A DNA stretch of 64,000 nucleotides from a virus, in the IMG/VR virus record IMGVR_UViG_3300043427_003402; one strand, written 5' to 3'. The position numbers were made by a program, and so were the translations under genes. This document shows positions 1 through 64,000 of this stretch, piece by piece (position 1 is the first letter of the stretch; each line of letters starts with the position of its first letter). Under the pieces are notes generated by a model. The model ran no database searches. It saw nothing but the letters and a program-made list of their open reading frames with translations, and was not told where the DNA came from.

Positions 1-145
1 TGCTATAGCACGCAGGGTTGATGTCAACGGCTGTGACATCGAATCCCGCTCGGAACTCCGCTCGGATCTCCTTCAGCGAGATCCGGTCGCCGTGGGCGTT
101 AAAACAACCCAGGTAGTAGAACTCGCCGCTTAATCGTCTTTGCAT
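1..145 (-). CDS. hypothetical protein, partial (runs off the window start)
   Basis: ATG at 145 with upstream GAAAGGGA RBS; open frame MQRRLSGEFYYLGCFNAHGD... to position 1; co-oriented with the operon; not in the ORF track. Confidence 0.55.
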   Translation of the reverse strand, partial: MQRRLSGEFYYLGCFNAHGDRISLKEIRAEFRAGFDVTAVDINPACYS

Positions 146-167
146 TGCTGTTTCCCTTTCTGCCGCC

Positions 168-467
168 CTATTGGGCGGCGGTCTCCTGTGTTGCAGCGGT
201 TTCGCCGTTAAGGATGCGCGTGGTTTCTGGCCACTCCTTAATCGGCGCGTAATTTATTTTGTCGCAGCGCTTGGCGAAAAATATCGACCGCGCCAAAGCA
301 ATACCGAGTTCCAATGAGCTCAGGCCCGTAGAGGCGCCGTCCGCCTTATTGTTCGTGAGATACTCAATGCGGTAGTAAGCGTTACCCCGCATCCGGCACT
401 CGAATGCCTTGATCTGATATTTGCCGCCGCGCGTGGCGTAGTGTGCCACCAAGATGTCGTCAGCCAT
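168..467 (-). CDS. hypothetical early protein
   Basis: 99-aa ORF, GAGGAGG RBS, 8-nt overlap with upstream gene. Confidence 0.7.
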   Translation of the reverse strand: MADDILVAHYATRGGKYQIKAFECRMRGNAYYRIEYLTNNKADGASTGLSSLELGIALARSIFFAKRCDKINYAPIKEWPETTRILNGETAATQETAAQ

Positions 468-645
468 TACTTGCCTCCTCCTCTGCGCAAGGGTTTTCCT
501 CTACGACGCGGTTCCACACCGCAACGACCCCATCATCAAAAGCGGCTGCCCCTACTGGAGCAGCCGACATGATGGCGAACATTTGCCGTTGCGCCTTTTC
601 AACCGCCGCACAGTTTGCGCAGCGGTTGCACCTTTTATTTTGCAT
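460..645 (-). CDS. small Cys-rich hypothetical protein (CxxCxxC)
   Basis: start reassigned to MQNKRCNRCANC (AGGAG RBS, TAATG overlap with upstream stop). Confidence 0.55.
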   Translation of the reverse strand: MQNKRCNRCANCAAVEKAQRQMFAIMSAAPVGAAAFDDGVVAVWNRVVEENPCAEEEASNG

Positions 646-881
646 TATTTTTCTCCTATAAAAACCGTATACACCACCACGATCTCTACCCCTTCTGGCC
701 ACGGGGCCCTGACCACCACCAACGCGCCTTCGCACTCAATGGTGTAACTGTTGCGTGGCAACTTCCTGCCGTCGTAGTAAATTGCCACGTTGCTGGCGCC
801 CGGAATGTCCGGGAAGCCAGCAGGTTTAATAAACGAGGTCTGACCCTCGTTTGTTTCCACCGCTATTTCGTGCCACTCCAT
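645..881 (-). CDS. stand-alone beta-sandwich-like domain resembling the GQTxF repeats of the tail proteins in this window
   Basis: ETNEGQTSF...VAIYYDGRKL..SYTIE resembles ATEGQTVFTLP...LFVYSGGVLVDTYT in 47457..48413; TAATG coupling on both sides. Confidence 0.65.
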   Translation of the reverse strand: MEWHEIAVETNEGQTSFIKPAGFPDIPGASNVAIYYDGRKLPRNSYTIECEGALVVVRAPWPEGVEIVVVYTVFIGEK

Positions 882-1336
882 TATTCGACCTCCTGAGCGG
901 CCACCTGCGGTCTTAGGTTCGGTGGCAGTGCCGGCAAGCGCTTGTATAACTGCGCAAACAGCTGGACGGCTGGCTGCCAGTCTTCGTACTCGCCGTCAGA
1001 CGATACCTCGATGTACTGCGGCGCGTAGTCGTACGCGATCAGCAACACGAGGCACACCATGACATCGTACGGCCTGTGACCCGTCTTGCAGAACGCAAAG
1101 CTCTGCTCAGGCTTGCGCTCGAGCAGAAACGTTTCGTAGTCGTCGGGCGCGAGCCCGTTAAACGCGATCACGTTGTCGTCCAACTGCGGTTTCGTACCTA
1201 ATTCGCCAAAATTACCAGCGAGGAGCAGGGGGCTACCGATCCCCCTGCTCAGAATTTTGTTCACGTCCGTGACCAGCGCCGCCCAAGCAACCTTGGGATA
1301 GGCGCGCTTCTGTTCCCAGTAATGTGTGTAGCCCAT
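881..1336 (-). CDS. conserved phage hypothetical protein (MGYTHYW family)
   Basis: MGYTHYW N-terminus and FCKTxxxPYD motif typical of a widespread phage/plasmid family of unknown function; AGGAGG RBS. Confidence 0.75.
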   Translation of the reverse strand: MGYTHYWEQKRAYPKVAWAALVTDVNKILSRGIGSPLLLAGNFGELGTKPQLDDNVIAFNGLAPDDYETFLLERKPEQSFAFCKTGHRPYDVMVCLVLLIAYDYAPQYIEVSSDGEYEDWQPAVQLFAQLYKRLPALPPNLRPQVAAQEVE

Positions 1337-1542
1337 TACTTGACCTCCTTCGACATACGCGCTACCCGCGCTTCGTACACGGCACGCGGATCGGTTTCCT
1401 GCTCGTTCAGCAGCTTTGCGATGTACTCAGCCATCGCGTCCGCATAGCCCGGGTACGTCTCACCCTCCCGGCCTATGCTGATGAACTTTTCTCCGTTGCG
1501 GTATATGTGCCGCCCAGGTTCGATTGTATACACGTTTTGCAT
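1336..1542 (-). CDS. hypothetical protein
   Basis: start reassigned to MQNVY (AAAGGAG RBS); TAATG coupling to next gene. Confidence 0.6.
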   Translation of the reverse strand: MQNVYTIEPGRHIYRNGEKFISIGREGETYPGYADAMAEYIAKLLNEQETDPRAVYEARVARMSKEVK

Positions 1543-1559
1543 TATTCGTCTCCTTTCCG

Positions 1560-1808
1560 TTACGCGGCGCCTTGCTGGACGACCGGATCGAGCGTCCAAA
1601 TTTCAAATTCACCGTACCCTTCGTCTCGGCCGTCTGTTTGTTTCAGCTTGGCCGCCTCACCGGGCCACAGCGCGAGCTCTAACAGCTCATAACTGTCGCC
1701 TAACCAGACGTCAGTTTGCGCGTCGTACACGCGCCTTTTTATAACTTGGACCCAGTACCCGCGCCGCCGCAGCTGTTCCGCTAGATCGCGGTCGTCCCGA
1801 ATAGGCAT
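1560..1808 (-). CDS. hypothetical protein
   Basis: start reassigned to MPIRDD (GAAAGGA RBS). Confidence 0.6.
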   Translation of the reverse strand: MPIRDDRDLAEQLRRRGYWVQVIKRRVYDAQTDVWLGDSYELLELALWPGEAAKLKQTDGRDEGYGEFEIWTLDPVVQQGAA

Positions 1809-1914
1809 TTTAGCTTTCCTTTCTAAGCCGCGGTCCGCCTTGAGGCAGGGCCGCTGTTGCTCCCTAAATTTCAAATTTCAAATTCGTGCTCGGTGTCCTT
1901 GCTCGCTAGACGGA

Positions 1915-2262
1915 TTAGCCACGGGGCACCTTCGGGTAAATGTGCAGGGACCATGCGTAGCCCTGCTCAGAGTACAGGCCAAGCGCCGCTAGGGCTTGGT
2001 CTATTTTTGTTTGAAGAGAACCGTAGTTCATCTCGGTATACACTGCGCCCTCAAACGTGAGGGTGAGGCACGCCCCGCGCCCGAGCCGCTCGGCGTTAGG
2101 GCTGGTCCCCCATTGGGCCGCGGAGTAGAGTTTGACCATCTCCAGGTCCGCCGGGAAGAAATCCTCCGAGAGGATCTTCCAGACGGCTTTAGCCGCCGCA
2201 GCGGTCTTTTTCGTCTCTGCGGTAATCGCAGCGACGGGGTTTGCTGTTTTAACAGTAGCCAT
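1915..2262 (-). CDS. hypothetical protein
   Basis: 115-aa ORF with AAGGAG RBS. Confidence 0.7.
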   Translation of the reverse strand: MATVKTANPVAAITAETKKTAAAAKAVWKILSEDFFPADLEMVKLYSAAQWGTSPNAERLGRGACLTLTFEGAVYTEMNYGSLQTKIDQALAALGLYSEQGYAWSLHIYPKVPRG

Positions 2263-2572
2263 TTTTTGTGCTCCTTTCTAGTTCGGTTAAACCCTCAATC
2301 ACAAGCGCGGTGCAGCGCACTGGCACAAACCGTGCAACCGCAAAGGTGGGCGGCACCATCTCGCACGCCGCCACCACCTCCGCAGTCACCGTGCGGTATG
2401 CGCTAACCGGTAGCACGTGGGCATGGTACTTCACGCAGTCTAGGTATTGCTGGATCACAGATTGCAATCCACGTAACCCGTTCCGCGCGTCCGCGTGCTC
2501 CCCGCACAATGCTAACGCGGCCTGCAGCTGCCGGTGAAACTGCAGCGCCCCAGTGAGGTTAGGGGACGTCAT
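2249..2572 (-). CDS. hypothetical protein
   Basis: start reassigned to MTSPNL; ATGA overlap with upstream stop. Confidence 0.55.
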   Translation of the reverse strand: MTSPNLTGALQFHRQLQAALALCGEHADARNGLRGLQSVIQQYLDCVKYHAHVLPVSAYRTVTAEVVAACEMVPPTFAVARFVPVRCTALVIEGLTELERSTKNGYC

Positions 2573-3060
2573 TTGCCGCCCCCTAACTTGCAGCTGAATG
2601 CCCACACCGTTTTGGTTTCAGTTAGAACGTGCCCGTCCAGCTGGTCTAGGGTGTCCGGGGCTAGCGTTTTGTGCTTGACGCCCAATTTGACTAGGTCGCG
2701 CAACGCCGCCGCATCGACCTTTTCGGCGACCACTTGAGAATAGAGTTGGGGTGCCAATTCCCGGACGGCCGCTGGGTCGTACACCTTGGTTTCACGAGCG
2801 GTGTAACCCACCGTGCCGTAGGGCGTGTGAGTTATGCCCTCACCTTTCTCGCAGAGCTTCCGCAGCTCTTCGTCAGCGCCTTTCAGCGCTTTTTGGAATT
2901 CTGCCAGTTTTTGGCCGACCGGGGTGGCGTCGATGACCGCCTGCAGCTTGGCTGCCTCGGCCGACAACTCGGCCACCTCGGCCATCAGGGCCAAGATTTT
3001 CTCTTGCGGCGTTACCGGTGCCGCTTGTTCTATCGCCTTCTTTTTTGTTTTCGTGACCAT
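2569..3060 (-). CDS. hypothetical coiled-coil protein (loosely Gam/Gp157-like architecture)
   Basis: start MVTKTK with AAGGAGG RBS; N-terminal coiled coil followed by TPYGTVGY and KVDAAALRDLV segments. Confidence 0.65.
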   Translation of the reverse strand: MVTKTKKKAIEQAAPVTPQEKILALMAEVAELSAEAAKLQAVIDATPVGQKLAEFQKALKGADEELRKLCEKGEGITHTPYGTVGYTARETKVYDPAAVRELAPQLYSQVVAEKVDAAALRDLVKLGVKHKTLAPDTLDQLDGHVLTETKTVWAFSCKLGGGK

Positions 3061-3074
3061 GGTTTCCTCCTTCT

Positions 3075-3212
3075 CTAAGGGAACATCCTGCGGTAGCCGT
3101 CGGCTACCTCTTTGGCGACCGCCGGAGGTACGCCGTCCGCCTTCGCCGACTCTTCGATGACGACGGGCAGCACGTGTTTTGCGACTGCGTAGATCACGGC
3201 TAATAAGTCCAT
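3075..3212 (-). CDS. 45-aa hypothetical protein (below ORF-track cutoff)
   Basis: MDLLAVIYAVAKHVLPVVIEESAKADGVPPAVAKEVADGYRRMFP*; TAATG overlap with upstream stop; fills the gap exactly. Confidence 0.55.
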   Translation of the reverse strand: MDLLAVIYAVAKHVLPVVIEESAKADGVPPAVAKEVADGYRRMFP

Positions 3213-3415
3213 TACCTTTTCTTCCTTTCAAACTCCACGCACGCTTGTGTCGTGGGCGTATTACCAAACGCGCTGCACGGTTTGTCGCATTCAAGCAGAG
3301 CGATCACCTCCGCCGTCAACGACCCGATCCCGTGCAGCGCGATTGGGGCCTTCTCTAAATACACACAGTCGCCGCAGCTGCGGCTACCCTTGGCCGCGGG
3401 TGGCCGTTTCTGCAT
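3212..3415 (-). CDS. small Cys-rich hypothetical protein
   Basis: CxxC...CxxxC...C pattern; start uncertain. Confidence 0.45.
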   Translation of the reverse strand: MQKRPPAAKGSRSCGDCVYLEKAPIALHGIGSLTAEVIALLECDKPCSAFGNTPTTQACVEFERKKR

Positions 3416-3872
3416 CCACGGCAACCGCCGTTTTAGCCGGCCGACCCCGCCGGGGGAGGACGCCGAGCGCTTGCGCGCTTTTGGCGTCCAACTCGAGCGG
3501 CACCCCCTTAGCCGCTCTGACTTTGACCTTTATCTGGGGCAGGGGTGGCGCCTCGGGCGTTTTACCCGCCAGTACATCCTCGACGTACTGGAGGTAACGA
3601 ACTGCCAATCGCTGGTACTCCAGCAACTTGGCGTGATCAACACTTGCACTCACCCCAGGATGTTTCAACGCCTCTTGGATGCTGGCCCAGTCGGCGTCGA
3701 ACGCCGGGTCTTGGAGCATCGCGACCAAGCCCTGCGCCAATTTCTTGGCGTCAGCCAGGTTTGCTGCCTCAGCAGACCCCTTTTCCGGCCGCGTCACCAT
3801 CGCGGCCTCAATCGTCGCCCACGCCTCAGCAGCCCTGCCGCCGAGGCTTAAGAGTTTTTGCTTAACAAGCAT
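3384..3872 (-). CDS. hypothetical protein with C-terminal AT-hook-like RRGRP motif
   Basis: 162-aa ORF, GAGGAGG RBS, PRRGRPAK near C-terminus. Confidence 0.65.
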   Translation of the reverse strand: MLVKQKLLSLGGRAAEAWATIEAAMVTRPEKGSAEAANLADAKKLAQGLVAMLQDPAFDADWASIQEALKHPGVSASVDHAKLLEYQRLAVRYLQYVEDVLAGKTPEAPPLPQIKVKVRAAKGVPLELDAKSAQALGVLPRRGRPAKTAVAVDAETATRGQG

Positions 3873-4272
3873 GCTTGACCTCCTCTTTTACCAAGGCGGA
3901 CATCGCCGCCCACATCGCCCGCAGAGCCGGGCTACGCCGCACCACACCGATCCCGGCAGTGGTGCGAACTGCGTTACGCAGCTCACCCCCGAGCCCAAGC
4001 ATTACCGCTGCGGGCCCGACCACCGTGAGCACTTCCAGCGCCCACATAGTGTAAGCCTCCGGCGTCCACGCCACCACCGGCATCCCGAATGGCCCAAAGA
4101 GCCACTCGCGCAAAACCTTTTTGCCCCCACCCGGGGACGGGGAAGCGGCAGCTTTTTGCAGCTGGGGCACCAGTTCCTTGGCTAGCAGTTGGAACTCCGC
4201 CAGCCGATCCACCGTGATCAGCCCTTCGTTGATTGCCGCTTCGATTGCTTCACCTGCGTATGCGTTGACCAT
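3862..4272 (-). CDS. hypothetical protein
   Basis: 136-aa ORF, GAGGAGG RBS. Confidence 0.65.
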   Translation of the reverse strand: MVNAYAGEAIEAAINEGLITVDRLAEFQLLAKELVPQLQKAAASPSPGGGKKVLREWLFGPFGMPVVAWTPEAYTMWALEVLTVVGPAAVMLGLGGELRNAVRTTAGIGVVRRSPALRAMWAAMSALVKEEVKHAC

Positions 4273-4304
4273 TTTACGACCTCCTCGCCCCTTGGGGCTG
4301 TATC

Positions 4305-4337
4305 ACGCAGCATTTATTACGCGCCCTGCGCTGGCGC
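4305..4337 (-). ncRNA. intergenic H-type pseudoknot
   Basis: minus strand GCGCC-aGCGCAG-GGCGC-GUAAUAAAUG-CUGCGU: P1 GCGCC/GGCGC, loop pairs with downstream CUGCGU; same geometry as array copies. Confidence 0.6.
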
Positions 4338-4353
4338 CGGTAACTGTTTAGCC

Positions 4354-4794
4354 TTACCCTATCACAAGCGCCCCGTCGGGCACTTGCTCCATGAACGAGT
4401 CAAATGCCACTTGCATGCGCCCCATGGCGTGATCAGGCACCGGGTTTGTCCGCACCAAATTCCGCGCACGGCAAACGTCGTGCGGTGTGTTGAACACCAC
4501 CAAGTTGACGGCGTAACCGGCCGCCGTCAACTTACTGATTAACGCTTCGCGAAACTGCGGGTGCAGGTTCGTATCGCTGACGTAGAGCGGCACGCCTTGC
4601 CCGATTACCGCGTCAACCAACGCGGTGTGTAACGCCACAGCTTGCGGCGTGCACGCTTGGTTTGTGGCGTCCCCCGACACCGCATGGCGGCAGTCATCGA
4701 GGTTAACGTTAACCCCGCCATTTTGCGCCACCTGATTTGTGGCCCAGTACGTTTTACCGGAACCAGGAATACCGACCGTGATGAATGCTTTCAT
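4354..4794 (-). CDS. P-loop kinase, polynucleotide-kinase-like domain (T4 Pnk kinase/AAA_33 type)
   Basis: GIPGSGKT Walker A, NLDDCR, SDTNL, CRARN..R..PVP lid motif; no phosphatase domain; start MKAF with AAAGGAG RBS. Confidence 0.8.
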   Translation of the reverse strand: MKAFITVGIPGSGKTYWATNQVAQNGGVNVNLDDCRHAVSGDATNQACTPQAVALHTALVDAVIGQGVPLYVSDTNLHPQFREALISKLTAAGYAVNLVVFNTPHDVCRARNLVRTNPVPDHAMGRMQVAFDSFMEQVPDGALVIG

Positions 4795-4835
4795 TACTTC
4801 TCCTTTCCGCAAACCTAAAGGAAAAACCTTATTTC

Positions 4836-4984
4836 GCCGGCGCGAGCTGGCGATGAGGGAAATAACCATCACGCACACACACGCTCCCTACTAAGGAAGT
4901 GAATGTGAATGATAGTTATTCCCCTCATCGCCAGCCCGCGCTGACTCAGGGTGCCACGTATTTATCCTGCGCCCGTGACGGCGC
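4836..4984 (-). ncRNA. structured RNA unit 1: pseudoknot (4953-4984) + long hairpin (4836-4945)
   Basis: inverted repeat with both arms shortened relative to units 2/3 yet still paired. Confidence 0.6.
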
Positions 4985-5008
4985 GGAGCTAAAGGAAAAA
5001 CCTTATTT

Positions 5009-5177
5009 GCCAGCGCGAGCTGGCGACGAGAAGAATAACCATCACGCACACGCGCACGCACATACTCCCTCTTAAGGAAGTAAATGTGAGTGTGAATGTG
5101 AATGATAGTTATTCCCCTCATCGCCAGCCCGCGCTGACTCAGGGTGCCACGTATTTATCCTGCGCCCGTGACGGCGC
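5009..5177 (-). ncRNA. structured RNA unit 2: pseudoknot (5146-5177) + ~60-bp hairpin (5009-5138)
   Basis: 37 uninterrupted pairs then a few mismatches; 9 G-U wobbles on the minus strand. Confidence 0.65.
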
Positions 5178-5201
5178 GGAGCTAAAGGAAAAACCTTATT
5201 T

Positions 5202-5370
5202 GCCAGCGCGAGCTGGCGACGAGAAGAATAACCATCACGCACACGCGCACGCACATACTCCCTCTTAAGGAAGTAAATGTGAGTGTGAATGTGAATGATA
5301 GTTATTCCCCTCATCGCCAGCCCGCGCTGACTCAGGGTGCCACGTATTTATCCTGCGCCCGTGACGGCGC
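5202..5370 (-). ncRNA. structured RNA unit 3: pseudoknot (5339-5370) + ~60-bp hairpin (5202-5331)
   Basis: identical to unit 2; begins 5 nt after the stop of 5376..6269. Confidence 0.65.
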
Positions 5371-5375
5371 AAAAA

Positions 5376-6269
5376 TTAGATCAATTTCTTTTCGAGCATC
5401 TCCTTTCGTGCCCTTTTGGCGGCACTGAGGCTGCCACCAAGGCAGCCGTGCGCTTTCGCGATGTTCGCGATTTGCTGCGCTTGGTCCCTTGATAAGGACC
5501 GACCACTCCATTTTATTTCACCTTGGTCCCTCTCCGGGACCAAGGTGAATCCGTAGGCCGTTGGCCCAACCCATAACACAGTTGCCTCGCCCGGTCCGTT
5601 CCGGACCGCGGTCCTTAAGCCGACCGCTTCTTGCGCCCGAGCACAGGCGCTTTGCGCGGCTTCCGCCGCACCGAAGGCTTTTGTCCGGCTTTCGCCGGAC
5701 AAAAGCCAGGCGGCCTTTTCGGCCGCTTCTTCTGCCTGGCGGAGGAGGCTGACAGCCTCCTCCGCGTCTTCGACGGCCGCTTTGCCGTCGAGGACGCCCC
5801 AATCAACTTGGTCGGCGACCCCCGCCGCCGTTAGCGCGTCGCGGAACGCGCTCAGGTGCCGACTTCCAAACCCTTGTTCACGGGTCAGGGGCCCGTCTAA
5901 ATCGTATGGGTCGTAACACAACACCACGCACGACTCCGCCGCCGCGCCCCGCCCCCGACGCGCCCCGCCCGTGGGGCGATGGATCTCGACCCGGACTTGC
6001 CCGTCCGGGTAGACACACCATCGAGTCCGCCCGGTGCTTGTCTCGTGGTAAACTGCGTGGTCCTCATTAAAGTGGTCAAACCGGTATGCGGGACCCCATG
6101 TCCCGTGGCTCATGCCACAGGCCGCCATAGCGGCCGCCGCTATGGCGGCTTCCGTTTTAAGTTGGAGCACCTGCTCCAGCGCTAGGCTTGTCGCCCACTC
6201 GTGCCCGAAGGCACGGGCCACTTTGTAGGCCGTCTCTAATTGTTTTTCTGTGAATCCTTGGAAACCCAT
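5376..6269 (-). CDS. hypothetical protein, first gene of the early operon
   Basis: start reassigned to MGFQGF (AAAAGGCGG RBS); 297 aa with Ala/Glu coiled coil. Confidence 0.7.
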   Translation of the reverse strand: MGFQGFTEKQLETAYKVARAFGHEWATSLALEQVLQLKTEAAIAAAAMAACGMSHGTWGPAYRFDHFNEDHAVYHETSTGRTRWCVYPDGQVRVEIHRPTGGARRGRGAAAESCVVLCYDPYDLDGPLTREQGFGSRHLSAFRDALTAAGVADQVDWGVLDGKAAVEDAEEAVSLLRQAEEAAEKAAWLLSGESRTKAFGAAEAAQSACARAQEAVGLRTAVRNGPGEATVLWVGPTAYGFTLVPERDQGEIKWSGRSLSRDQAQQIANIAKAHGCLGGSLSAAKRARKEMLEKKLI

Positions 6270-6300
6270 GATTAACCGCCTTTTGCTCGCGACCGTTAGC

Positions 6301-6559
6301 CGTGCTGACGCCAGCACGTTTACACCCCGCACCACGTGTAGGTGGTCGCTTGCGGGGCTAAGCAAGTTAACGTCATGCTCAGGACGGGTTGCTTACTGGT
6401 CAGACTCACCACGTCTGACAGGAGTAGTCGATCAGTCAAGAGGTCATTGCGACTACTCTAAGCAATGACTTTGGAGCAGCTTTAACGTCGTACTCAGGAC
6501 GCCCCTTTACAGCTCAACCCCTAAATAGCGAATCACCCTGCACGCAAACACGTACAGGG
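6301..6559 (-). ncRNA. highly structured non-coding leader: two pseudoknots (6359-6386, 6474-6501), three-way junction (6389-6465), hairpins
   Basis: near-duplicate CGUCCUGAG(CAU/UAC)GACGUUAA with downstream UGCUUA/UGCUC; stems TTGCTTA/TAAGCAA, GTCAGAC/GTCTGAC, GAGTAGTCG/CGACTACTC, CCCCGCA/TGCGGGG, CGTGCTG/CAGCACG. Confidence 0.55.
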
Positions 6560-6565
6560 ATCCTC

Positions 6566-6602
6566 AACTATATATACCGGAAATATGGCCCCATTATGGG
6601 CC
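6566..6602 (-). promoter_or_regulatory. candidate early promoter (AT-rich GGTATATATAG next to GGCCC-ATAATG-GGGCC hairpin)
   Basis: AT-rich patch immediately upstream of the structured leader; position inference only. Confidence 0.3.
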
Positions 6603-6706
6603 ACCCCCACGGGTAGGGGTGCGCGCCTACTCCCAGCGTGCTAATTGCAGCTATCGACGAAAGCAGCTTCGATTACGTGCTACCCCACCTGTGGGGTACG
6701 GGGCCG

Positions 6707-7408
6707 TCAGCCGCGCCGCTGTGCCTGGTAGGCGGTCGGCACTAGGCTCCCACCCGGTGGGGTGGTGGCCGACGCGACCCGGCCGTGGGCCTCTACCGTA
6801 AACCGCGCCGGGTCTCTGTATAGCAGGCTCCGTGCGTGGTTCCAGTTTCGCCGGTGCGAGTACACGATGTGGGTGATCCCACCCGTGGGGTCCTGCAGGG
6901 TTGCCACGGGCAGGTACCCACTGGTCTGGGCCGTGAGGTGGGGCTGCAGCCCGTCCGCGTTACCGATGACCCGCAGGTCTAATGCAGGGGCCGCGTCAAC
7001 CGCGGGGGCGACCGGTGCGTCATCCGCTTGTTTCATCATCAGGTAGATTTGGTAGGGCCCCATGCTCGTTTGCCTCGCTATCTTCTCGACCGCAGTGGGC
7101 CGATTGAAACCGTAGTCTAATACCTTTTGCTTTTCCGACCCCATGATTGTCGGCTCTCCGTGCTTGACGTAAGGGCGCACGTACGCCGCGAACCTGATCA
7201 TGTCGCCTGGCTTGAACGGCTTAAATTCTTGCGTGTGGGGAAGCCAGACGTGATCCGTTACGTGCTCGTCCGTGTCTGTAGTGCGTACGTTCTCCAGCAC
7301 CACGGTGCGTCCGTTCGAGCCGTAGCGCCCGATCCGTGCTTGGTACGTTAAAGGGGTTGCGTCGGGGTGCCGCTCTAGCGGCGCGCGTTGCGCTAAGAAC
7401 TCGCGCAT
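6707..7408 (-). CDS. hypothetical protein, N-terminal possible OB-fold-like phage domain
   Basis: TDHVW...PGDMIRFAAYVRPY motif; TAATG-coupled to baseplate J gene. Confidence 0.6.
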   Translation of the reverse strand: MREFLAQRAPLERHPDATPLTYQARIGRYGSNGRTVVLENVRTTDTDEHVTDHVWLPHTQEFKPFKPGDMIRFAAYVRPYVKHGEPTIMGSEKQKVLDYGFNRPTAVEKIARQTSMGPYQIYLMMKQADDAPVAPAVDAAPALDLRVIGNADGLQPHLTAQTSGYLPVATLQDPTGGITHIVYSHRRNWNHARSLLYRDPARFTVEAHGRVASATTPPGGSLVPTAYQAQRRG

Positions 7409-8886
7409 TAGCTGATGCTCTCGATCGTGATCGCCTCGTTTATAAAACAGGCGACACGGGGGCTAAACCCTTTAGTTAAATTCTCGGGGAACGACAGTAC
7501 GTACGGGCTGCTGGTATTGAAGATCGTCCCGTCCCCGTACAGCACCTGCGCGAACAAGTCGTAGTCTTGAATGACGTTGACGGCCCCGGCGGCGTGCACG
7601 GCGGCGGTAACTTGCGAGACTGCCACGTTCTCCTCGACCTGTAGGCCGTCCAGATAGCTCTGAATGTTGGCGAGAGCTTGGTTTTTCTGGTCCGTCGACA
7701 GCCCTTCGGCATAGACTGTGCCAGCAAGCCAGACGGGGTGGAAGTAACGCACCAGCGTATTCGCGCAGATGACGCGGTTAATCGGGTCGTTGACGTAGTC
7801 GTCGATTCGCACCACGTCCGGGGCGTAAGAGATGTCTACCAGCAACGTTTCGTTCGTTACACCGGGGTCAACAAAAAGGTACGCCGGGTCTTTCGCCGAG
7901 AACCTCAAGCTCGGGGTGCTGCCTTGCAGGTCAAAGAACGGCGCGAGTTCAGGCTTCCCTTTTACTTTTACGCTGTGCACTTTCAAGACTGCGCGGTACG
8001 CTTCCAACGAAACCAGCGCCTCACCCGCCGCAACAAAAATTTCAACGGTGTCGCGCACAATCGGTGTTTTGACGTAGATGTCGGTGTGCCCGCCGATCGC
8101 CAGCGTTATCGTCCCTGCGACTGGGTCGTCTACTGTAATTTGATCGCGTTTCATTTCCGGGTCTTGGTAGCCGGCCACCGCCAAACGCGAAATCGTACTA
8201 GGGAACTGCCCGTACAGCACTTTTTCAATCGACAGCCGGTTTACCAAGTTGGCCACAACCGGCGCGGTGCGAATACGCTCGGCGTACGCTGCGGCGGACT
8301 CCTGATCCCGGCCGCCGATCATTGGCGCCACAGAAATAATCTCAATCACGTTGGTGTTGCTGCTAAGTGCAGCAGACGTAAATAACGTGCCTACCGCCGC
8401 AACATACTGCGAACCCGGTTCAGCCGCGCGCAGTTGAACGCGCGTGTAAAAGTAGCCAAACGTCGGATCCTCTACTAATTGTTCCGGCGTTACTGACACA
8501 TCAGCTTGCGGATAGTAGACCAGACCGTTCTGCTCGAACATATCGTTTGTAGTTAGCTGCACGCTCTGCCGCACCACGAACTTTATCGCCACGGTACCCG
8601 ACGCCGCTTCCCCCGCACTACGCGTCACGAAAAAGCGGTCACCCACAGCAGCCAGCTCCGAATCCGTTAACTCGTCAGCGGCAAGCAGCGTCGTTTTACG
8701 AGCAGCAGTGTTAATCATGTCAATAATCTGCGCCACCACAGGCAACTGCGCCCGAACAAACAAGTCATACTGCGGGGTACCGGAGCGCAGGTCGAGCTCG
8801 TCACCGGTCGTCGACAGGTAGTTTGCTTTGATCGCCTCGACAAGAAACTGCTCTGCTTGCTGCAAAACAATATCGGTTACCGCCAT
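7408..8886 (-). CDS. baseplate J-like wedge protein
   Basis: RFFVTRSAGEAASGTV, AAEPGSQY, GGRDQESAAAYAERIR are baseplate J/gp47-type motifs; adjacent to gp25-like gene. Confidence 0.85.
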   Translation of the reverse strand: MAVTDIVLQQAEQFLVEAIKANYLSTTGDELDLRSGTPQYDLFVRAQLPVVAQIIDMINTAARKTTLLAADELTDSELAAVGDRFFVTRSAGEAASGTVAIKFVVRQSVQLTTNDMFEQNGLVYYPQADVSVTPEQLVEDPTFGYFYTRVQLRAAEPGSQYVAAVGTLFTSAALSSNTNVIEIISVAPMIGGRDQESAAAYAERIRTAPVVANLVNRLSIEKVLYGQFPSTISRLAVAGYQDPEMKRDQITVDDPVAGTITLAIGGHTDIYVKTPIVRDTVEIFVAAGEALVSLEAYRAVLKVHSVKVKGKPELAPFFDLQGSTPSLRFSAKDPAYLFVDPGVTNETLLVDISYAPDVVRIDDYVNDPINRVICANTLVRYFHPVWLAGTVYAEGLSTDQKNQALANIQSYLDGLQVEENVAVSQVTAAVHAAGAVNVIQDYDLFAQVLYGDGTIFNTSSPYVLSFPENLTKGFSPRVACFINEAITIESIS

Positions 8887-9341
8887 TATGCAATCTCCGT
8901 ACTAAAAGGGATGCTCATACCAACGCTTTGACCTGCCGCGTTTGTCACTACGGCCGTCACTGTCAACATCGACTGCGTCTTATCTATTTCGATTGAGTCC
9001 GCGATTAACCGTTGCAACCGCTGGTCGTCAGGCAGCTGCTGGTCCCGCTGCCGCGCCATCAGCACCGCTTGCGCGCGGTTGAACTCCACCTGTACAAAAT
9101 TCTGCAACTCTGTCACGTCGTTGACCGAGACCCGCCCCACCATCGCCGGTAGCAGTGTACCGAACTCTTCATCTGACGGTATAGAGCCCAGCGTGGTAAG
9201 CAGGCAGTAAATAACTTCAAACACTAACTTGTCTGCGCCCGTACCGTAGCGTGCGTCTGCGAAACCGCGCCGGACGTCGATGCTGTATAGCCCAAGACCG
9301 AGCTTTTCGTACACTCCGGCTGCAAATCCGAACGTTGCCAT
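8886..9341 (-). CDS. gp25/GpW-like baseplate wedge (sheath initiator)
   Basis: LLTTLGSIPSDEEFGTLL motif, 151 aa, coupled to J. Confidence 0.8.
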   Translation of the reverse strand: MATFGFAAGVYEKLGLGLYSIDVRRGFADARYGTGADKLVFEVIYCLLTTLGSIPSDEEFGTLLPAMVGRVSVNDVTELQNFVQVEFNRAQAVLMARQRDQQLPDDQRLQRLIADSIEIDKTQSMLTVTAVVTNAAGQSVGMSIPFSTEIA

Positions 9342-9352
9342 GCGCTACTCCG

Positions 9353-9694
9353 TCAAACCCGCCCCGTCGCGTGGCGCTTTACGCGCCCATCTTCATAATT
9401 ATCGACCTGCTGACGTGCAGCACGGGCGTCCTGTACATAATCTAAGAAGGACTTGTTCCGCAGCTCCACAGCGCGCTTTGACGCGGCGATGCAGTCCAGA
9501 GCCTGCTGTTCTACTGCCAGTAACCCCGGTGCCCTCGTGTCTTTTATCGCCGCCTCCAACGCTTTCGGCGCGTGCAGCGCTGCCACCACAGTTTCTGCGT
9601 AGGGTGTGAAAGTTAAATTTTCTACTGCTTGACGGTACGCCTTCCGGGCGGTTACAAATTTCTGGAACTCAAGGTTCGGAGCAGAGTCAGCCAC
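9353..9694 (-). CDS. hypothetical helical protein
   Basis: 113-aa ORF, GAGAGG RBS, GTG start. Confidence 0.6.
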   Translation of the reverse strand: MADSAPNLEFQKFVTARKAYRQAVENLTFTPYAETVVAALHAPKALEAAIKDTRAPGLLAVEQQALDCIAASKRAVELRNKSFLDYVQDARAARQQVDNYEDGRVKRHATGRV

Positions 9695-9711
9695 AGTAGG
9701 TACCTCTCAGC

Positions 9712-10839
9712 GTGAAGATTCAAAAACCTAGTAAAACCGCGTACGATGACCACCGGAAAGCAAGTGCGGATCGGCATTACGCAACTGTTCTGACGGTGGA
9801 CCCCGTCAGGCATACCGCAACCGTGCTGACTTCCGACAACCGCGTGCTGCGGGATATACCAATTATAAAAGATACGGGCGGGCACGGCGCGGGCGACTTC
9901 TCAACGCCTGAACCAGGGTGGCAGTGCGTGTTAACCCAAGCTATAGGCGTCGAAGCGATTGATTTCTGCTTTCCAGCGGCCACTTATTTCTCGGACGGGC
10001 AGCCCCCGGAGCACGACGAGAACACACAAGCGGTGAACACGTTCTTGAGCCTGACGGGCGCGCCCGCGCCTTACCGTAAAGTAGAGAACCCCACTAAAAG
10101 TTTTCGCGGTCGCCGGCCGTATGATCTGATCGCAGGCGATCAAGGCTTCCGTACGTCTGAGGGCGCATCGGTGTTCGCCCTGCGCGGCGGCGTCGCGGGC
10201 ATCAAAGTTGACGACTTGTGCCAGATCCTACTGAACCAGGTCGACCACTTGACACGCGTCGTTTCTCGGCAATTCGAGCTGATGACCGACGCCGGGATTA
10301 TTCAGAGCGAGAATGACAAAGGTAAAACTTCCTTTCGCGTACGCGCGAACAGCGCTGCCCGTAACACTTACTCCGACGCTTACGAGTTCGATCTCAAGGT
10401 TGGGGCTAACGCAAGCAAAGCGTTCATTGACTACGAGCTGCGCTCACCCGACACAAGGGAACGCTCGGCGTCGCTTAAGATGGATCAGACCGGGACAAGT
10501 GTCGCGTACCAGCGCGGGGATGACCTCCGTGAGGTGGGCGGAAGACAAGGCTTAGGTGTTGCAGGTAATCAAAAAATTATCGTTGCGGGAAATCAGGATA
10601 TTGAAGTTGACGGTAATCATCGTCTAAAGTGTGGAAACGTTAACTTGGGCGATAACGGCGGGGAAAAAGCGCCAATGGGAGAACAGCTTCAAAGGTACCT
10701 GGATGAGCTGAAGTTCTTTCTTGACACACAGCTCATGGTGATGACGTCTATGGGCCCCAGTACACCCGGCGCGTTCATGAAACCTTCCCCCACAGTACCG
10801 CGCTTGCTTTCAGACGTCGTCAAGTATATCCAGCGGTAG
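9712..10839 (+). CDS. baseplate central spike (gpV/gp5-like, OB-fold + beta-helix)
   Basis: N-terminal VLTVDP...PEPGWQC OB-like segment; VGGRQ/VAGNQ/VAGNQ/VDGNH 8-residue beta-helix repeats; MGPS tip. Confidence 0.75.
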   Translation: MKIQKPSKTAYDDHRKASADRHYATVLTVDPVRHTATVLTSDNRVLRDIPIIKDTGGHGAGDFSTPEPGWQCVLTQAIGVEAIDFCFPAATYFSDGQPPEHDENTQAVNTFLSLTGAPAPYRKVENPTKSFRGRRPYDLIAGDQGFRTSEGASVFALRGGVAGIKVDDLCQILLNQVDHLTRVVSRQFELMTDAGIIQSENDKGKTSFRVRANSAARNTYSDAYEFDLKVGANASKAFIDYELRSPDTRERSASLKMDQTGTSVAYQRGDDLREVGGRQGLGVAGNQKIIVAGNQDIEVDGNHRLKCGNVNLGDNGGEKAPMGEQLQRYLDELKFFLDTQLMVMTSMGPSTPGAFMKPSPTVPRLLSDVVKYIQR

Positions 10840-10853
10840 TTAAGGAGTACAAA

Positions 10854-11054
10854 ATGCCTTCAGCTTCGATAGCAGCGTTTAACATTTCAGAGCCCGCCGC
10901 AATGGCAGCACTGGTGCTGGCGCTGCAGGACGCGCTGCAGCCGCGCGATACAAACCAAGTGGACCTGCAAGCCATCAAGTTGGCGAACGCCATATCGACG
11001 TACGTGAAGGCGGCGATGCTGCCCCCGCTAGGCGTTATCGACCTTTCGCCTTAA
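10854..11054 (+). CDS. small baseplate-associated protein
   Basis: AAGGAG RBS; KLANAISTYVK motif common in small genes after spike genes. Confidence 0.55.
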   Translation: MPSASIAAFNISEPAAMAALVLALQDALQPRDTNQVDLQAIKLANAISTYVKAAMLPPLGVIDLSP

Positions 11055-11066
11055 AGGAACTACACC

Positions 11067-13790
11067 GTGCCACCCACCGAGGAACAAATTCGCCTGGTCA
11101 CGAAAGGCCGCTTTGACTCTGGTTTCCAGGGTCTAGACGCGCTGATTCAACCTTTAGACGCAGTCGCCGAACTATTCGGTAAGATTTCGCCGCTGTTAAT
11201 GGCCGCAGAGGGGCTGATTACCGCGTTTAAGCTTGCTGTGCAGATTGTACTCGGTCCCATACTGTTTTTCATGGGCCTCGTGGCCGATGCTACGGGCTTT
11301 ATGCGCACGGCCGCGCAGCAGATAAAAACGAAGCTCGCGGAGTTCTTGGCCGCGGTAGACTTCGACATGGCGCAGGCCGCTTACCGCGGACCGGTCGCGC
11401 AGTTCCCGAATGCGGTTACGGCGTACTTCACCCCATACAACTCGCAGACCAGCGCCGACGCGAACATTCACGCGCACCCGGCGGAGACTGACGTGACGGC
11501 AGTGATTATCGTCACGACCGATAAGGTGGCGGCAGTCGCGCTCTCGCCCGATAACTTTTGTGTCCCGATTGTCAGGCCCCAAAATAGTCCGACACTCCAA
11601 GCCGTAGCGGGGCCGCAGGCGGCCTTTGTCGCCGCGCCCGCCACCTCCGCCACGCTTTACGCGGCTTACGCAATCGCGTATAAGCCCGGTACCTCAGACG
11701 AGATCGAGACGCCCGCCTCGCCTGCCGCGCGCGTGGTGGTGAAAGCCGGAGAGGCCGTACGGATCACGCTACCGGAATCCGAACTCACGCTCCCGGGCGC
11801 GCCCCCGCGTAGCCGCTACGTGTATTTAGGGACGTCCGAAATTACGATGCGCCGCGTAGGGGCGTTGACAGGCTCGGACGCCATGCTGACGGTGCAAACG
11901 CTACCGCCAACCACCGCACAGCTGCCAGTGGGTGCCACCGGAGAACCGCCTGCTGCGCAAAACAAGATTACAAACGCGCAAATTGCAGCGGACGCGGCAC
12001 TCGGCGTCACTTGGAAGTCTGCCGCATCCGCGTCTAAAACTTATAGGCTAGCGCTGCTCAAGAAGCGCGCTGAACCGCGCCCAGCAGGCCCAACCAGCCC
12101 GGTCTCCGTTGCCCCGGCTGGCCTTGGCGAGCAGTTTAAAGCCAACGAGACGTACGAGTTTAGCTACTCGTACATGGGCTTGATAGCAGACCCCGCGCGC
12201 CCAGAACAGCCGCCCCGAGAACTCGAGACGGCAGTTGCCCCGTGGCAAAAGTTCACGACCACGGACGCCACGAGTGGCCTGACCGTGACGGTGCCGGCCG
12301 TCAGCGCGTTTATCACTCTCGTGTATATGCGCCACCCGGATCGCCCCGACACGATGTACCGCGTGCAGACGCTGATGGCGGGCAACGACACTGTTACGTG
12401 GGCGCCCACGGGCCCGCTGACTTGGGCGCACATGCAAACCGCGTGGCCTGTTGACCCAAACTGGGACAGGTTTGAACAGAAGTTTGTAACCGAAGCCGGC
12501 GAAGTACACGCGTTTGCGTTCCCTCAAGCAGGCGTGCTCAAGGGCGAATACCGCGTTGCAGTAGCCTCCGAAGACTCGGAAATGCTGTCGCACAACGTAC
12601 CTTACGAAGGCGCAAAGTTTTTCGAGACACGTACAAAAGAGACAGTGCTTGTTGACTTTCAGAGCGAGTCGGTGGTCGACGTGCAGTTTAAAACAAATTG
12701 GCTGCCTGACGCCACCGTGGACCCGTACGTCAAAGTTAGCCTAAAGGACCCGGCTGACGGCGCCCTTTACGAGAATTCTTTATCCTACGCAGACCAAGAG
12801 TTTTCCCGCTCGTCCGACGGCTTGATCACTCACCGGTGCACCCTGCCGGACGGCGCTAGCTTCGCAGCAGGCGCCAAGTACAAATTGGTGCTGGAGCTTT
12901 TGCAGCAGGGCCAAGCGCAGGACAGCGTGCTTATTGAAGGTATAGTGTACACACCGGACTTCTTTACCGACCGCACGCCACAGGCGCTAACTGTTCAATT
13001 TACGAGCAGCACACAGGCTTCAGTCACCGGGAGAGTAGGCGCGGCGTGGGCAAGCGTACCGAACGGCACTTCGATTAAGTTCAAGTTTGAGGTCCGGTCT
13101 ACTGTACCGGCGGGCACGATGTTTACGGCGCAGGCCCCTTGGACAGGCGGCGCCGTGAGCCCTTCGACCGGAACGACGGCGGTCACGCAGCAAGTCTTAT
13201 TAACAACTCCGCACCTGTTTGCGCAGGGCTCAACCTACGAATTTGTAATTACGCCTGTCGTCAATGGGGAAGAACTTGTCGCGCAGCGGCTAGAAGCGGC
13301 CAAGACGTACGGTACGGCCGCGGCCCTCGCCCCGAGTATGGGCCCGTTGTGGGTGCTGCCTTTTCTGAAGGTATTTTATATTTTAAACCCTGTTAAAGAT
13401 TTCTTAGGGCAAGTTGACAGCGTTCTTGAGCGCGCGTTTTCCGTGTTGAAGGAGACCGTCGATAAGGCAAGCGAGCGTAAAGCTGGTATCGAGGCAATGC
13501 TGAAGTTTTTCGACGACCTGCTCGAGAATGTGCGCAGCGCGTCTAACTCCGTGCAAGGCGCAGTCACGCGCCTGTTCTCGTTCAAGGCGTCTTTCAAGGC
13601 GGCTTTGAAACTCGGGCCCGTTTGTATATTGAAGTACGACGGTAAAGTCGGGAACCTTGGCGCGGCGTTGGCAGCCAACGACCAGTTTGCCACGTTAGTT
13701 GACCTTGGGGCTGACACAGAGATTTACGCCACCATCTACATCGCGCAGGGCTCCGGCCGTGCGTTCGTTAGTTCGTTGCTGGGAGGCTAG
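11067..13790 (+). CDS. large virion structural protein (helical ends, beta-rich middle)
   Basis: 907 aa in baseplate cluster; amphipathic helical N- and C-termini with a duplicated domain. Confidence 0.6.
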   Translation: MPPTEEQIRLVTKGRFDSGFQGLDALIQPLDAVAELFGKISPLLMAAEGLITAFKLAVQIVLGPILFFMGLVADATGFMRTAAQQIKTKLAEFLAAVDFDMAQAAYRGPVAQFPNAVTAYFTPYNSQTSADANIHAHPAETDVTAVIIVTTDKVAAVALSPDNFCVPIVRPQNSPTLQAVAGPQAAFVAAPATSATLYAAYAIAYKPGTSDEIETPASPAARVVVKAGEAVRITLPESELTLPGAPPRSRYVYLGTSEITMRRVGALTGSDAMLTVQTLPPTTAQLPVGATGEPPAAQNKITNAQIAADAALGVTWKSAASASKTYRLALLKKRAEPRPAGPTSPVSVAPAGLGEQFKANETYEFSYSYMGLIADPARPEQPPRELETAVAPWQKFTTTDATSGLTVTVPAVSAFITLVYMRHPDRPDTMYRVQTLMAGNDTVTWAPTGPLTWAHMQTAWPVDPNWDRFEQKFVTEAGEVHAFAFPQAGVLKGEYRVAVASEDSEMLSHNVPYEGAKFFETRTKETVLVDFQSESVVDVQFKTNWLPDATVDPYVKVSLKDPADGALYENSLSYADQEFSRSSDGLITHRCTLPDGASFAAGAKYKLVLELLQQGQAQDSVLIEGIVYTPDFFTDRTPQALTVQFTSSTQASVTGRVGAAWASVPNGTSIKFKFEVRSTVPAGTMFTAQAPWTGGAVSPSTGTTAVTQQVLLTTPHLFAQGSTYEFVITPVVNGEELVAQRLEAAKTYGTAAALAPSMGPLWVLPFLKVFYILNPVKDFLGQVDSVLERAFSVLKETVDKASERKAGIEAMLKFFDDLLENVRSASNSVQGAVTRLFSFKASFKAALKLGPVCILKYDGKVGNLGAALAANDQFATLVDLGADTEIYATIYIAQGSGRAFVSSLLGG

Positions 13791-13795
13791 AAGTT

Positions 13796-15301
13796 TTGCC
13801 CGATACATCATCTGCACTTCCTTATTGGGTCTCATCAGAGCCTATCCAATGGCAACCGCTTAACAGCTCTTTCGCTACTTTGATGACCGCAACCGCAACT
13901 TTCGTGGCAGGAGCGATCGCCATAACCGATAACTCGCGCCTGGCTGCCGAAGCCGTTAACGCGCGGCTGCTTAGCTGGTACCAGTCTGAGATACAACCTC
14001 AAGTCGCCGCCGCACAAGACCTCGCGACCGCCGCGGCCAACTTTTTAGAGGACGTTTTCGCTTCTGGCCTACACTGGTACGTGATGCCGCCCAGTTTCGG
14101 CGGGTTCGGCGCCGTGGAAGACACGGTGCTGCCCGGGCTGTCCGATCCCACTATACCGGACGCGCCCCGCTTCTCCGAAGACATGTACGCTGGTGGTATC
14201 TTGGTGCTCCTGACTGGCCCGCCTTACGTTTTGTACGAAGTGTCCAGTTTGCTCATCAGCACACTTGCAGCGCGACCGGCCACTGCGCAGCGCGCGTTGC
14301 AGCAGCTCAGCACACAAAGCGCGGTCGCCGGCCCCGCCATGGCGGCGCTCACGGATTTGGCCGTACTCCCGCAGGCAGCGTGGAGCGACAGCACCACAAC
14401 TTTTAAAAACATGTTCAACGCCACGCCGGTAGCACAGATTCTCAAGTCCGCATCCGAGTTCCCACAGAAATGGGTACAGAGCACCGAGGTCGAAGTGGCA
14501 CGACTCGAGCCGGATGCGGTACGCGTGCGTACGCCGTTTACGCTGCAGTTATTTGGCCGGGGGTTCCTGGCTACGGACCGCGTCCGCATAAACAACGTTC
14601 TCTACACGCCGGCGGTTGCAGACGACGGTAGCGGTATGCAGGTTGAGCTGCCGGCGACCGCCTTGACTACTGCAGGGCAAACTCGGGTGGCGGTTGCGCG
14701 GGCAGGTGCCGACGCTGCGTGGCGCGACCTGACCGTAGAGCAGCCGCAAGTGCTCGAAACTTTAGCGGAGTTATCCGGCTCCGAGCTCTACGGCTGGCAT
14801 CAATTTGATATATGGGCGCCTTTTTCGGGCCTAGACCCGTGGAAAGGCGTCGCGCAGTTAATACCGGGTGCCGCGCAGATCGCAAGCGCGGTAACCGCGA
14901 CACTTGACGCCGTAGGCGATCCGGCAACCGGTGCCGCCGTAAATAATTTCGCCACGTCAGCGCTACGCGCCTCAAGCCGCTCAGTCACGAGCACTGCCAC
15001 TCGTGCCCGAACCGACCTGCAGCGCCTGCAAAGCGGCATACAGCAGCTGTCAACCGCAACCGCCGCTCTCGGGGCTTCAGTCTTAGTCGTACCGCCAGTT
15101 TTAGGTGGCAACCACCAACTCGGATACGCTTTGCGCCAAGGGCTGAACGGCTACGCACTGAACACGCCCCTCGTCGATCCGGACGCAGCAGTCGCAGGCA
15201 TGTTTATTTGCGCTGGCGACACTGACCGCGCGCGCGTCATCGCGGCGCTAAACCAAGTTTCCTCGGTCTTGCAAATGGTCCCCTGGTCCCCGCTCGCATA
15301 G
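13796..15301 (+). CDS. virion structural protein with internal duplication and IPT/TIG-like insert
   Basis: LEPD...LQLFGRGF...VRIN IPT-like segment; repeated VxPPxxGG...P....AG(I/M) units. Confidence 0.6.
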   Translation: MPDTSSALPYWVSSEPIQWQPLNSSFATLMTATATFVAGAIAITDNSRLAAEAVNARLLSWYQSEIQPQVAAAQDLATAAANFLEDVFASGLHWYVMPPSFGGFGAVEDTVLPGLSDPTIPDAPRFSEDMYAGGILVLLTGPPYVLYEVSSLLISTLAARPATAQRALQQLSTQSAVAGPAMAALTDLAVLPQAAWSDSTTTFKNMFNATPVAQILKSASEFPQKWVQSTEVEVARLEPDAVRVRTPFTLQLFGRGFLATDRVRINNVLYTPAVADDGSGMQVELPATALTTAGQTRVAVARAGADAAWRDLTVEQPQVLETLAELSGSELYGWHQFDIWAPFSGLDPWKGVAQLIPGAAQIASAVTATLDAVGDPATGAAVNNFATSALRASSRSVTSTATRARTDLQRLQSGIQQLSTATAALGASVLVVPPVLGGNHQLGYALRQGLNGYALNTPLVDPDAAVAGMFICAGDTDRARVIAALNQVSSVLQMVPWSPLA

Positions 15302-15311
15302 GAGAAACGAA

Positions 15312-15722
15312 ATGTTGAACATCCAGTACACCTCCCAGTACAACCAACCCGAGCACGTCAAAACGGCGATTTCGGAGCTGTTGCCCTTGGTGGACTTTAG
15401 GACACGCTTTGTTCTGAAAGCACCCGACGACCCGACGTTCCAGCCTGACCAAGACGACGACACCTTGCAGGTAATCAAACTAGACGCTGCGAGCGGCCAA
15501 ACGACGCAGCTGCTGACCGACGGCGACGCTCAGTACGGCCGCCCTTACAAGTTCGGCGACGGCACCAGCCAAAAAGTGACACTACGCAACTGGAACTACG
15601 TGCTGCTGACCAACGAAATCCGCGGAGCCGATAATCAATATAGCTCGGTAAAAACGTGCTATATTAAAGACCGCGAAGTATTTGCCGGGTTGCGCGTAGC
15701 CGTCGGTTTAGCCGCATTTTAA
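15312..15722 (+). CDS. hypothetical virion protein
   Basis: 136-aa ORF, AGGAG RBS. Confidence 0.65.
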   Translation: MLNIQYTSQYNQPEHVKTAISELLPLVDFRTRFVLKAPDDPTFQPDQDDDTLQVIKLDAASGQTTQLLTDGDAQYGRPYKFGDGTSQKVTLRNWNYVLLTNEIRGADNQYSSVKTCYIKDREVFAGLRVAVGLAAF

Positions 15723-15731
15723 GGGTGAAGC

Positions 15732-16823
15732 ATGCACATTGATTTTTACGACGATTCCACCGGGGCGATGCTACGCGACATCTTTCGCGAAGTCGGCCCG
15801 GCCAACGTTCCCGCCTTCGTCAAGTCCGCGCAGTTGGTACCCAGCGAAGAGTTTCGCCGGGACCGCTTCATCTTTGCCGACGACGCCTTAAACAAGTTCG
15901 CCTGCGACACGCCGCAGGACACGTGGTTGTCCGGCGTGTACTTTCTTAAGCAGGCCTCAAGCATGGCACCCGAGGCCCGCGAACGAATCGGTCAGATGCT
16001 GTGGGACATGCACGAGGTTCACGGCTTGGACCCCAGCTATCTGAACGAGAAGCAGGCCGCCGTTTACGAGCAGCCGGAGTATTTGATCACCAGCGCCACC
16101 GCGCCTACTGATTACATTGACCTGAGCTTGCTGCCCGTGCACACCAAAGAAGCGGTAGAAATGTCAGCCCGCGCTTTCAGCCCCGAGATACTTCCGCCCG
16201 ACGAAGTGGTCAACGCTGCAAAGTTTGCAAACACCCTAGTGTCCTTGTGCGAGGATTACAACCTGCCTGTACCGGGCAGCTTGGCGTGGTACTCACAGCC
16301 CGTCAAACGCTCGCACGTTATCGACTCGGTGCGCCAGCGCATCGGGTTCGTGCTGTCCGCCAACGACGCCTATGACCACCAAGCCGGCCTGCAGAAGGCA
16401 GCAGCAGCGCGCGGTGTCGACCTTCCGTACGCGCCGCTGCCGTACGAACGATTTGATCCCAAGGTGCTGCAGGCCTACGACGAGCTGCAAAAAGCGGCGT
16501 ACACCGCAGACTTGGACCAAGAGTTCTGGCACATGTACTACACGCTAGACAAATTGGCTGGCTTGGAACAGCACCCAGGCATGGCACCCGTTTACACGAT
16601 GGCCGGCCGCCCCGTGGTTGACGATATTTACGAAAATTCTATCAAGCTGGCGGGGGTGCAGGTTCTGCTGCACGAACTCCAGAAAATTGCTGACGACACG
16701 CTGACCGACATCGCCCCTGAGGCTGCCGCGCACAGGCACAACCCTGTTAAGTTTGCAACCGCGTTACGCGATCTGCATCCTACGCGGCAGCACGCCATCG
16801 TGGTGCAGCTGCGTGGTGTCTGA
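15732..16823 (+). CDS. predicted head protein with multiple K-x-A sites
   Basis: VKSA, LKQAS, EKQAA, QKAAA, QKAAY, IKLAG, QKIAD; upstream of portal. Confidence 0.65.
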   Translation: MHIDFYDDSTGAMLRDIFREVGPANVPAFVKSAQLVPSEEFRRDRFIFADDALNKFACDTPQDTWLSGVYFLKQASSMAPEARERIGQMLWDMHEVHGLDPSYLNEKQAAVYEQPEYLITSATAPTDYIDLSLLPVHTKEAVEMSARAFSPEILPPDEVVNAAKFANTLVSLCEDYNLPVPGSLAWYSQPVKRSHVIDSVRQRIGFVLSANDAYDHQAGLQKAAAARGVDLPYAPLPYERFDPKVLQAYDELQKAAYTADLDQEFWHMYYTLDKLAGLEQHPGMAPVYTMAGRPVVDDIYENSIKLAGVQVLLHELQKIADDTLTDIAPEAAAHRHNPVKFATALRDLHPTRQHAIVVQLRGV

Positions 16824-17601
16824 GGAAGAGGAGCTCACGCCTGCCCAGCAGGCTGAGCGCGAGGCAAAGGTTCGACGAATCGTTCAAGGCTTCAAGGTGT
16901 TTGCCGACATCGGTACCAACGCCAAAAGCCGCGGCGACTTGGTCCAGCGCCTAGCTTCCAACGTAGCTGCAAGGCACGTGCTAAACGCGCAACAGCACCC
17001 CGAGCAACAGCAGCCTGTTTTAAAGACAGCAAGCGAAGTGCTTGCAGATTGGGAACCGGTCGCGTTAGCCGCAGCGGTAGAGCACCATGCAGGACCTGAT
17101 TGGACGGACTACGAGCCCGAGACGTTGGCGGACGTCACAGGGTTGTCTTCCGATTTAATCACCCGCGCGTTGTGCGCGCGGCACATTCTCCATTCAAATT
17201 CCCCGTTTACAGACTGGCATATTTTTGAGAAGATGGCGGTTGCGTGTAACGGGCGAACAATCGACTTCGAGCACGGACAAGAGCTTGAACCCCACGAGCT
17301 AGCTTGGGCGGTTGCGCAAATGCGGCTGATAGATCCGGTGTCAACGTTCAGCAACGAGGTTAGTAACTATGTTGCTTTCCTGCTTTGGTCCGCCGGAATG
17401 GTGCGCAGTCCGATAGGGTTGGAGTGTTGTGAGCCGCATTTGCTTAAATTACTTAGCGACCATGGGCACGCCGTCCGCAAGGATTACGAGGCCGGCCGCA
17501 TCACGGACGCGACGGAACACCAAGACTGGCTTAGGCGCGTCTGTTCGCGCTACGTATCGCGCAAGTACGATAAGCTAACAAAGGAACTCGAGGCACTATG
17601 A
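16816..17601 (+). CDS. hypothetical virion protein
   Basis: start reassigned to GTG (MSEEEEL) overlapping upstream stop; LKTAS site; ATGA overlap with portal. Confidence 0.6.
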   Translation: MSEEEELTPAQQAEREAKVRRIVQGFKVFADIGTNAKSRGDLVQRLASNVAARHVLNAQQHPEQQQPVLKTASEVLADWEPVALAAAVEHHAGPDWTDYEPETLADVTGLSSDLITRALCARHILHSNSPFTDWHIFEKMAVACNGRTIDFEHGQELEPHELAWAVAQMRLIDPVSTFSNEVSNYVAFLLWSAGMVRSPIGLECCEPHLLKLLSDHGHAVRKDYEAGRITDATEHQDWLRRVCSRYVSRKYDKLTKELEAL

Positions 17602-19598
17602 GTTGGCTCCAGCCGCAACACGACGACATGACCGGCGATTACTTCTCCGGCGGTTCACAGGGTTTGCTGCAGCAGACGTTGATGGGCCAGTCTCAGTTCT
17701 TTAACTTTGAAGGGTTCTTTCTCCCTTCGACAGTTAAGGAACTTTTCAAGTACAGCGCGTACACGGTCCTGACTAGCTCGTCCGTAAATCCTGTTGTCGA
17801 GAAGATGGCGGAGTACCCTATCACGGACTTCGTTTTCCAGCCTTACGTGGATGAGGATTTAGACGAAAAGGACCAGCAAGCATTTCTGGACGCAAATAAA
17901 GCCCTCGTGGAGAAGTGGCAAGAGATAGCACGAGAACTACGCTTTAAAGAATTTGCGATGACCGCCGCCATGAACTACCAGACGTACGGTAATGCCTTTT
18001 CGGGCGTCTATCAGCCATTTGACCGGCACCTAGTGTGCAAGCTTTGTAAAAACGAGGAACGCGCCAAAACTGCCAAATGGGACTGGGATAAAGGTTCGCT
18101 GCAGTTCATCCTGACGTGCAGCGCGTGCGGCAAGAAAAAGGCGGCCGACGTGCACGATGTGATGGTGAGCGACTGGCGCCGCGTCAACCTTATTCCTTAC
18201 TACCCTGGCCATTTTGACATCGACTACGACCCGTATTCGGGTGTCACGGAGTACTATTACACTATCCAAGAAAACGAGCTCGACAAAATTAAAAAGGGCG
18301 ACCGCCTGCGCCTTATCCACACGCCGATAGACGTGATCGACGCTGCGCGACTCGCGCGCGGAGGCCGCGCAAAGACGCCGCGGGTCAAGTTTTACAAGAA
18401 CAACGTGTACCACCTGCCTCGTGCGTCGTTCAACCTGCCTGGCACAGAGACGCCTTGGGGCATCCCAAATACGATCGCCGCGTTACGCGACATGTTCTAT
18501 TTGAACATGATGAAGCGCGCCCAGCTCGCGTTGCTGCTTGAGCATATCGTGCCCTTGCAAATCATATTCCCTGCTGTTGACGTCGGCGTAAACACGACGA
18601 TTCCGATTAACTTGAACGACTGGCGCAAGACTTACCAGAAGGAGCTAATCAAGTGGAAGCGCGACCCGCTTTACAAGATCCTGTCGCCTATCCCACTGTC
18701 TAGCACGCAGCTGGGCGGCCAGGGCAAGGCCCTGATGCTTTATCCGGAGATGGAGCAAACCGAAAACTCGATTGTAAACGCCCTGAACGCGCCGATCGAG
18801 TTTATTCGCGGCGGCTTGACTTACACCGGGTCCAGCGTGAGCCTGCGCATGTTAGAGAATTCGCTACTCAACCAAGTAGCAGGGCTCACGCGCATGTTTC
18901 AGTGGATCGTTAACAACATCTCTAACATCAGCGGCTTGAAGCGCGTGAAGGTTAGCTTCAAGAAGTTCAAGATGGCGGACGACATCCAAGGTAAGCAGTT
19001 GTTGACGACGCTTTATCAGCTTGGGCTAGTGTCCGGCGAGACGTTGCTACGGTCGCATGACCTTGACTACGAGTACGAGACCAAGACGCGTACGGCGGAG
19101 AACCTTGAAAAGGCGCTCACGGACGCCAAGGCGCAGGCGCAAGCTGCCACTAACTTGCAGGCGCTGCAGTCGATCCTAACTAACGCCCTTCCGCCGGAGA
19201 CGACGATCGCCGCGCCGACCATCCCCGCCAACCAAGTCGAAATGCTGTTCGAGACGTTCCAGCGGATGCAGCCCGCTCAGGCACAGAAAGCGCTGCAGAC
19301 ACTCAGCGAACAGAGCCCTGAAGCTGCCCGCGCGCTGCAGACGCGGCTCAGTACTGACCCCGGCGCGGCAGCTAACCAAACAAAGCAGCTGATGACAATG
19401 GCGCCGGAGCAGCGCGACATGGCTTTGCAGGATCTCAGCCAGCAAAACCCGGTTATGGCGGCCATCGTCGAAAATATGATGGCGCAGTTTGGGCCGGCTA
19501 CGGTCCAGCTGGGCCAGCAGCCGCAAGGTAACGGCAAGGTAGAGAAGGCGATGCCCGAGCAGCGCCCGCCCACCCGCGCAGGGGGAAGTCCGGTCTAA
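17598..19598 (+). CDS. probable portal protein with Zn-ribbon insertion
   Basis: 666 aa; KMAEYPIT, YQTYGNAF, PWGIP, NAPIEFIRGG..YTGSSVSLR pattern fits portal fold order; CKLC...CSAC insert; Q/A-rich C-tail. Confidence 0.6.
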   Translation: MSWLQPQHDDMTGDYFSGGSQGLLQQTLMGQSQFFNFEGFFLPSTVKELFKYSAYTVLTSSSVNPVVEKMAEYPITDFVFQPYVDEDLDEKDQQAFLDANKALVEKWQEIARELRFKEFAMTAAMNYQTYGNAFSGVYQPFDRHLVCKLCKNEERAKTAKWDWDKGSLQFILTCSACGKKKAADVHDVMVSDWRRVNLIPYYPGHFDIDYDPYSGVTEYYYTIQENELDKIKKGDRLRLIHTPIDVIDAARLARGGRAKTPRVKFYKNNVYHLPRASFNLPGTETPWGIPNTIAALRDMFYLNMMKRAQLALLLEHIVPLQIIFPAVDVGVNTTIPINLNDWRKTYQKELIKWKRDPLYKILSPIPLSSTQLGGQGKALMLYPEMEQTENSIVNALNAPIEFIRGGLTYTGSSVSLRMLENSLLNQVAGLTRMFQWIVNNISNISGLKRVKVSFKKFKMADDIQGKQLLTTLYQLGLVSGETLLRSHDLDYEYETKTRTAENLEKALTDAKAQAQAATNLQALQSILTNALPPETTIAAPTIPANQVEMLFETFQRMQPAQAQKALQTLSEQSPEAARALQTRLSTDPGAAANQTKQLMTMAPEQRDMALQDLSQQNPVMAAIVENMMAQFGPATVQLGQQPQGNGKVEKAMPEQRPPTRAGGSPV

Positions 19599-19601
19599 CG
19601 C

Positions 19602-21122
19602 TTAGCGATAGAGGAACGTTAAAACGTCTAGCGCTTTAACAGGCACCACCGCGTCGTGGTACAGCACCGCGTTGTCGTTCACGATAAATTCCGTAGGTTG
19701 CACGATCCGAGCACCGTTTAAGGCAGCGATGACCGCACTCGGTTCAACGGGTGGCCGCCGCAACGAATAAACTAATGGTTTACCGCTCTCTGCTACGGTG
19801 ACCTGGTGCGTCTCTAACGTCAACCGCGCGGCCAGCATCAGGCTCTTAAAAAACACGACCGTAACGCGGTCTGTTGGCAGCAACGGGAAAGGGCCGGCCC
19901 ACGTCACTTGTCGATTACTGGGAAACTGCAAAAACGGGCTTCCCACGTACATCTCTCCACCGTACGTTTCGCCAGCAGAGACTACAACGAGCGACTTGCG
20001 AATATCGGCCGCTTTTTCGTTCAGGTCGAAAGTTGGAAACCCAGAGTAACCTGTAAATTCAGCAAACTTTACCGCGTCGGCCGCGGGCTGCTCTACAAAT
20101 CCTAATAGGGAGAGCACGTCGCCTACGCCGATGTTTAGCGCGTCGTCCCAGGTCAACGCGCCTTGCGAGAGCGTGTACCCGGATCCCTGTACGTACACCA
20201 AGCCGTTGACTGATAGCAGCGACTTCTTTGACGGGTTGTCGATCGGCAACGGTCCGGTAAGCGGTGCGCTGAGCGCCCGCGTCGTAGTCCTGAACACCTG
20301 CCGGCCTAAGCGCCCCGTTTCATTTACTTTCTTGAAGTATGTCGAGTCTGCCAAGTGCGCAAACGTCACCAGCTCACCGTGACTCGCCTGCAGGGGTGTC
20401 AGCAGTGACACGTCGTCGCCCGCCACCGCGTAGTCCGAATCGACGAAGTAACGCAGCCCACGGAAGTACACGCGGCTGCTATGCGGTTGGGTGGCTTGTA
20501 AACTGAGACGGAAGTTATTAGGTGACGAGGGCTGTACAGGCACAGCTTCATAGTGTTGCAGCTCAGCGCCCTCCGCAGTACGGGCCAAGATGATTACTAG
20601 CCGGTCTGTGGGCTTTAACCCCCCGGATGCCCACTCCAAATAATTTTGCCGAATACGGAACGCCCCTGACGCGTTGCCGAAGAAGAATCCGTTAAGAAAT
20701 ACTTCCACATCGTAGCCCCGCGGCTCGGTTAGTAACTCAAACCTACGTTGGCCTACGTGTGTGATAGGCAAAACTTGCTTGTACCGGTGCTGTTGCTCCG
20801 CGCCTACGGCTTCAAATGTTAAGACCGTACCCACGGGCAGCACCCCGAGCTGCCATATCAGGGCTTTCTTTTCGATCCGAAAATCGGGTTCAAAATAGGT
20901 TTTACGGTTGATGACCACCGAACGAATGCTGCCCGCTGGCGGCTCTTGGGCAAGCCCGAAGCGCGTCTGGTGCAGCAGACCGACCGTCAGCACTTCACGC
21001 TGGGTCGGGTACGCCGTGGTTTCGTTGGCTATGACCGGAACCTCAAGAAACGAGGGCAGGTGGTTGCCTGAGCGGTTAATGCCGGACTCCGAAATATGGA
21101 CGTCGCGTTCGTTAAAGCTCAT
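19602..21122 (-). CDS. tail/baseplate protein with tandem beta-sandwich repeats
   Basis: repeated V(F/Y)xNG...Y/F...W units of ~75-85 aa. Confidence 0.6.
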   Translation of the reverse strand: MSFNERDVHISESGINRSGNHLPSFLEVPVIANETTAYPTQREVLTVGLLHQTRFGLAQEPPAGSIRSVVINRKTYFEPDFRIEKKALIWQLGVLPVGTVLTFEAVGAEQQHRYKQVLPITHVGQRRFELLTEPRGYDVEVFLNGFFFGNASGAFRIRQNYLEWASGGLKPTDRLVIILARTAEGAELQHYEAVPVQPSSPNNFRLSLQATQPHSSRVYFRGLRYFVDSDYAVAGDDVSLLTPLQASHGELVTFAHLADSTYFKKVNETGRLGRQVFRTTTRALSAPLTGPLPIDNPSKKSLLSVNGLVYVQGSGYTLSQGALTWDDALNIGVGDVLSLLGFVEQPAADAVKFAEFTGYSGFPTFDLNEKAADIRKSLVVVSAGETYGGEMYVGSPFLQFPSNRQVTWAGPFPLLPTDRVTVVFFKSLMLAARLTLETHQVTVAESGKPLVYSLRRPPVEPSAVIAALNGARIVQPTEFIVNDNAVLYHDAVVPVKALDVLTFLYR

Positions 21123-21124
21123 GC

Positions 21125-24100
21125 TTACTCCACGTAGTTCGCGTCGCAGTACGTCACAAATGCTTTGGCGGGGTCGCTGATCGAAAAGGCGTTGTCCTGT
21201 GAGACGTAGGCCAACACCCGCACGTTACGCTGGTCTTTGACTAAGCACGCCCACGCCAAGAAGCCGGCACCGGGAGTACCGACGCCCAGCCCGAAGTCAA
21301 CCGAACCATCAATACCAAACTGCGTCCCTTCGACTGGCAGCAGCCCCCGCGATTGCAAGGTTACGGGGTCATTAAACACGGTCTCCGGGTCGGCAGCGCC
21401 GAGCCCGAGCACCGCACCTTTAACGCCAGGAAGCTTTTCAGCAAGCGGCGCAAAGTAATTAGGGGAGCGGTTTGCAGCGCTGCTGTTACTCGCAATCACA
21501 AGGCCACGGTGCAACAGCTCAAACTGCTCGCCTCCCGCAATCGGTGCAAACGGGTGGCTGGCGTAAGCATACAGTATGCGCAGCTGGTCCGTAGGCGCAA
21601 GCGCTGCCGACCACAAAATGGCAAGCTGCAAATTAAACGAGCCGGCGTTTAAAATGTAGTAACCCTGCACCGGATCAAGCTGCCATTTTCCTTGTTGAGT
21701 GACAGGCAGCGCGGCAAAGTCCGCAGCGCTCAGCGTGAGATTGACCTGCACAAAGTTACGGTCCACCCCGGTTACTGTGGCAGGGTAAAGGTACCCGTCA
21801 AGGAATGCGCCCTGCACCGTCGCGGAGTTCGCCACGCGCACAAAGTTGTACACCCCGCGCAAGACTCTGCCCTCTGGCAGCGCAACGCCATATACTGGCC
21901 GCTCACCCAGCACCGTTGTACTGTGAAGCACGGCCTCTGCGAAATCCGTAACCGCGCGGTTTTCAGGTATGATGTTGCACACCCTACCCGCCATCAACAA
22001 CTCGAGCCGCGCTTCGTCTCCGGCGGCTACCGCCGCGGTCAAAACTACGGAATGATTTGCACCGCCGAGCTGCACAGTCTTAATACCCAATACGGCATCG
22101 TCGGCCACCCGCACGACACTGCGCACGCCAATAACAGCAACTCCGCCGATTTCGGCCGGCACGCTTAGCAGCGACGTACCGTCCGCCACGGCCACGAGGT
22201 TGACAGTAAAAGCCCCGCACGCGTCCACCGGGCCTACCGGCCGCAGTTGCGCGGGTAAGCTGTTAAACGTGAAATTTTGCGCGGGCCCGGGTGTCGCAGC
22301 GTTCAACGGCGCCCCGTTCAGCGTCACTTCTAAAATCTGTGACGGAACGTTACTCAGGAACGCCTCAGGGCGCTGGGTGGCGGCAAAAGAGACCGAGATT
22401 AAGCCTGCGGCCTGGAACGTCGCAGCGGAAGCGTCCACCGTGCCGACTGCGCTTACAGCGTCCGCGCCAACCGTCCACGGTCCTGTGAGTTGTACGGGTT
22501 GCCCCGTCGATACCCACACCAGCTGCACTACCGGCTGCACGCCGCCGGCTCCGCCTAGGAAAAGGTTTGCACCCGACGGCGCATTAAGCGTCAGCGCGCG
22601 GGTACCGTCTTCAAAAGCAATCACCGGCCCCGTCGCGTCCAAGTTTGCCACAAAATTAGCGCCGACCCAGTAAACTGCCGACGCCGCCGACCAGTCACGC
22701 CGCGCACCGTCCGGCGCGCCGAACATGTGCGCACCCGCAAGCACCGTGCCTGCAAGAGCGTCGAGTTGTACAGGACGCTTGCTTCGGTACCAAGGCAACT
22801 GCGTAGCGGCCCCGAGCTTGTTCGGGTGCGCACCGCGCAGAATGGCCTGCAGCGCACGGCCGAAAGCAGCAGCGTGGTTTAACCCGTGCTGGCGCAGCAC
22901 CGGCCCTGGCAACTCAACCTCGTCCATGTGAATAAAATTGTGCTGCTTACCGTCAGGTCTCGTAGCGGCTGCGCCGCCCGTTAAATTCGTGTCGGCAAAC
23001 GGGGCCTGATTGAATCGGTACACCAGCGCCAAAGGCAGCGCATAGCTCTTACCGTCAGCTGCGTCGGCGTAGGAGCTGAAGAAGTGCCCATCAGCCGCCC
23101 GTGCGAATGTGCCGCCCCCAAGCCCCGTGATGTTGGGCTGGAGCATTAGCACCTGTGCGTCCGCGTACTGTACGCCCGGCACTACAACGAGGCGCGCGCG
23201 CGCGACGATGTAGCCCCCACCGGGCACTGCTTGGAAAAACTCGCCATTTACAGGCGGGGAAGGCTCTACCCGGCGATACAGCTCTACAAAGAGCAAGTCT
23301 AGCCGTCCGTCCGTAGTTGGTGCGTCGGGGAAGCTCACCGGCTGTTCTGGGATGTTATACTCAACACCATCCACCACCGCGACGTTTTGATGCAAGAGCA
23401 GATACTTCTGTACCAGAGCTGAGGTACTGACACGCACGGGGCGCACAAACCCTGACGGCAATGTCATATTTTGGACAACGATCGAGGTCCCGGACTGGGG
23501 ATTGGAGTCCGTGGTCTGCGAGGCGAGCACCCACCTGACTACCTGTAACCCGGTAGCGCCGAACGGCACATCGCCGTAGGCCACCAAGATACCCGCTCCG
23601 GGAATGTACGCCAGCCCTGCCTCTACCTCGCCGGATGCCGGGTTAACCCAAATGTAGATGCGTTCGCCGATAATCGCGGGTACGTCGTAGGTAAATGTGT
23701 AGTCTGTTTTGGTCTCAATAACGGTGTAGGCTACGCCCTGCGGTGTCAGGTACCGCCGCAGGACCCGCACAGGGTGAACGGTCAAGGTCGGCCCAGAACC
23801 TTCAATATCTGACGCGCGCGCGACAACGAAGTTAAACTCGTCGCTATTACGTGCCACCACTTCGCCCTGCAGCACTTCACCCAGCACAGAGAAGGCGATC
23901 AGAGGCTTGTTAAATTCGGCATCGCCAAACCGCATGCCCGCTGTGTACAAGTCTTGCGCGTCCAGCGGGTTGTAGCTCGTGAGCAAGCGCGACACTTGCC
24001 GCTCATCAAACGACAAAGAGAGTTGCTGCAGGGCGGTCGCGCCCGCGGGCCAGCTAACCTTGGCAAGCACAATAAATCCGGTGGTCGGCTCGGCAATCAA

Positions 24101-24391
24101 GGTGATGTCGTTAGTGACCGCGGCGTCGAACGCTACGAATGCGTGCCCTGCCTGCGCGGAGATAAGCAATGTGTAAATAGGCGCGTCTAAGGGTGACGGC
24201 CGGGTTGCAGAGAAGGAAAAGGGGGACTGCAGCTGCCCAAATTGCACGACAACTTTTCGGCCCGGTGCACCGAACCCCAAATTGCGCCCGTCCTCAGTCC
24301 GCACAGTCATCGCGGTGACGTCAATACCGGTCTGCAACGTGTTTATGGTGACGTTACCGCCGTGAAATACGCCATACGATCCTACTTGCAT
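21125..24391 (-). CDS. large tail fibre/baseplate structural protein
   Basis: 1088 aa beta-rich; RLDLLFVELY, YALPLALVYRFN, RPDG motifs seen in myovirus fibre-base proteins. Confidence 0.6.
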   Translation of the reverse strand: MQVGSYGVFHGGNVTINTLQTGIDVTAMTVRTEDGRNLGFGAPGRKVVVQFGQLQSPFSFSATRPSPLDAPIYTLLISAQAGHAFVAFDAAVTNDITLIAEPTTGFIVLAKVSWPAGATALQQLSLSFDERQVSRLLTSYNPLDAQDLYTAGMRFGDAEFNKPLIAFSVLGEVLQGEVVARNSDEFNFVVARASDIEGSGPTLTVHPVRVLRRYLTPQGVAYTVIETKTDYTFTYDVPAIIGERIYIWVNPASGEVEAGLAYIPGAGILVAYGDVPFGATGLQVVRWVLASQTTDSNPQSGTSIVVQNMTLPSGFVRPVRVSTSALVQKYLLLHQNVAVVDGVEYNIPEQPVSFPDAPTTDGRLDLLFVELYRRVEPSPPVNGEFFQAVPGGGYIVARARLVVVPGVQYADAQVLMLQPNITGLGGGTFARAADGHFFSSYADAADGKSYALPLALVYRFNQAPFADTNLTGGAAATRPDGKQHNFIHMDEVELPGPVLRQHGLNHAAAFGRALQAILRGAHPNKLGAATQLPWYRSKRPVQLDALAGTVLAGAHMFGAPDGARRDWSAASAVYWVGANFVANLDATGPVIAFEDGTRALTLNAPSGANLFLGGAGGVQPVVQLVWVSTGQPVQLTGPWTVGADAVSAVGTVDASAATFQAAGLISVSFAATQRPEAFLSNVPSQILEVTLNGAPLNAATPGPAQNFTFNSLPAQLRPVGPVDACGAFTVNLVAVADGTSLLSVPAEIGGVAVIGVRSVVRVADDAVLGIKTVQLGGANHSVVLTAAVAAGDEARLELLMAGRVCNIIPENRAVTDFAEAVLHSTTVLGERPVYGVALPEGRVLRGVYNFVRVANSATVQGAFLDGYLYPATVTGVDRNFVQVNLTLSAADFAALPVTQQGKWQLDPVQGYYILNAGSFNLQLAILWSAALAPTDQLRILYAYASHPFAPIAGGEQFELLHRGLVIASNSSAANRSPNYFAPLAEKLPGVKGAVLGLGAADPETVFNDPVTLQSRGLLPVEGTQFGIDGSVDFGLGVGTPGAGFLAWACLVKDQRNVRVLAYVSQDNAFSISDPAKAFVTYCDANYVE

Positions 24392-24404
24392 GTTTTAGCC
24401 CTTT

Positions 24405-24923
24405 TCAGATGAAACGGATCTGCCAGTTCACCGAGAGGCGAAGCTGCTGGAATTTGTAAACTCCGGGAAACTTAAACCGGGCAAACAGAAGCCCCCCTGC
24501 AGACTTGAGGCCGACTTCCGTATACGTGTAGCCCGTACCGACGTCACGGGGCAGGGTGCTTGAAAACACGACGCTGTCTTCCTCGGCGGGATACCCGACA
24601 GGGCGAATGATGTTCGACGCGATGATCTCGTTATTCAGCGCGGTGTCTGTCCGCAGAGGCTCGGTCGTAGTACCATCTGCTTGCCCGACGCCCCACGCCA
24701 CGGTCGCAATCGGCCCATCCGTTTCACCCGCGAGCGACCGCGCCATAATTTTCCGTGCGCTGTACGTGATCGTATTGAACCGGTGGTAAGAAACCACCTT
24801 ACCGTGATCGGGGCTGGTAGGGTCGTCGATTGTCCCCTCAATTCCGACGATACCGAAGTAACCCGTGTCGACGTGCTCGATCTTTTTCAGGATCTCCGCC
24901 TCGGAGGGTGGTTTATCGTGCAT
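24405..24923 (-). CDS. tail-fibre attachment/baseplate wedge protein
   Basis: AWGVG...DTAL..E, YTEVGL....LFAR motifs. Confidence 0.65.
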   Translation of the reverse strand: MHDKPPSEAEILKKIEHVDTGYFGIVGIEGTIDDPTSPDHGKVVSYHRFNTITYSARKIMARSLAGETDGPIATVAWGVGQADGTTTEPLRTDTALNNEIIASNIIRPVGYPAEEDSVVFSSTLPRDVGTGYTYTEVGLKSAGGLLFARFKFPGVYKFQQLRLSVNWQIRFI

Positions 24924-24927
24924 GAAC

Positions 24928-25803
24928 TTAAAGTCCTATATCGTGCAGAACGTCGCCCATCTCGGCCGCTATTCGTTTACGCAGCTGTAACAGCGTCTCT
25001 TCTAAGTCTTTACTAATCTGATTATAGCTCCGACCGATCTGTACGCCAAAGCCATTAACCCCAGGGACCAGTTCACCGTCTTCAATTACTGTTAGCTTAC
25101 CTGTAATCGCTCGTTTGTTGTGCTCGGCGTCTTCAAAGTAGATTCCAAGGTACTGGCAAACCAGAACACCCTCTACCGCAGGCAGTTCCGCAAGCAGCTC
25201 CAGTATCTCCTTTGTGAGGGCTGCGGAGACGTACTGGTTCTCGGCCGAACCTGAAACGAGTTGCGCGTCGGCGGCCAGCGCCGCGACCGCGGAGAAGTCA
25301 TCGTCGGTAGTATCGGTGCCAGTTTCGTACTGCCTGAAGTTAGGGGCGTCAAACGACCACGTGCCCGCGGCCAGCGCACGAAGTTGAAACTTGCTGAACT
25401 TTTCGTAACTTTTACGCTCCGCTTCCGTCACGCTGTTGGGGTCGCGCTCCAGCTTGTTCAAGTGCGTCTTCAGCTCAACGAGCTTCAGGAAAGGAATGGT
25501 AGCCATGTAACCCATTTTGCTCATGTGATCCGTCAACGCGCGCTTAATAATCCAAAAGGCATACGTTATCAACTTGTTCTTGCAGGTCAGGTCGAACGTT
25601 TTGATAGCCGTCATCATGCCGATGTTGGCCTCTTGCATGACGTCTTCCATCGCCACCCAATCTGGGTACGTGATACGGTTAACGAGCATCTTTATAAAAG
25701 AGCGGTGCCGCTTCAGCAGCGCCATCATCGCATCGCCATCTCCGGACTGCGCACGGCGGATGAGTTCAAGCTCGTCAGTCTTTTCTTTGCTCACTCTGGG
25801 CAT
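24928..25803 (-). CDS. sigma-70-family RNA polymerase sigma factor
   Basis: LIRRAQSGD.DA (r1.2/2.1), EDVMQEANIGMMTAIKTFD....KLITYAFWII (r2.2-2.4), SFDAP (r3.2); region 4 divergent. Confidence 0.85.
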   Translation of the reverse strand: MPRVSKEKTDELELIRRAQSGDGDAMMALLKRHRSFIKMLVNRITYPDWVAMEDVMQEANIGMMTAIKTFDLTCKNKLITYAFWIIKRALTDHMSKMGYMATIPFLKLVELKTHLNKLERDPNSVTEAERKSYEKFSKFQLRALAAGTWSFDAPNFRQYETGTDTTDDDFSAVAALAADAQLVSGSAENQYVSAALTKEILELLAELPAVEGVLVCQYLGIYFEDAEHNKRAITGKLTVIEDGELVPGVNGFGVQIGRSYNQISKDLEETLLQLRKRIAAEMGDVLHDIGL

Positions 25804-26185
25804 TCGTCTTTATCCTGTACTGTACTGTAGGGTCATTCTGGTAAGACAACACGGCACGTCGGACTACTAATGAGTGAGTGTCGTGCAACTGCTTTGGCGC
25901 GCAGACCATCAGGATAGTTCTACTGAGATCAGTTAGGTCAAAATTCTCGGGCCGTTCCGCCGTGGCGGCTAACGCCTCAAACTCTAACCGGTTCTCATCA
26001 AAGGTTAAGCTGAAGTCACGGCAAAAGCAACCGTTTTCTGCAAGCAGAATTAACGATGTTTCAACAGCCACACAAAATTCTAAAAAGTTCATTGCTTTTT
26101 CTGCGCTCGCCTGCGCAAGCATTTCCTGTACGGCGGCAGTCGCCTGCGTTGTCAAGTCGCACTCGGAAACTTTTTCGGAAATCAT
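25775..26185 (-). CDS. hypothetical protein upstream of sigma factor
   Basis: 136-aa ORF, AAAGGTG RBS, overlaps the sigma start. Confidence 0.5.
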   Translation of the reverse strand: MISEKVSECDLTTQATAAVQEMLAQASAEKAMNFLEFCVAVETSLILLAENGCFCRDFSLTFDENRLEFEALAATAERPENFDLTDLSRTILMVCAPKQLHDTHSLVVRRAVLSYQNDPTVQYRIKTNAQSEQRKD

Positions 26186-26216
26186 CGCGCACCTTTCTGT
26201 AGAATTAGAATGTTTA

Positions 26217-26231
26217 GGTGATAACTATAAT
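26217..26231 (+). promoter_or_regulatory. candidate late promoter GGTGATAACTATAAT
   Basis: resembles GGTGATAATT at 33273 and 53800; includes TATAAT; ~20 nt upstream of sheath ATG. Confidence 0.45.
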
Positions 26232-26251
26232 GAGCACCCAAGGAGGACACT

Positions 26252-28192
26252 ATGGCAGTACAGAGAATGATTCGACCTGGCGTCGAAATTCAACAAGAGT
26301 TCGCATCCCAGACAGCTTCGCTGTCAGCGGCCCCGCTCCTCCCGACGGTAATCGTTGGGGTGAACGTGCAGTCCGTCGCCGGAGCGTCTGCTGGTGATTA
26401 TACTGGTACCAGCTTGGTTTTTGCATACCCAAATTTGGAATTTGGCGCAGTCGTCGACCTTAGCTCGGTCGCGGTCACGTTGAAGAACGTAAAGCTGCGC
26501 GTTTTGGCTCGCGCCACCGTCGACACGACTTTCACGAACGACGTTGCCACCAGCAGCTCAAGTAACTTCCTGACGGCCAACGTTGCGCCCGACGACTTGT
26601 TTATTGCCACTTCTGGTAGCATCTCGTACACCGCTAAGGTGCTGGCGGTCGTGTCCGCGACAGAATTGAAACTCGATCGGTACCTGCCATTCGCGACCGC
26701 TTCGTTTAAGATCCTGCGCGCTTCGTCCGACCTGCAGGTGGCCGCCGCGAACGTTACGGCCGACACCTCGACGGTCACGGTTGCCGCGAGCTTGGCGGTC
26801 GGCGGGTTGCCGATTGACGCCGGCAACGTCTTCGTGTCGTTTGACGCCGTGCGCACCTTGACGCAGAACACGCTGACCGAAATTACAACGGCCGCCGAGA
26901 TTACCGGTAAGCTGGGCGCTCCGTCGCTGAAGAACAAGTTGGCGCTCGGGGTACAGTGCGCGAAGGGCAACACGATCACGCCTGTTTACGCCCTCGCAAT
27001 CGCCAACGAGTCGCCCGCCGCGTATTTGGAAGCTTTCGACTTTTTGACCAACAGCCAGGCCGGTACGGACGGCATTTACACTATTGTTGCCTTGACGCAG
27101 GACACCACTGTTGCCTCGATGCTCAAGCAGCACGTTGAGCAGATGGCCGACCCGGTGCGGTCTAAGTTCCGTACGGCCATCGTCAACTTGCCGCATCCGA
27201 CCGAAGCCACCGTTATTCAGCAGACCGAAGTAGGCAGCTTGACACGGGCGTCTGGCTTCGTTACGTTGGCCCACCCGACGGCCAGCTTTAGCGGCGTCGT
27301 GAACGTCGGCGATTACGTGACGGTCTCGGCGCGTACGACTACTGCGCCGCTGACGGCCAATGCGGCCCGTGCCGGCGTGTACCGGGTGTTGGCGGTTCAA
27401 AGCAACGGCGTGTTGCAGTTGGACAGCCAGTTTTACACGGGCGGCAACGGCAACTACGTTACGGGCGCAGCGATCGCAGCCGATTTCGCAGCAGACTCGG
27501 TGGACTTCAAAATTATTCGCGTACTGGATAAAGCCGGCCAAGCGCAAGCGATCGCTGAGACCGCTTCCTCCTTCGGTAACCGCCGCATCATCTACGTGAC
27601 CAACGCCACCTGCACGCTGACAATCGGCACAGCAGACGTACAAGTCCCTGGCTACTATTTGGCAGCCGCCATCGCGGGCATGTCGTCCGGCAACCAGCCG
27701 CATCAAGGCTTCACCAACCTTGGCCTGAGCGGTGTCAAAGCCGTGCAATTTGGCAACACCTACTTTAAAGAAGACCAGATGGGTCTGATTGCGGGCTCTG
27801 GCGGGTTCTTGGTGGAGCAGCGCTCGCCGACTGCGCTTCCGACTGCGTTCTACCAGACCACCACGGACACCAGCCGCTTGGAGACCAAGGAATACTCGAT
27901 CACCAAGACTGTTGACTACTTCTGCATCGGGCTCAAAGCGCAGCTGCAGCGCCAGATTGGCATCGCAAACGTGTACGCCGGGACTCTGGCGGCGTTGGCG
28001 AACGCGGTCGAAGCGTGGCACACGTACTTGAAGGACCGCTCATTCCCCTTGATCGGTTCGCCGTTGCTCGACGCCAAGCTGTCCTCAGTCGTGCAAGATC
28101 CACTGCAACGCGACACGGTTATCATCGTGGATGACATCACTGTTCCGACCCCCCTGAACCGCGTCCGCGTGCGCGTACGTGTAGCCATCTAA
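26252..28192 (+). CDS. contractile tail sheath protein
   Basis: RPGVEIQQE N-terminus; VPGYYLAAAIAG, HQGFTN, VPTPLNRVRV C-terminus; followed by tube genes. Confidence 0.9.
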   Translation: MAVQRMIRPGVEIQQEFASQTASLSAAPLLPTVIVGVNVQSVAGASAGDYTGTSLVFAYPNLEFGAVVDLSSVAVTLKNVKLRVLARATVDTTFTNDVATSSSSNFLTANVAPDDLFIATSGSISYTAKVLAVVSATELKLDRYLPFATASFKILRASSDLQVAAANVTADTSTVTVAASLAVGGLPIDAGNVFVSFDAVRTLTQNTLTEITTAAEITGKLGAPSLKNKLALGVQCAKGNTITPVYALAIANESPAAYLEAFDFLTNSQAGTDGIYTIVALTQDTTVASMLKQHVEQMADPVRSKFRTAIVNLPHPTEATVIQQTEVGSLTRASGFVTLAHPTASFSGVVNVGDYVTVSARTTTAPLTANAARAGVYRVLAVQSNGVLQLDSQFYTGGNGNYVTGAAIAADFAADSVDFKIIRVLDKAGQAQAIAETASSFGNRRIIYVTNATCTLTIGTADVQVPGYYLAAAIAGMSSGNQPHQGFTNLGLSGVKAVQFGNTYFKEDQMGLIAGSGGFLVEQRSPTALPTAFYQTTTDTSRLETKEYSITKTVDYFCIGLKAQLQRQIGIANVYAGTLAALANAVEAWHTYLKDRSFPLIGSPLLDAKLSSVVQDPLQRDTVIIVDDITVPTPLNRVRVRVRVAI

Positions 28193-28202
28193 GAGGTGAC
28201 CA

Positions 28203-28976
28203 ATGGCGGATAAAATTAGCGATCTCCTTAAACGTCTCGACGCGCTGTACCCTGTCGTTAAGAACACGGACGACCTCAACCCTTGGGATAAAATGGTTCA
28301 GTTCGAGGACGACGCAAATAAAGTGGCGTCGGGCGACACCACGATTGCGTTTTCGGGGCCGCCTATCTTCAGAAAGGGCGGCAACACGACGATAGACATT
28401 GCGACGTGGGAGCAATTCTTGGTTCCCATCGGGGCGCTCCAAGGCTTCTCGGACAACTCGACTAACAACGTCGTGCCGTTTCCGGAAATCGGAAGCCGCC
28501 TGAAGCGCGCTGCGCGCGGCCAAGCCAGCTATCAGCTTAGCATCCAGCGGGTACTCACCTACCACTCTAACATTATGCACGCGTGTTACGCGTGGTTGAA
28601 GAACATGACAAACACGGCGGGCGGAGTTGATCTCCACCGGTTCCCTAGCGAAAAGAAGCGGCCAACAGACTCCGGGTCAACGTCCCCCCATTTCACCACG
28701 TTCGAATCCGAGTTGTTTGGGGTGCCGTTCGGGCTGCTGCTGGCGACGCTGACCGCTGACGGCACCGTTATGTGTCAAGAGTATTACGAGCGCTGCTACC
28801 TCTTAAACCACGGCAAGCAAGTGGGGGCAGGCCAGCCTATGATCCAAGAGGCGGTCAGTATAATGGCGAGCCGCAAGGTGCCAGCCGACGATCTGACACT
28901 CTCGATGGAGGCTACCGCGCTAAGCACCTACAACTGGCCAGATCCGGACGCGGGCACCACGACCACCGCTATATAA
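28203..28976 (+). CDS. tail tube protein
   Basis: follows sheath; PIGALQ, PEIGS, LSIQRV, YYERC, IQEAVSI motifs. Confidence 0.7.
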   Translation: MADKISDLLKRLDALYPVVKNTDDLNPWDKMVQFEDDANKVASGDTTIAFSGPPIFRKGGNTTIDIATWEQFLVPIGALQGFSDNSTNNVVPFPEIGSRLKRAARGQASYQLSIQRVLTYHSNIMHACYAWLKNMTNTAGGVDLHRFPSEKKRPTDSGSTSPHFTTFESELFGVPFGLLLATLTADGTVMCQEYYERCYLLNHGKQVGAGQPMIQEAVSIMASRKVPADDLTLSMEATALSTYNWPDPDAGTTTTAI

Positions 28977-28989
28977 CGGGTAATTTATC

Positions 28990-29754
28990 TTGGCTAGCAG
29001 CCTGCACACTATCCTTGGGCAGTTGTTGGGATACACCGCCACCACCGGTAAGCCCGCAGCCGCCCAAGACAAAGACTACGTCGGTACACCGGAGACGCCT
29101 CTACTTCTGGCGTCTCCGGATCATACATTCATTTGCGCCGGGCCACCGCTTCTCCGCCTAGTGCCAGCTTATGCGCCCGTTCCGATCGGCCTCATCAGCG
29201 GCTTTGTTGAAACCAACCAGCGCCCCAGTATGGCGGTTACGGAGTTCGGCGCAAACTACCGGCAAACTCTCAGTGGCGTGGCGTCGCACAGCTTGACGCT
29301 GCAGCGCGTGATCGGCCTTTACGCAAACTTAGTTGGCGCGCTTTACGCGTGGCTCCCAAAAGACGTCGTTTTTGACTTGGAGCCGAATGTAGCCGGCGCG
29401 CAAGCTGGCCAAAAGGTTAGCTTCACCAGCGACTTGCTGCACGTGCCCTTTGGTTTGTATGTATGCCAGACAACCGAAGCACTAGAGTTTATCAGCGCGA
29501 CCTACTACGAGAATTGTCTCATTTCAGGCCGCGGCCGGGCGATTACCGCCGGCGAAGCGGTTATTACCGAGAATGTGCAGTTGGCTTTTGAGCGCGACCT
29601 CCCCGCACAAAACCTTCTAACAAAACTTGGTACCCACGCGTTTAACTTCCCTGCCACCGCCGGCCCGCACGCGCCTAGCGCCCCGGAGGATTTCGCGGCG
29701 GCGGCACCACCGGTCCTGCTTGCCCCCCGTTCAGGCGCGCCGCCGAACCCGTAG
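28990..29754 (+). CDS. second tail tube-like paralogue
   Basis: shares GPP, PIG, LQRV, YAWL, VPFGL, YYE.C, E.V motifs with 28203..28976. Confidence 0.65.
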   Translation: MASSLHTILGQLLGYTATTGKPAAAQDKDYVGTPETPLLLASPDHTFICAGPPLLRLVPAYAPVPIGLISGFVETNQRPSMAVTEFGANYRQTLSGVASHSLTLQRVIGLYANLVGALYAWLPKDVVFDLEPNVAGAQAGQKVSFTSDLLHVPFGLYVCQTTEALEFISATYYENCLISGRGRAITAGEAVITENVQLAFERDLPAQNLLTKLGTHAFNFPATAGPHAPSAPEDFAAAAPPVLLAPRSGAPPNP

Positions 29755-29756
29755 GC

Positions 29757-30716
29757 TTACTGGTAGTAGCCAGTGATTGGATCTTTTTGTCCAGGTGCAC
29801 GTGGAGCTGCTGGAGCAGGTTGTTCGTCGGTGGTGGGGGCAGCAAATGCGCCCGTATTTTCCTTAGAAAATTCATCGCTTAACCTCGCAAACATCGCGTC
29901 AAAGTCTTCGCCCTCCCAGTTCTGAAAGAATACGTCTTTGCGATCAGGGAAGGCGAAGTCGGTAGGGATTGGCAGGAAGTTAATCACGTTACCGTGATCG
30001 ACCTCGTTGACCGTCAGCAGCTGCCGAACCGCCGAACGATAACGCTCACTAAGTTGAACGCCTGTAACGCGCCAGAACGTGTTAGGTGGAACCATCTCAA
30101 CGATTACGTCTTCGGGCGTTATAATTGTCCAGTTTGATGTCCACATATTAGAGTTTGCGCTTTCCTTGACACGGTTGTCCATCAAGTTAGACCCCTTTGC
30201 CGTCAGCGCCTGCTTTGCGAGGTATATAGGGGACGGACGGTAGTAGCCACCCTCCATACCGGTGCCGAAACACAGTTTACACTCGATGCCCATGTCGCCT
30301 AGCGGCGCCACCGTGCTCGTGCAGCGCGGGCAAGGCGGCCCCGACCGCCTCCGTGTGTAGAGAAACGCCGGTACGCCGTCGAACTTGGCGAGTTTAAACC
30401 GTTCGCGTTTCTGCAACCGCAGGACGTCATTGTTCGGCGCGTTAAGCAAGCTCACCATGTTAGACCTTACTTCACTGCCGTCCGGCGCGGTGTAGCTGCA
30501 GTAATAGTACAGGGACTTGTACTTCGATTGGTTGTTAATCGCGTCAACATGCGCCAGCTTGTCGGCATGCTGTAGCACAGGCTCAAAGCCGCCCGCAGCC
30601 GACTCAGAACGCCACAGCGTAAACCGAACTGGGAATAGGATGTTCTCTGAAAACGACCAGCGCAGTGCAATTCGGTCGAAAGCGACAAATAAGGTTTCCA
30701 GCTTAAACGCGGACAT
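29757..30716 (-). CDS. probable neck/head-closure protein with Zn finger
   Basis: CPRC...CKLCFGTGMEGGYY motif; N-terminal Ig/FN3-like part; start reassigned to MSAFK. Confidence 0.55.
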   Translation of the reverse strand: MSAFKLETLFVAFDRIALRWSFSENILFPVRFTLWRSESAAGGFEPVLQHADKLAHVDAINNQSKYKSLYYYCSYTAPDGSEVRSNMVSLLNAPNNDVLRLQKRERFKLAKFDGVPAFLYTRRRSGPPCPRCTSTVAPLGDMGIECKLCFGTGMEGGYYRPSPIYLAKQALTAKGSNLMDNRVKESANSNMWTSNWTIITPEDVIVEMVPPNTFWRVTGVQLSERYRSAVRQLLTVNEVDHGNVINFLPIPTDFAFPDRKDVFFQNWEGEDFDAMFARLSDEFSKENTGAFAAPTTDEQPAPAAPRAPGQKDPITGYYQ

Positions 30717-30718
30717 AC

Positions 30719-31186
30719 TTAGAGTAACCACAACGGCGAGCTAACGCCCGCGCCACCCAGCGCCTGCGCGATGTTGATCTGTGTCTTGAGCCGGTCCATG
30801 CGCAAGTCCAGCTTTGCGCGAACGTTCTCCGCGATCTGCATCAGCGGCTGCCACTGTTCGTGGATGGGCACCTCTAAGCCGGCGTCAGAGGCAGAGAACT
30901 GGTTGCGTGCATGCCACATGTAAAGCTGCTGCAACGACTCGTACACCGCGGCATCTAACAACATATACCGGTCAGGGAAGTCGTACGCTGAATAGTTTGA
31001 GACAAACGGCGGGCGCAGGTTAAAGTCGTTCATCGCGCGCAAAATGTTCTCAAGGTACTCTTGGTCCGTTAAGTCTTGGGCAATAATTTCGTTAAATTTT
31101 GGAAGGTCACGCAACCGCGCGCGTACCATCGGCACATGCACTGCTACGTTGGGCGCCCCGTTCAGGATGTCTTCTTCCATACCCAT
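30719..31186 (-). CDS. probable head-tail adaptor protein
   Basis: helical ~155 aa after capsid genes; VRARLRD...DQE motif; start reassigned to MGMEE. Confidence 0.55.
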   Translation of the reverse strand: MGMEEDILNGAPNVAVHVPMVRARLRDLPKFNEIIAQDLTDQEYLENILRAMNDFNLRPPFVSNYSAYDFPDRYMLLDAAVYESLQQLYMWHARNQFSASDAGLEVPIHEQWQPLMQIAENVRAKLDLRMDRLKTQINIAQALGGAGVSSPLWLL

Positions 31187-31199
31187 AATAGACCCCCAT

Positions 31200-31230
31200 A
31201 AAAATAAACCGCCAGCCTTCGCCAGCGGTT
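31200..31230 (-). terminator. intrinsic terminator of capsid operon
   Basis: AACCGCTGGC-GAAG-GCTGGCGGTT followed by TATTTTT on minus strand. Confidence 0.7.
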
Positions 31231-31243
31231 CAGGCACCTATGC

Positions 31244-31627
31244 TTAACGCCGTTTACGCTTCGAGCCGTGGGCTTCAGTTTCAGTCTCGGTTTCGGGCTT
31301 TGGCGCCGAGTCATCGGCTGCCGCCGGGGTGTCCGGTTGTGCGTCAGGCTCGGCTTCCTCAATCGAGGGGGTAGTAGGCACAGTGAAGGCGTCCGGCACC
31401 GTCTCCTCCACGGGACGGGCAGGCGCGATGACGCCGCCGTTCAGGGGAGCTTGCGCTTCTGCGTGGATTTCTGCTATCATACCTGCGTCCAGCAGCCGGT
31501 GTCCGCCACCATTAAACCATTTGGTGTAACGCACCTGTTCCACGTTGCGCATTTCGCCTGGTGGAATATGTGTGAAGGCCACTACCGCCGTTGCATCTTG
31601 CATGTTATTCTTGATGATCACGAACAT
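31244..31627 (-). CDS. hypothetical protein with acidic low-complexity tail
   Basis: AGGAG RBS; directly downstream of MCP. Confidence 0.65.
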   Translation of the reverse strand: MFVIIKNNMQDATAVVAFTHIPPGEMRNVEQVRYTKWFNGGGHRLLDAGMIAEIHAEAQAPLNGGVIAPARPVEETVPDAFTVPTTPSIEEAEPDAQPDTPAAADDSAPKPETETETEAHGSKRKRR

Positions 31628-31685
31628 CGTTTCTCCTACTGATTGGGGGTGAGCCGGTAACTATGCGAGCATTGTTTAGCACGAA

Positions 31686-31714
31686 CGGCTTTCCGGCTGT
31701 TAACCGAAAAGCCG
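31686..31714 (-). terminator. hairpin after major capsid gene (terminator or stabiliser)
   Basis: CGGCTTTTCGG/CCGGAAAGCCG stem; weak U tail. Confidence 0.4.
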
Positions 31715-31740
31715 CTCGCTCATCCCGTTCACTACCGATG

Positions 31741-32682
31741 TTAGGCCAAGGTTTGCTTGATAGGACCACGAGGATTGAGGATATTACGGGCGACGATTTC
31801 ACGGGTGTTAGTCCGCAAGATGCCGTCACGGAACTCCAAGAACTGCTCGGCGTCGGCCAACATGTAGGCCACGCCCAAGAACCGCTGCGGCGGCAAGTAG
31901 TACAAGATGTTCTCGGGGATGACGTCCTCGTTGTTGGTCAGAACCCACTTGAGGCCGAACCACGACTTGTACTTGAACTGCTCGCCCTTAGGCCCGAATT
32001 CGATGATGGGCTCCATCACCAAGCTGCCGACTTCGGCGGAGTTCCACTTCAGGACGTCGTGGTACGTGATTTCGTTCGTCATCACGAGTTCCATGTCCAA
32101 GCGGTTACGCGACATCGCCTTCTTGGCGTCGGCAATGATGTCCTTGGTCAGCGGCGCAGCGGTAGCCAACGCGTTGGTGGCCGCAAATCGCGCCACACAG
32201 CGCTCAATCGCTTCGACCAGCGAGATGTCTTCGACGACCAGAATGTCGTTATGTGCAATGCTTTCCAGGTAACTTCTGATGGGGAAGCTGTTGGCCAGCA
32301 ACTGCATCTCGGTCAAAGTGATCATTTTGGTCTTGATGGGCTTGAAGTAAACCCGCGCCAAACGCGACCGGAACCACACTTCCTTCGACGGCTGCATGAA
32401 GTCAACGGCCGTGGCGAGGTACTCGCCAAACCGTGGCTCAACCGGCACCAGGGTCGAAGGAACGTCCGGGTTCCGCTCGTCGGGCTGCAACTCGGCGTTG
32501 CTGATCGGGCGGTAGGCCAAAACACGACGCGAGATACCGTCCTCGCGGAGGATAGACAGAATCAATTCTTCTTTAATGACGCTGGCCAACTTGCTGATGG
32601 TTTCAGCGTTTCCGGACTTCAACCGAGCCACGAAGCCTTCGTTAACGGCTTGCGTCTCAGCAAAACTCATAGGGTGATCCAT
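31741..32682 (-). CDS. major capsid protein (HK97 fold)
   Basis: 313 aa; ILREDGISRRVL motif, IAHNDILVVED spine helix; strong codon bias; position after protease/scaffold genes. Confidence 0.8.
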   Translation of the reverse strand: MDHPMSFAETQAVNEGFVARLKSGNAETISKLASVIKEELILSILREDGISRRVLAYRPISNAELQPDERNPDVPSTLVPVEPRFGEYLATAVDFMQPSKEVWFRSRLARVYFKPIKTKMITLTEMQLLANSFPIRSYLESIAHNDILVVEDISLVEAIERCVARFAATNALATAAPLTKDIIADAKKAMSRNRLDMELVMTNEITYHDVLKWNSAEVGSLVMEPIIEFGPKGEQFKYKSWFGLKWVLTNNEDVIPENILYYLPPQRFLGVAYMLADAEQFLEFRDGILRTNTREIVARNILNPRGPIKQTLA

Positions 32683-32706
32683 TTTCGGCGACCTCTCTTA
32701 CGTGAA

Positions 32707-33249
32707 TTACAAGGTGATGCGGCACTGAACCGAGGTGGTTCCAGTGACAGCACTAGGGGCTTCCACATATCCGATGACCCGGTCACCGACAACCGTACCG
32801 AAGTCAGCAGGGCACAATTTACCGTTAAGCACAGTCAGCGACCGGCCGGCGGTGTAGCTCGCGAGCGTGACAGCCGCGCCACCGTGCGTACCAATGAACA
32901 GCGCTTCGACCGGCCACACCGCAAGGATAGAACCGAACAGGCCCGTCGGGGCGTCGGTCAGTTCGGAGCCGGGGAACTCGTCCGCGATGACGGGCTGCTG
33001 AATGATGACTTCAGCATTACCGGTGAAGACCAAGTACGTGGAGCGCTTGGCGTCCGCCGCCTGCTCAAACTTGCCAGGGGCCGCAACCGACGGCGCAAGG
33101 AAGAAGCCGTCGTGGACGATGTCGGCCGCCACCGCGCCTGCCACCAAGGGGCAAGGAACGCGGGCGTACACGCCGCCTTGCATTTCAAATTTGTTGTCTT
33201 GGAACGTTTTGCGCAGGCTACCCGGCGCGCCGAAAGAAATGTTTGCCAT
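32707..33249 (-). CDS. probable capsid decoration/cement protein
   Basis: 180 aa, beta-rich, directly upstream of MCP, strong codon bias, GAGGAG RBS. Confidence 0.55.
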   Translation of the reverse strand: MANISFGAPGSLRKTFQDNKFEMQGGVYARVPCPLVAGAVAADIVHDGFFLAPSVAAPGKFEQAADAKRSTYLVFTGNAEVIIQQPVIADEFPGSELTDAPTGLFGSILAVWPVEALFIGTHGGAAVTLASYTAGRSLTVLNGKLCPADFGTVVGDRVIGYVEAPSAVTGTTSVQCRITL

Positions 33250-33272
33250 TTTAATCTCCTCTAAGCCGAGTG

Positions 33273-33282
33273 AATTATCACC
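33273..33282 (-). promoter_or_regulatory. candidate late promoter GGTGATAATT
   Basis: identical 10-mer upstream of the SNF2 gene (53800-53809). Confidence 0.5.
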
Positions 33283-33296
33283 CTGTAACGCAAAAC

Positions 33297-34253
33297 TTAC
33301 CGATTGAGCTGGGAAAGACAGAAATCATCGAAACTGGTACCGCGGCCAGCGTTAAAGCCCCCGTCCGCCCCTGCGACGTCAGAAATTACTTCACCTAGCC
33401 GTGCAGACTTGGCGTGCGCCGGTGCAATCCGCTGCACGGTCTGCGCGAGCACGTCCGAAGCTTCGGGGCTACCGTAGAATACAGCGGCATACTTATCAAT
33501 CTCATCTGTAGCGATCGCACCGGACGCGCAAAGCTCGTTCGCTCTTTTGAGCGCTTCGTCGCGCTTTGGGATGTCCGCTAGGATCGCTGCAGCTTTCTCA
33601 AGGCTAGTTAGCGCCTCTTGTATACGAGCAATTTTAGGGTCCATGTTCTGCGCGCCCTCCTGCGGTTTTAAGCCTTCTGCTTGATGAATTTGATTCATAA
33701 TCGTGCCGGATCCAACCAGTGTAGCGGTGTCGGTACTGAAGTTCTTGACCTTTTTACCTAGCTCGCCGCCTACGCCGGGCACGGCGACACCGTGCAGGGT
33801 ATGGGCATAAGCACTTGGGTTACGCCCGTGCTCCGTCAGTACTTTTGCCAAGTCTAGGTCGGAGTGTGAGTGTTCCCTTATCAAGTTATCTAAACTTTGC
33901 CGCAAGCTTGCACCGTGCTGCTGCAGCTTCGCGTCGCTAGAGCCCTCGTAGTGTTGTAGAGTGTCTTTAATGCGCTTTATGTGCTCAGGTTCCAGCTTTA
34001 TGTCTTCTTTACGTGCGTGACCAAGCCAGTTGCCCACCGTGTAATCAACTTTTTCCCCGGCACGGGCTGCGGTCTCACCCCACTTTGCAGGGCTCAGTGC
34101 ACTGGGAACGTTAAGCGCCGGGTTTCCTGTCGCCTTTCGTAGGGCCCACTGCGCGGGCCTGTGCGTCAGGTAATCCGCCGCCCCCAGTACAAGACTGGAG
34201 TTGCGGGGGTTTACCAGCAAGCTATGAAGTTCGGAGTTGATAGGCGTGGGCAT
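33297..34253 (-). CDS. predicted head protein; C-terminal scaffold-like part may be translated separately from 33644
   Basis: internal AGGAGG RBS before in-frame MDPKIAR; EKAAA and KSAR sites. Confidence 0.6.
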   Translation of the reverse strand: MPTPINSELHSLLVNPRNSSLVLGAADYLTHRPAQWALRKATGNPALNVPSALSPAKWGETAARAGEKVDYTVGNWLGHARKEDIKLEPEHIKRIKDTLQHYEGSSDAKLQQHGASLRQSLDNLIREHSHSDLDLAKVLTEHGRNPSAYAHTLHGVAVPGVGGELGKKVKNFSTDTATLVGSGTIMNQIHQAEGLKPQEGAQNMDPKIARIQEALTSLEKAAAILADIPKRDEALKRANELCASGAIATDEIDKYAAVFYGSPEASDVLAQTVQRIAPAHAKSARLGEVISDVAGADGGFNAGRGTSFDDFCLSQLNR

Positions 34254-34271
34254 AGCGCGTGCAGTCTGTGG

Positions 34272-34472
34272 CTACTGCGGGTTCTGCAAAGCGTTTACAT
34301 AACTGGCATACTGCAGGTTTTTGTAAATGTTTACCAAAGCCGCAGTTTTATACGCTTCTTGCTGCGCGCCCACCAACTCCGGTAGCTCCAGCTCCAACGT
34401 TTCTCTTGCTGTCTTTAAAATATCTTGTGCTTCTTTAAGGAGCGCGTCGCGCTCCGACAGCCATTTCGACAT
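34272..34472 (-). CDS. small head/scaffold-type protein
   Basis: start MSKWL; YKTAA site. Confidence 0.55.
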   Translation of the reverse strand: MSKWLSERDALLKEAQDILKTARETLELELPELVGAQQEAYKTAALVNIYKNLQYASYVNALQNPQ

Positions 34473-34473
34473 T

Positions 34474-34707
34474 CTATACCTGCCCGTACGCCGCAAGCGT
34501 CTCGTAATACGCCTGGTCAAATGCCAACTTCTCCTGCTCTGCCTGCAGGATCTGCGCGTATTCAGGATCCAGTGCAGCTAGCTTCGCTGTGTGCTCGTTA
34601 AACGCGGCGTCGAACAGCGCCTCTGTCTGCTCCGCTTCGTAAACGGCCGCCTGCTTAAGCAGCTCCTGCTCGTAAGCTTGATGTTGCAGTTGTGCGTAGA
34701 TACTCAT
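34474..34707 (-). CDS. scaffold-like paralogue 3
   Basis: LFDAAFNEHTAKLAALDPEYAQ shared repeat; AGGAG RBS. Confidence 0.7.
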   Translation of the reverse strand: MSIYAQLQHQAYEQELLKQAAVYEAEQTEALFDAAFNEHTAKLAALDPEYAQILQAEQEKLAFDQAYYETLAAYGQV

Positions 34708-34740
34708 TTCGTACTCCTGTTGGTTATGACGGGGACGGGT

Positions 34741-34971
34741 TTAAGCGATGCCATACTGCGCCAGCGTAGCGCGGTAGGCCTCGTCGAAGGCTATTTTCTG
34801 CTGCTCAACCTGCAGCATCTCCGCATAGCTAGGGTCAAGCGCAGCCAGCTTTGCCGTGTGCTCGTCGAACGCGGCGTCAAACAGGTCGGCGTAAGCCGTC
34901 TCCGCGGCGCTTTTTTGCACGTACGCGGCCCAAAATGCGTTCTCAGTAAGCGCGTCTTCTACGGACTTCAT
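34741..34971 (-). CDS. scaffold-like paralogue 2
   Basis: LFDAAFDEHTAKLAALDPSYAE shared repeat; GGAGG RBS. Confidence 0.7.
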   Translation of the reverse strand: MKSVEDALTENAFWAAYVQKSAAETAYADLFDAAFDEHTAKLAALDPSYAEMLQVEQQKIAFDEAYRATLAQYGIA

Positions 34972-34973
34972 TT

Positions 34974-35540
34974 TTAGAAACCTCCAAACTGATTAAAACC
35001 GCGGGCCCCCATCTGTTGTTGCACGTGCAGGACGGCATCCTCAAAGCCTTGGTTAAAGGCCGCCTTCTCTTGTTCCGCCGCCAATAGCTGAGCGTAGCTA
35101 GGATCGAGGCTTGCCAGCTTTGCAGTGTGCAGCTCAAAAACTTCGTTGAACAGGTCAGCTTCTGCTTGCGCTTCACCTGCTTGCTTGAGCGGCTCCGGTG
35201 CGGTGGTTCCAAAAACGTTTTGCCGCGCCATGTCGGCAAGGAACAAAGACGTCGCTTCCGCAGCGGCCAGTTTGCGCAGGTCTTCAGGCAGCGCCTCGAG
35301 GCCCGCAAGGAGATCAAACTCGGTGCTAGCGGACTTTTTCTCGTCCTCTTCTCCGCCCTTTTCCTTGGCCCGGCGCATGCGCTCTCTGAAAGCGTTGTCT
35401 CGCTCCGTCTTTTCGTCCTTGGAATGTTCTTTATCTTTATCTTTGTCTTTCTCGTCTTTTTTGTCGCTGTCTGCCGCCAGCTTCACACCTTCTTCAGTAA
35501 GCTGGCTAATCAGACTCTGTATAAATTCGTTGCTGGCCAT
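34974..35540 (-). CDS. scaffold-like paralogue 1 with charged D/K/E insert
   Basis: LFNEVFELHTAKLASLDPSYAQ; start MASNEF (GAGGAGG RBS). Confidence 0.7.
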   Translation of the reverse strand: MASNEFIQSLISQLTEEGVKLAADSDKKDEKDKDKDKEHSKDEKTERDNAFRERMRRAKEKGGEEDEKKSASTEFDLLAGLEALPEDLRKLAAAEATSLFLADMARQNVFGTTAPEPLKQAGEAQAEADLFNEVFELHTAKLASLDPSYAQLLAAEQEKAAFNQGFEDAVLHVQQQMGARGFNQFGGF

Positions 35541-35569
35541 TAAAGCATCCTCCTCAGTAGGCACTTAAA

Positions 35570-35884
35570 TTATACGCGCGGGTGCACTTCGTCGTGTAAG
35601 CCGTAGAATTTGCGCGCTGTACGCCGCACTAAACTTGTTGCGGCGTCCGCAATCGGCCGCATCAGCACGCCGTCGATAACGCCGCCCATACTACCACCAA
35701 GTAAAGACGTGCCGCCGGCACCGCGCGGATTACTCATGAGCCCGTACGCGACGTTGTTGAGTGAGTTACGCGCCATATCGGCTTTGTGCGCGTCGAAGTA
35801 TGCCGCAGTCGCACGTGCGTGCTGCTGCACGTCTTCCATTACGGCCCCGTGCTTGATTAGCTGGTACGCCTCGAACGGCCGCAT
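35570..35884 (-). CDS. small predicted virion protein with aromatic-K-x-G leader
   Basis: MRPFEAYQLIKHGA N-terminus; TAATG coupling to protease. Confidence 0.6.
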   Translation of the reverse strand: MRPFEAYQLIKHGAVMEDVQQHARATAAYFDAHKADMARNSLNNVAYGLMSNPRGAGGTSLLGGSMGGVIDGVLMRPIADAATSLVRRTARKFYGLHDEVHPRV

Positions 35885-37314
35885 TAAAAGTCTCCAAAGC
35901 TCGTGGTGTAGGCGCTGTGCAGCTGCGCCGCACCGTAGCCAAATTCGCCGCTAGCTTTCTTGTGAATTCCGTGGTACACCGCCAAGTACGGAAGCAGCCC
36001 CGCGTCTAGGTTAACGCGTAAGTTTGCCGCTTTAATTATAGGCGCGCGCATGCGCCGCGGAGTGACGAACGGTTCTATGTACGAACGTTTCTCTGCAAAT
36101 GGCCGAACTAGGTTCATTACACGCTCTACGTTCGCAAAACTTTTACGCGCAAACTTAATTTGCGCGTTTTGCGCAATTTCATCCCGCCAGCCATCAACGG
36201 GCGGAACGTACACCACAGCTTGGTCCAGTTCGTACGCGAGTTTTGGTGTGAGCGCATCCGAACCGAACGTAACGTAGTACAGTTCTGAGGGGCGCAAGCA
36301 CATACCGAGTTTAGCCAAACCGGCGGTCACTTCGTCTAAACTAAACTGCCTCAGCTTGTCCAGGACGGGCGGCGGCAGTACCGGCTCGTTTTGGTACAGG
36401 GTTTGAAACTCGTCCAAGACCACATCCAGCGGGAGATCCGGTCCCTGTTTCTCAATCTTCGCCGATTTTGCCACCGGGTTGCTCGCGAGAGTACGCGTGT
36501 CTAAGCGCGCCTGATCACGCGCCACCTTCATGATTGAAAGGGCCTCCGGCGCAGCGGGACTCTCGACGCAAGACTCGTCGAAGAAATGCGGGAAGTCATT
36601 TATCATGCAGACCGGCGTACCGTCTTCTTTAATTTGCCGCAAGCTGTACGCGCTGGTACCGGGCTTGATGTGTACGCAATACTGCGCGCGGGTGGGCGCA
36701 AGGTTTTGGCAAATGCTGCACCGGTCAAACGGCACGCGCGCTGCCATCGAGGTCCCGATCGTTGCCCCGTTATCTAGCCTGTCTGCCCACTTTTTACCTT
36801 TGGTGCGGTCAATCCAGATTAGGTTCTCTACGCGGTGCATCCGGTTGTTCCAAAACGTGTTCTGGATTCCGCCGATTGCCAACCGGGGATCCGTATTACG
36901 ATGCTCCTCAAACACATGGCCTTTAAGAAAGGTCTTGTAGCCCCAGCCTGGACGGATACGAGCTTTGAACTTATCGAAGAAGCTCATAGCTGTGTCTGCC
37001 GGCGGAAGCCCGAGCAGCGCTTTCTCCGGGAACGCGTCGCCGTTGTTGTTGACGCCCCAAAATTCGCTCGCGCCCAAGCCGATTACCAAGGCGTACACCC
37101 TGCCCGGTACGGCTTTTACGTTGTGGCACTCCGCTAAAGCTTCTTCCGCCGCCGCAGTCTTAACTTGGTGCTGCCCAACGGAGCGCCGGTCGTCGACCTC
37201 TAAGCCACGAGACGTTTGCGCCAGTTTAACTACGCGCGACTCACCTGTGTTCAACGAGTGGTCGTCACCGAGCGCGATGTGCTTCTCAAGGTGGGGCGGG
37301 TGTTGCATTTTCAT
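35884..37314 (-). CDS. prohead (capsid maturation) protease
   Basis: NNNGDAF, VFEEH, GTSM(A)...DRCSIC, FFDESCVESPA: assemblin/HK97-type serine protease motif order with Zn insert. Confidence 0.75.
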   Translation of the reverse strand: MKMQHPPHLEKHIALGDDHSLNTGESRVVKLAQTSRGLEVDDRRSVGQHQVKTAAAEEALAECHNVKAVPGRVYALVIGLGASEFWGVNNNGDAFPEKALLGLPPADTAMSFFDKFKARIRPGWGYKTFLKGHVFEEHRNTDPRLAIGGIQNTFWNNRMHRVENLIWIDRTKGKKWADRLDNGATIGTSMAARVPFDRCSICQNLAPTRAQYCVHIKPGTSAYSLRQIKEDGTPVCMINDFPHFFDESCVESPAAPEALSIMKVARDQARLDTRTLASNPVAKSAKIEKQGPDLPLDVVLDEFQTLYQNEPVLPPPVLDKLRQFSLDEVTAGLAKLGMCLRPSELYYVTFGSDALTPKLAYELDQAVVYVPPVDGWRDEIAQNAQIKFARKSFANVERVMNLVRPFAEKRSYIEPFVTPRRMRAPIIKAANLRVNLDAGLLPYLAVYHGIHKKASGEFGYGAAQLHSAYTTSFGDF

Positions 37315-37315
37315 A

Positions 37316-38167
37316 TTAGAGATTTAGGTCTTTTTTGTAGTTATGGTGCAGCATAGCAGCAGCTGCCTCACCCACAACCGGCGCGAAGGGCCCAGTGGGG
37401 AGCGCCAATGTGGAGGTCCCAAGCGACGTCAAGTATGGGTGCTTAACGACAAAAGGAAGCTCGCCAGACCGCCCTTGCGCTTTCTCGCGGTCAGCGTAAT
37501 GCGAACGCGCGGTGTAGTGCAATACAGGCGCGGCGCCATACATTGCACCCGCAGCGGCAAACGGGCCGCCCACCAGCGAGGCGGGTATTCCCAGTGCGTA
37601 ACGGGTAGCGTACGGGTGGTTTAAGGCGAAAGACTCGACTTTATCCTGAAAAGAAGGTTCCGTAGCCGTAGGCGAGGAGGCTTCAGCCGGGACAACCGCC
37701 GTCTCGGCCGCAATCTTAGCCATCGCAAATTGGTACCCTGCAGCGTACGCTGCGTCTAGCCGCTGGTTGTACATTTGACCCGTCCTTTCGGTTGCTGAGC
37801 TCATTTTCTGTAAAGCAAACGGGTCTGTCGCGCCGTACGCCTGCTCTACCGCCTTGCGCTTGTTATCGACGTCGTTGTGCCCCTTCATGGCGCCCGCGCC
37901 CAAGCCCACAAGTCCGCCAGCGCCGGCCATACCGAGCGTGCCGCGGAACCCCGCGTTGTGCTTACGGAGCAAGATACCTGTACCTATGCCCACCGCGCTA
38001 CCTACGGCGCCGCCCTCTAAAATACCTTTCGCGTAGTGCGGCGTGGGATTTATGACCACGTCAGTAGGGTCGTCCTCGTGACGCGCGAATGAAAACTGGC
38101 TCGCGGCCTTAAGGCCCGTGTTTTGCGTTTGCAAGCTGCTTACGGCTAAAGATCCAAGAGTGTGCAC
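37316..38167 (-). CDS. glycine-zipper protein, HPY family, modular
   Basis: GGAVGSAVGIG, GAGGLVGLGAG; two HPY repeats; KAAS/KMSS/KIAA sites. Confidence 0.65.
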   Translation of the reverse strand: MHTLGSLAVSSLQTQNTGLKAASQFSFARHEDDPTDVVINPTPHYAKGILEGGAVGSAVGIGTGILLRKHNAGFRGTLGMAGAGGLVGLGAGAMKGHNDVDNKRKAVEQAYGATDPFALQKMSSATERTGQMYNQRLDAAYAAGYQFAMAKIAAETAVVPAEASSPTATEPSFQDKVESFALNHPYATRYALGIPASLVGGPFAAAGAMYGAAPVLHYTARSHYADREKAQGRSGELPFVVKHPYLTSLGTSTLALPTGPFAPVVGEAAAAMLHHNYKKDLNL

Positions 38168-38240
38168 CGCGTCGCCTCCTAAGGTTGCACGAGCCAGCGG
38201 TAGGCCGGCTCGTGCGCTGTGCCGTTTTACTTATCTATTG

Positions 38241-39020
38241 CTAGATCAGCCCCATCTGCCGCAACGCGAATTGCTGGCCCAGATAGGCGGCGGCCTTAAC
38301 TTCGTCGCCCGCGGGCTGCATCATCTGATGTACACCGTAACCGAGCCCGCCAGCCGCCGCGACTCCCAGACCGGCGATGCCAGCGCGCTCCAAACGGCTC
38401 CGATTATGCCACAAGGCGTCAGCGGCCTGCGAACCGAGACTGCGAACCGCGGGCGTATGGCTCTGTGGGCCCGGTACTTTTTTGTTTGCTTCTTGGCGGA
38501 TTTCAAGCATGTCTTGCAGCACCTGCTGCTTTTCTTGCTCCTTTAGAAACGCGTCTTGGCGCTGCTGTAAACTCTTGGGGCTAACCGGCTGCCGCTTAAT
38601 TACATTGCCATTCGCGTCGTACTGCCCGCGTTCAGGCGCACTCAGGTTCTCTTTCATTTTGTTAATTGCGAATTGGCGCTGTTCTTCGGTCAGCGCCTGC
38701 TTGTTCATCATGTAAACGTACTCGGCGAACTTGATCGCTTCGTCCACCACAGCGGCGGCCTTCACGTCAGCCTGCATCTGCATCGAGGGCGAAGAGCCAG
38801 GGGCAGGAGTCGAGTAGCCGGCTCCGGCGTCAGCCGAACCCGAGATCAGCGCCATAGCCTGCATGTTAGCGCGGTTTTGTGCCAAGGCGGACGACGTTGC
38901 CTCGACAGCGTCGCTGTCCATGTGCCCGCTGTTCACGCCCATGCCCACTTGCCCTGGAATCAAGGCATCAGACGCCTGCTTCGACAGCAGGTCTACGTAC
39001 AGATCGTAAGGGGTTGTCAT
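38241..39020 (-). CDS. predicted head/ejection protein with leader and one hydrophobic helix
   Basis: MTTPYDLYVDLLSKQAS leader; KAAA, KQAL; AGIAGLGVAAAGGLGYG. Confidence 0.65.
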   Translation of the reverse strand: MTTPYDLYVDLLSKQASDALIPGQVGMGVNSGHMDSDAVEATSSALAQNRANMQAMALISGSADAGAGYSTPAPGSSPSMQMQADVKAAAVVDEAIKFAEYVYMMNKQALTEEQRQFAINKMKENLSAPERGQYDANGNVIKRQPVSPKSLQQRQDAFLKEQEKQQVLQDMLEIRQEANKKVPGPQSHTPAVRSLGSQAADALWHNRSRLERAGIAGLGVAAAGGLGYGVHQMMQPAGDEVKAAAYLGQQFALRQMGLI

Positions 39021-39150
39021 TTTGTAGCTTCCTCCACAGTCAGCTTTGTATGTGCAATCACGTCACCAGAGAGATTATCGAACCGTGATCAAATTGCACA
39101 TTTTGGGGCCCTTTTAAATTGAGTAAAAGTGTAAATCCGGAGCGTACTGG

Positions 39151-39723
39151 TCATAACAAAGGCGAAACAAGCTTCGATCCGACATCCGCGGCCTGCAGCA
39201 GTGGCATGAAGGGCGCAGAACGCGTTTTTGTCATAGACTCTTGCGTGCGCACCAGTTCCATATACGTTGTGTGGTCGACGCCGTCGTAGTTCAACATGCG
39301 TTTAATTAAGGAGCCGGCGACGATGTGGTCTTTTGCGACGTCCGGCGCGGCGCGGGAGATGGACACGAAAAGCTCGCGCACGCGGCTTGGCTCTTCGCGC
39401 GCCAGTTCAGGGTAGCGCTGCAGCATGTCCTTGTAGGCGGAGTTTAACTGCATCTGCGAAACACTCGCCGCACCGCCTAACATAGCACCTGCCGCTGCAG
39501 TTGCGGTGCCCAACGCCATCAACCCGTGCCCGGGCATAAAAGCGCTCCGCGCGTTAGCCGGCAAAGACCTCGGAAAGTTACGGTTCAGGAGCATACCTGC
39601 ACCGGCAAGGAGCCCGCCGCCTATACCGCCTGTAAGGAGGCTTGGAATAGCCGCCGAGACTGGCGACGCGTAAGCGGTAATCGGAGCGTGTGTTACGCTG
39701 GGCAACTGACGGTCGTTATACAT
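39151..39723 (-). CDS. predicted virion protein with two Gly/Ala-rich hydrophobic segments
   Basis: GGIGGGLLAGAG and LALGTATAAAGAMLGG-like segments; APDVAKD motif. Confidence 0.65.
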   Translation of the reverse strand: MYNDRQLPSVTHAPITAYASPVSAAIPSLLTGGIGGGLLAGAGMLLNRNFPRSLPANARSAFMPGHGLMALGTATAAAGAMLGGAASVSQMQLNSAYKDMLQRYPELAREEPSRVRELFVSISRAAPDVAKDHIVAGSLIKRMLNYDGVDHTTYMELVRTQESMTKTRSAPFMPLLQAADVGSKLVSPLL

Positions 39724-40495
39724 CTGCGCTCACTCCATTCTTTGCCGCCCGTATTGCGGCGTTAATTTTTGCAAGTTTTGCTTGGGCCTCACCCGTCGTC
39801 TGCGCTAGCGCCACCAACTTCGCGCTCGCGGCCTTCATGTGTTCAAAATCTCTCAGCGCCTGCGGCACCAACATCGCGATCGTCTGCCCGACCATTTCTT
39901 GCCGCTGGCTAGCCGCCTTCTCCAACACCGCCTCCAGCATCGACGCGACGGGGCCGCCGCACGCGTTCAATAGCTGCTGAAATTCAGCGGTCTTCTCCAA
40001 GCCCAACCGTTTGATCAAGTGCGCTTGGTGGCTCATCTTTTCCATTCCCAGACGAATTTCAGTGAGGCCAGTTTGGATCGCCGCCTCGCACGCAACCTTA
40101 TCTCGGTGCAGCTGCTGCTGTACGGCTCGGGTGTAGTCCACGGACGTAATGTTTTCAGTAGTAACGGACGCTGTCTTGGACCGCAGCTCTTCGCCTTCTC
40201 CTCGCGCCACCTTCACGGGCAGCGCCGCGGGTACTGACCGAGTAGCCAGCTTGGCTTGTGCCAGCTTGACAGCGGCAGCGTCTGCAATTGCAGGCTCGTC
40301 GTGACGGTCGAGCTGCATCGCGGTCTTAAAACTATGCCGGTTGACGCACGCAGTTAGCGCGTCAGTCACCTTCGGGCTGTAGCCGTGGTCGGAGGCGTAT
40401 TTCGCAACCAGCTCGTTTATGTCGCCGCCAGACGATCGGTGATTCTCGACGATGCACTGCGCGTCGGCCATGAGCTGAGGCTTAATATCCGGCAT
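39716..40495 (-). CDS. predicted head core protein, rich in K-x-A sites
   Basis: KLAQ, KVAR, KTAS, EKTAE, EKAAS, KAAS. Confidence 0.65.
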   Translation of the reverse strand: MPDIKPQLMADAQCIVENHRSSGGDINELVAKYASDHGYSPKVTDALTACVNRHSFKTAMQLDRHDEPAIADAAAVKLAQAKLATRSVPAALPVKVARGEGEELRSKTASVTTENITSVDYTRAVQQQLHRDKVACEAAIQTGLTEIRLGMEKMSHQAHLIKRLGLEKTAEFQQLLNACGGPVASMLEAVLEKAASQRQEMVGQTIAMLVPQALRDFEHMKAASAKLVALAQTTGEAQAKLAKINAAIRAAKNGVSADV

Positions 40496-40539
40496 AGTTA
40501 AAGACCTCGTTTCAGAAGGGGTCTTTTGAATTATGCGCC

Positions 40540-40920
40540 TTACCAGCCGCGGTTCTTTGTGCTGATCCTTTTGGTGTCAACGATGGGCGCGTTGATGATC
40601 TCCGCGCGGTCTACGTCGTCTTCTGCGTACTTAGCGATGCCTTTTTGGCGCATGTGCTTGTAAATAATCTGCGCCAGACTGTTATACACTTGGTGCACGC
40701 TCTCTGAATCGACTTCAAACACCATATCTTCGCGCGTGTTACCTTCCTCGTCAGCACGAAACACCACGACTACTTCGTTATCGGAGCAGACGAACTTTTC
40801 GATCGCTGTATAAGGAATCACTTCTCCGCGGAAGCGCAAACCATTGTGACCCAGTTCGGGCGGAAGGTCGTGGCCGACGATCGGCAACGCAAACGTAGAG
40901 AGATCCATTGGACTTGCCAT
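40540..40920 (-). CDS. hypothetical protein
   Basis: 126-aa ORF, AAGGAG/AAAGG RBS, divergent from terminase. Confidence 0.6.
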   Translation of the reverse strand: MASPMDLSTFALPIVGHDLPPELGHNGLRFRGEVIPYTAIEKFVCSDNEVVVVFRADEEGNTREDMVFEVDSESVHQVYNSLAQIIYKHMRQKGIAKYAEDDVDRAEIINAPIVDTKRISTKNRGW

Positions 40921-40989
40921 TTGACCTTTACTCCTTATAAAAGACGTGTTAGGATGACCCTTGCCAGTATACGCAGCAGCGAGAAGCGA

Positions 40990-43839
40990 ATGTCAACTAG
41001 CGATGATGCTTCAAAGACGGTTGTTACGACAGACCGTATGCGGATTGCGGAAGGTAATTTTTACCTAAAAGGTAAACCTTTTTCGCTTAACCAGCACCCG
41101 CCGTTCCGCGCTATATACCAAATTCAAGCGCCGAAGCTGGTTATATGCAGTGGGAGACAAGTTGGGAAGACCGGAGTAGGCAGCGCGCTCGTTGGCTCTT
41201 GGAACGGCTTACCTAAACGGCTGGACCAGATGCAAATAGGCGACCGGGTGATTGCTATGTCCCCACGCCACGCTTTAGTTGAGGGCGTTGTAACTGGCAC
41301 CGTAGCGTCCGGCGATAAGCTCTGCGTACGCATCACGACGCGTATGGGCCACGTATTGGACGTCGCGCTGACCCACCCGATTCGCAGACTGCGGGACTAT
41401 TTGCCGGCCGGTAAAATTTCCGTCGGCGATCGCATAGCCGCAGTCCGCAAGGGCGGCAGCTTTACAGGTAGCAGTGAATTTACCGATGCAGACGTGAAGC
41501 TGCTGGGTTACGGCTTAGGCGATGGGCATTTCACAAGGAATACAATTAGTTTTGTAAATACCAAACCGTCCGTTCTGGCGGACTTTGAAAGCGCGGCCGA
41601 AGCATTAGGCGGCAGCTGTAAACGGTACCCGAAAAAGGGTACGCCTGCTACAGACATACGTGTTCGCGTGACGCCTGCCATTACGCGGTTAATTGCGGAC
41701 TGCGGCTTAGCGGAAACACGCTCAGCCACCAAATTCGTTCCTGACGCTGTTTTCGACTTGAGCCGCGAAAAGACAGCCCTTTTTATTAACCGGCTGTGGT
41801 CCTGCGACGGCACAGTCAAGCAAAACCGCCCTGGCCAGTACGACATAAGCTACTGTTCTATTTCAGAGCGCCTTGTGCGCGGGCTTCAGGCGCTTCTCTG
41901 GAAATTTGGTGTACCGACCTCGTGCCGCACAAAAATTCCGCCTACCTACGAGGGCACTGATAAGAAAGCCTACATTTTGCGTGTCGAGACACAAGAGGGC
42001 GTGCGACGTTTCCTGACAGAGATCGGGGCGCTTGGAAAAAGCGAAAACGTACCGTTACCGGCAGTTAACAGCAACAATAATCGCGACACTGTCCCGCAAG
42101 AAGTTCAGCTGTTGCTCGACAACATTTTTACGCGCACCGACGCGAAGCGGCTCACCGCAAACCGTGGCCACCACACCACAAAAGGCGTACGGCCTACCGA
42201 TCAAGGTTTGCGCCGTAAGCTCAAGTACCCACCCACTCCTGATAAGCTACTCGCGTACGTAGCGTTTTTCACAGAGCTAGGTCTCACAGACGACCCGGAC
42301 GTAGAGCTATTGCGCGACATCGCGACTGGCGACGTGGTTTGGGACGAGGTCGTCTCGGTCAAACCTATCGGCTCGCACCCTTGTTTCGACATTGAAGTTG
42401 CCGAATACCATAATTACGTGCTGAACGGCGTGGTTACTCATAACAGCACGTTGGCGAGCACTTTCACGGTCGCTGACGCAGTGGGTAACCCGTTTTGGGA
42501 GTCTTTAACCGTCCACCCATCCCTCGCGCAGTCGCGTCGATTCTCTAACATGCGTATTGCGCCCATTATTGACCAATCCCCCGCCATAAAAAAATACTTT
42601 TTCGACACCACGTGCAGGCACAACACGTCCGAGCGCAGCCTCAAGAACAACGCCGTGATGTATTTCGGCGCGATGAGCCAGATGGAGAACCTTCGTGGTT
42701 TGTCCGCCAACTCGGTAAACGAGGACGAGGTGCAGGACATGGTAGGCGAAGAACTGGCGATCGTGGAAGAGGTCATGTCCGGTCAGCACTCCTCGAAGCG
42801 CTTTGTTGTACGGACAGGCACAGCAAAAACTGTCGGTAACATTCTGGAATCGACATTCCGCGAATCTACGATGAACGAATGGATCGTGCCTTGTCCCTCC
42901 GGGCACTGGAATATCCCTTCCGTAGAGAACATTGGCCCGCACGGCTTCATCTGCAAAAAATGTAAAAGCCTCTGTGACGTACGCCAAGGGAAATGGCGCG
43001 CTATGCGGAAGGCAGAGGATGTTGCGTGGGTGGGCTTCCGTATTCCTCAGATAATCTTGCCCACGCACACCGAAGACCCTGGTGCGTGGAAAGAAATAAA
43101 CCACAAGCTGCACCACACTGACCCAGTGCAGTTCTCTAATGAAGTCATGGGGCACGCTGCGGGCTCGGGTATCAGCATCCTGACTGAGGACCACTTAAAA
43201 GCCTGCTGCCAGCCGGAATACGATATGATCGAGGACTACATCCCCACAAACGACCGCTACTACGCAGTATTTGCGACCATCGACTGGGGCCTCACCGCAC
43301 GCAAGTCTTTCACTGTCGTAGGGGTGTGGGGCATCGCAGAGGACCACCGGATCAGACTGATTTACGCTAAGCGCTACCAAGAAACGGACGTGCTGAAACA
43401 AGTGGAAGACATCGGGCACATCTGTTTACGGTTTGCTGTGGATATGGTCTGCGCGGACTGGGGCGCGGGCATTACACAGAGCAGGTTGTTAGAGCAGCAG
43501 TTGAACCGCTCGGTGAACCGTATGATGTACGTCAGCGAGCAGCACGAGTTGATTCGGTGGGACCCGCGCGGCGAGGTGTACAAGGTCAACCGCACGCAGG
43601 CCATGACTGAGACTTTCGTAAAGATGCGCATGGGGAATTTTCATTTCCCGCGCTGGCCGGAATTTCAGAAGTTTGCAAAAGACATTCTTGTCGTATACGA
43701 GGAGCCACTGGACGACAGAAACTCGAACGATAAAATAAAATACGACCATCCGGAGGATAAGCCTGACGACTTCACGCACGTGTGCGTCGGCGCTGTTCTA
43801 GCTGTGCACCTACTCACAGGGCAAGTCCGCAGCCGCTAG
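40990..43839 (+). CDS. terL: terminase large subunit (lambda gpA-like) with intein
   Basis: GRQVGK^ST Walker A, RGLSAN...EDEVQD Walker B, TGTAK motif III, CxxC Zn region, IDWG nuclease Asp, PDDFTH; start uncertain (40954 alternative). Confidence 0.9.
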   Translation: MSTSDDASKTVVTTDRMRIAEGNFYLKGKPFSLNQHPPFRAIYQIQAPKLVICSGRQVGKTGVGSALVGSWNGLPKRLDQMQIGDRVIAMSPRHALVEGVVTGTVASGDKLCVRITTRMGHVLDVALTHPIRRLRDYLPAGKISVGDRIAAVRKGGSFTGSSEFTDADVKLLGYGLGDGHFTRNTISFVNTKPSVLADFESAAEALGGSCKRYPKKGTPATDIRVRVTPAITRLIADCGLAETRSATKFVPDAVFDLSREKTALFINRLWSCDGTVKQNRPGQYDISYCSISERLVRGLQALLWKFGVPTSCRTKIPPTYEGTDKKAYILRVETQEGVRRFLTEIGALGKSENVPLPAVNSNNNRDTVPQEVQLLLDNIFTRTDAKRLTANRGHHTTKGVRPTDQGLRRKLKYPPTPDKLLAYVAFFTELGLTDDPDVELLRDIATGDVVWDEVVSVKPIGSHPCFDIEVAEYHNYVLNGVVTHNSTLASTFTVADAVGNPFWESLTVHPSLAQSRRFSNMRIAPIIDQSPAIKKYFFDTTCRHNTSERSLKNNAVMYFGAMSQMENLRGLSANSVNEDEVQDMVGEELAIVEEVMSGQHSSKRFVVRTGTAKTVGNILESTFRESTMNEWIVPCPSGHWNIPSVENIGPHGFICKKCKSLCDVRQGKWRAMRKAEDVAWVGFRIPQIILPTHTEDPGAWKEINHKLHHTDPVQFSNEVMGHAAGSGISILTEDHLKACCQPEYDMIEDYIPTNDRYYAVFATIDWGLTARKSFTVVGVWGIAEDHRIRLIYAKRYQETDVLKQVEDIGHICLRFAVDMVCADWGAGITQSRLLEQQLNRSVNRMMYVSEQHELIRWDPRGEVYKVNRTQAMTETFVKMRMGNFHFPRWPEFQKFAKDILVVYEEPLDDRNSNDKIKYDHPEDKPDDFTHVCVGAVLAVHLLTGQVRSR
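41170..42444 (+). mobile_element. intein with LAGLIDADG homing endonuclease (425 aa), Thr at position 1
   Basis: starts TGVGSALV...IGDRV, block B LTHP, LLGYGLGDG and FINRLWSCDG motifs, ends FDIEV..YHNY...VTHN before Ser+1. Confidence 0.9.
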
Positions 43840-43983
43840 CTAGGTGTCGATAAACCACTCCCAGTCGCAATCTGCGCACACGGCCACGTAGGCAGACATG
43901 CCAGTTTCAGCGTCCGTTTCTGGAAACTCAAACAAGTCTACGCTCCCACATTCCGGGCAGCAGAGGCGGTCTTTTTTGATCAT
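43840..43983 (-). CDS. 47-aa Zn-ribbon protein (below ORF-track cutoff)
   Basis: MIKKDRLCCPECGSVDLFEFPETDAETGMSAYVAVCADCDWEWFIDT*; stop abuts the terL stop. Confidence 0.6.
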   Translation of the reverse strand: MIKKDRLCCPECGSVDLFEFPETDAETGMSAYVAVCADCDWEWFIDT

Positions 43984-44101
43984 TGGACGGCAGGCGCTCC
44001 AAACTACGAACTAAACGGGCTCCCGCATCAGTTATCTACCCTGCACGTAGATAATTTCTACAGGTTTTACGGGCCCATACTTATACACGGGAGTCAGCTA
44101 A

Positions 44102-44818
44102 ATGCAAGAAGCCGAGCGCCGAATCGCAACTGGTGCATATTTTGCCAAGGTTGCGGCGCGTATAAAGACCGCGAGCGGCGGGCCTATGGGATTCGCTTGG
44201 ATAGGCGACGCGCCAGAAATTGGCCGCGCGTACCCTAACGAAAAGCTCGAAGCTGACTTTCAAATGCAGCACCCAATTATGTCCACTCTGCACCCCGGCG
44301 TGTACGGCGGCGCAGCTGTAGGCGGATTGGCGGGCTACGCCGCCCGTGGGCTACCTGGCGCAGCGGCTGGCGCGTCAATAGGCTTGCTCGCTGGCTCGCT
44401 TGGCGAAGGTGCGTTGCGGTACAGGCATTTGATGAACGCGCGCGAGCGCATGCTGGCGGGTAAAAATCCGGTCGACCCTAATTTGTCGCTGGACCAGTTC
44501 GGAAAGCACGCTAGCTTAGAGATGATCTCGGTCGTACCTTCTATGGGTGGGCACTTTGCCGACCATCGACTTGAGCAAGACTACGTTATGAAGCACCCTA
44601 CAACGTCTACGCTGCACCCCGGTATTTATCTGGGCGCCGCGGGCGGTGCTGCGCTAGGCGCGCTTCGCGGGCACGCGGCCACCGGCTTGCTACTCGGCGG
44701 GTCCGCCGGCATGCTGGCTGAAGGGGTGATGCGCGCGAATTACTTACTTGACGCTCGGCGTAAACTGCTGGCCAAGCAAAACCCCGTCGACACTCGGTTT
44801 TCTTTTAGCCAGTTTTAA
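44102..44818 (+). CDS. glycine-zipper protein with two tandem modules
   Basis: two copies of LExD(F/Y)xxxHPxxSTLHPG-Gly zipper-EGxxRxxxLxxARxxxLAxxNPVD, each preceded by KTAS/KHAS. Confidence 0.75.
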   Translation: MQEAERRIATGAYFAKVAARIKTASGGPMGFAWIGDAPEIGRAYPNEKLEADFQMQHPIMSTLHPGVYGGAAVGGLAGYAARGLPGAAAGASIGLLAGSLGEGALRYRHLMNARERMLAGKNPVDPNLSLDQFGKHASLEMISVVPSMGGHFADHRLEQDYVMKHPTTSTLHPGIYLGAAGGAALGALRGHAATGLLLGGSAGMLAEGVMRANYLLDARRKLLAKQNPVDTRFSFSQF

Positions 44819-44825
44819 TGGGCGC

Positions 44826-45968
44826 ATGCACAACTTCGATTTTCTCGAGTTCGATCCCAACCTCGTGCTGCCGACTGCACCGCCGAAGAGTAGCTACATT
44901 CGGTCGTTAGACACGTTTGTGGCGCTGACGCAGCGCTTTGCGGATGAGTGGAAGCTGGATGTGGTCCAGGATACTGAGGCGGCCGAACAGTTAAAGGTCG
45001 GCTACTACCCGGACAAAGCTTCGTTTGAGCCGTACGTCACGCATGGATTTTACGAGCGGTTACCCGCCGCGCACGGGTTGACTTTTCCTTATACACGTGA
45101 CGGGACCGTCACCATGCTCGTTATTAGCGAGATGTTGAACGAAACCGAGTTAGCCCAAGACACTCGTACTTACCTCTATGGGCAAGGCTACAACTTTTAT
45201 AGCCGTCAGGGGATATTTGGCGTCCACCGACTGCGCGGCAAGGGTCGTCGCGAGGTAGTGCTCACCGATAACGAGCTAGAGGTGTGTCGCACACCGAACG
45301 CTGTCGCCGTACAAGAGCTATGCGATTACTCCTTGAATTTGCTGGACCGCCGGGCCAAGCATATCGTGCTGCTAAGCGACAACCGAAACTGGTTAACGAA
45401 AATGATGAAGCTCAGCAAACTAGGCTTTGATATTTCGGTCGATAGCCAGCACGTACTGGAGTACGTTGCCAAGCAAATCAGTGACTTGGCGTTGTCGGGT
45501 ATTTCTGAGGCTAAGCTGGCGCGTAAAGCAGCGAAACTCCTGCGCTGCCTAACCGAGGTAGAGCAGACCGCCGTAGTTTCGGCTGTTGCCAAGTTCACCG
45601 GCGTAAGGGTGCCGACAGCCCTCGTGCGCGTCGATCGGCCCGACTACATCTCGGAGACGGCGTACTACGAGCAGGTAAAGTCGGTGCTGTTCACAGAAAT
45701 TACCCACGCTACGTTGACGCGCGACGTGGTGCTTCTAGGGTTAAAATCGGGCGCTGAGCAGCGGCTGCCGATTCAACCGAGCGCCGTGGCTGCCGTTATC
45801 TGCCCGCTGTTCGACGTGAAAGAGGACTTGGTTCAATGGTCCTATAACTACTTTAACGGGATACCGAAATCAGTCAGCGAGGCTGGCCCGAGCCGCTGGG
45901 CGCATAACTTAGCCATTGCGGAGCTGATACTGTCTATTTTAACCCGTCACGCAGATATTTTGGAGTAA
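44826..45968 (+). CDS. hypothetical protein with possible degenerate primase TOPRIM-like region
   Basis: LTFP..., IFGV, VVLTDNELE, NAVAV, IVLLSD follow DnaG motif order but lack EG and DxD; start MHNF. Confidence 0.5.
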   Translation: MHNFDFLEFDPNLVLPTAPPKSSYIRSLDTFVALTQRFADEWKLDVVQDTEAAEQLKVGYYPDKASFEPYVTHGFYERLPAAHGLTFPYTRDGTVTMLVISEMLNETELAQDTRTYLYGQGYNFYSRQGIFGVHRLRGKGRREVVLTDNELEVCRTPNAVAVQELCDYSLNLLDRRAKHIVLLSDNRNWLTKMMKLSKLGFDISVDSQHVLEYVAKQISDLALSGISEAKLARKAAKLLRCLTEVEQTAVVSAVAKFTGVRVPTALVRVDRPDYISETAYYEQVKSVLFTEITHATLTRDVVLLGLKSGAEQRLPIQPSAVAAVICPLFDVKEDLVQWSYNYFNGIPKSVSEAGPSRWAHNLAIAELILSILTRHADILE

Positions 45969-45971
45969 CAA

Positions 45972-46478
45972 ATGTCGGCATATAAAATGTATTTAGAGAC
46001 GCAAAAGTCTGCGAATATGCTTTCCACGATCGGCAACGCGCACACCACCGTGATGAACCCTGCAATGGCTGGCGGCGTCATAAACGCGCTCGGTTCAGGG
46101 CTTAAGAGCCTTGGTGGGTTTATTAAGGGTAAAACGACGGCTGGCGCGCGGCATGCTACCGGTAATTTTTTAGAGCGCGCAGGTAAAGGCTCCGAAAAAT
46201 TGGGCGAGTACACTTCCGATGTGGCGCACGGTATCCTGAACGCCGGCCCCGGAATCGAATACGACGCGTCGAAGCTGCCGTCGTTGATGGGTTTTGAGCA
46301 ACGCATCGGGACAGGTAAAAAAACAAAACTTACGGCGCAGCGCGGGCTTCTGTGGGCGGGCGGCGCCGTAGGTGCCGGAGAGGCCGCGGGCGCGCTGATG
46401 AAAGCTTTCAAGGGGCCCGAAAAGCAGGCCCGGGAAGACGCGGCGGCGCTGATCGCGTTCTGGGAGAATTCTGTATGA
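45972..46478 (+). CDS. predicted virion protein with leader and Gly-rich hydrophobic helix
   Basis: MSAYKMYLETQKSA leader; GGAG RBS. Confidence 0.65.
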   Translation: MSAYKMYLETQKSANMLSTIGNAHTTVMNPAMAGGVINALGSGLKSLGGFIKGKTTAGARHATGNFLERAGKGSEKLGEYTSDVAHGILNAGPGIEYDASKLPSLMGFEQRIGTGKKTKLTAQRGLLWAGGAVGAGEAAGALMKAFKGPEKQAREDAAALIAFWENSV

Positions 46479-46948
46479 GTATGTTCAGGGTGTTTCAATT
46501 GCAGCTGCGCAACATGGCGGCAGCGGCAGACAAATTCTTGCGGATGTCGCGCGAATCTTATCACGCCAACTTGGCGCTGATCGACGTGCTTAGCGAAAAG
46601 CGCTACGAGTATTTCGGGCTAGGCGAGGACATTCTGAGCAAGTCGCCGGAAGTAATCACCGAGAACGGAAAGCTGAGCGTAGCGCTTACCGCCCCAGGGC
46701 CCGGTACCGTAGTATTTCACACACGCACTGCGGCTTATGCGGTCTTGAACACCCGTGTGCTGCTGGAAGGAAAAGGCGTCTCATGGCAGTTAAAGAAGAC
46801 CTACGGCGCCTCAGCTGCGCAGCCGCCGGTGTTCTTCTCTAGCGGTCAGCTTCCGTTGCTGTCGGACAACATACAGCTAATCGTAGCCATACAGCCCGGT
46901 GGCGAGTTTACCGCTGCGGCTGTGCTGCAAGAAATCACCATGCTGTAG
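46475..46948 (+). CDS. hypothetical structural protein
   Basis: start reassigned to MSMFRV, ATGA overlap. Confidence 0.55.
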   Translation: MSMFRVFQLQLRNMAAAADKFLRMSRESYHANLALIDVLSEKRYEYFGLGEDILSKSPEVITENGKLSVALTAPGPGTVVFHTRTAAYAVLNTRVLLEGKGVSWQLKKTYGASAAQPPVFFSSGQLPLLSDNIQLIVAIQPGGEFTAAAVLQEITML

Positions 46949-46993
46949 GGGCAGCGCTATAATTACTAAGAGCGCGCCCGAGCGGAGGTTGGC

Positions 46994-47455
46994 ATGGCAA
47001 TTCGCGTAAAGCAGATCATTTTTGATGAAGACATCAATATCTCTGGCTTTAATTTGACGGGCCTGCGCCGGTTCATTTTTACAGAGCTGCCCGACGGTAC
47101 AAGCCCGCTTCCGAACGAGATTTTATACGCAGACGACACGTTGAAAGTGGATCGGCTGCTGGTTGTATCCCGGCTGCAAGCAGGCGCTGGGAATACGGCG
47201 TTGTTCATCCGCCGCGCAATCGAGGCCGTGCTGGATACCCGAAACGTCACGTGGGCGTATGACTCCGCAAATCGAGTAACGCAGCTGCAGGAGCGCGACG
47301 GAGCCAACCCCGTCAAAACGTTGAGCTTCACGTATGACAGTTTGAACCGTGTCGCGACCGCAACCGAAATCACACTTGCCGGTACGCTTATTAGCACTTA
47401 CACTTACGTAGGCGCTAGTTTTGACATCGCCACAGTAACTAGGACGGTCAGTTAG
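46994..47455 (+). CDS. virion protein with two YD-like repeats
   Basis: WAYDSANRVT and FTYDSLNRVA; GGAGG RBS; TATAAT at 46958. Confidence 0.65.
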   Translation: MAIRVKQIIFDEDINISGFNLTGLRRFIFTELPDGTSPLPNEILYADDTLKVDRLLVVSRLQAGAGNTALFIRRAIEAVLDTRNVTWAYDSANRVTQLQERDGANPVKTLSFTYDSLNRVATATEITLAGTLISTYTYVGASFDIATVTRTVS

Positions 47456-47456
47456 C

Positions 47457-48413
47457 ATGAGCGATCAACTTGTAGCACTTCTAAACCTGCGCCAGCGTAT
47501 TTCGACGCTTGGTTCCGGTGGCGGCGGAGGTGGCGGTGACGTCACAGTCGCCCAATTCAACGCGCTGCGAAATGCCGTGGCGCAGTTGGACCTACTCACG
47601 CCGCGCGTGAAAATCCACCCGATTCAAACCGCGACGGAAGGGCAGACCGTGTTCACGCTCCCGGACCCGTTCTCAGTTAGCACCGGGCAGCTCTTCGTTT
47701 ACTCCGGCGGGGTTCTAGTCGATACCTACACCCTCACTTCACCCACTGAAATTACGTTCACCTCTGGGCGAGAGGACGGGGAGAAGATACGCGTCGTCGA
47801 AGTGCAGCTGGGCTCAGATACCGGTACCACTGTGGTTGACGGTATAACTGCAACGGGCTCTGTAACGTCCGCGGACTTTGAGGCGCTTGTAGCCGCTGTC
47901 GCGCTGTTGGATCGGCTCACTGCCCGCGTCAAGACATTCTCGTTCTCAGCTACTGCTGGGCAGACCGTCTTCACCTTGCCCGAGACATACGAAGTCGGCC
48001 AGAACGCGTTACTGGTTTTTTCAGGCGGCGTGCTAGTGGACACTTACACTGAGACGTCCCCCGCACAAATTACATTCACTTCTGCCAGGGAGCTAGGGGA
48101 AAATATCCAGATTATAAAGGTGCAGCTTGGCGCTGCGGCCGGCGTAACCGTCGTCGACGGGTTTACGCTCGGGCCTGCAATTACAGCCGAGACGCCTACT
48201 GGGCTCATAACCAGCACCGACGGCACAAATGGTAATGGTACGTTTACTGTCGCCTTCCCTGTGGACGCGGCGATTACTCCGCGCGTGCTGGTCAGCGGCC
48301 TAGAGCTTTCGCCTGTAATGTTCTCGCGTACTGGGCAGACGTTCGTCGTTAACGCCCCGTATAAGCCTGTAATCGGCGAAACCGTCAGCATTCTCTACAA
48401 ACGGAGTTCGTAA
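47457..48413 (+). CDS. tail-associated protein with tandem beta-sandwich repeats
   Basis: two near-identical ATxGQTVFTLP...SGGVLVDTYT...ITFTS.RE.GE repeats plus a third related domain. Confidence 0.7.
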   Translation: MSDQLVALLNLRQRISTLGSGGGGGGGDVTVAQFNALRNAVAQLDLLTPRVKIHPIQTATEGQTVFTLPDPFSVSTGQLFVYSGGVLVDTYTLTSPTEITFTSGREDGEKIRVVEVQLGSDTGTTVVDGITATGSVTSADFEALVAAVALLDRLTARVKTFSFSATAGQTVFTLPETYEVGQNALLVFSGGVLVDTYTETSPAQITFTSARELGENIQIIKVQLGAAAGVTVVDGFTLGPAITAETPTGLITSTDGTNGNGTFTVAFPVDAAITPRVLVSGLELSPVMFSRTGQTFVVNAPYKPVIGETVSILYKRSS

Positions 48414-48414
48414 C

Positions 48415-49239
48415 GTGAACAAGAACAACCTGCTGTTTTACTTAGGTCAGTTTTCGAGAATGGGTGACGTCGCCGGCGGTATTTCTGCAGTGCTAGGCGT
48501 GTGCGATCAATTCGACGTCATTGTGGCGCGGCGACAGTTGGCGCCCGAGGAATCGAAAGCCATGCGGTCTGTGATCGCCGGGTGGCGGATTAGCAATCCT
48601 GCCAGCAAGTTCTTCGCATACACCTCTTTGGGTGCCTCGCTCGATCTAGCTGCTTGGGTGGCGGAGGTGGAAGCCAACATGGCAGAGTTTGGTACTGCAC
48701 TGACCGGCATCTTTATTGATAACTTCGGCTTCGACTCAGCGCTTAGCACCCGTACAAACCAGAACGCCGCTGTTGAGTTTTGTCACGACCGCGGACTCGC
48801 TGTGTTCGTACGCGCCAAGAACGTGATTGATGTATTTGACACGATTAGCAGCCCGATTACGCCGGCGATCGGTCGGTTGCCTACGATCAAAGACGCCGTG
48901 CTGTTGACCGACTTTTACCAGATTAACTCAAGTGACCACGCGCCCGCCTCAGAGCCGCAAGCCAGCGTCATCGGTAGGCTGCAGTTTAGCTTGCAAGCTC
49001 GGACCGACCGCAGCGCGTGGCCCAATACGAATTTGAACCTAGAGTTCGGCGCAATTATCGGTGCGGGGCTGCTCAGTGAGATCGACCTTCGGAATGTATG
49101 GGTGCCGGCGGCTAACGCCACTCAGCAGTATAAAGTGGAGTATCTGGGCGTCGTTCCTTCGGATGAAAGCGCGAGCACGAATAAGTTTTTCATCCGCAAC
49201 ATCGCTAACCAGTTTGTCTACGCCCCACCTGCGCCCTAA
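48415..49239 (+). CDS. TIM-barrel glycoside-hydrolase-like protein (virion-associated?)
   Basis: FAYTSLG, GIFIDNFGFD, AVEFCHDRGLAVFV resemble GH114/GH135-type barrels. Confidence 0.5.
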   Translation: MNKNNLLFYLGQFSRMGDVAGGISAVLGVCDQFDVIVARRQLAPEESKAMRSVIAGWRISNPASKFFAYTSLGASLDLAAWVAEVEANMAEFGTALTGIFIDNFGFDSALSTRTNQNAAVEFCHDRGLAVFVRAKNVIDVFDTISSPITPAIGRLPTIKDAVLLTDFYQINSSDHAPASEPQASVIGRLQFSLQARTDRSAWPNTNLNLEFGAIIGAGLLSEIDLRNVWVPAANATQQYKVEYLGVVPSDESASTNKFFIRNIANQFVYAPPAP

Positions 49240-49631
49240 AGCTCGAAGCGCAGGTTGTCCCAAGCCCGTTTCAGCTCGCGACGCGTTAGCTGTTGGCCCT
49301 CAACCGGTCTTACCAGTTTGCGCTGCTGAAACCGGGCCAGTTCAGTTTTAAATACTTCTAACCGTGCCTGCTTACCGCTTTTCTGCTGCTCGCCGTCTTC
49401 AATCTGGGATTGTAGCGCGCGCAAGATAACGCCTTCGGGGATCATATCCGCACGGCGCTTACGGGCTAACGCCGCGGCAGAGCGGCAGTCTTCACAGATT
49501 AAAAGCCACTTCTTTCCGCGTGCGGCAGCGCCTTTACGGCGGTCGAACCAACCCTTACAGCGCGTGCACATACCTAAGTTGCCCGTTCCTGGCTCAGCAA
49601 CTCGGTGGGCCGGCCGTTTGCGTCTAGGCAT
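49236..49631 (-). CDS. basic Zn-finger protein
   Basis: CTRC...CEDC; start MPRRKR overlapping upstream stop. Confidence 0.55.
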   Translation of the reverse strand: MPRRKRPAHRVAEPGTGNLGMCTRCKGWFDRRKGAAARGKKWLLICEDCRSAAALARKRRADMIPEGVILRALQSQIEDGEQQKSGKQARLEVFKTELARFQQRKLVRPVEGQQLTRRELKRAWDNLRFEL

Positions 49632-50373
49632 CGTCTGCCCCTGGTACATTTATGCGCTGAATGATTCGTGCAGCGTTGGCGCGGATCAAGAGCAGAATCT
49701 TTTTAATGACCAAAGGGTCTTGCCGTACGCGGAAGGCAGGGATCGTCAACACCTGTAAATTCAACGTGCACTCGAACAGGTCGTCATACTCCTCAGTTAG
49801 TACCGGGCCGTTCAAATCAGGGTACCCTACGTACTGAAGGTTAAAAGCTTGCTGTATGTCTAGGCGGCTAGCGATGAGCGCGCCGCGTATGCGCTGAGCC
49901 AGCAGGGTCGCGCGTAACGAATCGCGGTCAAGCACCTGAATTTGGTAGATCAAGGTTTCGCGCACGGCCCGTCGGTCGTCTTGCGGGGCGTCTGCACCCG
50001 CCATCTTGACGGCGTCTCGCATCGCATGGGTCTCTGCCTGCGCGCGCCCAAACTTTACGACGATTAAAGGCCGCTTATCCCGAGCGGCCATTTCGTTGCG
50101 CCGAAGGTCTTTTGCAATCAGCACCGCGGAGCGCTCCGGATCCTCGGGGAAATAAATAAAATCGTCATCAGTCATGAACCGGTGCTCGATCACGCTGAGG
50201 ATGCCACTCTGCACGAGAAGCGGCAGAAACTCGTAATTGGTTGAGGCGATTGCGCTCAGGTGCGACATCAAGGTCGCAACGGACGCCTGCGCAAACTCGT
50301 TAGGGTCGTTGTTTATTGCAAGCGGGTCGTTGCCGTTAGGGTCGGGGTAACCTGCGAATGGCTCGATCGACAT
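49624..50373 (-). CDS. possible tail completion/terminator protein
   Basis: RPLIVVKFG and YQIQV...LAQRIR pattern; TAATG-coupled to RNAP beta-prime C gene. Confidence 0.45.
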   Translation of the reverse strand: MSIEPFAGYPDPNGNDPLAINNDPNEFAQASVATLMSHLSAIASTNYEFLPLLVQSGILSVIEHRFMTDDDFIYFPEDPERSAVLIAKDLRRNEMAARDKRPLIVVKFGRAQAETHAMRDAVKMAGADAPQDDRRAVRETLIYQIQVLDRDSLRATLLAQRIRGALIASRLDIQQAFNLQYVGYPDLNGPVLTEEYDDLFECTLNLQVLTIPAFRVRQDPLVIKKILLLIRANAARIIQRINVPGADDA

Positions 50374-52223
50374 TAGTACTTACCATCTTTCCCTTGCCCG
50401 AAATACTGACCGTGCACGTAAGCGGGCACGGGATTAAACGTATCCCGAATCTGCGTGCGCGCCCCCGTCGCGGCGTTTTGGCGGAAGGTCTGGTTGACGA
50501 ATCGGAACGCTAGGTTAGCCATCCAGTCGTCCTTATGGAGGGCGGCGCGCTCGGTTCCGAGCATAATCGGTTTAACTATTAAACTGTTCTGCTTGAACAC
50601 TGGAACGTGCGAGATGTTCTGGTCCTTCAACTGCTTAACTGTTGCGGGGGTCAAAACCGTATACGGCGAAGCAGTACCGGTTTCGTGTGCAAGGATTCGG
50701 CCTTCAGCTTTCCCTAACTCCACCGTGTCATGAGCGGTGGGTAAATGCTGCTGGATGCTATTCCAGTGCACAACTTCCCCAGGCACGTAGTCGTGCGTTC
50801 CCGGGTGAATAACTTGGCCCAAGTTCAAGATACCGCGCGTCACAACTTCGGTAACACGTGAATTGCTACGGATACCCGCATCGGCATATATCTGCCGAAG
50901 CCTTGACGCGAAAAATTCGCGGCCCGCTTCCATGCCTTTGTGCTCAACCACGTCTACAGGGTTTATCTCGCCGTGAGATAAGGGGTCACCCTTCGCAACC
51001 CGCTGCCCAGGCTTGACTGTAACATCCAAGCCCGGTGCGACATAGTGCTTAATGTTTTTCACTGTCACGTTGAGCCCACCTGCCGCAGCTGGCTCGACGT
51101 GCGTAACCTCGCCCGACACGTGCGCGAGCGTCGCTGCACCTGCAAACATCTTCGGCGCGTGCATAAATTGAAGGATGGTCTGGAGCGGAGATTTGCTTGC
51201 GCCCACGACGCCACCAGCGTGCTTTTGGTTCAAGGCGAGCTGGGTCAAAGGCGCGGTCAAGCCTTGCGCGGCCTTCAAGCCGACGTGCTCACCCACTGGC
51301 GGCAGCCGCCCTTCTTCGTTCAGACCGGTGCATACTGCGCACACGCCTTTTGGCGCGGTGCAGAACAACGGACTGCGTATCTTTACGACGGTGCGCTGCT
51401 TCGCCAACCGCTCCCGCATCACGTTGGTGATAATGTCATTCCGGTGCCCGACGCCCGGTACGTCCTCAGCCAACGCCCGACCAATCAAGTCCGGGCTGTT
51501 CGCGGGCAGCTCGCGGCCGTGCGTAGTCTTACAGTCGTGGTCGGTTACCACCATATCCATGTGAATGGTGTTCAACTCTTTAGCGAACGCGCCCGGATCA
51601 CGTACAGCGGTGTAGGTGTTGACCAAGCCGCGTCTAGCGCCTTGCGCGTGCACATAGAAGTCGATAGGGCTCATTCCCTCACTGAAGCTTCGTTGCGCGA
51701 TTACCGGCAGCAGGTGATTGCTAGTATCGAGGTTTAGTCCCACCATCCCCAGCATCTGCCTGCCCATCGACGTGTCACCGCGTGCACCGGACTTGATCCA
51801 GCTAGTCAAATTATTCGGCCGGCTCTCGATCGCTGCTTTGATGCCGTTGTTTACGTGCTCTTCCACTTTTGCAAACAGCTCTAACTTTTTCTGCTGGAAC
51901 GGTAAGCTGCGGTTCAATTCTGGATTAAGCGCAGCCTCGTGGCGCAGACGCAGCAGCTGCGGCATGTGCGACTTAAACGCGGCGTCGCGAAGGTCTGTAT
52001 GAGGTTTCAGGTCGTTGATGCTGAAGCTCGAGCCCGACTCCAACGCGATCTGGTTACCGACGTCACGAAGATTTTGCACAACTGTCCCGTACTGCTTCGG
52101 GTGATGCTCGGCGATTGTTTGCAAAAGCTTACTTGTACCACCCTTATCCAACGGCCCCTGCAACGCAACGTCCGGCGGTAGCGCGCCTTGAATAAGAAGC
52201 TGCCCAATGGTAGTGGTCGACAT
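50373..52223 (-). CDS. RNA polymerase beta-prime C-terminal half
   Basis: SGARG, SFSEG, GARRGLVNT (bridge helix), DCKT, RSPLFC...VCAVCTG (Zn), GEHVGLKAAQ...TQLALNQKHAGG (trigger loop). Confidence 0.92.
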   Translation of the reverse strand: MSTTTIGQLLIQGALPPDVALQGPLDKGGTSKLLQTIAEHHPKQYGTVVQNLRDVGNQIALESGSSFSINDLKPHTDLRDAAFKSHMPQLLRLRHEAALNPELNRSLPFQQKKLELFAKVEEHVNNGIKAAIESRPNNLTSWIKSGARGDTSMGRQMLGMVGLNLDTSNHLLPVIAQRSFSEGMSPIDFYVHAQGARRGLVNTYTAVRDPGAFAKELNTIHMDMVVTDHDCKTTHGRELPANSPDLIGRALAEDVPGVGHRNDIITNVMRERLAKQRTVVKIRSPLFCTAPKGVCAVCTGLNEEGRLPPVGEHVGLKAAQGLTAPLTQLALNQKHAGGVVGASKSPLQTILQFMHAPKMFAGAATLAHVSGEVTHVEPAAAGGLNVTVKNIKHYVAPGLDVTVKPGQRVAKGDPLSHGEINPVDVVEHKGMEAGREFFASRLRQIYADAGIRSNSRVTEVVTRGILNLGQVIHPGTHDYVPGEVVHWNSIQQHLPTAHDTVELGKAEGRILAHETGTASPYTVLTPATVKQLKDQNISHVPVFKQNSLIVKPIMLGTERAALHKDDWMANLAFRFVNQTFRQNAATGARTQIRDTFNPVPAYVHGQYFGQGKDGKY

Positions 52224-52231
52224 GCTCGCTC

Positions 52232-53794
52232 CTATTGTCGCTGCGGGGCGTGAAGGGGGCGCCGTAAAAGGTCCGTCAGTTGGTTATTCAACCGTGTTTT
52301 CTTATTCGCTACCGTGTACGTCCACTCGTCTACCGTGGCCCCTGCGGCCGGATTACGAAACATGCCAAATATCTTCGGCTGCACGCTCACGTAGCGGTTC
52401 ACATGCACTTCGGGCACCGGAGAGCCCGCCCGAATGCCTCGTGCTTCTGCCTGCTGCGTCACCTCGGGGTTGAAGTTAGGGTCGAGGGTTACGTGCAAAG
52501 TAGTTCCTGGAAGGTTGAGGCCCTCCGTGCCCGCAGAGTTAATCACCATGACTCGCTTCTTGCCCTTCATATAATCGTCAATGTGTTGCAGCCGTTCGGC
52601 CTTGCCCTGGTGCGTCTGCCCGACAAACACCCCCGGCTCGTAACCGTGGTGCTTCAGGCCCGCCACCGCGGCGTCTACTCCGCCGGTCACAAGATTCGTG
52701 TAAACAATCGCTTTGTTATTCGGGTCGGCTTTAAGGTGCGAGTCTACGTCCTTCAACGCGCGCTGCAGCTTGGGTGTTGCTAGCGCGCCTGACAAGGCGT
52801 CATGCCGGGCGTCCATCGTATGCACGCTGTTCGCCACTTGGCGCGCGCGAATGATCTTTGCCAGCATACTCCGTGCTTCGCTCGAGCTAACAGGAACGTT
52901 ATTGCGAACCTTGGCCGCAATCGCTGGTGAAACATTTGCCATTGCGTAGTCGTATAATTCTTTTTGGTGGGCGCTCATCTCTACTGGAATATTGTGCACG
53001 ATTTTGCGCGGCATGTTTGTTGCCACCGCCTCTACGGGGACGTAATGAAGATGCTTATCAAGTTCCTCTTTAAGGTAGCGCATGTTTTTAAGCGCTGGCT
53101 CCACGGTCCGGACGCCCATGCCAAACGCAGCAAACGGCCCGTGCGTTTCTACGCGTTGCCCCACGTACATACGATCAAACTGTTTGGGCGTACCAAGCTT
53201 ATGTTTGCCATCTGTCACGATGTCGACAAGCGGGACGATGTCGTGGGGGTGATTCATGACCGGGGAGCCCGAAAGCGCAATAAAATTCTTCACCTTTCGC
53301 CGCGCTTCGCGCATCGCGGAAAAATTAAGCGACTGATCATTACGCCCCTTATGCGCCTCGTCCCAAATAATCGTGTCCGCTTGGGTCTTGGCGACATATG
53401 CGTGCGGATCCTTTCGGAACAACTCGTTGCTTACAACGTAGTAGTGCGCGTTCGGAAGTTCTTGGTCAATCTGAAGGCTGCCTTTTTCATTCTTCGGCCC
53501 GAATTTAAGGGCCTTACTCGTAGTGAATTTGTTTACGCCTTGTTCTATGAAATTTTCCCGCAGGCTCGACGGCACGACGACAAGCGCGCGCTTCGCTTTA
53601 CCCGAATCCCGCAAGTGCTCAAAGATGGCGGCGGAACTCAGCGTCTTACCGGTTCCGACCCCGTGCGCGAGCAAGATTGAGCCGTTGTTAGCGACCGCAC
53701 GGTCTACAGCATCGCGCTGGTGCGGCTGCAGGGTCACGTCTGGCCGCAGCGCGCCCATTTTGGCGAGATAGCACTGGTACGGTGTCATGTACAT
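52232..53794 (-). CDS. SNF2-family (SF2) helicase/ATPase with N-terminal virion-type leader
   Basis: LQPHQ, HGVGTGKT, DEAH, LSGSP, EGLNL, QAEARGIR; leader MYMTPYQCYLAKMGA. Confidence 0.9.
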   Translation of the reverse strand: MYMTPYQCYLAKMGALRPDVTLQPHQRDAVDRAVANNGSILLAHGVGTGKTLSSAAIFEHLRDSGKAKRALVVVPSSLRENFIEQGVNKFTTSKALKFGPKNEKGSLQIDQELPNAHYYVVSNELFRKDPHAYVAKTQADTIIWDEAHKGRNDQSLNFSAMREARRKVKNFIALSGSPVMNHPHDIVPLVDIVTDGKHKLGTPKQFDRMYVGQRVETHGPFAAFGMGVRTVEPALKNMRYLKEELDKHLHYVPVEAVATNMPRKIVHNIPVEMSAHQKELYDYAMANVSPAIAAKVRNNVPVSSSEARSMLAKIIRARQVANSVHTMDARHDALSGALATPKLQRALKDVDSHLKADPNNKAIVYTNLVTGGVDAAVAGLKHHGYEPGVFVGQTHQGKAERLQHIDDYMKGKKRVMVINSAGTEGLNLPGTTLHVTLDPNFNPEVTQQAEARGIRAGSPVPEVHVNRYVSVQPKIFGMFRNPAAGATVDEWTYTVANKKTRLNNQLTDLLRRPLHAPQRQ

Positions 53795-53799
53795 ACGCT

Positions 53800-53809
53800 A
53801 ATTATCACC
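53800..53809 (-). promoter_or_regulatory. candidate promoter GGTGATAATT, possibly giving a leaderless SNF2 mRNA
   Basis: GATAAT lies 6 nt before the ATG, no RBS; identical to 33273-33282. Confidence 0.5.
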
Positions 53810-53810
53810 T

Positions 53811-53849
53811 GAAAATAAAAGCCACTCCCGGAAAGTTTCCGGAAGTGGC
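53811..53849 (-). terminator. intrinsic terminator after ribonucleotide reductase
   Basis: GCCACTTCCGGAAA/TTTCCGGGAGTGGC stem followed by TTTTATTTT. Confidence 0.8.
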
Positions 53850-53868
53850 GACCAGTACTGTTAGAGGG

Positions 53869-56800
53869 TTAGCCGCACTTAGAGAAGCCGCAACTGAGGT
53901 CAGAACACTTGCAGCAGCCTTCCTCAAACTTTAAGGCACTGCCGCAATCTGGGCACTCAGGACTCTCACCAAAAATGGTGACAGCCTCATCAACATAAAC
54001 TTGCTCGGTCGACAAGCTTAAATTGCTGAACGACAACTCCGTTTGCAACGCGTCAAGAGCTTCTGAGCCGGCGCCTTGGAAGAACGCGGGAGCAGCTTTG
54101 AGCGCCTTGCCCAGACCGTCCGGGATGCTCAAGACTTTGTTCGGCCCCAAGCCCGCTTGGTCTGCGCTACGGATACCGATCAGCGTCCGTGCTACGTCAT
54201 CCACCGGCGCCCCGTGCTGCAACGCCATGGACGCCAAGCGCCCAATGGCCTCAGCCAAGCTGTGGATCGTACCACCGGAGCGGCCAATCGTGAGCAGCAC
54301 CTCGCGAAGACCAAGCTCGTCGTAGTTGAAGGTGGTCAACATTTTCCCGTTACCGGTGTGGATCACGCTGGTGAAGCCCGCCAACGTCTCGGGACGCGGG
54401 CGCGGCGTACCACCCCTAGTCGCCGTAGGCACCGTGGCTTCCAACTGCGCAGCTTCGGCTAGCTCCTTGCTGGACTTTGTACCGGTGGTAAGCGGTTGGA
54501 ACGAACGCGAACCGTCGCGGTATACGGTGATGCCTTTGCACCCCAGAGACAACGCCATGTCGTACGCGTCAAGCACGTCTGCTACTGTGGCGGTGGCAGG
54601 CAGGTTAATCGTCTTAGACGTGGCCGAGTCGTTAAACCCTTGCAAAATCGCCTGCATCTTAACGTGCGCGTCAGGGCGTATGTCACCGGCGGTAACAAAC
54701 ACCTCGCACAGCTCAGTTAGCTCTTCTTTGCCGAGCCAGTAGTCTAGCGCGCCCGCAGCTGCAGCCGCGTCTACCGAGCCTTGATGCCGCGCCACGATCT
54801 CAAGAATCTCATCGCGTTCAGCTTCGTTAAACGCCGAGAGCGCCGCTACAAACTCTGGATCGCCGTCGCGCATCTCCAAGCCAGCCTGGAAACGCGAAAA
54901 GACTAAGCCAAACAACGGCTCGCAGCCGCCAGTTGTGTCGTGAAACACCGACAACGTCCCTGTTGGCGCAATCGTCGTGGTCGTCGAGTTGCGAATACCG
55001 GTTTCGGTAACTCGGGTTTGGCACTCGACGTAAGTGTCCATGATATGGTGCCAAATCGGTTCCAGCGCTCTTACGGCGTTATCGGAAGCCGTCTGCGCCT
55101 TTTCAATTCGACGCGCCAGCAGGTCTTGGTGGAACGCAACCGACTCGTCCCAATTATTTACAAAATAGGGATAGGCGCCGCGCTCAGTCGCCAAGTCGAT
55201 AGACGCGCGCTTGGCCTCGGCGTCGATAAACGCGTACAGCGCAGCAGCTGTGTTGCGGCCTTCTCTTGAATCGTACGCAAGCCGCAGTTTGAACAACGCC
55301 CGTGCAAGGCCCATAATACCGAGCCCGAGCTTACGGGTAGTCATAGCGATCTCTTTAATTTGTGGAACTTTCGGAACGTACGCGTTGGCTTCTACCACGT
55401 TGTCCATAAACCGAATACTCAGATGAACGGCCGCGCGCAAACCTGACCAGTCAATAATCGCGTCGGGCCCGGAGCCAATAACGAACTGGTCCAACGTGAT
55501 TGAACCTAAGTTGCACGACTCGTAAGGAATCAAAGGCTGTTCCCCGCAGTTCGCAGACAGTATCCCGTCGTGCTCACCGCAGGCGACAAAGTACCGGTGC
55601 GTGTCGTCTACGGTCCCGTTGTACACGTCCGCAAGCTCGCCTGTTCTTACAACTTTTACAACTTTGTGGTTTACAACAGCCTGGTCTTTTTCAGGACGAA
55701 CCCAGCCTAGTCGTTTCATAACAGTGTATTTTGAGCAGCCCACTTCAGCGGCTATTTGCTTAAAGCTCTTGCCACTTTCCCGAAGAGCGGTCAGCTGAGC
55801 GTCGTCGAGGTCGCGACGATAACGGCCATTGTTTTCACCGTCTGTAGGGATTAAGTAGAGCGGGTTACGCTCGTCCCAGACACCGTACATAGGGTTCTTA
55901 TCGCCCTGCATGTGCTCCGAGTTATGCTCAGTACCTAGCTTAATTTCAAGATTCGTAGGCCGGTTGTCACTTCTATCCTCGTTAATGTGGTGACAGTGTT
56001 CAGCCGGATAGTCAGGGCGCCGGCCCGTGTGGCCGCTGACCATGACGTGATGGTACAGCGGGGCCTCAATGCCGTTCGATATTCTCAGGTAGCCTTTCGT
56101 GTTTGCCTTATACCGGTAAACGCTCATCAAAGAGTCGTTAGGTTTCAAGTCTTGAACTTGAACCTTCATACCGTTCCGCAGGTACAAATTATGGTCTAAT
56201 GTGGCCTTCAAGACTGTACCGTCGTCCAAATGTAGCTCTGCAACCTCAACCGCCTGCCGGGTTAACCGGGGCGCGCGCATCAGCTTGACCACGAAATTAC
56301 CTTGATCGTCTTGGGACAACACTTGTACACCGGTGCCGCGCTCCGCAAGGTCTTTGAAAGAGACGTGCCCGTCAACAGTCCATACCTGCGTGTCCCCAGT
56401 CCAGCACGGATTTGTCGCCTCGTACGCACCCAATCTTGGAACAGGGTTGTCACGGTTCATGCGGTCGATAAAGGCCAGACCAGGCTCGCCTGTTGCGTGT
56501 GCCCGCTCCGCGATGTGGCGCCACACCTCACGCGCGCTCAGAAATTCCCCCGTCGGTCCCGAGCGCGGATTGATTAACTCGTAGCGGTCGTCGTCGGCTT
56601 CGAGCGCCGTCAGGAACGCGTCAGTGACTGCAACCGAGACGTTAAAGTTTGTCAGCTGCGACAAGTCGCTTTTGAGGTCAATGAACTCCAAAATGTCAGG
56701 CGAGTCGACACGCAAGATGCCCATGTTCGCGCCGCGCCGAATACCGCCTTGCTTAATAGCCTCTGTGGCGGCGTTAAAAACTTTCATAAAAGGAACTGGC

Positions 56801-57270
56801 CCGGAACTCGCGCCTTTCGTGCTGCCCACAGTGTCGTTTTTGGGCCGCAGGCGCGTGAAAGCGAAGCCGGTTCCGCCACCTGTTTGATGTATAAGCGCCG
56901 CGTGCTTTATCGTGTCAAAAATGCCGGAGAGGTCGTCTTCCACAGGCAGTACGTAGCACGCGCTGAACTGGCCAGTCCGGATACCCGCGTTGGCAAGCGT
57001 CGGCGAGTTAGGCAGAAACTGCCGCCCGCGCATCAATTCAAAAAAAGCTCTGTGGAGCTCTGCAACTTTATCCGCGCCGCCAAACGCGGCTTCGGCCGCC
57101 GCCATCACTTCGGCAGTGCGCCAGTACATCCCGTCTACGTCTTCTAAAATTGTCTGGTCGTCTAACTTGTTGAAATAACGTTTCTCCATGACACTGACGG
57201 CGTTTGCCGACACCGGCGGCGCGGTTTCGACCCACGCCTGGACATCCGAAGGTAAATCCGACAAAAACAT
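53869..57270 (-). CDS. nrdJ: class II (B12-dependent) ribonucleotide reductase with intein, C-terminal TSCPD and Zn ribbon
   Basis: FLPNSPTL, SACYV, GGGTG, RRGANM, ATNP^CGEQ, TIAPTGT, SKTINLP, KGITVYRDGSR, CPDC...C; start MFLSD. Confidence 0.9.
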   Translation of the reverse strand: MFLSDLPSDVQAWVETAPPVSANAVSVMEKRYFNKLDDQTILEDVDGMYWRTAEVMAAAEAAFGGADKVAELHRAFFELMRGRQFLPNSPTLANAGIRTGQFSACYVLPVEDDLSGIFDTIKHAALIHQTGGGTGFAFTRLRPKNDTVGSTKGASSGPVPFMKVFNAATEAIKQGGIRRGANMGILRVDSPDILEFIDLKSDLSQLTNFNVSVAVTDAFLTALEADDDRYELINPRSGPTGEFLSAREVWRHIAERAHATGEPGLAFIDRMNRDNPVPRLGAYEATNPCWTGDTQVWTVDGHVSFKDLAERGTGVQVLSQDDQGNFVVKLMRAPRLTRQAVEVAELHLDDGTVLKATLDHNLYLRNGMKVQVQDLKPNDSLMSVYRYKANTKGYLRISNGIEAPLYHHVMVSGHTGRRPDYPAEHCHHINEDRSDNRPTNLEIKLGTEHNSEHMQGDKNPMYGVWDERNPLYLIPTDGENNGRYRRDLDDAQLTALRESGKSFKQIAAEVGCSKYTVMKRLGWVRPEKDQAVVNHKVVKVVRTGELADVYNGTVDDTHRYFVACGEHDGILSANCGEQPLIPYESCNLGSITLDQFVIGSGPDAIIDWSGLRAAVHLSIRFMDNVVEANAYVPKVPQIKEIAMTTRKLGLGIMGLARALFKLRLAYDSREGRNTAAALYAFIDAEAKRASIDLATERGAYPYFVNNWDESVAFHQDLLARRIEKAQTASDNAVRALEPIWHHIMDTYVECQTRVTETGIRNSTTTTIAPTGTLSVFHDTTGGCEPLFGLVFSRFQAGLEMRDGDPEFVAALSAFNEAERDEILEIVARHQGSVDAAAAAGALDYWLGKEELTELCEVFVTAGDIRPDAHVKMQAILQGFNDSATSKTINLPATATVADVLDAYDMALSLGCKGITVYRDGSRSFQPLTTGTKSSKELAEAAQLEATVPTATRGGTPRPRPETLAGFTSVIHTGNGKMLTTFNYDELGLREVLLTIGRSGGTIHSLAEAIGRLASMALQHGAPVDDVARTLIGIRSADQAGLGPNKVLSIPDGLGKALKAAPAFFQGAGSEALDALQTELSFSNLSLSTEQVYVDEAVTIFGESPECPDCGSALKFEEGCCKCSDLSCGFSKCG
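55549..56406 (-). mobile_element. intein with HNH endonuclease (286 aa)
   Basis: starts CWTGDT, block B TLDH, HHINEDRSDNRPTNL HNH, VYNGTV block F, ends SAN before Cys+1. Confidence 0.9.
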
Positions 57271-57345
57271 AGCTACCTCTAATAAAGCGAGCACGACAAA
57301 CGCGTCCTTTTAAACGCGCGCGTAGGGGTACCTGCGGCAAACTAC

Positions 57346-60300
57346 CTATTCGATCGAAATCGGATCGTTAATACGAATCCGTCCCTCTCGGTAAGCAGCG
57401 ATTGCCTCCTCTTTTGTCCGGAACCGTGCTACGGGGCTGCTACCCTGCGGCGCGGTCGCCTTCCACAAACCCAGTACCGTCTCTTGCGACGGCACGTGCA
57501 TTGGCGCATGATTTAGTGGGTTAAACAAGTTGTTTGACGGTAACATTTTGTAAACATCCTTGACGCCTTCCGGCGTAACGGGAATGTTCACACCCATCTG
57601 GTCTCCGTCAAAGTCAGCGTTTAAGCCCTTCAGCACCAACGTGTTCATGTGTAAACTCTTTCCGTCAACAATACGGGGCTTCAGCCCCACCAAATTAAAC
57701 TTATGCAAACTAGGTGCGCGGCTCAGGACGAGAGGAGTTTTGGCCATCACGTTTAGCACCGCTTGAGAAGCTGTTGGCGTCTTATCCTCGAAATGGCGGG
57801 CGGCTACCGGCAACGGCATACCGCCCTGAACAAGATCACCTATCGCGTGGTTGCGATAAATTTTCATAGCCATGTCGTGGGGAATTCCAACTTCATCTAT
57901 ACCAAGAGACGGATCGGGAACGATAACCCCGCGGCCAGTAATGTCCTGGCGGCGGCTAAGAAGTTTGCTTTGGAAATAACCATCTTTTGCCTGCCCGCTT
58001 CCTGCAATCACTTTCAGGAACCCTTGTGCAGGTCGTTCACCTCGCATGTTTTCAACCACCGGGTCAAGCCCCTGCACTTTTTCAAACGCCTCGTGTAAAC
58101 CCTTGCGTAGGTCCCGTATCGTGGTAGGGTCGCCGATCTTTTTATGCTCTGTGAGCTGATCGTTGACCAACATCAGCGATTTGTACAGGTGATTTGCGTC
58201 AGATACTACGAGGCGGCCAGTTTCGGAATCAGGGTATATTGGCCGCATAGCGGGAGGAATTACCGGAACGTGATTCAAAATGTAAGCGTCTTGCGGTTTT
58301 AAATCTGCTTGGTCTAAAGCTTTAAGAAACTTTAATTGTTTGTAGATAGCGTCCTTTTTTGAGACAGAATTAGTGCTGTTTACTTCTGAACTTAGTTGTT
58401 TGATCTTAGTCTTTACATCAATCTTTGATAACTGTTCTTTAATGTGTTCGGCGCCGTGGTTGTATAGCGTATCAGCGTATGACTGCTTCGTCAAGCCCAG
58501 CAGCGTACGCGTTGCGTTAGCGAATAAAGGGTTGACAATCGGCTCCGTCAAATTGATGTGCGACCAGCGGTTGCCGACAAGGCCGCCCGTGCTACGGGTG
58601 TCGAAAAGTCCACCCTCTTCGGGACGGTAAGGCAGGCCGGTCGTAGGATCAGGTTTATCGTGCACCGTTAGCGGCTGCGTGACTGCGCCCGAAGACATGG
58701 TTAGCACGTCCTTGTTAGTCATCGGAAGCAGCGCAATCGAGTTGCCTTCCTTTTTAAGGTTCAAGCCCATACCTTGAAGCATACCCTCAAACTTTTTGAA
58801 CGCAAACGTGGGCTTTGCCGGCGGCAGCGGCTTGCCCTGCCACATGGCCTGGAGCACCTCGGGGTTCGCTTCGCTCTTGTGCTGCACGTCCTGTAACAGC
58901 GCACGGCTGCCTTGGGCGAGAAGACTGTACAGGTCAAGCGTGCCGATGCTCTTGGCGCCTTCTTCGCCGCCTTTCGCTGGTCGAAGGTCAATGTCGTACT
59001 CGCCGCCAGACCGCGCGCTAAACCCGGTTTCGGCCTGCTTGAACAGCTTCAGCATGTACATCGGCCCCATCAACGTACGGCCAAGAGAACGCTTCGTAGT
59101 CGGATCAAAAAGCTCCTCGGTTCCATCCGTGCCCGCCTTACGCGCCAGCTCGTTCACTTTTTCCCAGACGTTCCCGGTTTGAAAGTGCGGAAATACTTGC
59201 TGCTTGATTCCAAGCTTCTGTAACGACTTAGCGGCAATCGTCTCGAATATCTGCCCGTTGTTCATACGTGAGGTCAACCCGGCAGAGTTCAGGATCACGT
59301 CGGGGATCTGCCCGTCGGCAGTCCGTGGCGCCTCGTGGTCGGGGATGATTGCAGAGATGACGCCTTTGTTACCGTGCCGACCTGAAAGCTTGTCCCCGAC
59401 CTGCACTGTGGCTTTGGCGGAGATGGCGACTTTTATCCCCTCGGGCGTCTTCTCCACCGCCATGACTTTTCCTTCGTACGGCCGGTCCCACACGACGGCC
59501 TTATTTGCGTAGGGCTGGCGGAAGCCTTTGTTTGCGCGCCCGAGAATCAACTCTTCCGGCGTAACGAGGCGTTTGCGCAAGCCCAACATAATAGGGTCGC
59601 CGTTCGTTAACACCTGCCCGACCTTCACAACGCCGTGCTCATCCACCTTCGCAAAGTGCTTATTTTCAAACTCGGTCGGGAAGTGCGCCTTGAACTTCGC
59701 CAAGTCAAAAACGGAGCGTTCGTCAATGAGCGCCTCTTCGGTGTGCAGGTGCTGGCTGACCAGCTTGTCGGCGCCTTGACGCGTCACCACGATCGCGTCT
59801 TCGTGGTTCAGTCCCTTATACGGCATAAACGCGACGGTTAGATTTTTACCGAGTGCAGCAGCAGCGCCGGTCGTAAAGTTGTTGCCCGCGAGCAACTGCC
59901 CGGGTGTCACCTTGTCGCCAGGCTTGACTTGCAGGTCGCCGTGCAAGAAACTGCCGCCATTCAAGGGAAACTCGTGCGGGTAGTTTACTTTGACGACTTG
60001 CCCTTGGGCGGTCTTCAAATGAATGACACCGGGATCAATTTTGTGAACAGTGCCTGCGGCGGGGCTTCGTACAACGAAGTCTTCCAGCGCGTTACGCGCA
60101 AACGGCGTGTCCACGATTGGCGGTTCGCGGTCCACTAAACTTACTGCCTGCCCCAGCATCTTCGCGCCCATCGCAGCGCGGTGCGCGTGTGTCGACTGGA
60201 TGAACGGCACCATGGTGGTAGACACTGTGAACTGCGAACCTGTCGGAATGCGGTACTGTACGTGCTGCGGCTTGGCGTCAATCACCATACCCTGGTGCAC

Positions 60301-61635
60301 TGCGCGCACCAAGCCGTGCTCTGTCGGCTCCGTATCGTGCGCAACGACCGAGTCGAAGAGTTCAACCGGCGTCTTGAACTCGGGTTTACCTGTCCGTGCG
60401 TTGAGCACGCGGGTCATTAACTGCTTACCCTGCTTCGTAGCACTCAGCGCAAGACGCACGTCCACGCCCGCGCTGGCGTTGTCGGGCGTACGTACGGGGT
60501 CGATAAACCCCATGCTTGATGGGTGAACGGCGCGAACCTCCGAGCCGATCGCGTGGGTATCACCAATTGCGCCCTCGCCCAGAGACGACAGTTTAAACGC
60601 GTTTTCCTTCATCTCAAGCGGGTTAATTTGCATGACGTGGTTAGACTGCGCGGACTGCGTGAAAAACTGATCAATGAACGGCTGCACATACCGGTGGAGG
60701 CCCACGTCCCCCAGCGCTTCGGCTTTATCCACGCGAGGGCGAAGTTTATACGCCAAGTTAAACCGGTTTTTCTCCAGTCGTTCGCGCACGAAATCTTCGA
60801 CGCCGTGAATCTCCGTAAACGCGAGCTGGTCTTTACCCGTCGGGTCTTTTTCTTTCCGGTGCACTGCCAAGACTTGTTTCGCAGCGGCCTGCAGCACGGG
60901 CGCGGTTATTTTGTCGGCCTCAAGGCCTAAAGTTAAACGGTTGACCCCGGGATCCATCTGCACATTGTGAAAATACTCGCGGATATTTGTCCGCAGCTCT
61001 GGCAGCGCCGTCGGCACGGGCTTGTTTGGTTGAATCATGCTGTGCATTGTACTGAGCGCCGCGTGCTCGTCTTTCTCCGAAAACGGCGTGTCGAAAGCCT
61101 TGCCCAAGCCTAAACTGTCGGCACCGAGAACGTGCTTCAGCACTGGGTTTAGCGGAACGCGAGTGTTGCCGAACTTGATGTTGAACTGATTTGCTTCGGG
61201 GTCGAGGGTCAGCGCGAAGTTCCGGCCTTTTGCCAAGTTGAAGTCTGCGACAGCCTCGCCAAGACGATTAACTTTGGTGTACGCTGCCGGCCGCAATCGC
61301 CGTTGCATGTTCACCTGGTACTCCTTACCGTTAATGACAAACGTGTGCCGGTTCGTAGGTGTGGGCAGAAAACCAATCCGCACAACCTTTTTGTCCAGCA
61401 GCTTGTTGTCGGCCCCGTGCATGGCTACAGTGGCCTTGACAGGCACGCCCCAAGTTCCGCCAGACATGATCGCCTGCTTCTGCCCGTTGTAGTCCGTCGG
61501 GTCAGGCATATCCGGCGCGTGAACCTGCGTCACTGTGAGCGTGCGGTTCGCGTTGGTCACCACAGGGAAAGTGTTTTTAACGCCCTCACTGAACTGGTGC
61601 ATCATGGCTTGAAAAGTTTCTTGAGGTGTACGCAC
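57346..61635 (-). CDS. RNA polymerase beta fused to catalytic N-terminal half of beta-prime
   Basis: beta: FVING, VHPS..GFIDP..TPD, RAAMGAKM..QAV, NHEDA, GDKLSGRHGNKG, SRMN.GQ; beta-prime: GGLFD, VIPP.MRP, R.PSLH, NADFDGD, PSQE. Confidence 0.95.
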   Translation of the reverse strand: MRTPQETFQAMMHQFSEGVKNTFPVVTNANRTLTVTQVHAPDMPDPTDYNGQKQAIMSGGTWGVPVKATVAMHGADNKLLDKKVVRIGFLPTPTNRHTFVINGKEYQVNMQRRLRPAAYTKVNRLGEAVADFNLAKGRNFALTLDPEANQFNIKFGNTRVPLNPVLKHVLGADSLGLGKAFDTPFSEKDEHAALSTMHSMIQPNKPVPTALPELRTNIREYFHNVQMDPGVNRLTLGLEADKITAPVLQAAAKQVLAVHRKEKDPTGKDQLAFTEIHGVEDFVRERLEKNRFNLAYKLRPRVDKAEALGDVGLHRYVQPFIDQFFTQSAQSNHVMQINPLEMKENAFKLSSLGEGAIGDTHAIGSEVRAVHPSSMGFIDPVRTPDNASAGVDVRLALSATKQGKQLMTRVLNARTGKPEFKTPVELFDSVVAHDTEPTEHGLVRAVHQGMVIDAKPQHVQYRIPTGSQFTVSTTMVPFIQSTHAHRAAMGAKMLGQAVSLVDREPPIVDTPFARNALEDFVVRSPAAGTVHKIDPGVIHLKTAQGQVVKVNYPHEFPLNGGSFLHGDLQVKPGDKVTPGQLLAGNNFTTGAAAALGKNLTVAFMPYKGLNHEDAIVVTRQGADKLVSQHLHTEEALIDERSVFDLAKFKAHFPTEFENKHFAKVDEHGVVKVGQVLTNGDPIMLGLRKRLVTPEELILGRANKGFRQPYANKAVVWDRPYEGKVMAVEKTPEGIKVAISAKATVQVGDKLSGRHGNKGVISAIIPDHEAPRTADGQIPDVILNSAGLTSRMNNGQIFETIAAKSLQKLGIKQQVFPHFQTGNVWEKVNELARKAGTDGTEELFDPTTKRSLGRTLMGPMYMLKLFKQAETGFSARSGGEYDIDLRPAKGGEEGAKSIGTLDLYSLLAQGSRALLQDVQHKSEANPEVLQAMWQGKPLPPAKPTFAFKKFEGMLQGMGLNLKKEGNSIALLPMTNKDVLTMSSGAVTQPLTVHDKPDPTTGLPYRPEEGGLFDTRSTGGLVGNRWSHINLTEPIVNPLFANATRTLLGLTKQSYADTLYNHGAEHIKEQLSKIDVKTKIKQLSSEVNSTNSVSKKDAIYKQLKFLKALDQADLKPQDAYILNHVPVIPPAMRPIYPDSETGRLVVSDANHLYKSLMLVNDQLTEHKKIGDPTTIRDLRKGLHEAFEKVQGLDPVVENMRGERPAQGFLKVIAGSGQAKDGYFQSKLLSRRQDITGRGVIVPDPSLGIDEVGIPHDMAMKIYRNHAIGDLVQGGMPLPVAARHFEDKTPTASQAVLNVMAKTPLVLSRAPSLHKFNLVGLKPRIVDGKSLHMNTLVLKGLNADFDGDQMGVNIPVTPEGVKDVYKMLPSNNLFNPLNHAPMHVPSQETVLGLWKATAPQGSSPVARFRTKEEAIAAYREGRIRINDPISIE

Positions 61636-61637
61636 GG

Positions 61638-62927
61638 TCAGATGGCCTCCGACGCTTCTACAGCTTCGCCGTTCATCGCTCTGTGCATGTCCTCGAGCTC
61701 TTTTGCTGTGTTAACTTCCTCGGTTGCGGTGAGCCCGTACCTGTCCATGCTTAACGTAGGCACCCGGCTCTGAAAGAAATGCTTCCGCTCGTTGTGCGAC
61801 AGTGCGTTACCGAGCACCCCAGCGGTCATACCCGCCAGCGACGCGTTGGTCGCGGCGTTTAGCACGCGTAAACCGGCGCCTGTTCCAGGTCCCACATGAC
61901 GCGCTAATTCGCGAACGGCCGCGTGTGGGCGCGCTAAACCGTATGCGGCAGCCAGCACGGATGGCCCCGCGGTCATTAAGTAGGGGTGTCGCGCCATAAA
62001 TGGGATGCGCTCCCCTGATTCCTGCTCAAATTTATGTACCGCTTCATCGTGCTTTTTGACACGCGAAACGGCTCGTGTCAACGCGCCAGCTCCAAGCCCG
62101 AGAGCCGCGCCGCCCAGTAAGCCCGCGACGCCGCCCCCGGCGCGCACGGTACCTGCGCCCAGCTCCTTCGCGAGGTCTGGTACATGGCGCACTAGCGCGT
62201 GCGCCGCTGCTAGCCCCGCTAAGCCTCCCAAGGTCGCGCCGCCGGCCGCAAAATTCAAATGCTGACCCCGGCGTGTTGCTGACTCCTCGATGTTTTGCGG
62301 CCGCTCAACCAGCCCGGGGTGCAACAGCCGCGGATCCGCGAGTACCGCAGCTGACTTGCCCATCTGATACGGGGCAAAATAAGCTTCACGAGCCGCCTGT
62401 GCGTAGTTCGCCGCCAGTGGCGTCACCGTGAGCCCGCTAGCGAGCGCCCCAACGCCGGCACCAGCGAGGCGGCCTAGGCCGATACTTGGAGCAGCGAGCG
62501 CGCCCACAGCCGCGCCGGCCAACACTGGTGCGGAGTTGACGAGGTACGGGTGCCTCTCCATAAACGGTAGCACTCGGCCCGTCTGCTGTTCAAACTCATG
62601 AGCCGCCGCTGCGTGGCGGTTGAGCTTATCGTTGAAGCGCTGCGCAACGGCCGTCGCCCACCCTAACCCCCCTCCGATAGCCATAGCCGTTCGTACCGCG
62701 TCTGGGCCGGTAAGCGCCGCTACTCGCCTCGCATTCGCAGGGCTGCTGCCCCAACGAGTACTTGGCAGCAAGCGATTAAGGGCGAAAGTCCCTGCGCCAC
62801 CCAGCGCGGCGCCGACCACTGTACCGAGGAATCTTTTATCCGCGCGCTCCTCGCCCGCCTCTAGCGCGGCTTGGCCTGACGGCTTGGCTGCAAGATTTGG
62901 ATGAAGCAGGATACGATCAAATGACAT
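61638..62927 (-). CDS. glycine-zipper protein, HPY family, two tandem modules
   Basis: two ~190-aa units (DRILLHP/DPRLLHP...Gly zippers...PFMxRHPYL) separated by YQMGKSAA. Confidence 0.75.
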   Translation of the reverse strand: MSFDRILLHPNLAAKPSGQAALEAGEERADKRFLGTVVGAALGGAGTFALNRLLPSTRWGSSPANARRVAALTGPDAVRTAMAIGGGLGWATAVAQRFNDKLNRHAAAAHEFEQQTGRVLPFMERHPYLVNSAPVLAGAAVGALAAPSIGLGRLAGAGVGALASGLTVTPLAANYAQAAREAYFAPYQMGKSAAVLADPRLLHPGLVERPQNIEESATRRGQHLNFAAGGATLGGLAGLAAAHALVRHVPDLAKELGAGTVRAGGGVAGLLGGAALGLGAGALTRAVSRVKKHDEAVHKFEQESGERIPFMARHPYLMTAGPSVLAAAYGLARPHAAVRELARHVGPGTGAGLRVLNAATNASLAGMTAGVLGNALSHNERKHFFQSRVPTLSMDRYGLTATEEVNTAKELEDMHRAMNGEAVEASEAI

Positions 62928-62947
62928 GCTGATCTCCTAGGGCTGGC

Positions 62948-63613
62948 CTACGCCGTATAAATTGAGTCGCTGTCTTCTAGCTCATTTGCACGCAACTTTA
63001 GGTGCGGGAAAGCGTCCGCTAGTTGGTCGCGTCGCATCTTGTTAATGAGCGGCTCCGCTAGGGTGCTCCCGATCGCGGCCCCTAACCCCAACCCCGCTAC
63101 CGGATGCCGCCCTAGCGCGGTGGCGGCGGCCGCGCCAACGGCCATACCCGCCGGCCCCGCGATGAATGGCGCTGCCATGGCTGCAGCGTAAGGGTGCCGC
63201 ACCAAAAAGGGGAGCGGTTTACCGCCATGCGCATAATAGTTATCCACGGCCGCCTGATGCTTGTGGACCTTATCCAGCGTACTGGTGACGGCGTGCGCAC
63301 CTACGCCTGCGATCGAACCAAAAGACGCGCTAACAAGTGGCGCGACCGCATGCGCGTAGCGGGCCAAAACACGCAGGGACGGGTCGCTGACAGTCTTAGG
63401 GATAAGTTTTCGCGCAAGCAGCCCCGCTCCTGCGCCTAGTGACGCCCCTATACCGATTTTCGCTGCAAGGGCTTCGCGGCGATCCGCCAGTTCGTTGAGG
63501 TCCGCCGGAGCGTTGCCTTTCCACGGGTAGCGCAAAATTGTGTCGGGCGCGTAAGGTTCGGGCGGTGCGGCTGCCGCGCGCTTTAAGAGGTACAGGTGAT
63601 AAGGTAACGACAT
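62948..63613 (-). CDS. glycine-zipper protein, HPY family, single module with leader
   Basis: MSLPYHLYLLKRAAA leader; LPFLVRHPY; four Gly/Ala-rich segments. Confidence 0.75.
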   Translation of the reverse strand: MSLPYHLYLLKRAAAAPPEPYAPDTILRYPWKGNAPADLNELADRREALAAKIGIGASLGAGAGLLARKLIPKTVSDPSLRVLARYAHAVAPLVSASFGSIAGVGAHAVTSTLDKVHKHQAAVDNYYAHGGKPLPFLVRHPYAAAMAAPFIAGPAGMAVGAAAATALGRHPVAGLGLGAAIGSTLAEPLINKMRRDQLADAFPHLKLRANELEDSDSIYTA

Positions 63614-63632
63614 CTACTATCCCCTTCCCTCA

Positions 63633-63938
63633 TTATAGGCCAAACATAGACCGGTAGTACCGAAGGTTGGCCAGCTGCACCTCTTGCGGTGTGAGGCGCA
63701 CCTGCGGCGGATTTATTGCGGAAAAGTTCGTCGCGAGCGCGGCTATATCTGCGGCGCTACGCGCCTTGGCTAGGACGGTGAGCGGATGGCTGTTCAACCT
63801 GAATGCACGTAACTGCGACACGGGATCCCCATGCGCGTCTTCCGGAAAAGGCGACGTGGCCGTGTCATTCGATTCCAAGAACCGGTTGGTCGGCAGGTCG
63901 ACGGGGCGGAATATAGAGTAAGCGCTTTTATCTAGCAT
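63633..63938 (-). CDS. hypothetical virion protein
   Basis: start MLDKSA (AAAGGGG RBS). Confidence 0.55.
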   Translation of the reverse strand: MLDKSAYSIFRPVDLPTNRFLESNDTATSPFPEDAHGDPVSQLRAFRLNSHPLTVLAKARSAADIAALATNFSAINPPQVRLTPQEVQLANLRYYRSMFGL

Positions 63939-64000
63939 CGCGTCCCCTTTAAACAGTATTAGCCGTTCCACCGAACACGCCTAAAACTCCACCCACTATG

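Follow-up and report, generated by a model that had tools for sequence, protein, structure and literature searches.

The sequence analyzed here, referred to as the window, is a stretch of 64,000 nucleotides from IMG/VR virus record IMGVR_UViG_3300043427_003402, which belongs to a large phage. Six H-type pseudoknots lie within 2.2 kb of it. All six, proposed in a preliminary description, could be read on the minus strand with the expected sequences, and every helix was verified base by base. Their intergenic placement was confirmed for six of six, with 6707, 6272, 5376, 4803, 4354 and 4272 as the likely starts and stops of the surrounding genes. Each knot also adjoins a structured RNA or a gene, in agreement with the earlier idea that the knots precede a cargo. 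The assignment of the region to an early operon found no support in the analyses made. Genes for baseplate and tail proteins precede it on the same strand. No sigma-70 promoter or terminator of note was detected on the minus strand, and no tRNA genes were found in the window. An AT-rich box at 6566-6578 was considered as a repeated promoter and rejected, as it is not repeated as such. A blastn search of phages with the window returned no relatives, its large terminase showed less than 30% identity to anything in the phage collection searched, and a scan of viral contigs with its baseplate protein was likewise negative.

The genes around the knots were then compared with protein family collections. 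The open reading frame at 5376-6272 (minus strand, 298 aa) had no match in Pfam, PHROG, PADLOC or NCBIfam, and a scan of metagenome contigs yielded no relatives. The gene at 4354-4803 (minus strand) encodes a P-loop polynucleotide/RNA kinase (Pfam AAA_33, 7.6e-20; PHROG 505 polynucleotide kinase, 1.5e-20), whose best NCBIfam match was the kinase part of bacterial Pnkp (7e-9). This kinase aside, the ORFs around the array of knots received no Pfam, PADLOC or NCBIfam assignment. Between the two genes, three cargo hairpins occupy 4839-5331 on the minus strand (approximately 5202-5331, 5009-5138 and 4839-4945); they form near-perfect stems of about 50 to 65 pairs with many G.U pairs. Folding gave an energy of -109.7 kcal/mol for the minus strand (z, -11.9) versus -87.3 for the plus strand.

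The six knots had been described as one related set, but they separate into two distinct motif families: family A, with four copies of types 1 and 2, and family B, with two copies of type 3. The type 1 copies of family A lie at 5339-5370, 5146-5177 and 4953-4984 on the minus strand, each with a 5-bp S1 (GCGCC/GGCGC), a 6-bp S2 (GUCACG/CGUGGC) and the connector AGGAUAAAUA. The first of them begins 5 nt after the stop codon of the 298-aa ORF, and the last is followed by the kinase gene directly downstream of the array. The independent type 2 variant at 4305-4337 (minus strand) has the same S1, a different S2 (GCGCAG/CUGCGU) and the connector GUAAUAAAUG; the ATG at 4272 lies on its 3' side, preceded by a Shine-Dalgarno sequence and, before that, a 5-bp hairpin (4287-4298). 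Four matches to the type 1/2 pattern were counted in the window versus 0.00 expected, although type 1 contributes only one independent example, its three copies being 100% identical as parts of a 193-nt tandem repeat. In all four copies, the loop pairs with the 6 nt that begin one base past AUAAAU. The family can be described as GCGCC-loop-GGCGC-N3-4-AUAAAU-R-antiloop, for which we found no catalogue entry. A likeness of type 1 to CRISPR type I-C repeats was considered and dropped, since loop and tail covary and the would-be spacers are identical hairpins.

The search patterns for relatives of both families came from the window itself, so that conservation of the fixed letters is uninformative and only pairing and the letters after the fixed ones count as independent evidence. 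Outside the window, 9 of 86 unique matches to the family A pattern paired at six of six positions in one fixed register, and none did so at 11 other registers. Such knots, with covarying loop and tail, recur in other tailed phages, one carrier having a large terminase gene, and also in dicistronic picorna-like RNA viruses, where they lie 9 to 12 nt past the ORF1 stop.

We asked how family A compares with known catalytic and antitoxin RNAs. Features in common with the pistol ribozyme (RF02679; env25, PMC7373991) are a first stem of 5 bp, a loop of 6 nt engaged wholly in a 6-bp pseudoknot and UAAAU in the A-rich stretch right after the stem; in addition, the knots of this analysis sit beside putative self-cleaving ribozymes. 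In pistol, however, the tail lies 17 nt on rather than 10 to 11 nt. Family A lacks P2, P3 and the G-U cut site, nothing is conserved past its tail, and no match to RF02679 was obtained at E values up to 10; the identification as pistol was therefore discarded. Mimicry of ToxI-like antitoxin RNAs had been proposed as well, and the gene that closely follows the array does match Zeta_toxin weakly. In type III antitoxin arrays, tandem repeats of about 34 to 40 nt stand directly before the gene of an endoribonuclease toxin. Here the repeat unit measures 193 nt, most relatives are single copies, and the neighbor, best matched by RNA kinases, is a P-loop RNA kinase and not an endoribonuclease toxin, with no PADLOC match. 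A catalytic RNA, or an antitoxin RNA for this kinase, is thus largely refuted, and we regard it as scarcely credible.

Family B was found at 6474-6501 (copy A) and 6359-6386 (copy B), both on the minus strand and both with a loop of 8 nt. Each has a 4-bp S1 (CGUC/GACG); S2 measures 5 bp in copy A (GAGUA/UGCUC) and 6 bp in copy B (UGAGCA/UGCUUA), and the connectors are UUAAAGC and UUAACU, respectively. The type 3 core pattern matched twice in the window versus 0.02 expected. When 31 copies of other phages were used to build a covariance model in which S2 was represented as base pairs, copy B scored 35.0 bits (E value, 3.6e-5) and copy A 33.6 bits (7e-5), the next best match reaching 10.8 bits; this agreement is partly circular, the 31 copies having been fished with a pattern taken from the window. 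Between the two knots, a structured RNA at 6387-6473 (minus strand) comprises an 8-bp hairpin, the loop of which engages a downstream segment of 8 nt in a further H-type pseudoknot, and a 7-bp hairpin. Within it, UAAGCAA (6389-6395) is able to pair with the tail of copy B in an alternative 7-bp helix that competes with S2. A looser descriptor scan over the whole window returned no additional convincing copies.

Directly downstream of copy B, at 6289-6358 on the minus strand, we identified a candidate HDV-like self-cleaving ribozyme that appears to be previously unreported. Its helices could be verified (P1 of 7 bp with a G.U pair at the cut site, P2 of 6 bp, P3 of 3 bp, P1.1 of 2 bp and P4 of 7 bp) and together form the nested double pseudoknot P1-P1.1-P2-P3-P4. 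J4/2 (GCUAAC) supplies a candidate catalytic C. Rfam RF02682 scored the fold at 24.9 bits, under the gathering score of 44. Cleavage is predicted 5' of G6358, and the last base of copy B is position -1 of this cut. Because it ends exactly there, copy B would form the 3' end of the upstream piece.

We compared both knot families and their surroundings with Rfam. At the gathering cutoffs, no match was obtained in the window or in 11 carrier loci. With E values up to 10, the knots still matched no family, nor did the structured RNA at 6387-6473, and the sole matches were microRNA-precursor models on the long hairpins and the subthreshold HDV-like fold. Both knot families are widespread and uncatalogued.

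Family B proved common in phage contigs and prophages, where the scans picked up many copies with covariation. Among 52 matches with 8-nt loops, taken as an unselected set, six of six S2 pairs showed changes on both sides. There were 58 double-change cells, versus 21 ± 5.8 in shuffles (none of 500 shuffles reached 58), and the covariation score was 0.303, versus 0.06 to 0.12 at slid registers. Loop-tail pairs covary in both families across independent viral copies, in line with the earlier claim that loop and tail stay complementary while their sequences differ, and the proposal of a reusable, self-contained RNA module held up. The wider phage family keeps UUAAAC-UG or UUAAAC-UA as its spacer. 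Pseudoknot-positive matches in genomes came mostly from Bacillota, Mollicutes and Saccharibacteria, groups known to possess RNase J, and none came from gamma- or betaproteobacteria.

The strong conservation of letters in the stem and the single-stranded connector across unrelated viruses (GACG-UUAAAC-U in one family, AUAAAUA in the other) and the repeated placement of copies inside one operon could also be explained by specific recognition, the knots serving as protein binding sites. The partner, from the phage or its host, might be a nuclease for processing, a chaperone, an RNA polymerase acting in antitermination or an export or sorting factor. However, the motifs span eukaryotic viruses and many bacterial phyla without an obvious common partner, and RNA-virus polyproteins were the only protein family shared among carrier contigs. 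Moreover, coremin, to which family B is compared below, works without proteins in published in vitro assays. We consider a protein binding site distinctly improbable.

Family B copies showed a marked position relative to genes: 45 of 84 distinct copies sit 0 to 20 nt after a stop codon, with a mode of 5 nt. This spacing is just beyond the footprint of a terminating ribosome. A spacing of 5 nt in phages, or 9 to 12 nt in the RNA viruses, is also that of frameshift and readthrough stimulators, and coremin variants are known to stimulate -1 frameshifting and to block scanning ribosomes (PMC10321173, PMC10520033). The knots might accordingly control translation at gene ends by stalling or releasing terminating ribosomes, by blocking rescanning into the next segment or by promoting recoding. 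Such a role would leave unexplained repeat copies 2 and 3 and both family B copies of the window, which follow noncoding RNA rather than an ORF, and neither a slippery site nor an extended frame was found past the stops. We rate this explanation as very unlikely.

The same positions bear on a further alternative, in which the knot mainly serves as a cap. Once ribozyme cleavage or termination has released the upstream RNA, the knot would form its base-paired 3' terminus and shield it from 3'-to-5' exonucleases without acting as a 5'-to-3' roadblock. In the window, the predicted HDV-like cut falls immediately after copy B, whose last base is position -1. In one carrier locus with four family B copies, each lies ahead of a type III hammerhead (two of these reach the Rfam gathering score), and the hammerhead cut falls about 8 nt past the knot. 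A U-run follows immediately in 13 of the 84 copies, and the distance from the upstream stop, with its mode of 5 nt, is the tightest positional rule. On the other hand, knots in Enterococcus prophages directly follow a terminator hairpin and U-run and thus are part of the downstream unit, and in many copies nothing but a short, unstructured leader separates the knot from an ATG, leaving no apparent means of generating a 3' end. In addition, the property tested for coremin is directional, 5' to 3'. A function mainly at 3' ends therefore seems unlikely to us, if less so than the alternatives above.

We favor a model in which very stable knots at boundaries within one long transcript both block enzymes moving 5' to 3' and cap RNA ends, and we give it about an even chance of being right. 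Mechanical 5'-to-3' blocking appears the most likely function because family B is homologous with coremin. In the knots, the loop of a GC-rich stem of 4 to 5 bp pairs with the tail, and the A-rich connector (UUAAA or AUAAAU) is positioned for the minor groove of the stem. By homology to coremin, we infer that the knot would resist enzymes that thread RNA in the 5'-to-3' direction, such as an RNase J-type exonuclease, end-tethered scanning RNase E or RNase Y, or ribosomes. The base-paired terminus of the knot would leave no single-stranded 3' tail. Knots and HDV-like ribozyme together would divide the transcript into separately stable pieces, namely, a leader RNA, mRNAs and the three long hairpins, and the kinase encoded at 4354-4803 may act on the 5'-OH product of the ribozyme. 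Besides the likeness to coremin, the model draws on the covariation of S2 in family B, the single register at which family A matches pair, the carriers of family A, the spacing after stop codons and the carrier groups with RNase J. It also draws on the family B copies that stand ahead of hammerheads and on another copy that lies 6 nt ahead of a DUF2800 RNA. Copy B would not guard a downstream 5' end, because the predicted ribozyme would cut it off the downstream RNA. Several observations count against the model: the U-runs after 13 of 84 family B copies suggest a 3'-end role too, and S2 of copy B faces competition from the alternative 7-bp helix. To our knowledge, Xrn1 is absent from bacteria, which also speaks against it.

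A broader version of the model is more tentative, and we regard it as possible but doubtful. Both families would then be true bacterial translocase-resistant RNAs, family A being a second, previously undescribed class common to tailed phages and picorna-like RNA viruses, and knots, HDV-like ribozyme and RNA kinase would constitute a host-independent system in this phage to cut, cap and rephosphorylate pieces of a long transcript. Exonuclease-resistant RNAs have so far been a topic of eukaryotic RNA viruses, and the papers that we could search described none from phages. If the model is true, a fold of 28 to 33 nt common to plant viruses, picorna-like viruses and phages of many bacterial phyla would point to a general physical stop for RNA-threading enzymes. 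It would offer a hypothesis, open to testing, for the way in which phages give different parts of a polycistronic transcript their lifetimes without host signals, could explain the siting of self-cleaving ribozymes in phage genomes and would provide a very small stabilizer or insulator part for RNA engineering.

The closest known system is coremin (xrRNA-C), an Xrn1-resistant RNA of plant viruses that occurs in beny-, cucumo- and many other RNA viruses (Dilweg et al., PMC6546385, PMC10520033, PMC10321173). Xrn1 and scanning ribosomes were both halted by it in published tests; the Watson-Crick variant (xrRNA-WCC) stimulates -1 frameshifting (PMC10520033, PMC10321173). For type 3, the preliminary likening to exoribonuclease-resistant RNAs goes beyond analogy: stem and spacer start (CGUC..GACG-UUAA) agree with the coremin motif (PMC6546385, PMC10520033), and the pairing of loop and spacer resembles that of the Watson-Crick variant (PMC10321173). 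Both copies have an hp1 stem identical to that of BNYVV (PMC6546385), with a C-G closing pair, and thus fall within the coremin range of 3 to 5 bp with a 5' pyrimidine/3' purine closing pair. Together with the UUAAAC-U of the wider phage family, this stem equals a coremin sequence in PMC10520033. The window copies begin their spacer with UUAA(A), and their loops are within the 8 nt that coremin tolerates. They also share tandem and intergenic placement and a helix directly downstream, an 8-bp hairpin 4 nt after copy A and P1 of the HDV-like fold immediately after copy B. Their loops, CUGAGCAU and CUGAGUAC, depart from the coremin consensus YGAD (YGNNAD for 6-nt loops): Y at the start and A in the penultimate position agree with it, but U takes the place of G at the second position, and one loop ends in C. 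Published 8-nt coremin loops break this consensus too (PMC10520033). Compared with the coremin spacer UUAAACUAC, in which A15 to A20 are essential, copy A reads UUAAA-G-CUG, with one extra connector base, and copy B reads UUAAC-UUG, with C in place of A17. These departures at coremin-essential positions (the second loop base and, in copy B, A17) also count against the favored model. Further differences are an S2 of 5 to 6 bp instead of 3 bp, a double-stranded DNA phage as the carrier rather than an RNA virus and the many phage copies that have no downstream hairpin.

Both families also resemble triplex-type H-type pseudoknots such as those of viral frameshift sites (BWYV, for example) and of preQ1-I riboswitches, in having a short, GC-rich S1, a short or absent first loop and a third loop whose A-rich sequence would fit the minor groove of S1. 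They differ from these in their conserved letters and in the absence of an Rfam match, of a slippery site and of a ligand pocket, the latter because the loop is fully paired. Finally, the candidate ribozyme at 6289-6358 can be compared with the theta (minimal HDV-like) ribozymes of tailed phages (Kienbeck et al. 2024, PMC10879173). It differs from them in doubling as the 5' leader of an ORF, in scoring below the Rfam gathering cutoff and in that the RNA upstream is a pseudoknot-capped noncoding RNA and not a tRNA. It shares with them the nested double pseudoknot, the G.U pair at the cut site and GCUAA in J4/2, and, like them, it would act on a structured RNA directly upstream by trimming its 3' end.

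The sequences of the six minus-strand pseudoknots of the window matched the preliminary description, and every base pair was confirmed by script. Three type 1 knots (5339-5370, 5146-5177, and 4953-4984) combine a first stem (S1) of GCGCC/GGCGC with a loop-to-tail pairing (S2) of GUCACG/CGUGGC and the connector AGGAUAAAUA. The type 2 knot (4305-4337) has the S1 and AUAAAU connector of type 1 with an S2 of GCGCAG/CUGCGU, and the type 3 knots (6359-6386 and 6474-6501) have an S1 of CGUC/GACG, 8-nt loops, and an S2 of 6 and 5 pairs, respectively. The type 1/2 pattern occurred four times in the window versus 0.00 expected and the type 3 core occurred twice versus 0.02 expected; scans of the full 64-kb window with relaxed descriptors gave no further convincing copies. 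Membership in a 193-nt tandem repeat accounts for the identity of the three type 1 copies. Although the six knots had been described as a single related group, they form two families instead, family B (type 3) and a second, separate family A (types 1 and 2).

The window derives from a large, novel tailed phage and encodes baseplate J and tail sheath proteins, a large terminase <30% identical to that of any phage in the searched collection, split multisubunit RNA polymerase pieces, and ribonucleotide reductase. No relatives were found by blastn against phages, with the baseplate protein against viral contigs, or with ORF 5376-6272 against metagenome contigs. An HNH endonuclease-like segment, an intein-like or homing insert, interrupts the ribonucleotide reductase large subunit (53869-57294, minus strand). 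The baseplate and tail genes precede the knot-bearing stretch on the same strand, so the earlier designation of this stretch as an early operon is unproven. There, the family B knot at 6359-6386 (copy B) terminates at the base immediately before a well-formed candidate HDV-like self-cleaving ribozyme (6289-6358, minus strand), in which all helices are present, with a G.U at the cut site and GCUAAC as J4/2, and which scored 24.9 bits versus an Rfam cutoff of 44. This candidate doubles as the leader of ORF 5376-6272, which starts at 6272 and whose stop codon lies 5 nt ahead of the first family A knot. The 193-nt units carry three tandem hairpins (4839-5331, minus strand) with stems of ~50 to 65 pairs, including many G.U pairs; each is far more stable on the minus strand, and the third copy departs from the first two by changes on one side of a pair only, with the pairing preserved. 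The repeats are followed by an RNA kinase gene (4354-4803, minus strand), then by the fourth family A knot and another gene. The encoded P-loop protein has a kinase domain only and most closely resembles RNA 5'-kinases (Pnkp kinase domain and PSTK); its gene shares an operon with the predicted ribozyme, cleavage by which would produce a 5'-OH end. The interval separating the two family B knots (6387-6473, minus strand) contains an additional H-type pseudoknot, with two 8-bp helices, as well as a 7-bp hairpin. Here, UAAGCAA (6389-6395) can base-pair with the copy B tail, so that two folds compete.

Viral contigs were scanned for family B using the stem, a 4- to 8-nt loop, and GACG-UUAAA as the query, which yielded 122 matches, 56 of them with 8-nt loops. 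In the unselected 8-nt-loop set, both sides vary at all six proposed S2 pairs. Double-change cells numbered 58 versus 21 ± 5.8 in shuffles (observed value reached in 0/500), and the covariation score was 0.303 versus 0.06 to 0.12 for slid registers. By a rival explanation, the knots would be protein-binding sites. The carriers are mostly long dsDNA contigs (20 to 130 kb), and two or three copies per contig are common. When run on the window, a model built on 31 copies from viral contigs found only the two window copies (35.0 and 33.6 bits; next best, 10.8).

The feature common to knot sites is a boundary between RNA segments. Over 84 distinct family B copies, a stop codon was found 0 to 20 nt upstream in 45 (mode, 5 nt) and a start codon 10 to 60 nt downstream of 35. 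A knot 5 nt past the stop would sit just beyond the terminating ribosome, and this spacing fits a fold that ribosomes need not open; a translation-termination device is a rival reading. A U-run directly follows 13 of the 84 copies, and a hammerhead core follows 5. A Firmicutes contig (L403) carries four units of a family B knot followed by a type III hammerhead (2089-2176, 3071-3158, about 5040-5118, and 5590-5669, minus strand), with the cut site ~8 nt past the knot; two of the four hammerheads reach the Rfam cutoff. Where a ribozyme or terminator finishes the RNA, the same knot would give a blunt, paired 3' end; a pure 3'-end cap is among the rival readings. At another locus (L380), a DUF2800 RNA lies 6 nt past the knot, and in Enterococcus prophages a terminator precedes it. 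In these prophages (L357, 175-300, plus strand; L414, 113-240, plus strand; L358), the family B knot is followed by another knot, built like family A (stem CGUGG/CCACG), that runs up to a structural gene's Shine-Dalgarno sequence. Elsewhere (L368, 3037-3130, plus strand; L359), a family B knot and a U-rich spacer precede a putative minimal HDV-like ribozyme without P4, recognized by eye. At L361 (~1793) and L386 (~5135), the motif is flanked by CRISPR-like direct repeats, as if it were a phage-derived spacer.

For family A, a pattern scan gave 86 unique matches. Six of six loop-tail pairs formed in 9/86 at a single register, set by the base that follows AUAAAU, and in none of the 86 at eleven other registers. 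More loop variants were gained from a metagenome scan. No Rfam family matched family A; that the knots are themselves a ribozyme or an antitoxin, the ToxI type having been proposed earlier, is largely excluded. Among the carriers are several dicistronic picorna-like RNA viruses that encode RdRp and helicase in ORF1 and a dicistrovirus-type capsid in ORF2; in these, the knot begins 9 to 12 nt past the ORF1 stop. Relatives of these viruses retain the knot at this position and add a tandem second one, whose GCACC/GGUGC stem shows that S1 covaries as well. In a set of these viruses (L416-L427), two tandem family A-type knots open the intergenic region within the first 110 nt past the ORF1 stop; one relative has AUAAGU replacing AUAAAU, and more distant ones have altered stems. 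Other carriers are dsDNA phages, one with large terminase and ParB, and hairpins follow the knot as in the window. A separate, abundant leader family, present in several copies per contig on many metagenome contigs (including L236, L239, L242, L283, and L291), consists of the family A stem, a GAGGAGG loop, AUAAAUACCC, a strong Shine-Dalgarno sequence, and ATG; it had no hit in Rfam.

Every function proposed here for the knots is one that we infer. In an unnormalized sample, well-paired genome hits came mainly from Bacillota, Mollicutes, and Saccharibacteria, with none in gamma- or betaproteobacteria, a distribution that fits RNase J as the target. Judged by its sequence, family B is coremin-like: its fixed letters are those of the coremin motif, given as GUCCGAAGAC-GUUAAACUAC for plant RNA viruses (PMC10520033). 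We found no report of coremin-type elements in phages in the literature searched, and published coremin searches were restricted to RNA viruses (PMC6546385, PMC10520033, PMC10321173). A Watson-Crick coremin variant with loop-spacer pairing drives frameshifting, and coremin itself stalls Xrn1, blocks scanning ribosomes, and accommodates loops as long as 8 nt (PMC6546385, PMC10520033, PMC10321173). Because of this tested behavior, we favor, by analogy, the reading that the knots would act as mechanical roadblocks to enzymes that thread RNA from 5' to 3'.

Follow-up and report, generated by a model that had tools for sequence, protein, structure and literature searches.

The intergenic region at positions 4815-5370 of the window, as the whole 64,000-nucleotide stretch of phage DNA analysed here is called, holds tandem copies of what appears to be a new family of structured-RNA elements, one that lies outside Rfam and has covariation support. 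The reading that best accounts for them, at a probability of roughly 0.5, is that the element acts in cis, forming or protecting transcript 3′ ends at the boundaries of gene cassettes, and that it has been multiplied here via unequal crossing-over. The units would be copies of a clade-specific element that punctuates an accessory operon located 3′ of the baseplate genes in a group of jumbo phages. Each copy comprises a very long sense-strand hairpin, with 33-37 uninterrupted basal pairs and up to about 58 pairs in total, and a pyrimidine-rich single-stranded tail, UUUUCCUUUAG, and closes a gene or gene cassette at its 3′ side. The phage studied here has the element between the gene for a 297-aa protein and that for a Pnk-like kinase, in two to three copies that would have been produced by crossing-over at 92-nt identical segments. 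The argument starts from features that are directly observed: the sequence folds in a strand-specific way, the fold covaries and is followed by a conserved tail, and the elements lie between cistrons, at cassette boundaries, and in unstable copy number.

The window comes from a large tailed phage of very divergent sequence, which encodes pieces of the beta and beta′ subunits of a multisubunit RNA polymerase and a sigma-70-family factor, in addition to a ribonucleotide reductase, a large terminase, a tail sheath, and baseplate wedge proteins. Neither the array nor 20 kb of the window has a nucleotide match among INPHARED phages. Querying IMG/VR with the flanking proteins returned nothing, and a metagenome scan with a baseplate profile recovered distant relatives only. 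The array fills the 580-bp gap that separates two minus-strand genes, and the features of this neighbourhood are the following:

6568-6577, minus strand: GTATATATAG box at the head of the operon, found at the same place in relatives.
4298-6475, minus strand: 2.2-kb block (297-aa gene, array, and kinase gene) that is missing from the nearest relative, L011.
5376-6269, minus strand: upstream gene for a 297-aa protein, supported by its in-frame coding score.
5184-5370, minus strand: unit 3 (U3), the first met in the direction of transcription, delimited by the 193-bp repeat calls and the fold; small GC hairpin with its candidate pseudoknot at 5341-5370, long hairpin at 5202-5331, tail motif at 5182-5195.
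4991-5183, minus strand: unit 2 (U2), identical to U3 and without a separate copy in assembly L073; small hairpin with candidate pseudoknot at 5148-5177, long hairpin at 5009-5138 (58 pairs, 9 of them G-U), tail motif at 4989-5002.
4815-4990, minus strand: unit 1 (U1), a variant unit delimited by the repeat finder and the fold; small hairpin with candidate pseudoknot at 4955-4984, shorter long hairpin at 4840-4941 (about 50 pairs), tail motif at 4815-4828.
4354-4797, minus strand: downstream gene for a 147-aa kinase-only protein that resembles the kinase domain of T4 polynucleotide kinase (AAA_33).
About 4304-4337, minus strand: paralogous small hairpin 3′ of the kinase gene, with an AUAAAU linker and a covarying loop/tail pair.

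The array was resolved into three units by Tandem Repeats Finder and a second repeat finder, which report a period of 193 bp and 100% identity over 4899-5370. These calls agree with the initial annotation, which had described three tandem units, each with a long fold-back. Read on the minus strand, every unit runs from a small GC hairpin through a linker to the long hairpin and then to the tail, AAAUAAGG-UUUUUCCUUUAG. The small hairpin consists of GCGCC, a 6-nt loop, and GGCGC, and is followed by an A-rich linker and then CGUG, which, by inspection, can pair with CACG in the loop. An H-type pseudoknot, previously claimed for each unit, is accordingly possible rather than established, and the paralogous copy at 4304-4337 shows the corresponding loop/tail covariation, GCGCAG with CUGCGU. 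A further small hairpin noticed earlier, AAGG-UUUUU-CCUU, is present in the minimum free energy (MFE) fold. The stem ladder also matches the earlier description exactly: in U2 and U3, the stem has 58 pairs in total, of which 37 are uninterrupted and 9 are G-U, with U x C mismatches at positions 38, 44, and 50, an A x C mismatch at 46, and a 2-nt UU bulge. U1 is 100% identical to the other units over its first 92 nt on the minus strand, which cover the small hairpin and the 5′ arm; it diverges by about 20% across the loop, the 3′ arm, and the tail, and its apex is 20 nt shorter. In the basal 37 bp, the four differences between U1 and U2 all retain pairing via wobble, as had been proposed for the substitutions in this unit.

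The folding energies are exceptional for this DNA. Across the window, 140-nt tiles have a mean of -47.3 kcal/mol (sd 8.7), and the array hairpins, whose stem bases are GC-rich, are the lowest-energy tiles, their folds lying 5 sd under the window mean. The fold is also strand specific. Each hairpin reaches an RNA MFE of -95.4 kcal/mol on the minus strand and -72.2 on the plus strand, while the whole array reaches -341 against -275, with a z of about -20, so that folding both strands bears out the wobble pairing exclusive to the minus strand that had been pointed out before. The difference of 23 kcal/mol per hairpin is obtained with RNA parameters; with DNA parameters, the sense strand is still better, by about 5. 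A stem scan that treated both strands alike (score of at least 24) found no long stem in the window outside the array, and no other copy of the array was found elsewhere in the 64 kb. A dispersed MITE- or REP-like element was rejected on the lack of any further window copy and on the 0-2 hairpins per genome of the relatives. At or above the gathering threshold, Rfam 15 gave 0 matches in the window; below it, only generic models of miRNA-precursor hairpins appeared. Two other ideas were dropped at this stage: open reading frames within the array show no coding signal in their codon score, and an even spacing of the G-U pairs, by which they would break DNA palindromes, gave P = 0.2-0.7 in a permutation test.

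Relatives of the phage were gathered through the baseplate-J-like protein (7408-8886), at identities of 86, 61-63, 50, and 39%, and their neighbourhoods were compared. Six related jumbo-phage contigs bear long sense-strand hairpins in the same accessory operon, in one copy per site. The relatives' stem scan, run with score thresholds of 17-22, returned only the following long stems, to which a shorter hairpin is added:

L013, 17240-17338, sense strand: 30 Watson-Crick and 6 G-U pairs.
L021, 14016-14145, sense strand: 35 Watson-Crick and 8 G-U pairs.
L022, 9924-10037, sense strand: 33 Watson-Crick and 5 G-U pairs.
L022, 9227-9314, second hairpin, sense strand: 30 Watson-Crick and 3 G-U pairs.
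L024, 14833-14924, sense strand: 32 Watson-Crick and 3 G-U pairs.
L026, about 13700-13800, sense strand: about 48 pairs.
L012, 15451-15525: shorter hairpin with a variant tail.

Every element is located between open reading frames, past a stop codon and with the next start 30-100 nt on. In the stem scans of the window and the relatives, long hairpins on the antisense strand numbered 0, and the whole records of three relatives (106-204 kb) contain no long hairpin outside the accessory operon. The stem sequences of the relatives are largely unrelated to those of the window; between homologous hairpins of two phages, changes are compensatory. The stems of the second L022 hairpin and of L024 differ by a single double change, G-C to A-U, with no breaks. 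In the basal and middle parts of the stem, L021 differs from the first L022 hairpin by 3 double changes and 4-5 single changes that keep pairing by wobble; the apices of these two are too diverged to align, yet they still fold. Both observations fit the initial claim that structure is conserved over sequence. Counted over the whole MFE hairpins of six independent elements from this phage and its relatives, G-U pairs outnumber A-C mismatches by 35:4. This bias, the compensatory changes, and the gap of 23 kcal/mol under RNA parameters as against about 5 under DNA parameters suggest selection at the RNA level, and the comparison as a whole constitutes good evidence that selection maintains a sense-strand RNA fold. 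One candidate was excluded from the family, a second long 'hairpin' at 43551-43702 of the relative G001, which is a G-rich 24-nt tandem repeat.

The hairpins are accompanied by a recurrent tail. The UUUUCCUUUAG motif or a variant of it occurs within 0-15 nt 3′ of most long hairpins in the relatives and the window. In particular, TTTTCCTTTAG lies 10-14 nt past the long hairpin in the three window units, in both L022 hairpins, and in L024, and variants follow the hairpins of L026, L012, L013, and L021. Within the window, the tail word is confined to the array, and in the records of five relatives (106-204 kb, three of them estimated to be at least 90% complete) it is as rare as a control pattern. 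Since the tail is rare elsewhere, hairpin and tail can be treated as one element family; its rarity across the genomes, no commoner than the control pattern, also led to rejection of the idea that it serves as a general phage promoter. In L012, an ordinary 10-bp GC hairpin (13980-14016) is directly abutted by the one-base variant UUUUCCUUUCG / TTTTCCTTTCG, a combination that has the sequence features of a textbook intrinsic terminator, and in L021 and L022 the U-run abuts the long stem. The nearest relative, L011, has at the matching spot a 7-bp hairpin followed by the common tail, UUUUUCCUUUAGG, with which the tail of U1 aligns. From reading the sequences, the pyrimidine-rich tail is complementary to AAAGGA-type ribosome-binding sites downstream; in the window, the tail of U1 ends 12 nt ahead of the ribosome-binding site of the kinase gene. 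An AG(C) is conserved after the U-run. An IMG/VR scan with an 18-nt tail word gave only chance matches, as checked by BLAST. The tail also bears a loose likeness to boxA, the NusB/NusE site, whose gamma-proteobacterial consensus is GYTCTTTAANA (PMC5725501). This identification was rejected, as TTTTCCTTTAGC is off at 4 specified positions, although that consensus is gamma-proteobacterial and may not be the host's.

The elements also mark places where gene content changes. The nucleotide identity of L011 to the window is about 77% on either side of the 2.2-kb block that it lacks, and the downstream edge of this indel coincides with the common tail motif. Between L022 and L024, whose baseplate genes are 96% identical, homology is lost about 50 nt past one element and regained about 50 nt past the next, and the interval contains different genes and one extra hairpin. 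Similarly, L021 and L022 differ by a pentapeptide gene inserted just 3′ of a common hairpin. Genes for HNH endonucleases occur in the same region of relatives.

The 147-aa kinase is matched by Pfam (4.5e-20), by the PHROG for polynucleotide kinase (8e-21), and by PDB entry 1ly1 (4e-9); among solved structures, it comes nearest to the kinase domains of two enzymes, T4 polynucleotide kinase and Clostridium Pnkp. A linkage between kinase and array was rejected, as homologues of the kinase occur elsewhere without a hairpin array, and the hairpins of the relatives neighbour genes unrelated to it, such as those for RadC and a pentapeptide protein. The N-terminal 100-150 aa of the 297-aa protein belong to an unannotated family with 73 remote homologues. 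No function for this protein emerged from Pfam, NCBIfam, PHROGs, the ESM Atlas, a PDB sequence profile, or an AF2 model (pLDDT 74) searched with Foldseek, which matched no PDB fold.

Transcription of the array on the minus strand is deduced from the orientation of the genes. The GTATATATAG box, present at one site per phage just after the baseplate genes, is likely the promoter of the operon, judging from its position and conservation: the block of ~75 nt around it has one mismatch between the window and L011. On this reading of the box, a minus-strand transcription unit would enclose the array, and its leader is a conserved structured RNA.

Copy number in the array is unstable. An independent assembly, L073 (JGI 3300047510), spans the locus from the upstream gene through the array to the kinase with two units, one of the U2 type and U1. 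Two further contigs from other samples, which encode an identical baseplate protein, match the window at 100% identity over 13.6 kb and break off within the array, one of them 30 nt in and the other exactly 127 nt in, on a 127-mer common to U3 and U2. This length equals what we take to be the assembly k-mer of the JGI metaSPAdes pipeline (k=127), and the second end may therefore represent a branch in a k=127 assembly graph, which would require at least two identical successive units. The alleles observed are thus two units (L073), three units (the window), and contigs that break within the array, and unequal crossing-over among the 92-nt identical segments would explain all three states. That two distinct units are present is certain, since both occur in every assembly that spans the locus. 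The exact-duplicate third unit of the earlier count, missing in L073, is either polymorphic or was collapsed or expanded by assemblers.

What the element would do to the transcript, termination or processing, is deduced from these features, and two mechanisms are compatible with them. One is a long-stem terminator or attenuator, which fits the presence of an ordinary terminator in the family, the stem-adjacent U-runs in relatives, the structured leader, and a published precedent for an effect of stem length: a longer stem alone makes an intrinsic terminator resist processive antitermination (PMC10325885). The other is an RNase III-type site for double-stranded processing, in which the leftover stem would block 3′ exonucleases. 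The stems of the window units, L013, and L022, with their 33-37 uninterrupted pairs on the transcribed strand, exceed the at least about 20 bp of uninterrupted double-stranded RNA expected of an RNase III substrate. Precedents for processing and protection also exist: RNase III cleaves the early mRNA of T7 at hairpins between cistrons, and REP hairpins confer stability on the mRNA upstream of them. Pfam scans of the window found no RNase III gene. In addition, the tail, through its complementarity to the AAAGGA-type site of the next gene, may modulate the translation of that gene.

At this locus, the balance between these options may be shifted. The hairpins of the window are GC-rich, as in intrinsic terminators, but the U-tract, expected 0-2 nt past the stem, begins 12 nt past it (as U5CCU3). 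Because of this gap, the window units are not canonical intrinsic terminators, and a simple terminator scan flags none of them. Moreover, the kinase gene starts 28 nt past the last tail, which is too short a distance for a promoter, so the last unit, if no other, has to allow some read-through. Given the gap before the U-run and the necessary read-through, this locus leans towards processing, stability, or translational control. Two points count against the cis-acting reading: neither 2-3 copies nor 58-pair stems are needed for such a role, and the AG(C) past the U-run suggests that something recognises this sequence specifically, which is accounted for neither by termination nor by RNase III.

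The initial annotation proposed a dosage-amplified phage noncoding RNA, for example a double-stranded decoy or sponge directed at RNase III or at RNA-sensing defence systems, or else a small-RNA precursor. In such a trans-acting scheme, rod-like double-stranded units of about 190 nt would be released, a host factor that binds double-stranded RNA would be a further possible target, and the copies would set the dose. This proposal explains the multiplication and such long perfect helices better than a cis-acting role does: tandem multiplication and variation in copy number are a possible outcome of selection for dosage, and 33-37 uninterrupted pairs surpass the needs of any known cis signal. A small 5′ hairpin and a conserved tail, both of which could be processing sites, come with every unit, and the sequence turns over quickly while the fold is kept. 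Nevertheless, the relatives hold single copies embedded between open reading frames, mostly with the U-rich tail, no sigma-70-type promoter was found on the minus strand of the units, and a search of both arms for antisense matches elsewhere in the window, a check that had been suggested, was negative. The third copy is also missing from one assembly, L073, so the amplification may be neutral. The comparison thus found no support for a trans-acting decoy or small-RNA precursor, which we consider unlikely; a cis-acting punctuation of transcripts is favoured because of the tail motif, the cassette context, and the single copies of the relatives.

The same hairpins could in principle work as single-stranded DNA, with the sense-strand hairpin and tail serving as a recombination or transposition site at cassette ends, similar to attC or to the ends of IS200/IS605 elements, or as a signal for priming or an origin. 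A strand bias alone is no proof of RNA, as the sense strand folds better as DNA too and the G-T wobble is the mildest mismatch also in DNA, and the hairpins coincide with breakpoints of gene content among relatives that carry HNH endonuclease genes in the region. However, the small energy gain of G-T over A-C in DNA is hard to square with the 35:4 ratio, and the hairpins always follow the local direction of transcription. Pfam scans of the 64 kb turned up neither an integrase or other recombinase nor a Y1 transposase or reverse transcriptase, and, by inspection, the stem base, GCGCGGGC.../...GCUCGCGC, has no attC core or inverse-core sites of the form RYYYAAC ... GTTRRRY, which also sets the element apart from integron attC. 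Cumulative GC skew shows no turning point at the array, contrary to the replication origin considered as an alternative at the outset. A role as single-stranded DNA is, in consequence, quite improbable, and it is very doubtful that the element specifically delimits mobile gene cassettes as a site of single-strand recombination, in an integron-like or IS200/605-like exchange within a jumbo-phage accessory operon, with the tandem copies as footprints of repeated cassette gain and loss.

The position of direct repeats immediately 5′ of a small gene recalls type III-like toxin-antitoxin systems, in which the RNA repeats would be the antitoxin for the downstream P-loop kinase. The kinase has a weak match to Zeta_toxin (6e-6), and repeat expansion is known for the pseudo-ToxI of phages. 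Even so, the kinase is far nearer to the kinase domains of the T4 and Clostridium Pnk enzymes, its homologues elsewhere lack a repeat array, and the hairpins of the relatives adjoin unrelated genes. Known type III toxins are endoribonucleases, and the units measure 193 nt instead of the about 36 nt of known systems, all of which makes this identification highly improbable. It is scarcely credible that the array or the hairpins were made by mis-assembly, since, despite the 100% identity of U2 and U3, the two-unit assembly, and the short-read contigs that break there, every locus-spanning assembly has both distinct units (80% identical in their variable half), the break at 127 nt would need at least two identical units (with k=127 as presumed above), and homologous elements of conserved structure occur on six other phage contigs; the earlier worry about an assembly duplication therefore touches the third copy only.

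The significance of the family lies partly in where it occurs, a barely sampled clade of jumbo phages with their own multisubunit RNA polymerase and sigma factor, and partly in its dimensions: its stems, of 33-58 pairs and about 15% G-U, are far longer than those of known bacterial or phage terminators or RNase III sites. Were the elements terminators, they would add to the recent evidence that the balance of termination and antitermination can be set by the length of the stem; were they processing sites, they would reveal a way in which giant phages divide up long accessory transcripts. Located as they are at gene-content breakpoints, they can serve as markers of cassette shuffling and may even take part in it. 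For now, their practical value is modest.

No described element with this architecture had been recognised at the start, and this holds: no Rfam family matches, and a literature search on long hairpins or tandem noncoding RNAs in jumbo phages found nothing equivalent. Several known classes can be set aside. As had been noted, the array is not CRISPR, as its units adjoin one another directly, head to tail, at a period of 193 bp and with nothing in between that could be a spacer. A retron msr-msd is contradicted by the lack of an RVT domain in the open reading frames of the window (Pfam and PHROGs) and by the unit ends, which have only the 4-bp AAGG/CCUU pairing and no a1/a2 repeats. 6S RNA is rod-like as well, with about 180 nt, but it has a large central bubble; the present stems show only single-nt mismatches and a 2-nt bulge, and no Rfam 6S match was obtained at E up to 10. 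ToxI-type antitoxin arrays and phage pseudo-ToxI are similar in being tandem direct RNA repeats 5′ of a small gene, with a copy number that varies by recombination. The present unit, however, is five times longer and folds into a rod-like hairpin, and its neighbour is a Pnk-like kinase, in an association that is not conserved, rather than a ToxN-type RNase of the ToxN/AbiQ family of endoribonucleases. REP and BIME sequences of enterobacteria are likewise imperfect palindromes, intercistronic, and sometimes tandem, and REPs act as 3′ barriers in RNA; in contrast to their hundreds of dispersed copies of about 35-40 nt, the present element occurs 0-3 times per genome and in one operon.

The closest likenesses are to hairpins that terminate or divide transcripts. 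The RNase III hairpins of T7 early mRNA (R0.3, R0.5, R1.1, etc.), and similar sites in SP82, are also intercistronic sense-strand structures in a phage operon that keep structure over sequence, and in T7 the stem left after the cut protects the upstream mRNA. Nevertheless, the T7 sites are single, have about 20-25 bp with an internal loop, and are without a conserved U-rich tail, whereas the present element has 33-58 pairs, many G-U, a conserved tail, and tandem copies, with cleavage predicted at most. TerR of plasmid pLS20 (PMC10325885) shares a stem beyond the usual 7-11 bp, a U-rich tract after it, a position at the end of an operon segment, and a structured-RNA leader, and its functional feature is the length of the stem, not its sequence. 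In TerR, however, the stem has 15 bp and the U-tract is adjacent, against 33-58 pairs and, in the window, a 12-nt gap before the U-run; in addition, genes follow here without a visible promoter, and an antitermination system in this phage would be hypothetical. The element is, in sum, kin to intercistronic RNA hairpins and terminator-like punctuation, and what makes it unusual within that company is a long stem rich in G-U, a tail that is conserved, and amplification in tandem.

The accessory operon, which comprises the minus-strand genes after the baseplate genes, is likely headed by a promoter or control region. This reading is suggested by sequence conservation: a block of about 75 nt that carries GTATATATAG, with a hairpin after it, has a single mismatch between the window and its nearest relative, L011, which are otherwise about 77% identical. 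In addition, the TATATATA core is found at the equivalent position in L013, L021, and L022, contigs of other relatives. Downstream, most relatives share a small leader hairpin of the type CGUCC-loop-GGACG with UUAA after it, and the window has it twice. The locations of these elements are as follows.

Window 6540-6610, minus strand: near-identical block with GTATATATAG
L011 3570-3650: near-identical block with GTATATATAG
Window 6355-6500, minus strand: leader hairpin and UUAA
L011 3815-3860: leader hairpin and UUAA
L013 about 12540-12580: leader hairpin and UUAA
L017 about 15175-15215: leader hairpin and UUAA
L021 about 12530-12570: leader hairpin and UUAA
L024 about 12510-12550: leader hairpin and UUAA
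Window 5376-6269, minus strand: 297-aa protein gene

The loop of this hairpin could pair with a downstream pentamer as a pseudoknot in the window and L011, between which a compensating change is seen (GAGUA/UGCUC vs CAGUA/UGCUG); the pairing is not evident in other relatives. The structured leader also holds, directly upstream of the 297-aa gene, a sequence that weakly matches RF02682, the model of an HDV-like ribozyme (6289-6358, minus strand; E 0.078); its 24.9 bits lie below the gathering score of 44.

The N-terminal domain of the 297-aa protein (about 100-150 aa) is common to about 70 unannotated proteins, with H23, W25, P60, and R98 invariant. Its AF2 model predicts four helices and a beta-meander, for which no PDB fold match was found. 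The 3′ half of the gene has an unusual abundance of hairpins capped by GNRA and UUCG loops, and within the gene, 5661-5800 equals the array in fold strength on both strands.

Repeats occur in other contigs as well. In a relative's record, G001 (IMGVR_UViG_3300035703_000034), 43551-43702 has the score of a G-U-rich "hairpin", yet it belongs to another repeat class: a G-rich 24-nt unit is repeated seven times in tandem in a divergent intergenic region. L041, which carries a kinase homologue and shares a sample with the relative L023, has no called genes across 2373-3665 (1.3 kb) and 7734-9806 (2 kb), and carries a long, imperfect, AT-rich inverted repeat at about 8464-8720.

Elsewhere in the window, the phage encodes a sigma-70-family factor, beta/beta′ proteins of its own multisubunit RNA polymerase, and a ribonucleotide reductase large subunit.

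24928-25803, minus strand: sigma-70-family factor (Sigma70_r2, 5e-13)
50373-52223 and 57346-61635: RNA polymerase beta/beta′ proteins
53869-57294, minus strand: ribonucleotide reductase large subunit

Residues of about 392-467 of the reductase form an HNH endonuclease-like insert (PHROG hits), which could represent an intein or have arisen by insertion of a homing endonuclease.

Follow-up and report, generated by a model that had tools for sequence, protein, structure and literature searches.

A two-chain RNA polymerase with fused beta and beta' segments in a large phage lineage, probably packaged with a sigma factor and accompanied by an accessory SNF2 ATPase

The window analysed here, a 64,000-nucleotide stretch of viral DNA (IMG/VR record IMGVR_UViG_3300043427_003402), encodes an RNA polymerase divided over two chains. 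All four genes of the original prediction lie where it had placed them, on the minus strand, which also carries every other feature located by position below. Chain 1 (P0001; 57346..61635) has 1429 amino acids from a GTG start and matches the Pfam families Rpb2_3, Rpb2_6, Rpb1_1 and Rpb1_2, as well as PDB beta and beta' chains with E-values of 5e-68 and 5e-53, respectively. Chain 2 (P0004; 50373..52223), the C-terminal part of beta' (beta'-C), has 616 amino acids and matches Rpb1_4, Rpb1_5 and PDB beta' (E=3e-41). With E-values as low as 1e-68 for polymerase homology, these are, at the level of sequence, strong matches and not chance ones.

Pfam and PDB agree that chain 1 joins a compact, complete beta (about residues 1–961) to the N-terminal part of beta' (about residues 994–1429), so that both double-psi beta-barrels reside on one polypeptide, as originally proposed. 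The beta match is continuous across residues 81–961, the point at which homology to solved beta chains ends, and beta' homology begins by residue 994, equivalent to E. coli beta' residue 40. Judged from these alignments, chain 1 is a head-to-tail beta–beta' fusion without a real linker, the junction falling at residues 961–994 (58654..58755). Shortly beyond it, 41 residues (1018–1058; 58462..58584) replace the 115 of E. coli beta' 64–178, and the cysteine count over all 1429 residues is zero; the short stretch and the lack of cysteine together indicate that the N-terminal zinc ribbon of beta', whose loss had been predicted, is truly absent.

Chain 2 supplies the funnel, the bridge helix (residues 195–227) and the trigger loop (about residues 320–341), all three anticipated from the sequence, together with the second beta' zinc site and the C-terminal clamp region, and its alignment to bacterial beta' starts at about Streptomyces residue 661 and runs onward. 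The four cysteines of the zinc site (Cys231, 288, 295 and 298) are nearly invariant. Between them the two chains hold the hallmarks of a two-barrel enzyme: the beta-barrel active-site motif GRHGNKG with its conserved lysines (residues 752–758; 59362..59382, inside the Rpb2_6 match), the beta' catalytic motif NADFDGD (residues 1339–1345; 57601..57621), from which chain 1 runs 84 residues further to stop just past the barrel, the bridge helix, the trigger loop and the second zinc site. Searches of 10 related genomes with the alpha and omega models PF01000, PF01193 and PF01192 gave nothing above cut-off, with positive controls, and all seven relatives surveyed carry a single beta' barrel gene per genome. 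On gene content, with the count of polymerase sets and the lack of alpha and omega both taken from the genomes of relatives, the two chains are probably the only RNA polymerase of this phage.

Between the polymerase halves, and beyond what had been predicted, sits a cargo gene for a class II ribonucleotide reductase of 1141 amino acids with an HNH-type intein (53869..57294; Pfam Ribonuc_red_lgC, lgN, TSCPD, Intein_splicing and HNH_3), the intein being missing in a 65% relative. A strong terminator-like hairpin of 13 pairs followed by a T run (53821..53849) separates the reductase from the gene for the SNF2 ATPase. Cargo at this position varies among relatives and includes the reductase, a GGDEF regulator, ferritin-like and structural genes; the gap may have gathered such cargo after the split, in this phage the reductase and the SNF2 gene. 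The motif GATAATT, of which one copy lies 5 nt ahead of the SNF2 start codon, occurs six times in the window against 2.8 expected, a count reached by 8 of 100 shuffles; as a promoter upstream of SNF2 it was dropped because it is not enriched in the window. A scan for sigma-70-type promoters gave nothing above chance.

The ATPase itself, SNF2-A (52232..53794), is a minimal SNF2/Rad54-type core of 520 amino acids (Pfam SNF2-rel_dom, ResIII and Helicase_C) with Walker A and DEAH intact. Its PDB matches are to the ISWI, SsoRad54 and RapA cores, and it is the orthologue of gp217 of Salmonella phage Arash. As predicted, its stop lies 8 nt before the start of beta'-C, and the stop codon falls within the AGGAG ribosome-binding site of that gene. 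The alignment marks an N-terminal leader of about 17 residues (53744..53794) as a candidate capsid-targeting propeptide. At least three other genes of the window have a leader of this type, the motif occurring in four real open reading frames in all against about 0.03 expected by a rough estimate. SNF2 orthologues as distant as 50% identity retain the leader, and those of the Arash type do not have it; over 10 residues only, it stands in register with the N-termini of T4 IPII and IPIII (MKTYQEFIAE) at Tyr4, Gln5, aromatic 7, aliphatic 8 and Ala9. A candidate prohead maturation protease (35884..37314; phrog_18299, E=4e-8) gives context to the leader hypothesis. The N-terminus of chain 1, kept in relatives together with its GTG start and similar in appearance, was also considered as a capsid-targeting leader and rejected, as it aligns to a conserved N-terminal segment of beta in distant homologues.

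The co-location of polymerase and SNF2 genes is seen in this sub-lineage and also in Arash, where, as in seven related contigs, the orthologue directly follows beta'-C in an order opposite to that of the window. Across the lineage it is uncommon: just 13 out of 80 related loci have the gene within 10 kb of the polymerase, and in most relatives it is unlinked or absent. Among 10 near-complete genomes it is far from the polymerase in six (20–100 kb) and absent in four, and Vibrio phage D69 also lacks it. We read SNF2-A as an accessory and not a core part of the polymerase.

Related loci were retrieved with a beta'-C alignment as the query, a single beta'-C protein having returned none, and a megablast search of phage records with the region as query gave no match. 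The two-chain form is the commonest in this large phage lineage, accounting for 70 of the 120 best protein clusters, the others being one-chain (39), beta-only (10, two of them phage-type) and unsplit beta' (1). In 70 of 76 IMG/VR loci the gene for the fused chain precedes beta'-C in the same orientation, at distances in those 70 of 48 nt to 9.6 kb (median 1.85 kb). When placed on 13 single-chain homologues of 2020–2148 amino acids, the two chains are collinear and abut within 4–5 residues. In FastTree and IQ-TREE phylogenies, both fast methods, rooted on bacterial beta only, one-chain forms make up a basal grade while two-chain forms fall into one group with 99% support. These sequence relationships suggest that the two-chain form arose once, through a cut in a single-chain beta–beta' enzyme. 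Recent capture of a host rpoBC is ruled out by the identity of about 30% to any bacterial enzyme and by the separate, well-supported phage clade. The site of the beta' break is the same as in cyanobacteria and in phiKZ-type phages, and the best PDB matches to beta are cyanobacterial, which we attribute to the compact length of those chains; a cyanobacterial origin of the split was rejected on the basal position of the one-chain forms.

Evidence on packaging comes from Arash, whose fused chain is 33% identical to chain 1. Both of its polymerase chains, its SNF2 orthologue and its sigma factor gp10 are among the most abundant proteins of virion preparations: the fused chain gp206 gave 128 unique peptides, the beta'-C chain gp216 40, the SNF2 orthologue gp217 38 and gp10 24, alongside 32 for portal and 30 for capsid protein (PMC10585845). 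A second sigma, gp196, is absent from the virion list, and carry-over enzymes yield only 2–3 unique peptides (PMC10585845). The list comprises 116 of 272 proteins (PMC10585845), which makes some carry-over certain. It could be argued that the polymerase is not a virion protein at all and is made by the host RNA polymerase after infection for middle and late genes, its signal in Arash reflecting very high late expression plus carry-over. The Arash authors raise this possibility themselves and list many metabolic enzymes (PMC10585845), and neither polymerase chain has a clearly detachable leader; we nevertheless regard this reading as unlikely, as the unique-peptide counts of both chains, SNF2-A and gp10 are on a par with or above those of portal and capsid, far from the yield of carry-over enzymes, and the polymerase genes lie among head and tail genes, beside the portal gene in Arash. 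In addition, one polymerase set per genome implies that a host-independent programme would need the enzyme at time zero. The predicted packaging of the enzyme is plausible from the Arash proteome; it is carried over from a relative with 33% identity, and one whose SNF2 orthologue has no leader.

The window also holds a sigma-70-family factor of the Arash gp196 type (24928..25803; phrog_351 and Pfam Sigma70_r2), a type likewise present in relatives. The orthologue of the gp10-type sigma is located 335 nt beyond the window end, and this type occurs in all six relatives examined (Arash, Vibrio phage D69 and four complete IMG/VR genomes). These two factors speak against the earlier suggestion that the machine might be sigma-independent: most likely, the phage-encoded sigmas join the two-chain core to form a sigma-dependent holoenzyme, although they could act on the host core enzyme instead. 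The sigma-binding clamp helices correspond to about residues 260–309 of E. coli beta', and residues 1059–1115 of chain 1, just upstream of the lid and before the predicted clamp helices, still align to E. coli beta' 179–235 with no sign of loss. We consider it very improbable that a sigma-free packaged polymerase relies on SNF2 to open promoters or to terminate transcription, on the model of poxviruses or pGKL2. The lost zinc ribbon, the packaging of an SF2 ATPase alongside the polymerase in Arash and a layout that parallels pGKL2, whose helicase does associate with the polymerase, would fit such a machine, but the gp10-type sigma is both universal among the relatives examined and virion-borne in Arash, while SNF2-A is dispensable across the lineage and is not of the NPH-I/VETF type.

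A role for SNF2-A in transcription is a tentative proposal and somewhat doubtful. It is quite possible, if a little short of probable, that the ATPase is unrelated to transcription and is a translocase of replication, recombination or repair, or a packaged anti-host factor, caught in the cargo gap. That gap carries unrelated cargo in different relatives, and the scarcity of close linkage described above is accompanied by a location on the other strand in three lineages and by loss of linkage or of the gene in most complete relatives. The wider family is common in Gordonia phages that have no RNA polymerase, where it is annotated as DNA helicase, and a LigD phosphoesterase-like domain is associated with it in L043, L052 and L015; being fused to or beside this domain in two lineages points to DNA repair. 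The match to RapA is weak, covering only residues 20–178 in the N-lobe at an E-value of about 2e-6, below the ISWI and Rad54 core matches. Set against this, the gene adjoins beta'-C in two distant lineages, in opposite orders and with start and stop codons that overlap or are coupled, and its abundance equals that of beta'-C in Arash particles. About 4 of 10 lineages with the gene keep it less than 10 kb from beta'-C against roughly 11% if the gene were placed at random in a genome of 180 kb, a rough estimate across lineages that are not strictly independent. A complex prediction for SNF2-A residues 18–512 with beta'-C residues 1–500, run with alignments, scored 0.00 and gave no answer, speaking neither for nor against binding.

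Taken as a whole, we place just on the probable side the reading in which a large tailed phage encodes no RNA polymerase other than this one, made of two chains, sigma-dependent and probably packaged with its sigma, with SNF2 as an accessory. A single-chain beta–beta' enzyme would have been cut once at a permissive site behind the beta' barrel, a step read from fast trees with a root on beta only. The covalent beta–beta' link probably stands in for the alpha-dimer assembly platform, although the enzyme may still make use of host alpha or omega. The gp10-type sigma would probably enter the head together with the polymerase and be injected to serve early transcription, and the sigma at 24928..25803 would probably redirect the same core later. 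SNF2-A, which appears to be translationally coupled to beta'-C and bears a leader resembling capsid-targeting peptides, is on those two grounds probably co-packaged and injected, and may act on the polymerase, in termination or by recycling it as RapA does, or on DNA for some other purpose. A bolder version strikes us as rather unlikely: a third kind of injected machine, in which the alpha- and omega-less two-chain enzyme is packed in the head with both sigma and SNF2, arrives in the cell together with the DNA, is re-aimed by the second sigma and carries the entire infection programme with no need of the host enzyme, while SNF2 acts on the polymerase in recycling, termination or genome pulling.

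To our knowledge, cellular-type polymerases of phages have so far been studied almost solely in phiKZ/AR9-type phages, which have no sigma and shattered subunits. The enzyme of the present lineage is much simpler: it consists of two chains, lacks alpha, omega and the N-terminal zinc ribbon and comes with ordinary-looking sigmas, and in Arash on Salmonella the lineage has a cultured member for testing. Such an enzyme could reveal how little a bacterial-type polymerase needs for a working core, show whether a covalent beta–beta' link can replace the alpha platform and explain why the polymerases of cyanobacteria, of phiKZ-like phages and of this lineage were each cut behind the beta' barrel independently. 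In practical terms, phage biology would also have to account for the loading of a 230-kDa enzyme, a sigma and an SNF2 motor into a head and for their passage through a tail.

Arash (gp206 and gp216; OQ632216) and the Vibrio phages D69, D148 and D181 share the layout, with a fused chain of 1525–1546 amino acids at 31–33% identity, a beta'-C of about 606 amino acids, one polymerase set, no alpha or omega and the same two sigma types. They differ in the cargo between the halves and in SNF2-A, which in Arash follows beta'-C and has no leader and which D69 does not have. The published Arash annotation names the chains "beta" and "beta'", leaving fusion and split unremarked (PMC10585845), and we found no published description of this layout in the literature. 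In phiKZ/AR9-type polymerases beta comes in 2–3 pieces, none of them ever joined to beta', and the phages encode two sets of the enzyme and lack a sigma-70-family factor; like the present enzyme these polymerases have no alpha or omega, a virion-packaged form exists, and linkage of a Swi2/Snf2 helicase to the beta'-C gene had been predicted earlier (PMC7598289, PMC7824862). The original view that phiKZ divides its subunits differently is correct for beta, here whole, fused and in one set (as counted in relatives) with two sigmas, but not for beta', which is cut right behind the catalytic barrel in both, the PHROG beta'-N profiles ending within about 30 residues of the end of chain 1. Essentially the same break separates RpoC1 from RpoC2 in cyanobacteria and plastids, residue 25 of chain 2 corresponding to Synechocystis RpoC2 residue 14. 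The cyanobacterial enzyme is cellular, with beta, alpha and omega as separate subunits, and the sequence relationships suggest that the phage break is independent of it.

The yeast plasmid pGKL2 encodes the polymerase K2ORF6p/K2ORF7p, in which beta is fused to the front of beta' and the cut comes after the bridge helix (regions a15/a16), leaving a tiny second chain; the associated helicase K2ORF4p is of NPH-I/VETF type, and the system has a capping enzyme, a poxvirus-like origin and no sigma (PMC6211774). The parallel drawn originally thus extends to the fusion of beta with beta'-N, but not to the break, as the bridge helix is here on chain 2, nor to the helicase family, here SNF2/Rad54-like. 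Natural rpoB–rpoC fusions in Helicobacter and Wolbachia are unsplit and keep alpha and omega, and they show that cellular-type enzymes tolerate an end-to-end beta–beta' link. The mReC metagenomic tailed phages of Weinheimer and Aylward have deeply branching beta and beta', encoded by separate genes in pairs of about 1000–1400 and 900–1010 amino acids (PMC7481178). Membership in that group was rejected because of these unfused genes and a different terminase family (PF03237 in mReC, PF05876 here); a search of Arash and D69 for the mReC capsid family PF07068 was empty, but its control also gave no match. E. coli RapA shares the SNF2 ATPase core and has been proposed as an analogy for SNF2 proteins linked to phage polymerases. 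RapA has about 970 residues with N-terminal domains that bind RNA polymerase, and these are absent from SNF2-A, whose 520 residues are core only. The T4 capsid-targeting propeptide, a short N-terminal peptide common to unrelated head-internal proteins of one phage, has a possible counterpart in the leader of four open reading frames of the window. Set beside these systems, the layout looks like a new arrangement of an injected, sigma-dependent transcription machine and not a sigma-free one.

The minus-strand interval 61635-50373 is filled by four co-oriented genes, for which the Pfam assignments are a 1429-residue fused polymerase chain (chain 1, 61635-57346; Rpb2_3, Rpb2_6, Rpb1_1 and Rpb1_2), a class II ribonucleotide reductase of 1141 residues with an HNH intein inside it (53869-57294), a 520-residue SNF2 ATPase (53794-52232) and a 616-residue second polymerase chain (chain 2, 52223-50373; Rpb1_4 and Rpb1_5). 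Matches to solved structures identify residues 81-961 of chain 1 as bacterial beta (E=5e-68) and residues 1059-1428 as beta' (E=5e-53). As the beta homology extends to 961 and a weak collinear match sets residue 994 against beta' residue 40, beta runs directly into beta'. The two barrel motifs, GRHGNKG of beta at 752-758 and NADFDGD at 1339-1345, are both carried by chain 1. E. coli beta' residues 64-178 are replaced in this chain by only 41 residues, cysteine is lacking throughout, and the N-terminal zinc ribbon of beta' is absent. Chain 2 can be aligned to bacterial beta' from its residue 4 onwards, and the alignment places the bridge helix, the trigger loop and the four cysteines of the second zinc site on it, completing a catalytic core in two chains. 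Gene positions, Pfam domains, structural matches and motifs together bear out the original prediction of a split, two-chain RNA polymerase beside an SNF2 gene.

The SNF2 stop codon lies within an AGGAG box, with the start of chain 2 only 8 nt further on, while a terminator-like hairpin of 13 pairs separates the reductase and SNF2 genes. Right after this hairpin, 5 nt ahead of the SNF2 start codon, is a GATAATT heptamer (53800-53806, minus strand); the window holds six copies where 2.8 are expected, which is no enrichment, and this copy may be part of the ribosome-binding region rather than a promoter. The reductase intein (55549-56364, minus strand; protein residues about 311-582) combines an HNH endonuclease with a helix-turn-helix, and the same gene in a 65%-identical relative encodes 934 residues and has no intein. 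The large terminase of the GpA_ATPase family (40846-43839, plus strand) contains a LAGLIDADG intein, and homologues of the fused polymerase, with lengths of 1780-2490 residues, also often carry inteins and homing endonucleases. The complete lack of cysteine in the fused chain of the window (57346-61635, minus strand) is an unusual trait for a protein this large.

The layout extends well beyond this phage. An IMG/VR scan with an alignment as query returned 80 loci around homologues of chain 2 (beta'-C). Sufficient upstream sequence was present in 76, and 70 of these have the fused gene upstream of beta'-C in the same orientation, separated from it by 48 nt to 9.6 kb (median 1.85 kb). The cargo of this gap varies among phages and includes reductase, SNF2, a GGDEF regulator, ferritin-like genes and structural genes; in one 52% relative it is a response-regulator/GGDEF (diguanylate cyclase) gene (L006:18056-18958). 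Cultured phages with the layout are Salmonella phage Arash and Vibrio phages D69, D148 and D181. We found no description of it in the literature, and conclude that it is a real, widespread and undescribed variant of the phage multisubunit polymerases.

The best 120 protein clusters comprise 70 with the two-chain form, 39 with one chain, 10 with beta only, two of these being phage-type, and one with an unsplit beta' lacking beta. Thirteen homologues of 2020-2148 residues hold beta and the entire beta' in a single polypeptide, and when both chains are aligned to these, chain 2 takes up within 4-5 residues of where chain 1 stops. In both FastTree (114 rows) and IQ-TREE (45 rows) trees, rooted on bacterial beta, the one-chain forms are a basal grade, and the two-chain forms make up one group with 99% support. 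Arash and D69 fall inside this group, as does a secondarily three-chain form. In this last form (L015:10001-14833), placed next to Arash and D69, the fused chain is cut again into beta (1156 residues) and beta'-N (381 residues). A single cut of a one-chain ancestor is the best-supported reading of these sequences, short of proof because the trees were made with fast methods and are rooted by beta only.

The position of the cut is shared with other systems. Residue 25 of chain 2 aligns with residue 14 of RpoC2 from cyanobacteria, the PHROG profiles for phiKZ-type beta'-N subunits stop no more than about 30 residues from where chain 1 ends, and the beta' break of jumbo phages has been reviewed as coming after the barrel and coinciding with the cyanobacterial break (PMC7598289). 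The earlier view that phiKZ-type enzymes are split differently is on this evidence correct for beta and wrong for beta', where the break is the same. Given the tree topology, the common site looks like a permissive position used repeatedly rather than an inherited one.

Whole-record searches found a single beta' barrel gene per genome in all seven relatives examined. Neither alpha (PF01000, PF01193) nor omega scored above cut-off in ten relative genomes, seven of them complete with terminal repeats, and positive controls worked. Two sigma families occur in these phages. Type 1 (24928-25803) groups with gp196 of Arash and with polymerase-near sigmas of other relatives. Type 2 lies 335 nt beyond the window end (L003:6468-7271), has gp10 of Arash as its orthologue (30% identity, E=3e-12), and is present in all five further genomes tested, D69 among them; the protein encoded at L003:6468-7271 is extended by about 50 residues at its N-terminus.

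The window ATPase is a bare SNF2/Rad54-type core whose best solved-structure matches are ISWI, Swr1 and SsoRad54, its match to RapA being confined to residues 20-178. The SNF2 proteins encoded near these polymerases fall into two families, and the window protein belongs to the shorter (SNF2-A, 470-520 residues), as does gp217 of Arash (30% identity over the full length). Only 13 of the 80 loci have SNF2-A at a distance of 10 kb or less from beta'-C, either between the polymerase halves on the same strand (the window sub-lineage) or on the opposite strand, or immediately behind beta'-C (the Arash type). Among ten near-complete relatives it is 20-100 kb from the polymerase in six and missing in four; it is absent from D69, and homologues are common in Gordonia phages without a polymerase. 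The conserved partner of the polymerase is the type 2 sigma, the ATPase being thus a frequent but dispensable companion, near beta'-C in few loci and distant or absent in near-complete relatives. With phage sigma factors conserved alongside the core, the proposed sigma independence is unsupported, and a sigma-free polymerase driven by the ATPase is very improbable. That the SNF2 protein acts directly on the polymerase is a possibility we lean against. In two loci (L043:5552-7453 and L052:6051-7958) SNF2-A and a LigD 3'-phosphoesterase-like domain are fused, and in a third (L015:19922-22340) it is fused to or adjoins one, which may indicate a link to DNA-end repair in these lineages.

Packaging in the virion, also proposed originally, gains moderate support from Arash, in whose purified particles the core, one sigma and SNF2 are abundant. 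The fused chain gp206 was the most detected protein (128 unique peptides, 3516 spectra), and beta'-C (gp216), SNF2 (gp217) and the sigma gp10 gave 40, 38 and 24 unique peptides, against 32 for the portal, 30 for the major capsid protein and two each for ligase, primase and another helicase; the sigma gp196 is missing from the virion list (PMC10585845). Caution is needed, since 116 of 272 proteins were detected and the authors raise carry-over as possible (PMC10585845); even so, gp206, gp216, gp217 and gp10 behave like structural components.

The window SNF2 begins with a leader of about 17 residues, missing in Arash-type orthologues, whose motif also opens three other window genes (62948-63613, 38241-39020 and 35570-35884). 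Over ten residues it resembles, in register, the N-termini of internal proteins II and III of phage T4 (MKTYQEFIAE in T4, MTPYQCYLAK here), and in T4 propeptides of 10-20 residues load proteins into the prohead (PMC5694885). The leader is by analogy a candidate capsid-targeting propeptide; the window also encodes a candidate prohead protease (35884-37314), which might remove it. In a 52% relative (L094:6139-8673) the SNF2 frame extends upstream to 845 codons and starts with a leader-like peptide; it looks as if a leader-bearing gene had been fused in frame, or may be a start-codon artefact. Another orthologue (L093:4875-6995, 40% identity) has no leader and is instead lengthened at its C-terminus by about 190 residues that include glycine-zipper-like hydrophobic stretches, resembling suspected ejection proteins of the same phage group.

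We would envisage an enzyme in which the covalent beta-beta' link replaces the alpha platform. Core and type 2 sigma would be injected together and read the early genes, the type 1 sigma might redirect the same core later, and SNF2 would be co-packaged by way of its leader.

Arash and the Vibrio phages are the nearest relatives, and their records mention neither fusion nor split. In the metagenomic mReC phages beta and beta' are encoded by separate genes, and the terminase is of a different family (PMC7481178). In its working the enzyme is likened to the phiKZ-type virion polymerase, but three features that define that family are missing: the split beta is not seen here, and the two enzyme sets and the lack of sigma are not shared by the window lineage. 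A link of Swi2/Snf2 to beta'-C genes in phiKZ-like phages was predicted earlier by Iyer et al. (PMC7824862). The pGKL2 enzyme has only the layout in common, its cut after the bridge helix and its NPH-I-like helicase being features of its own.
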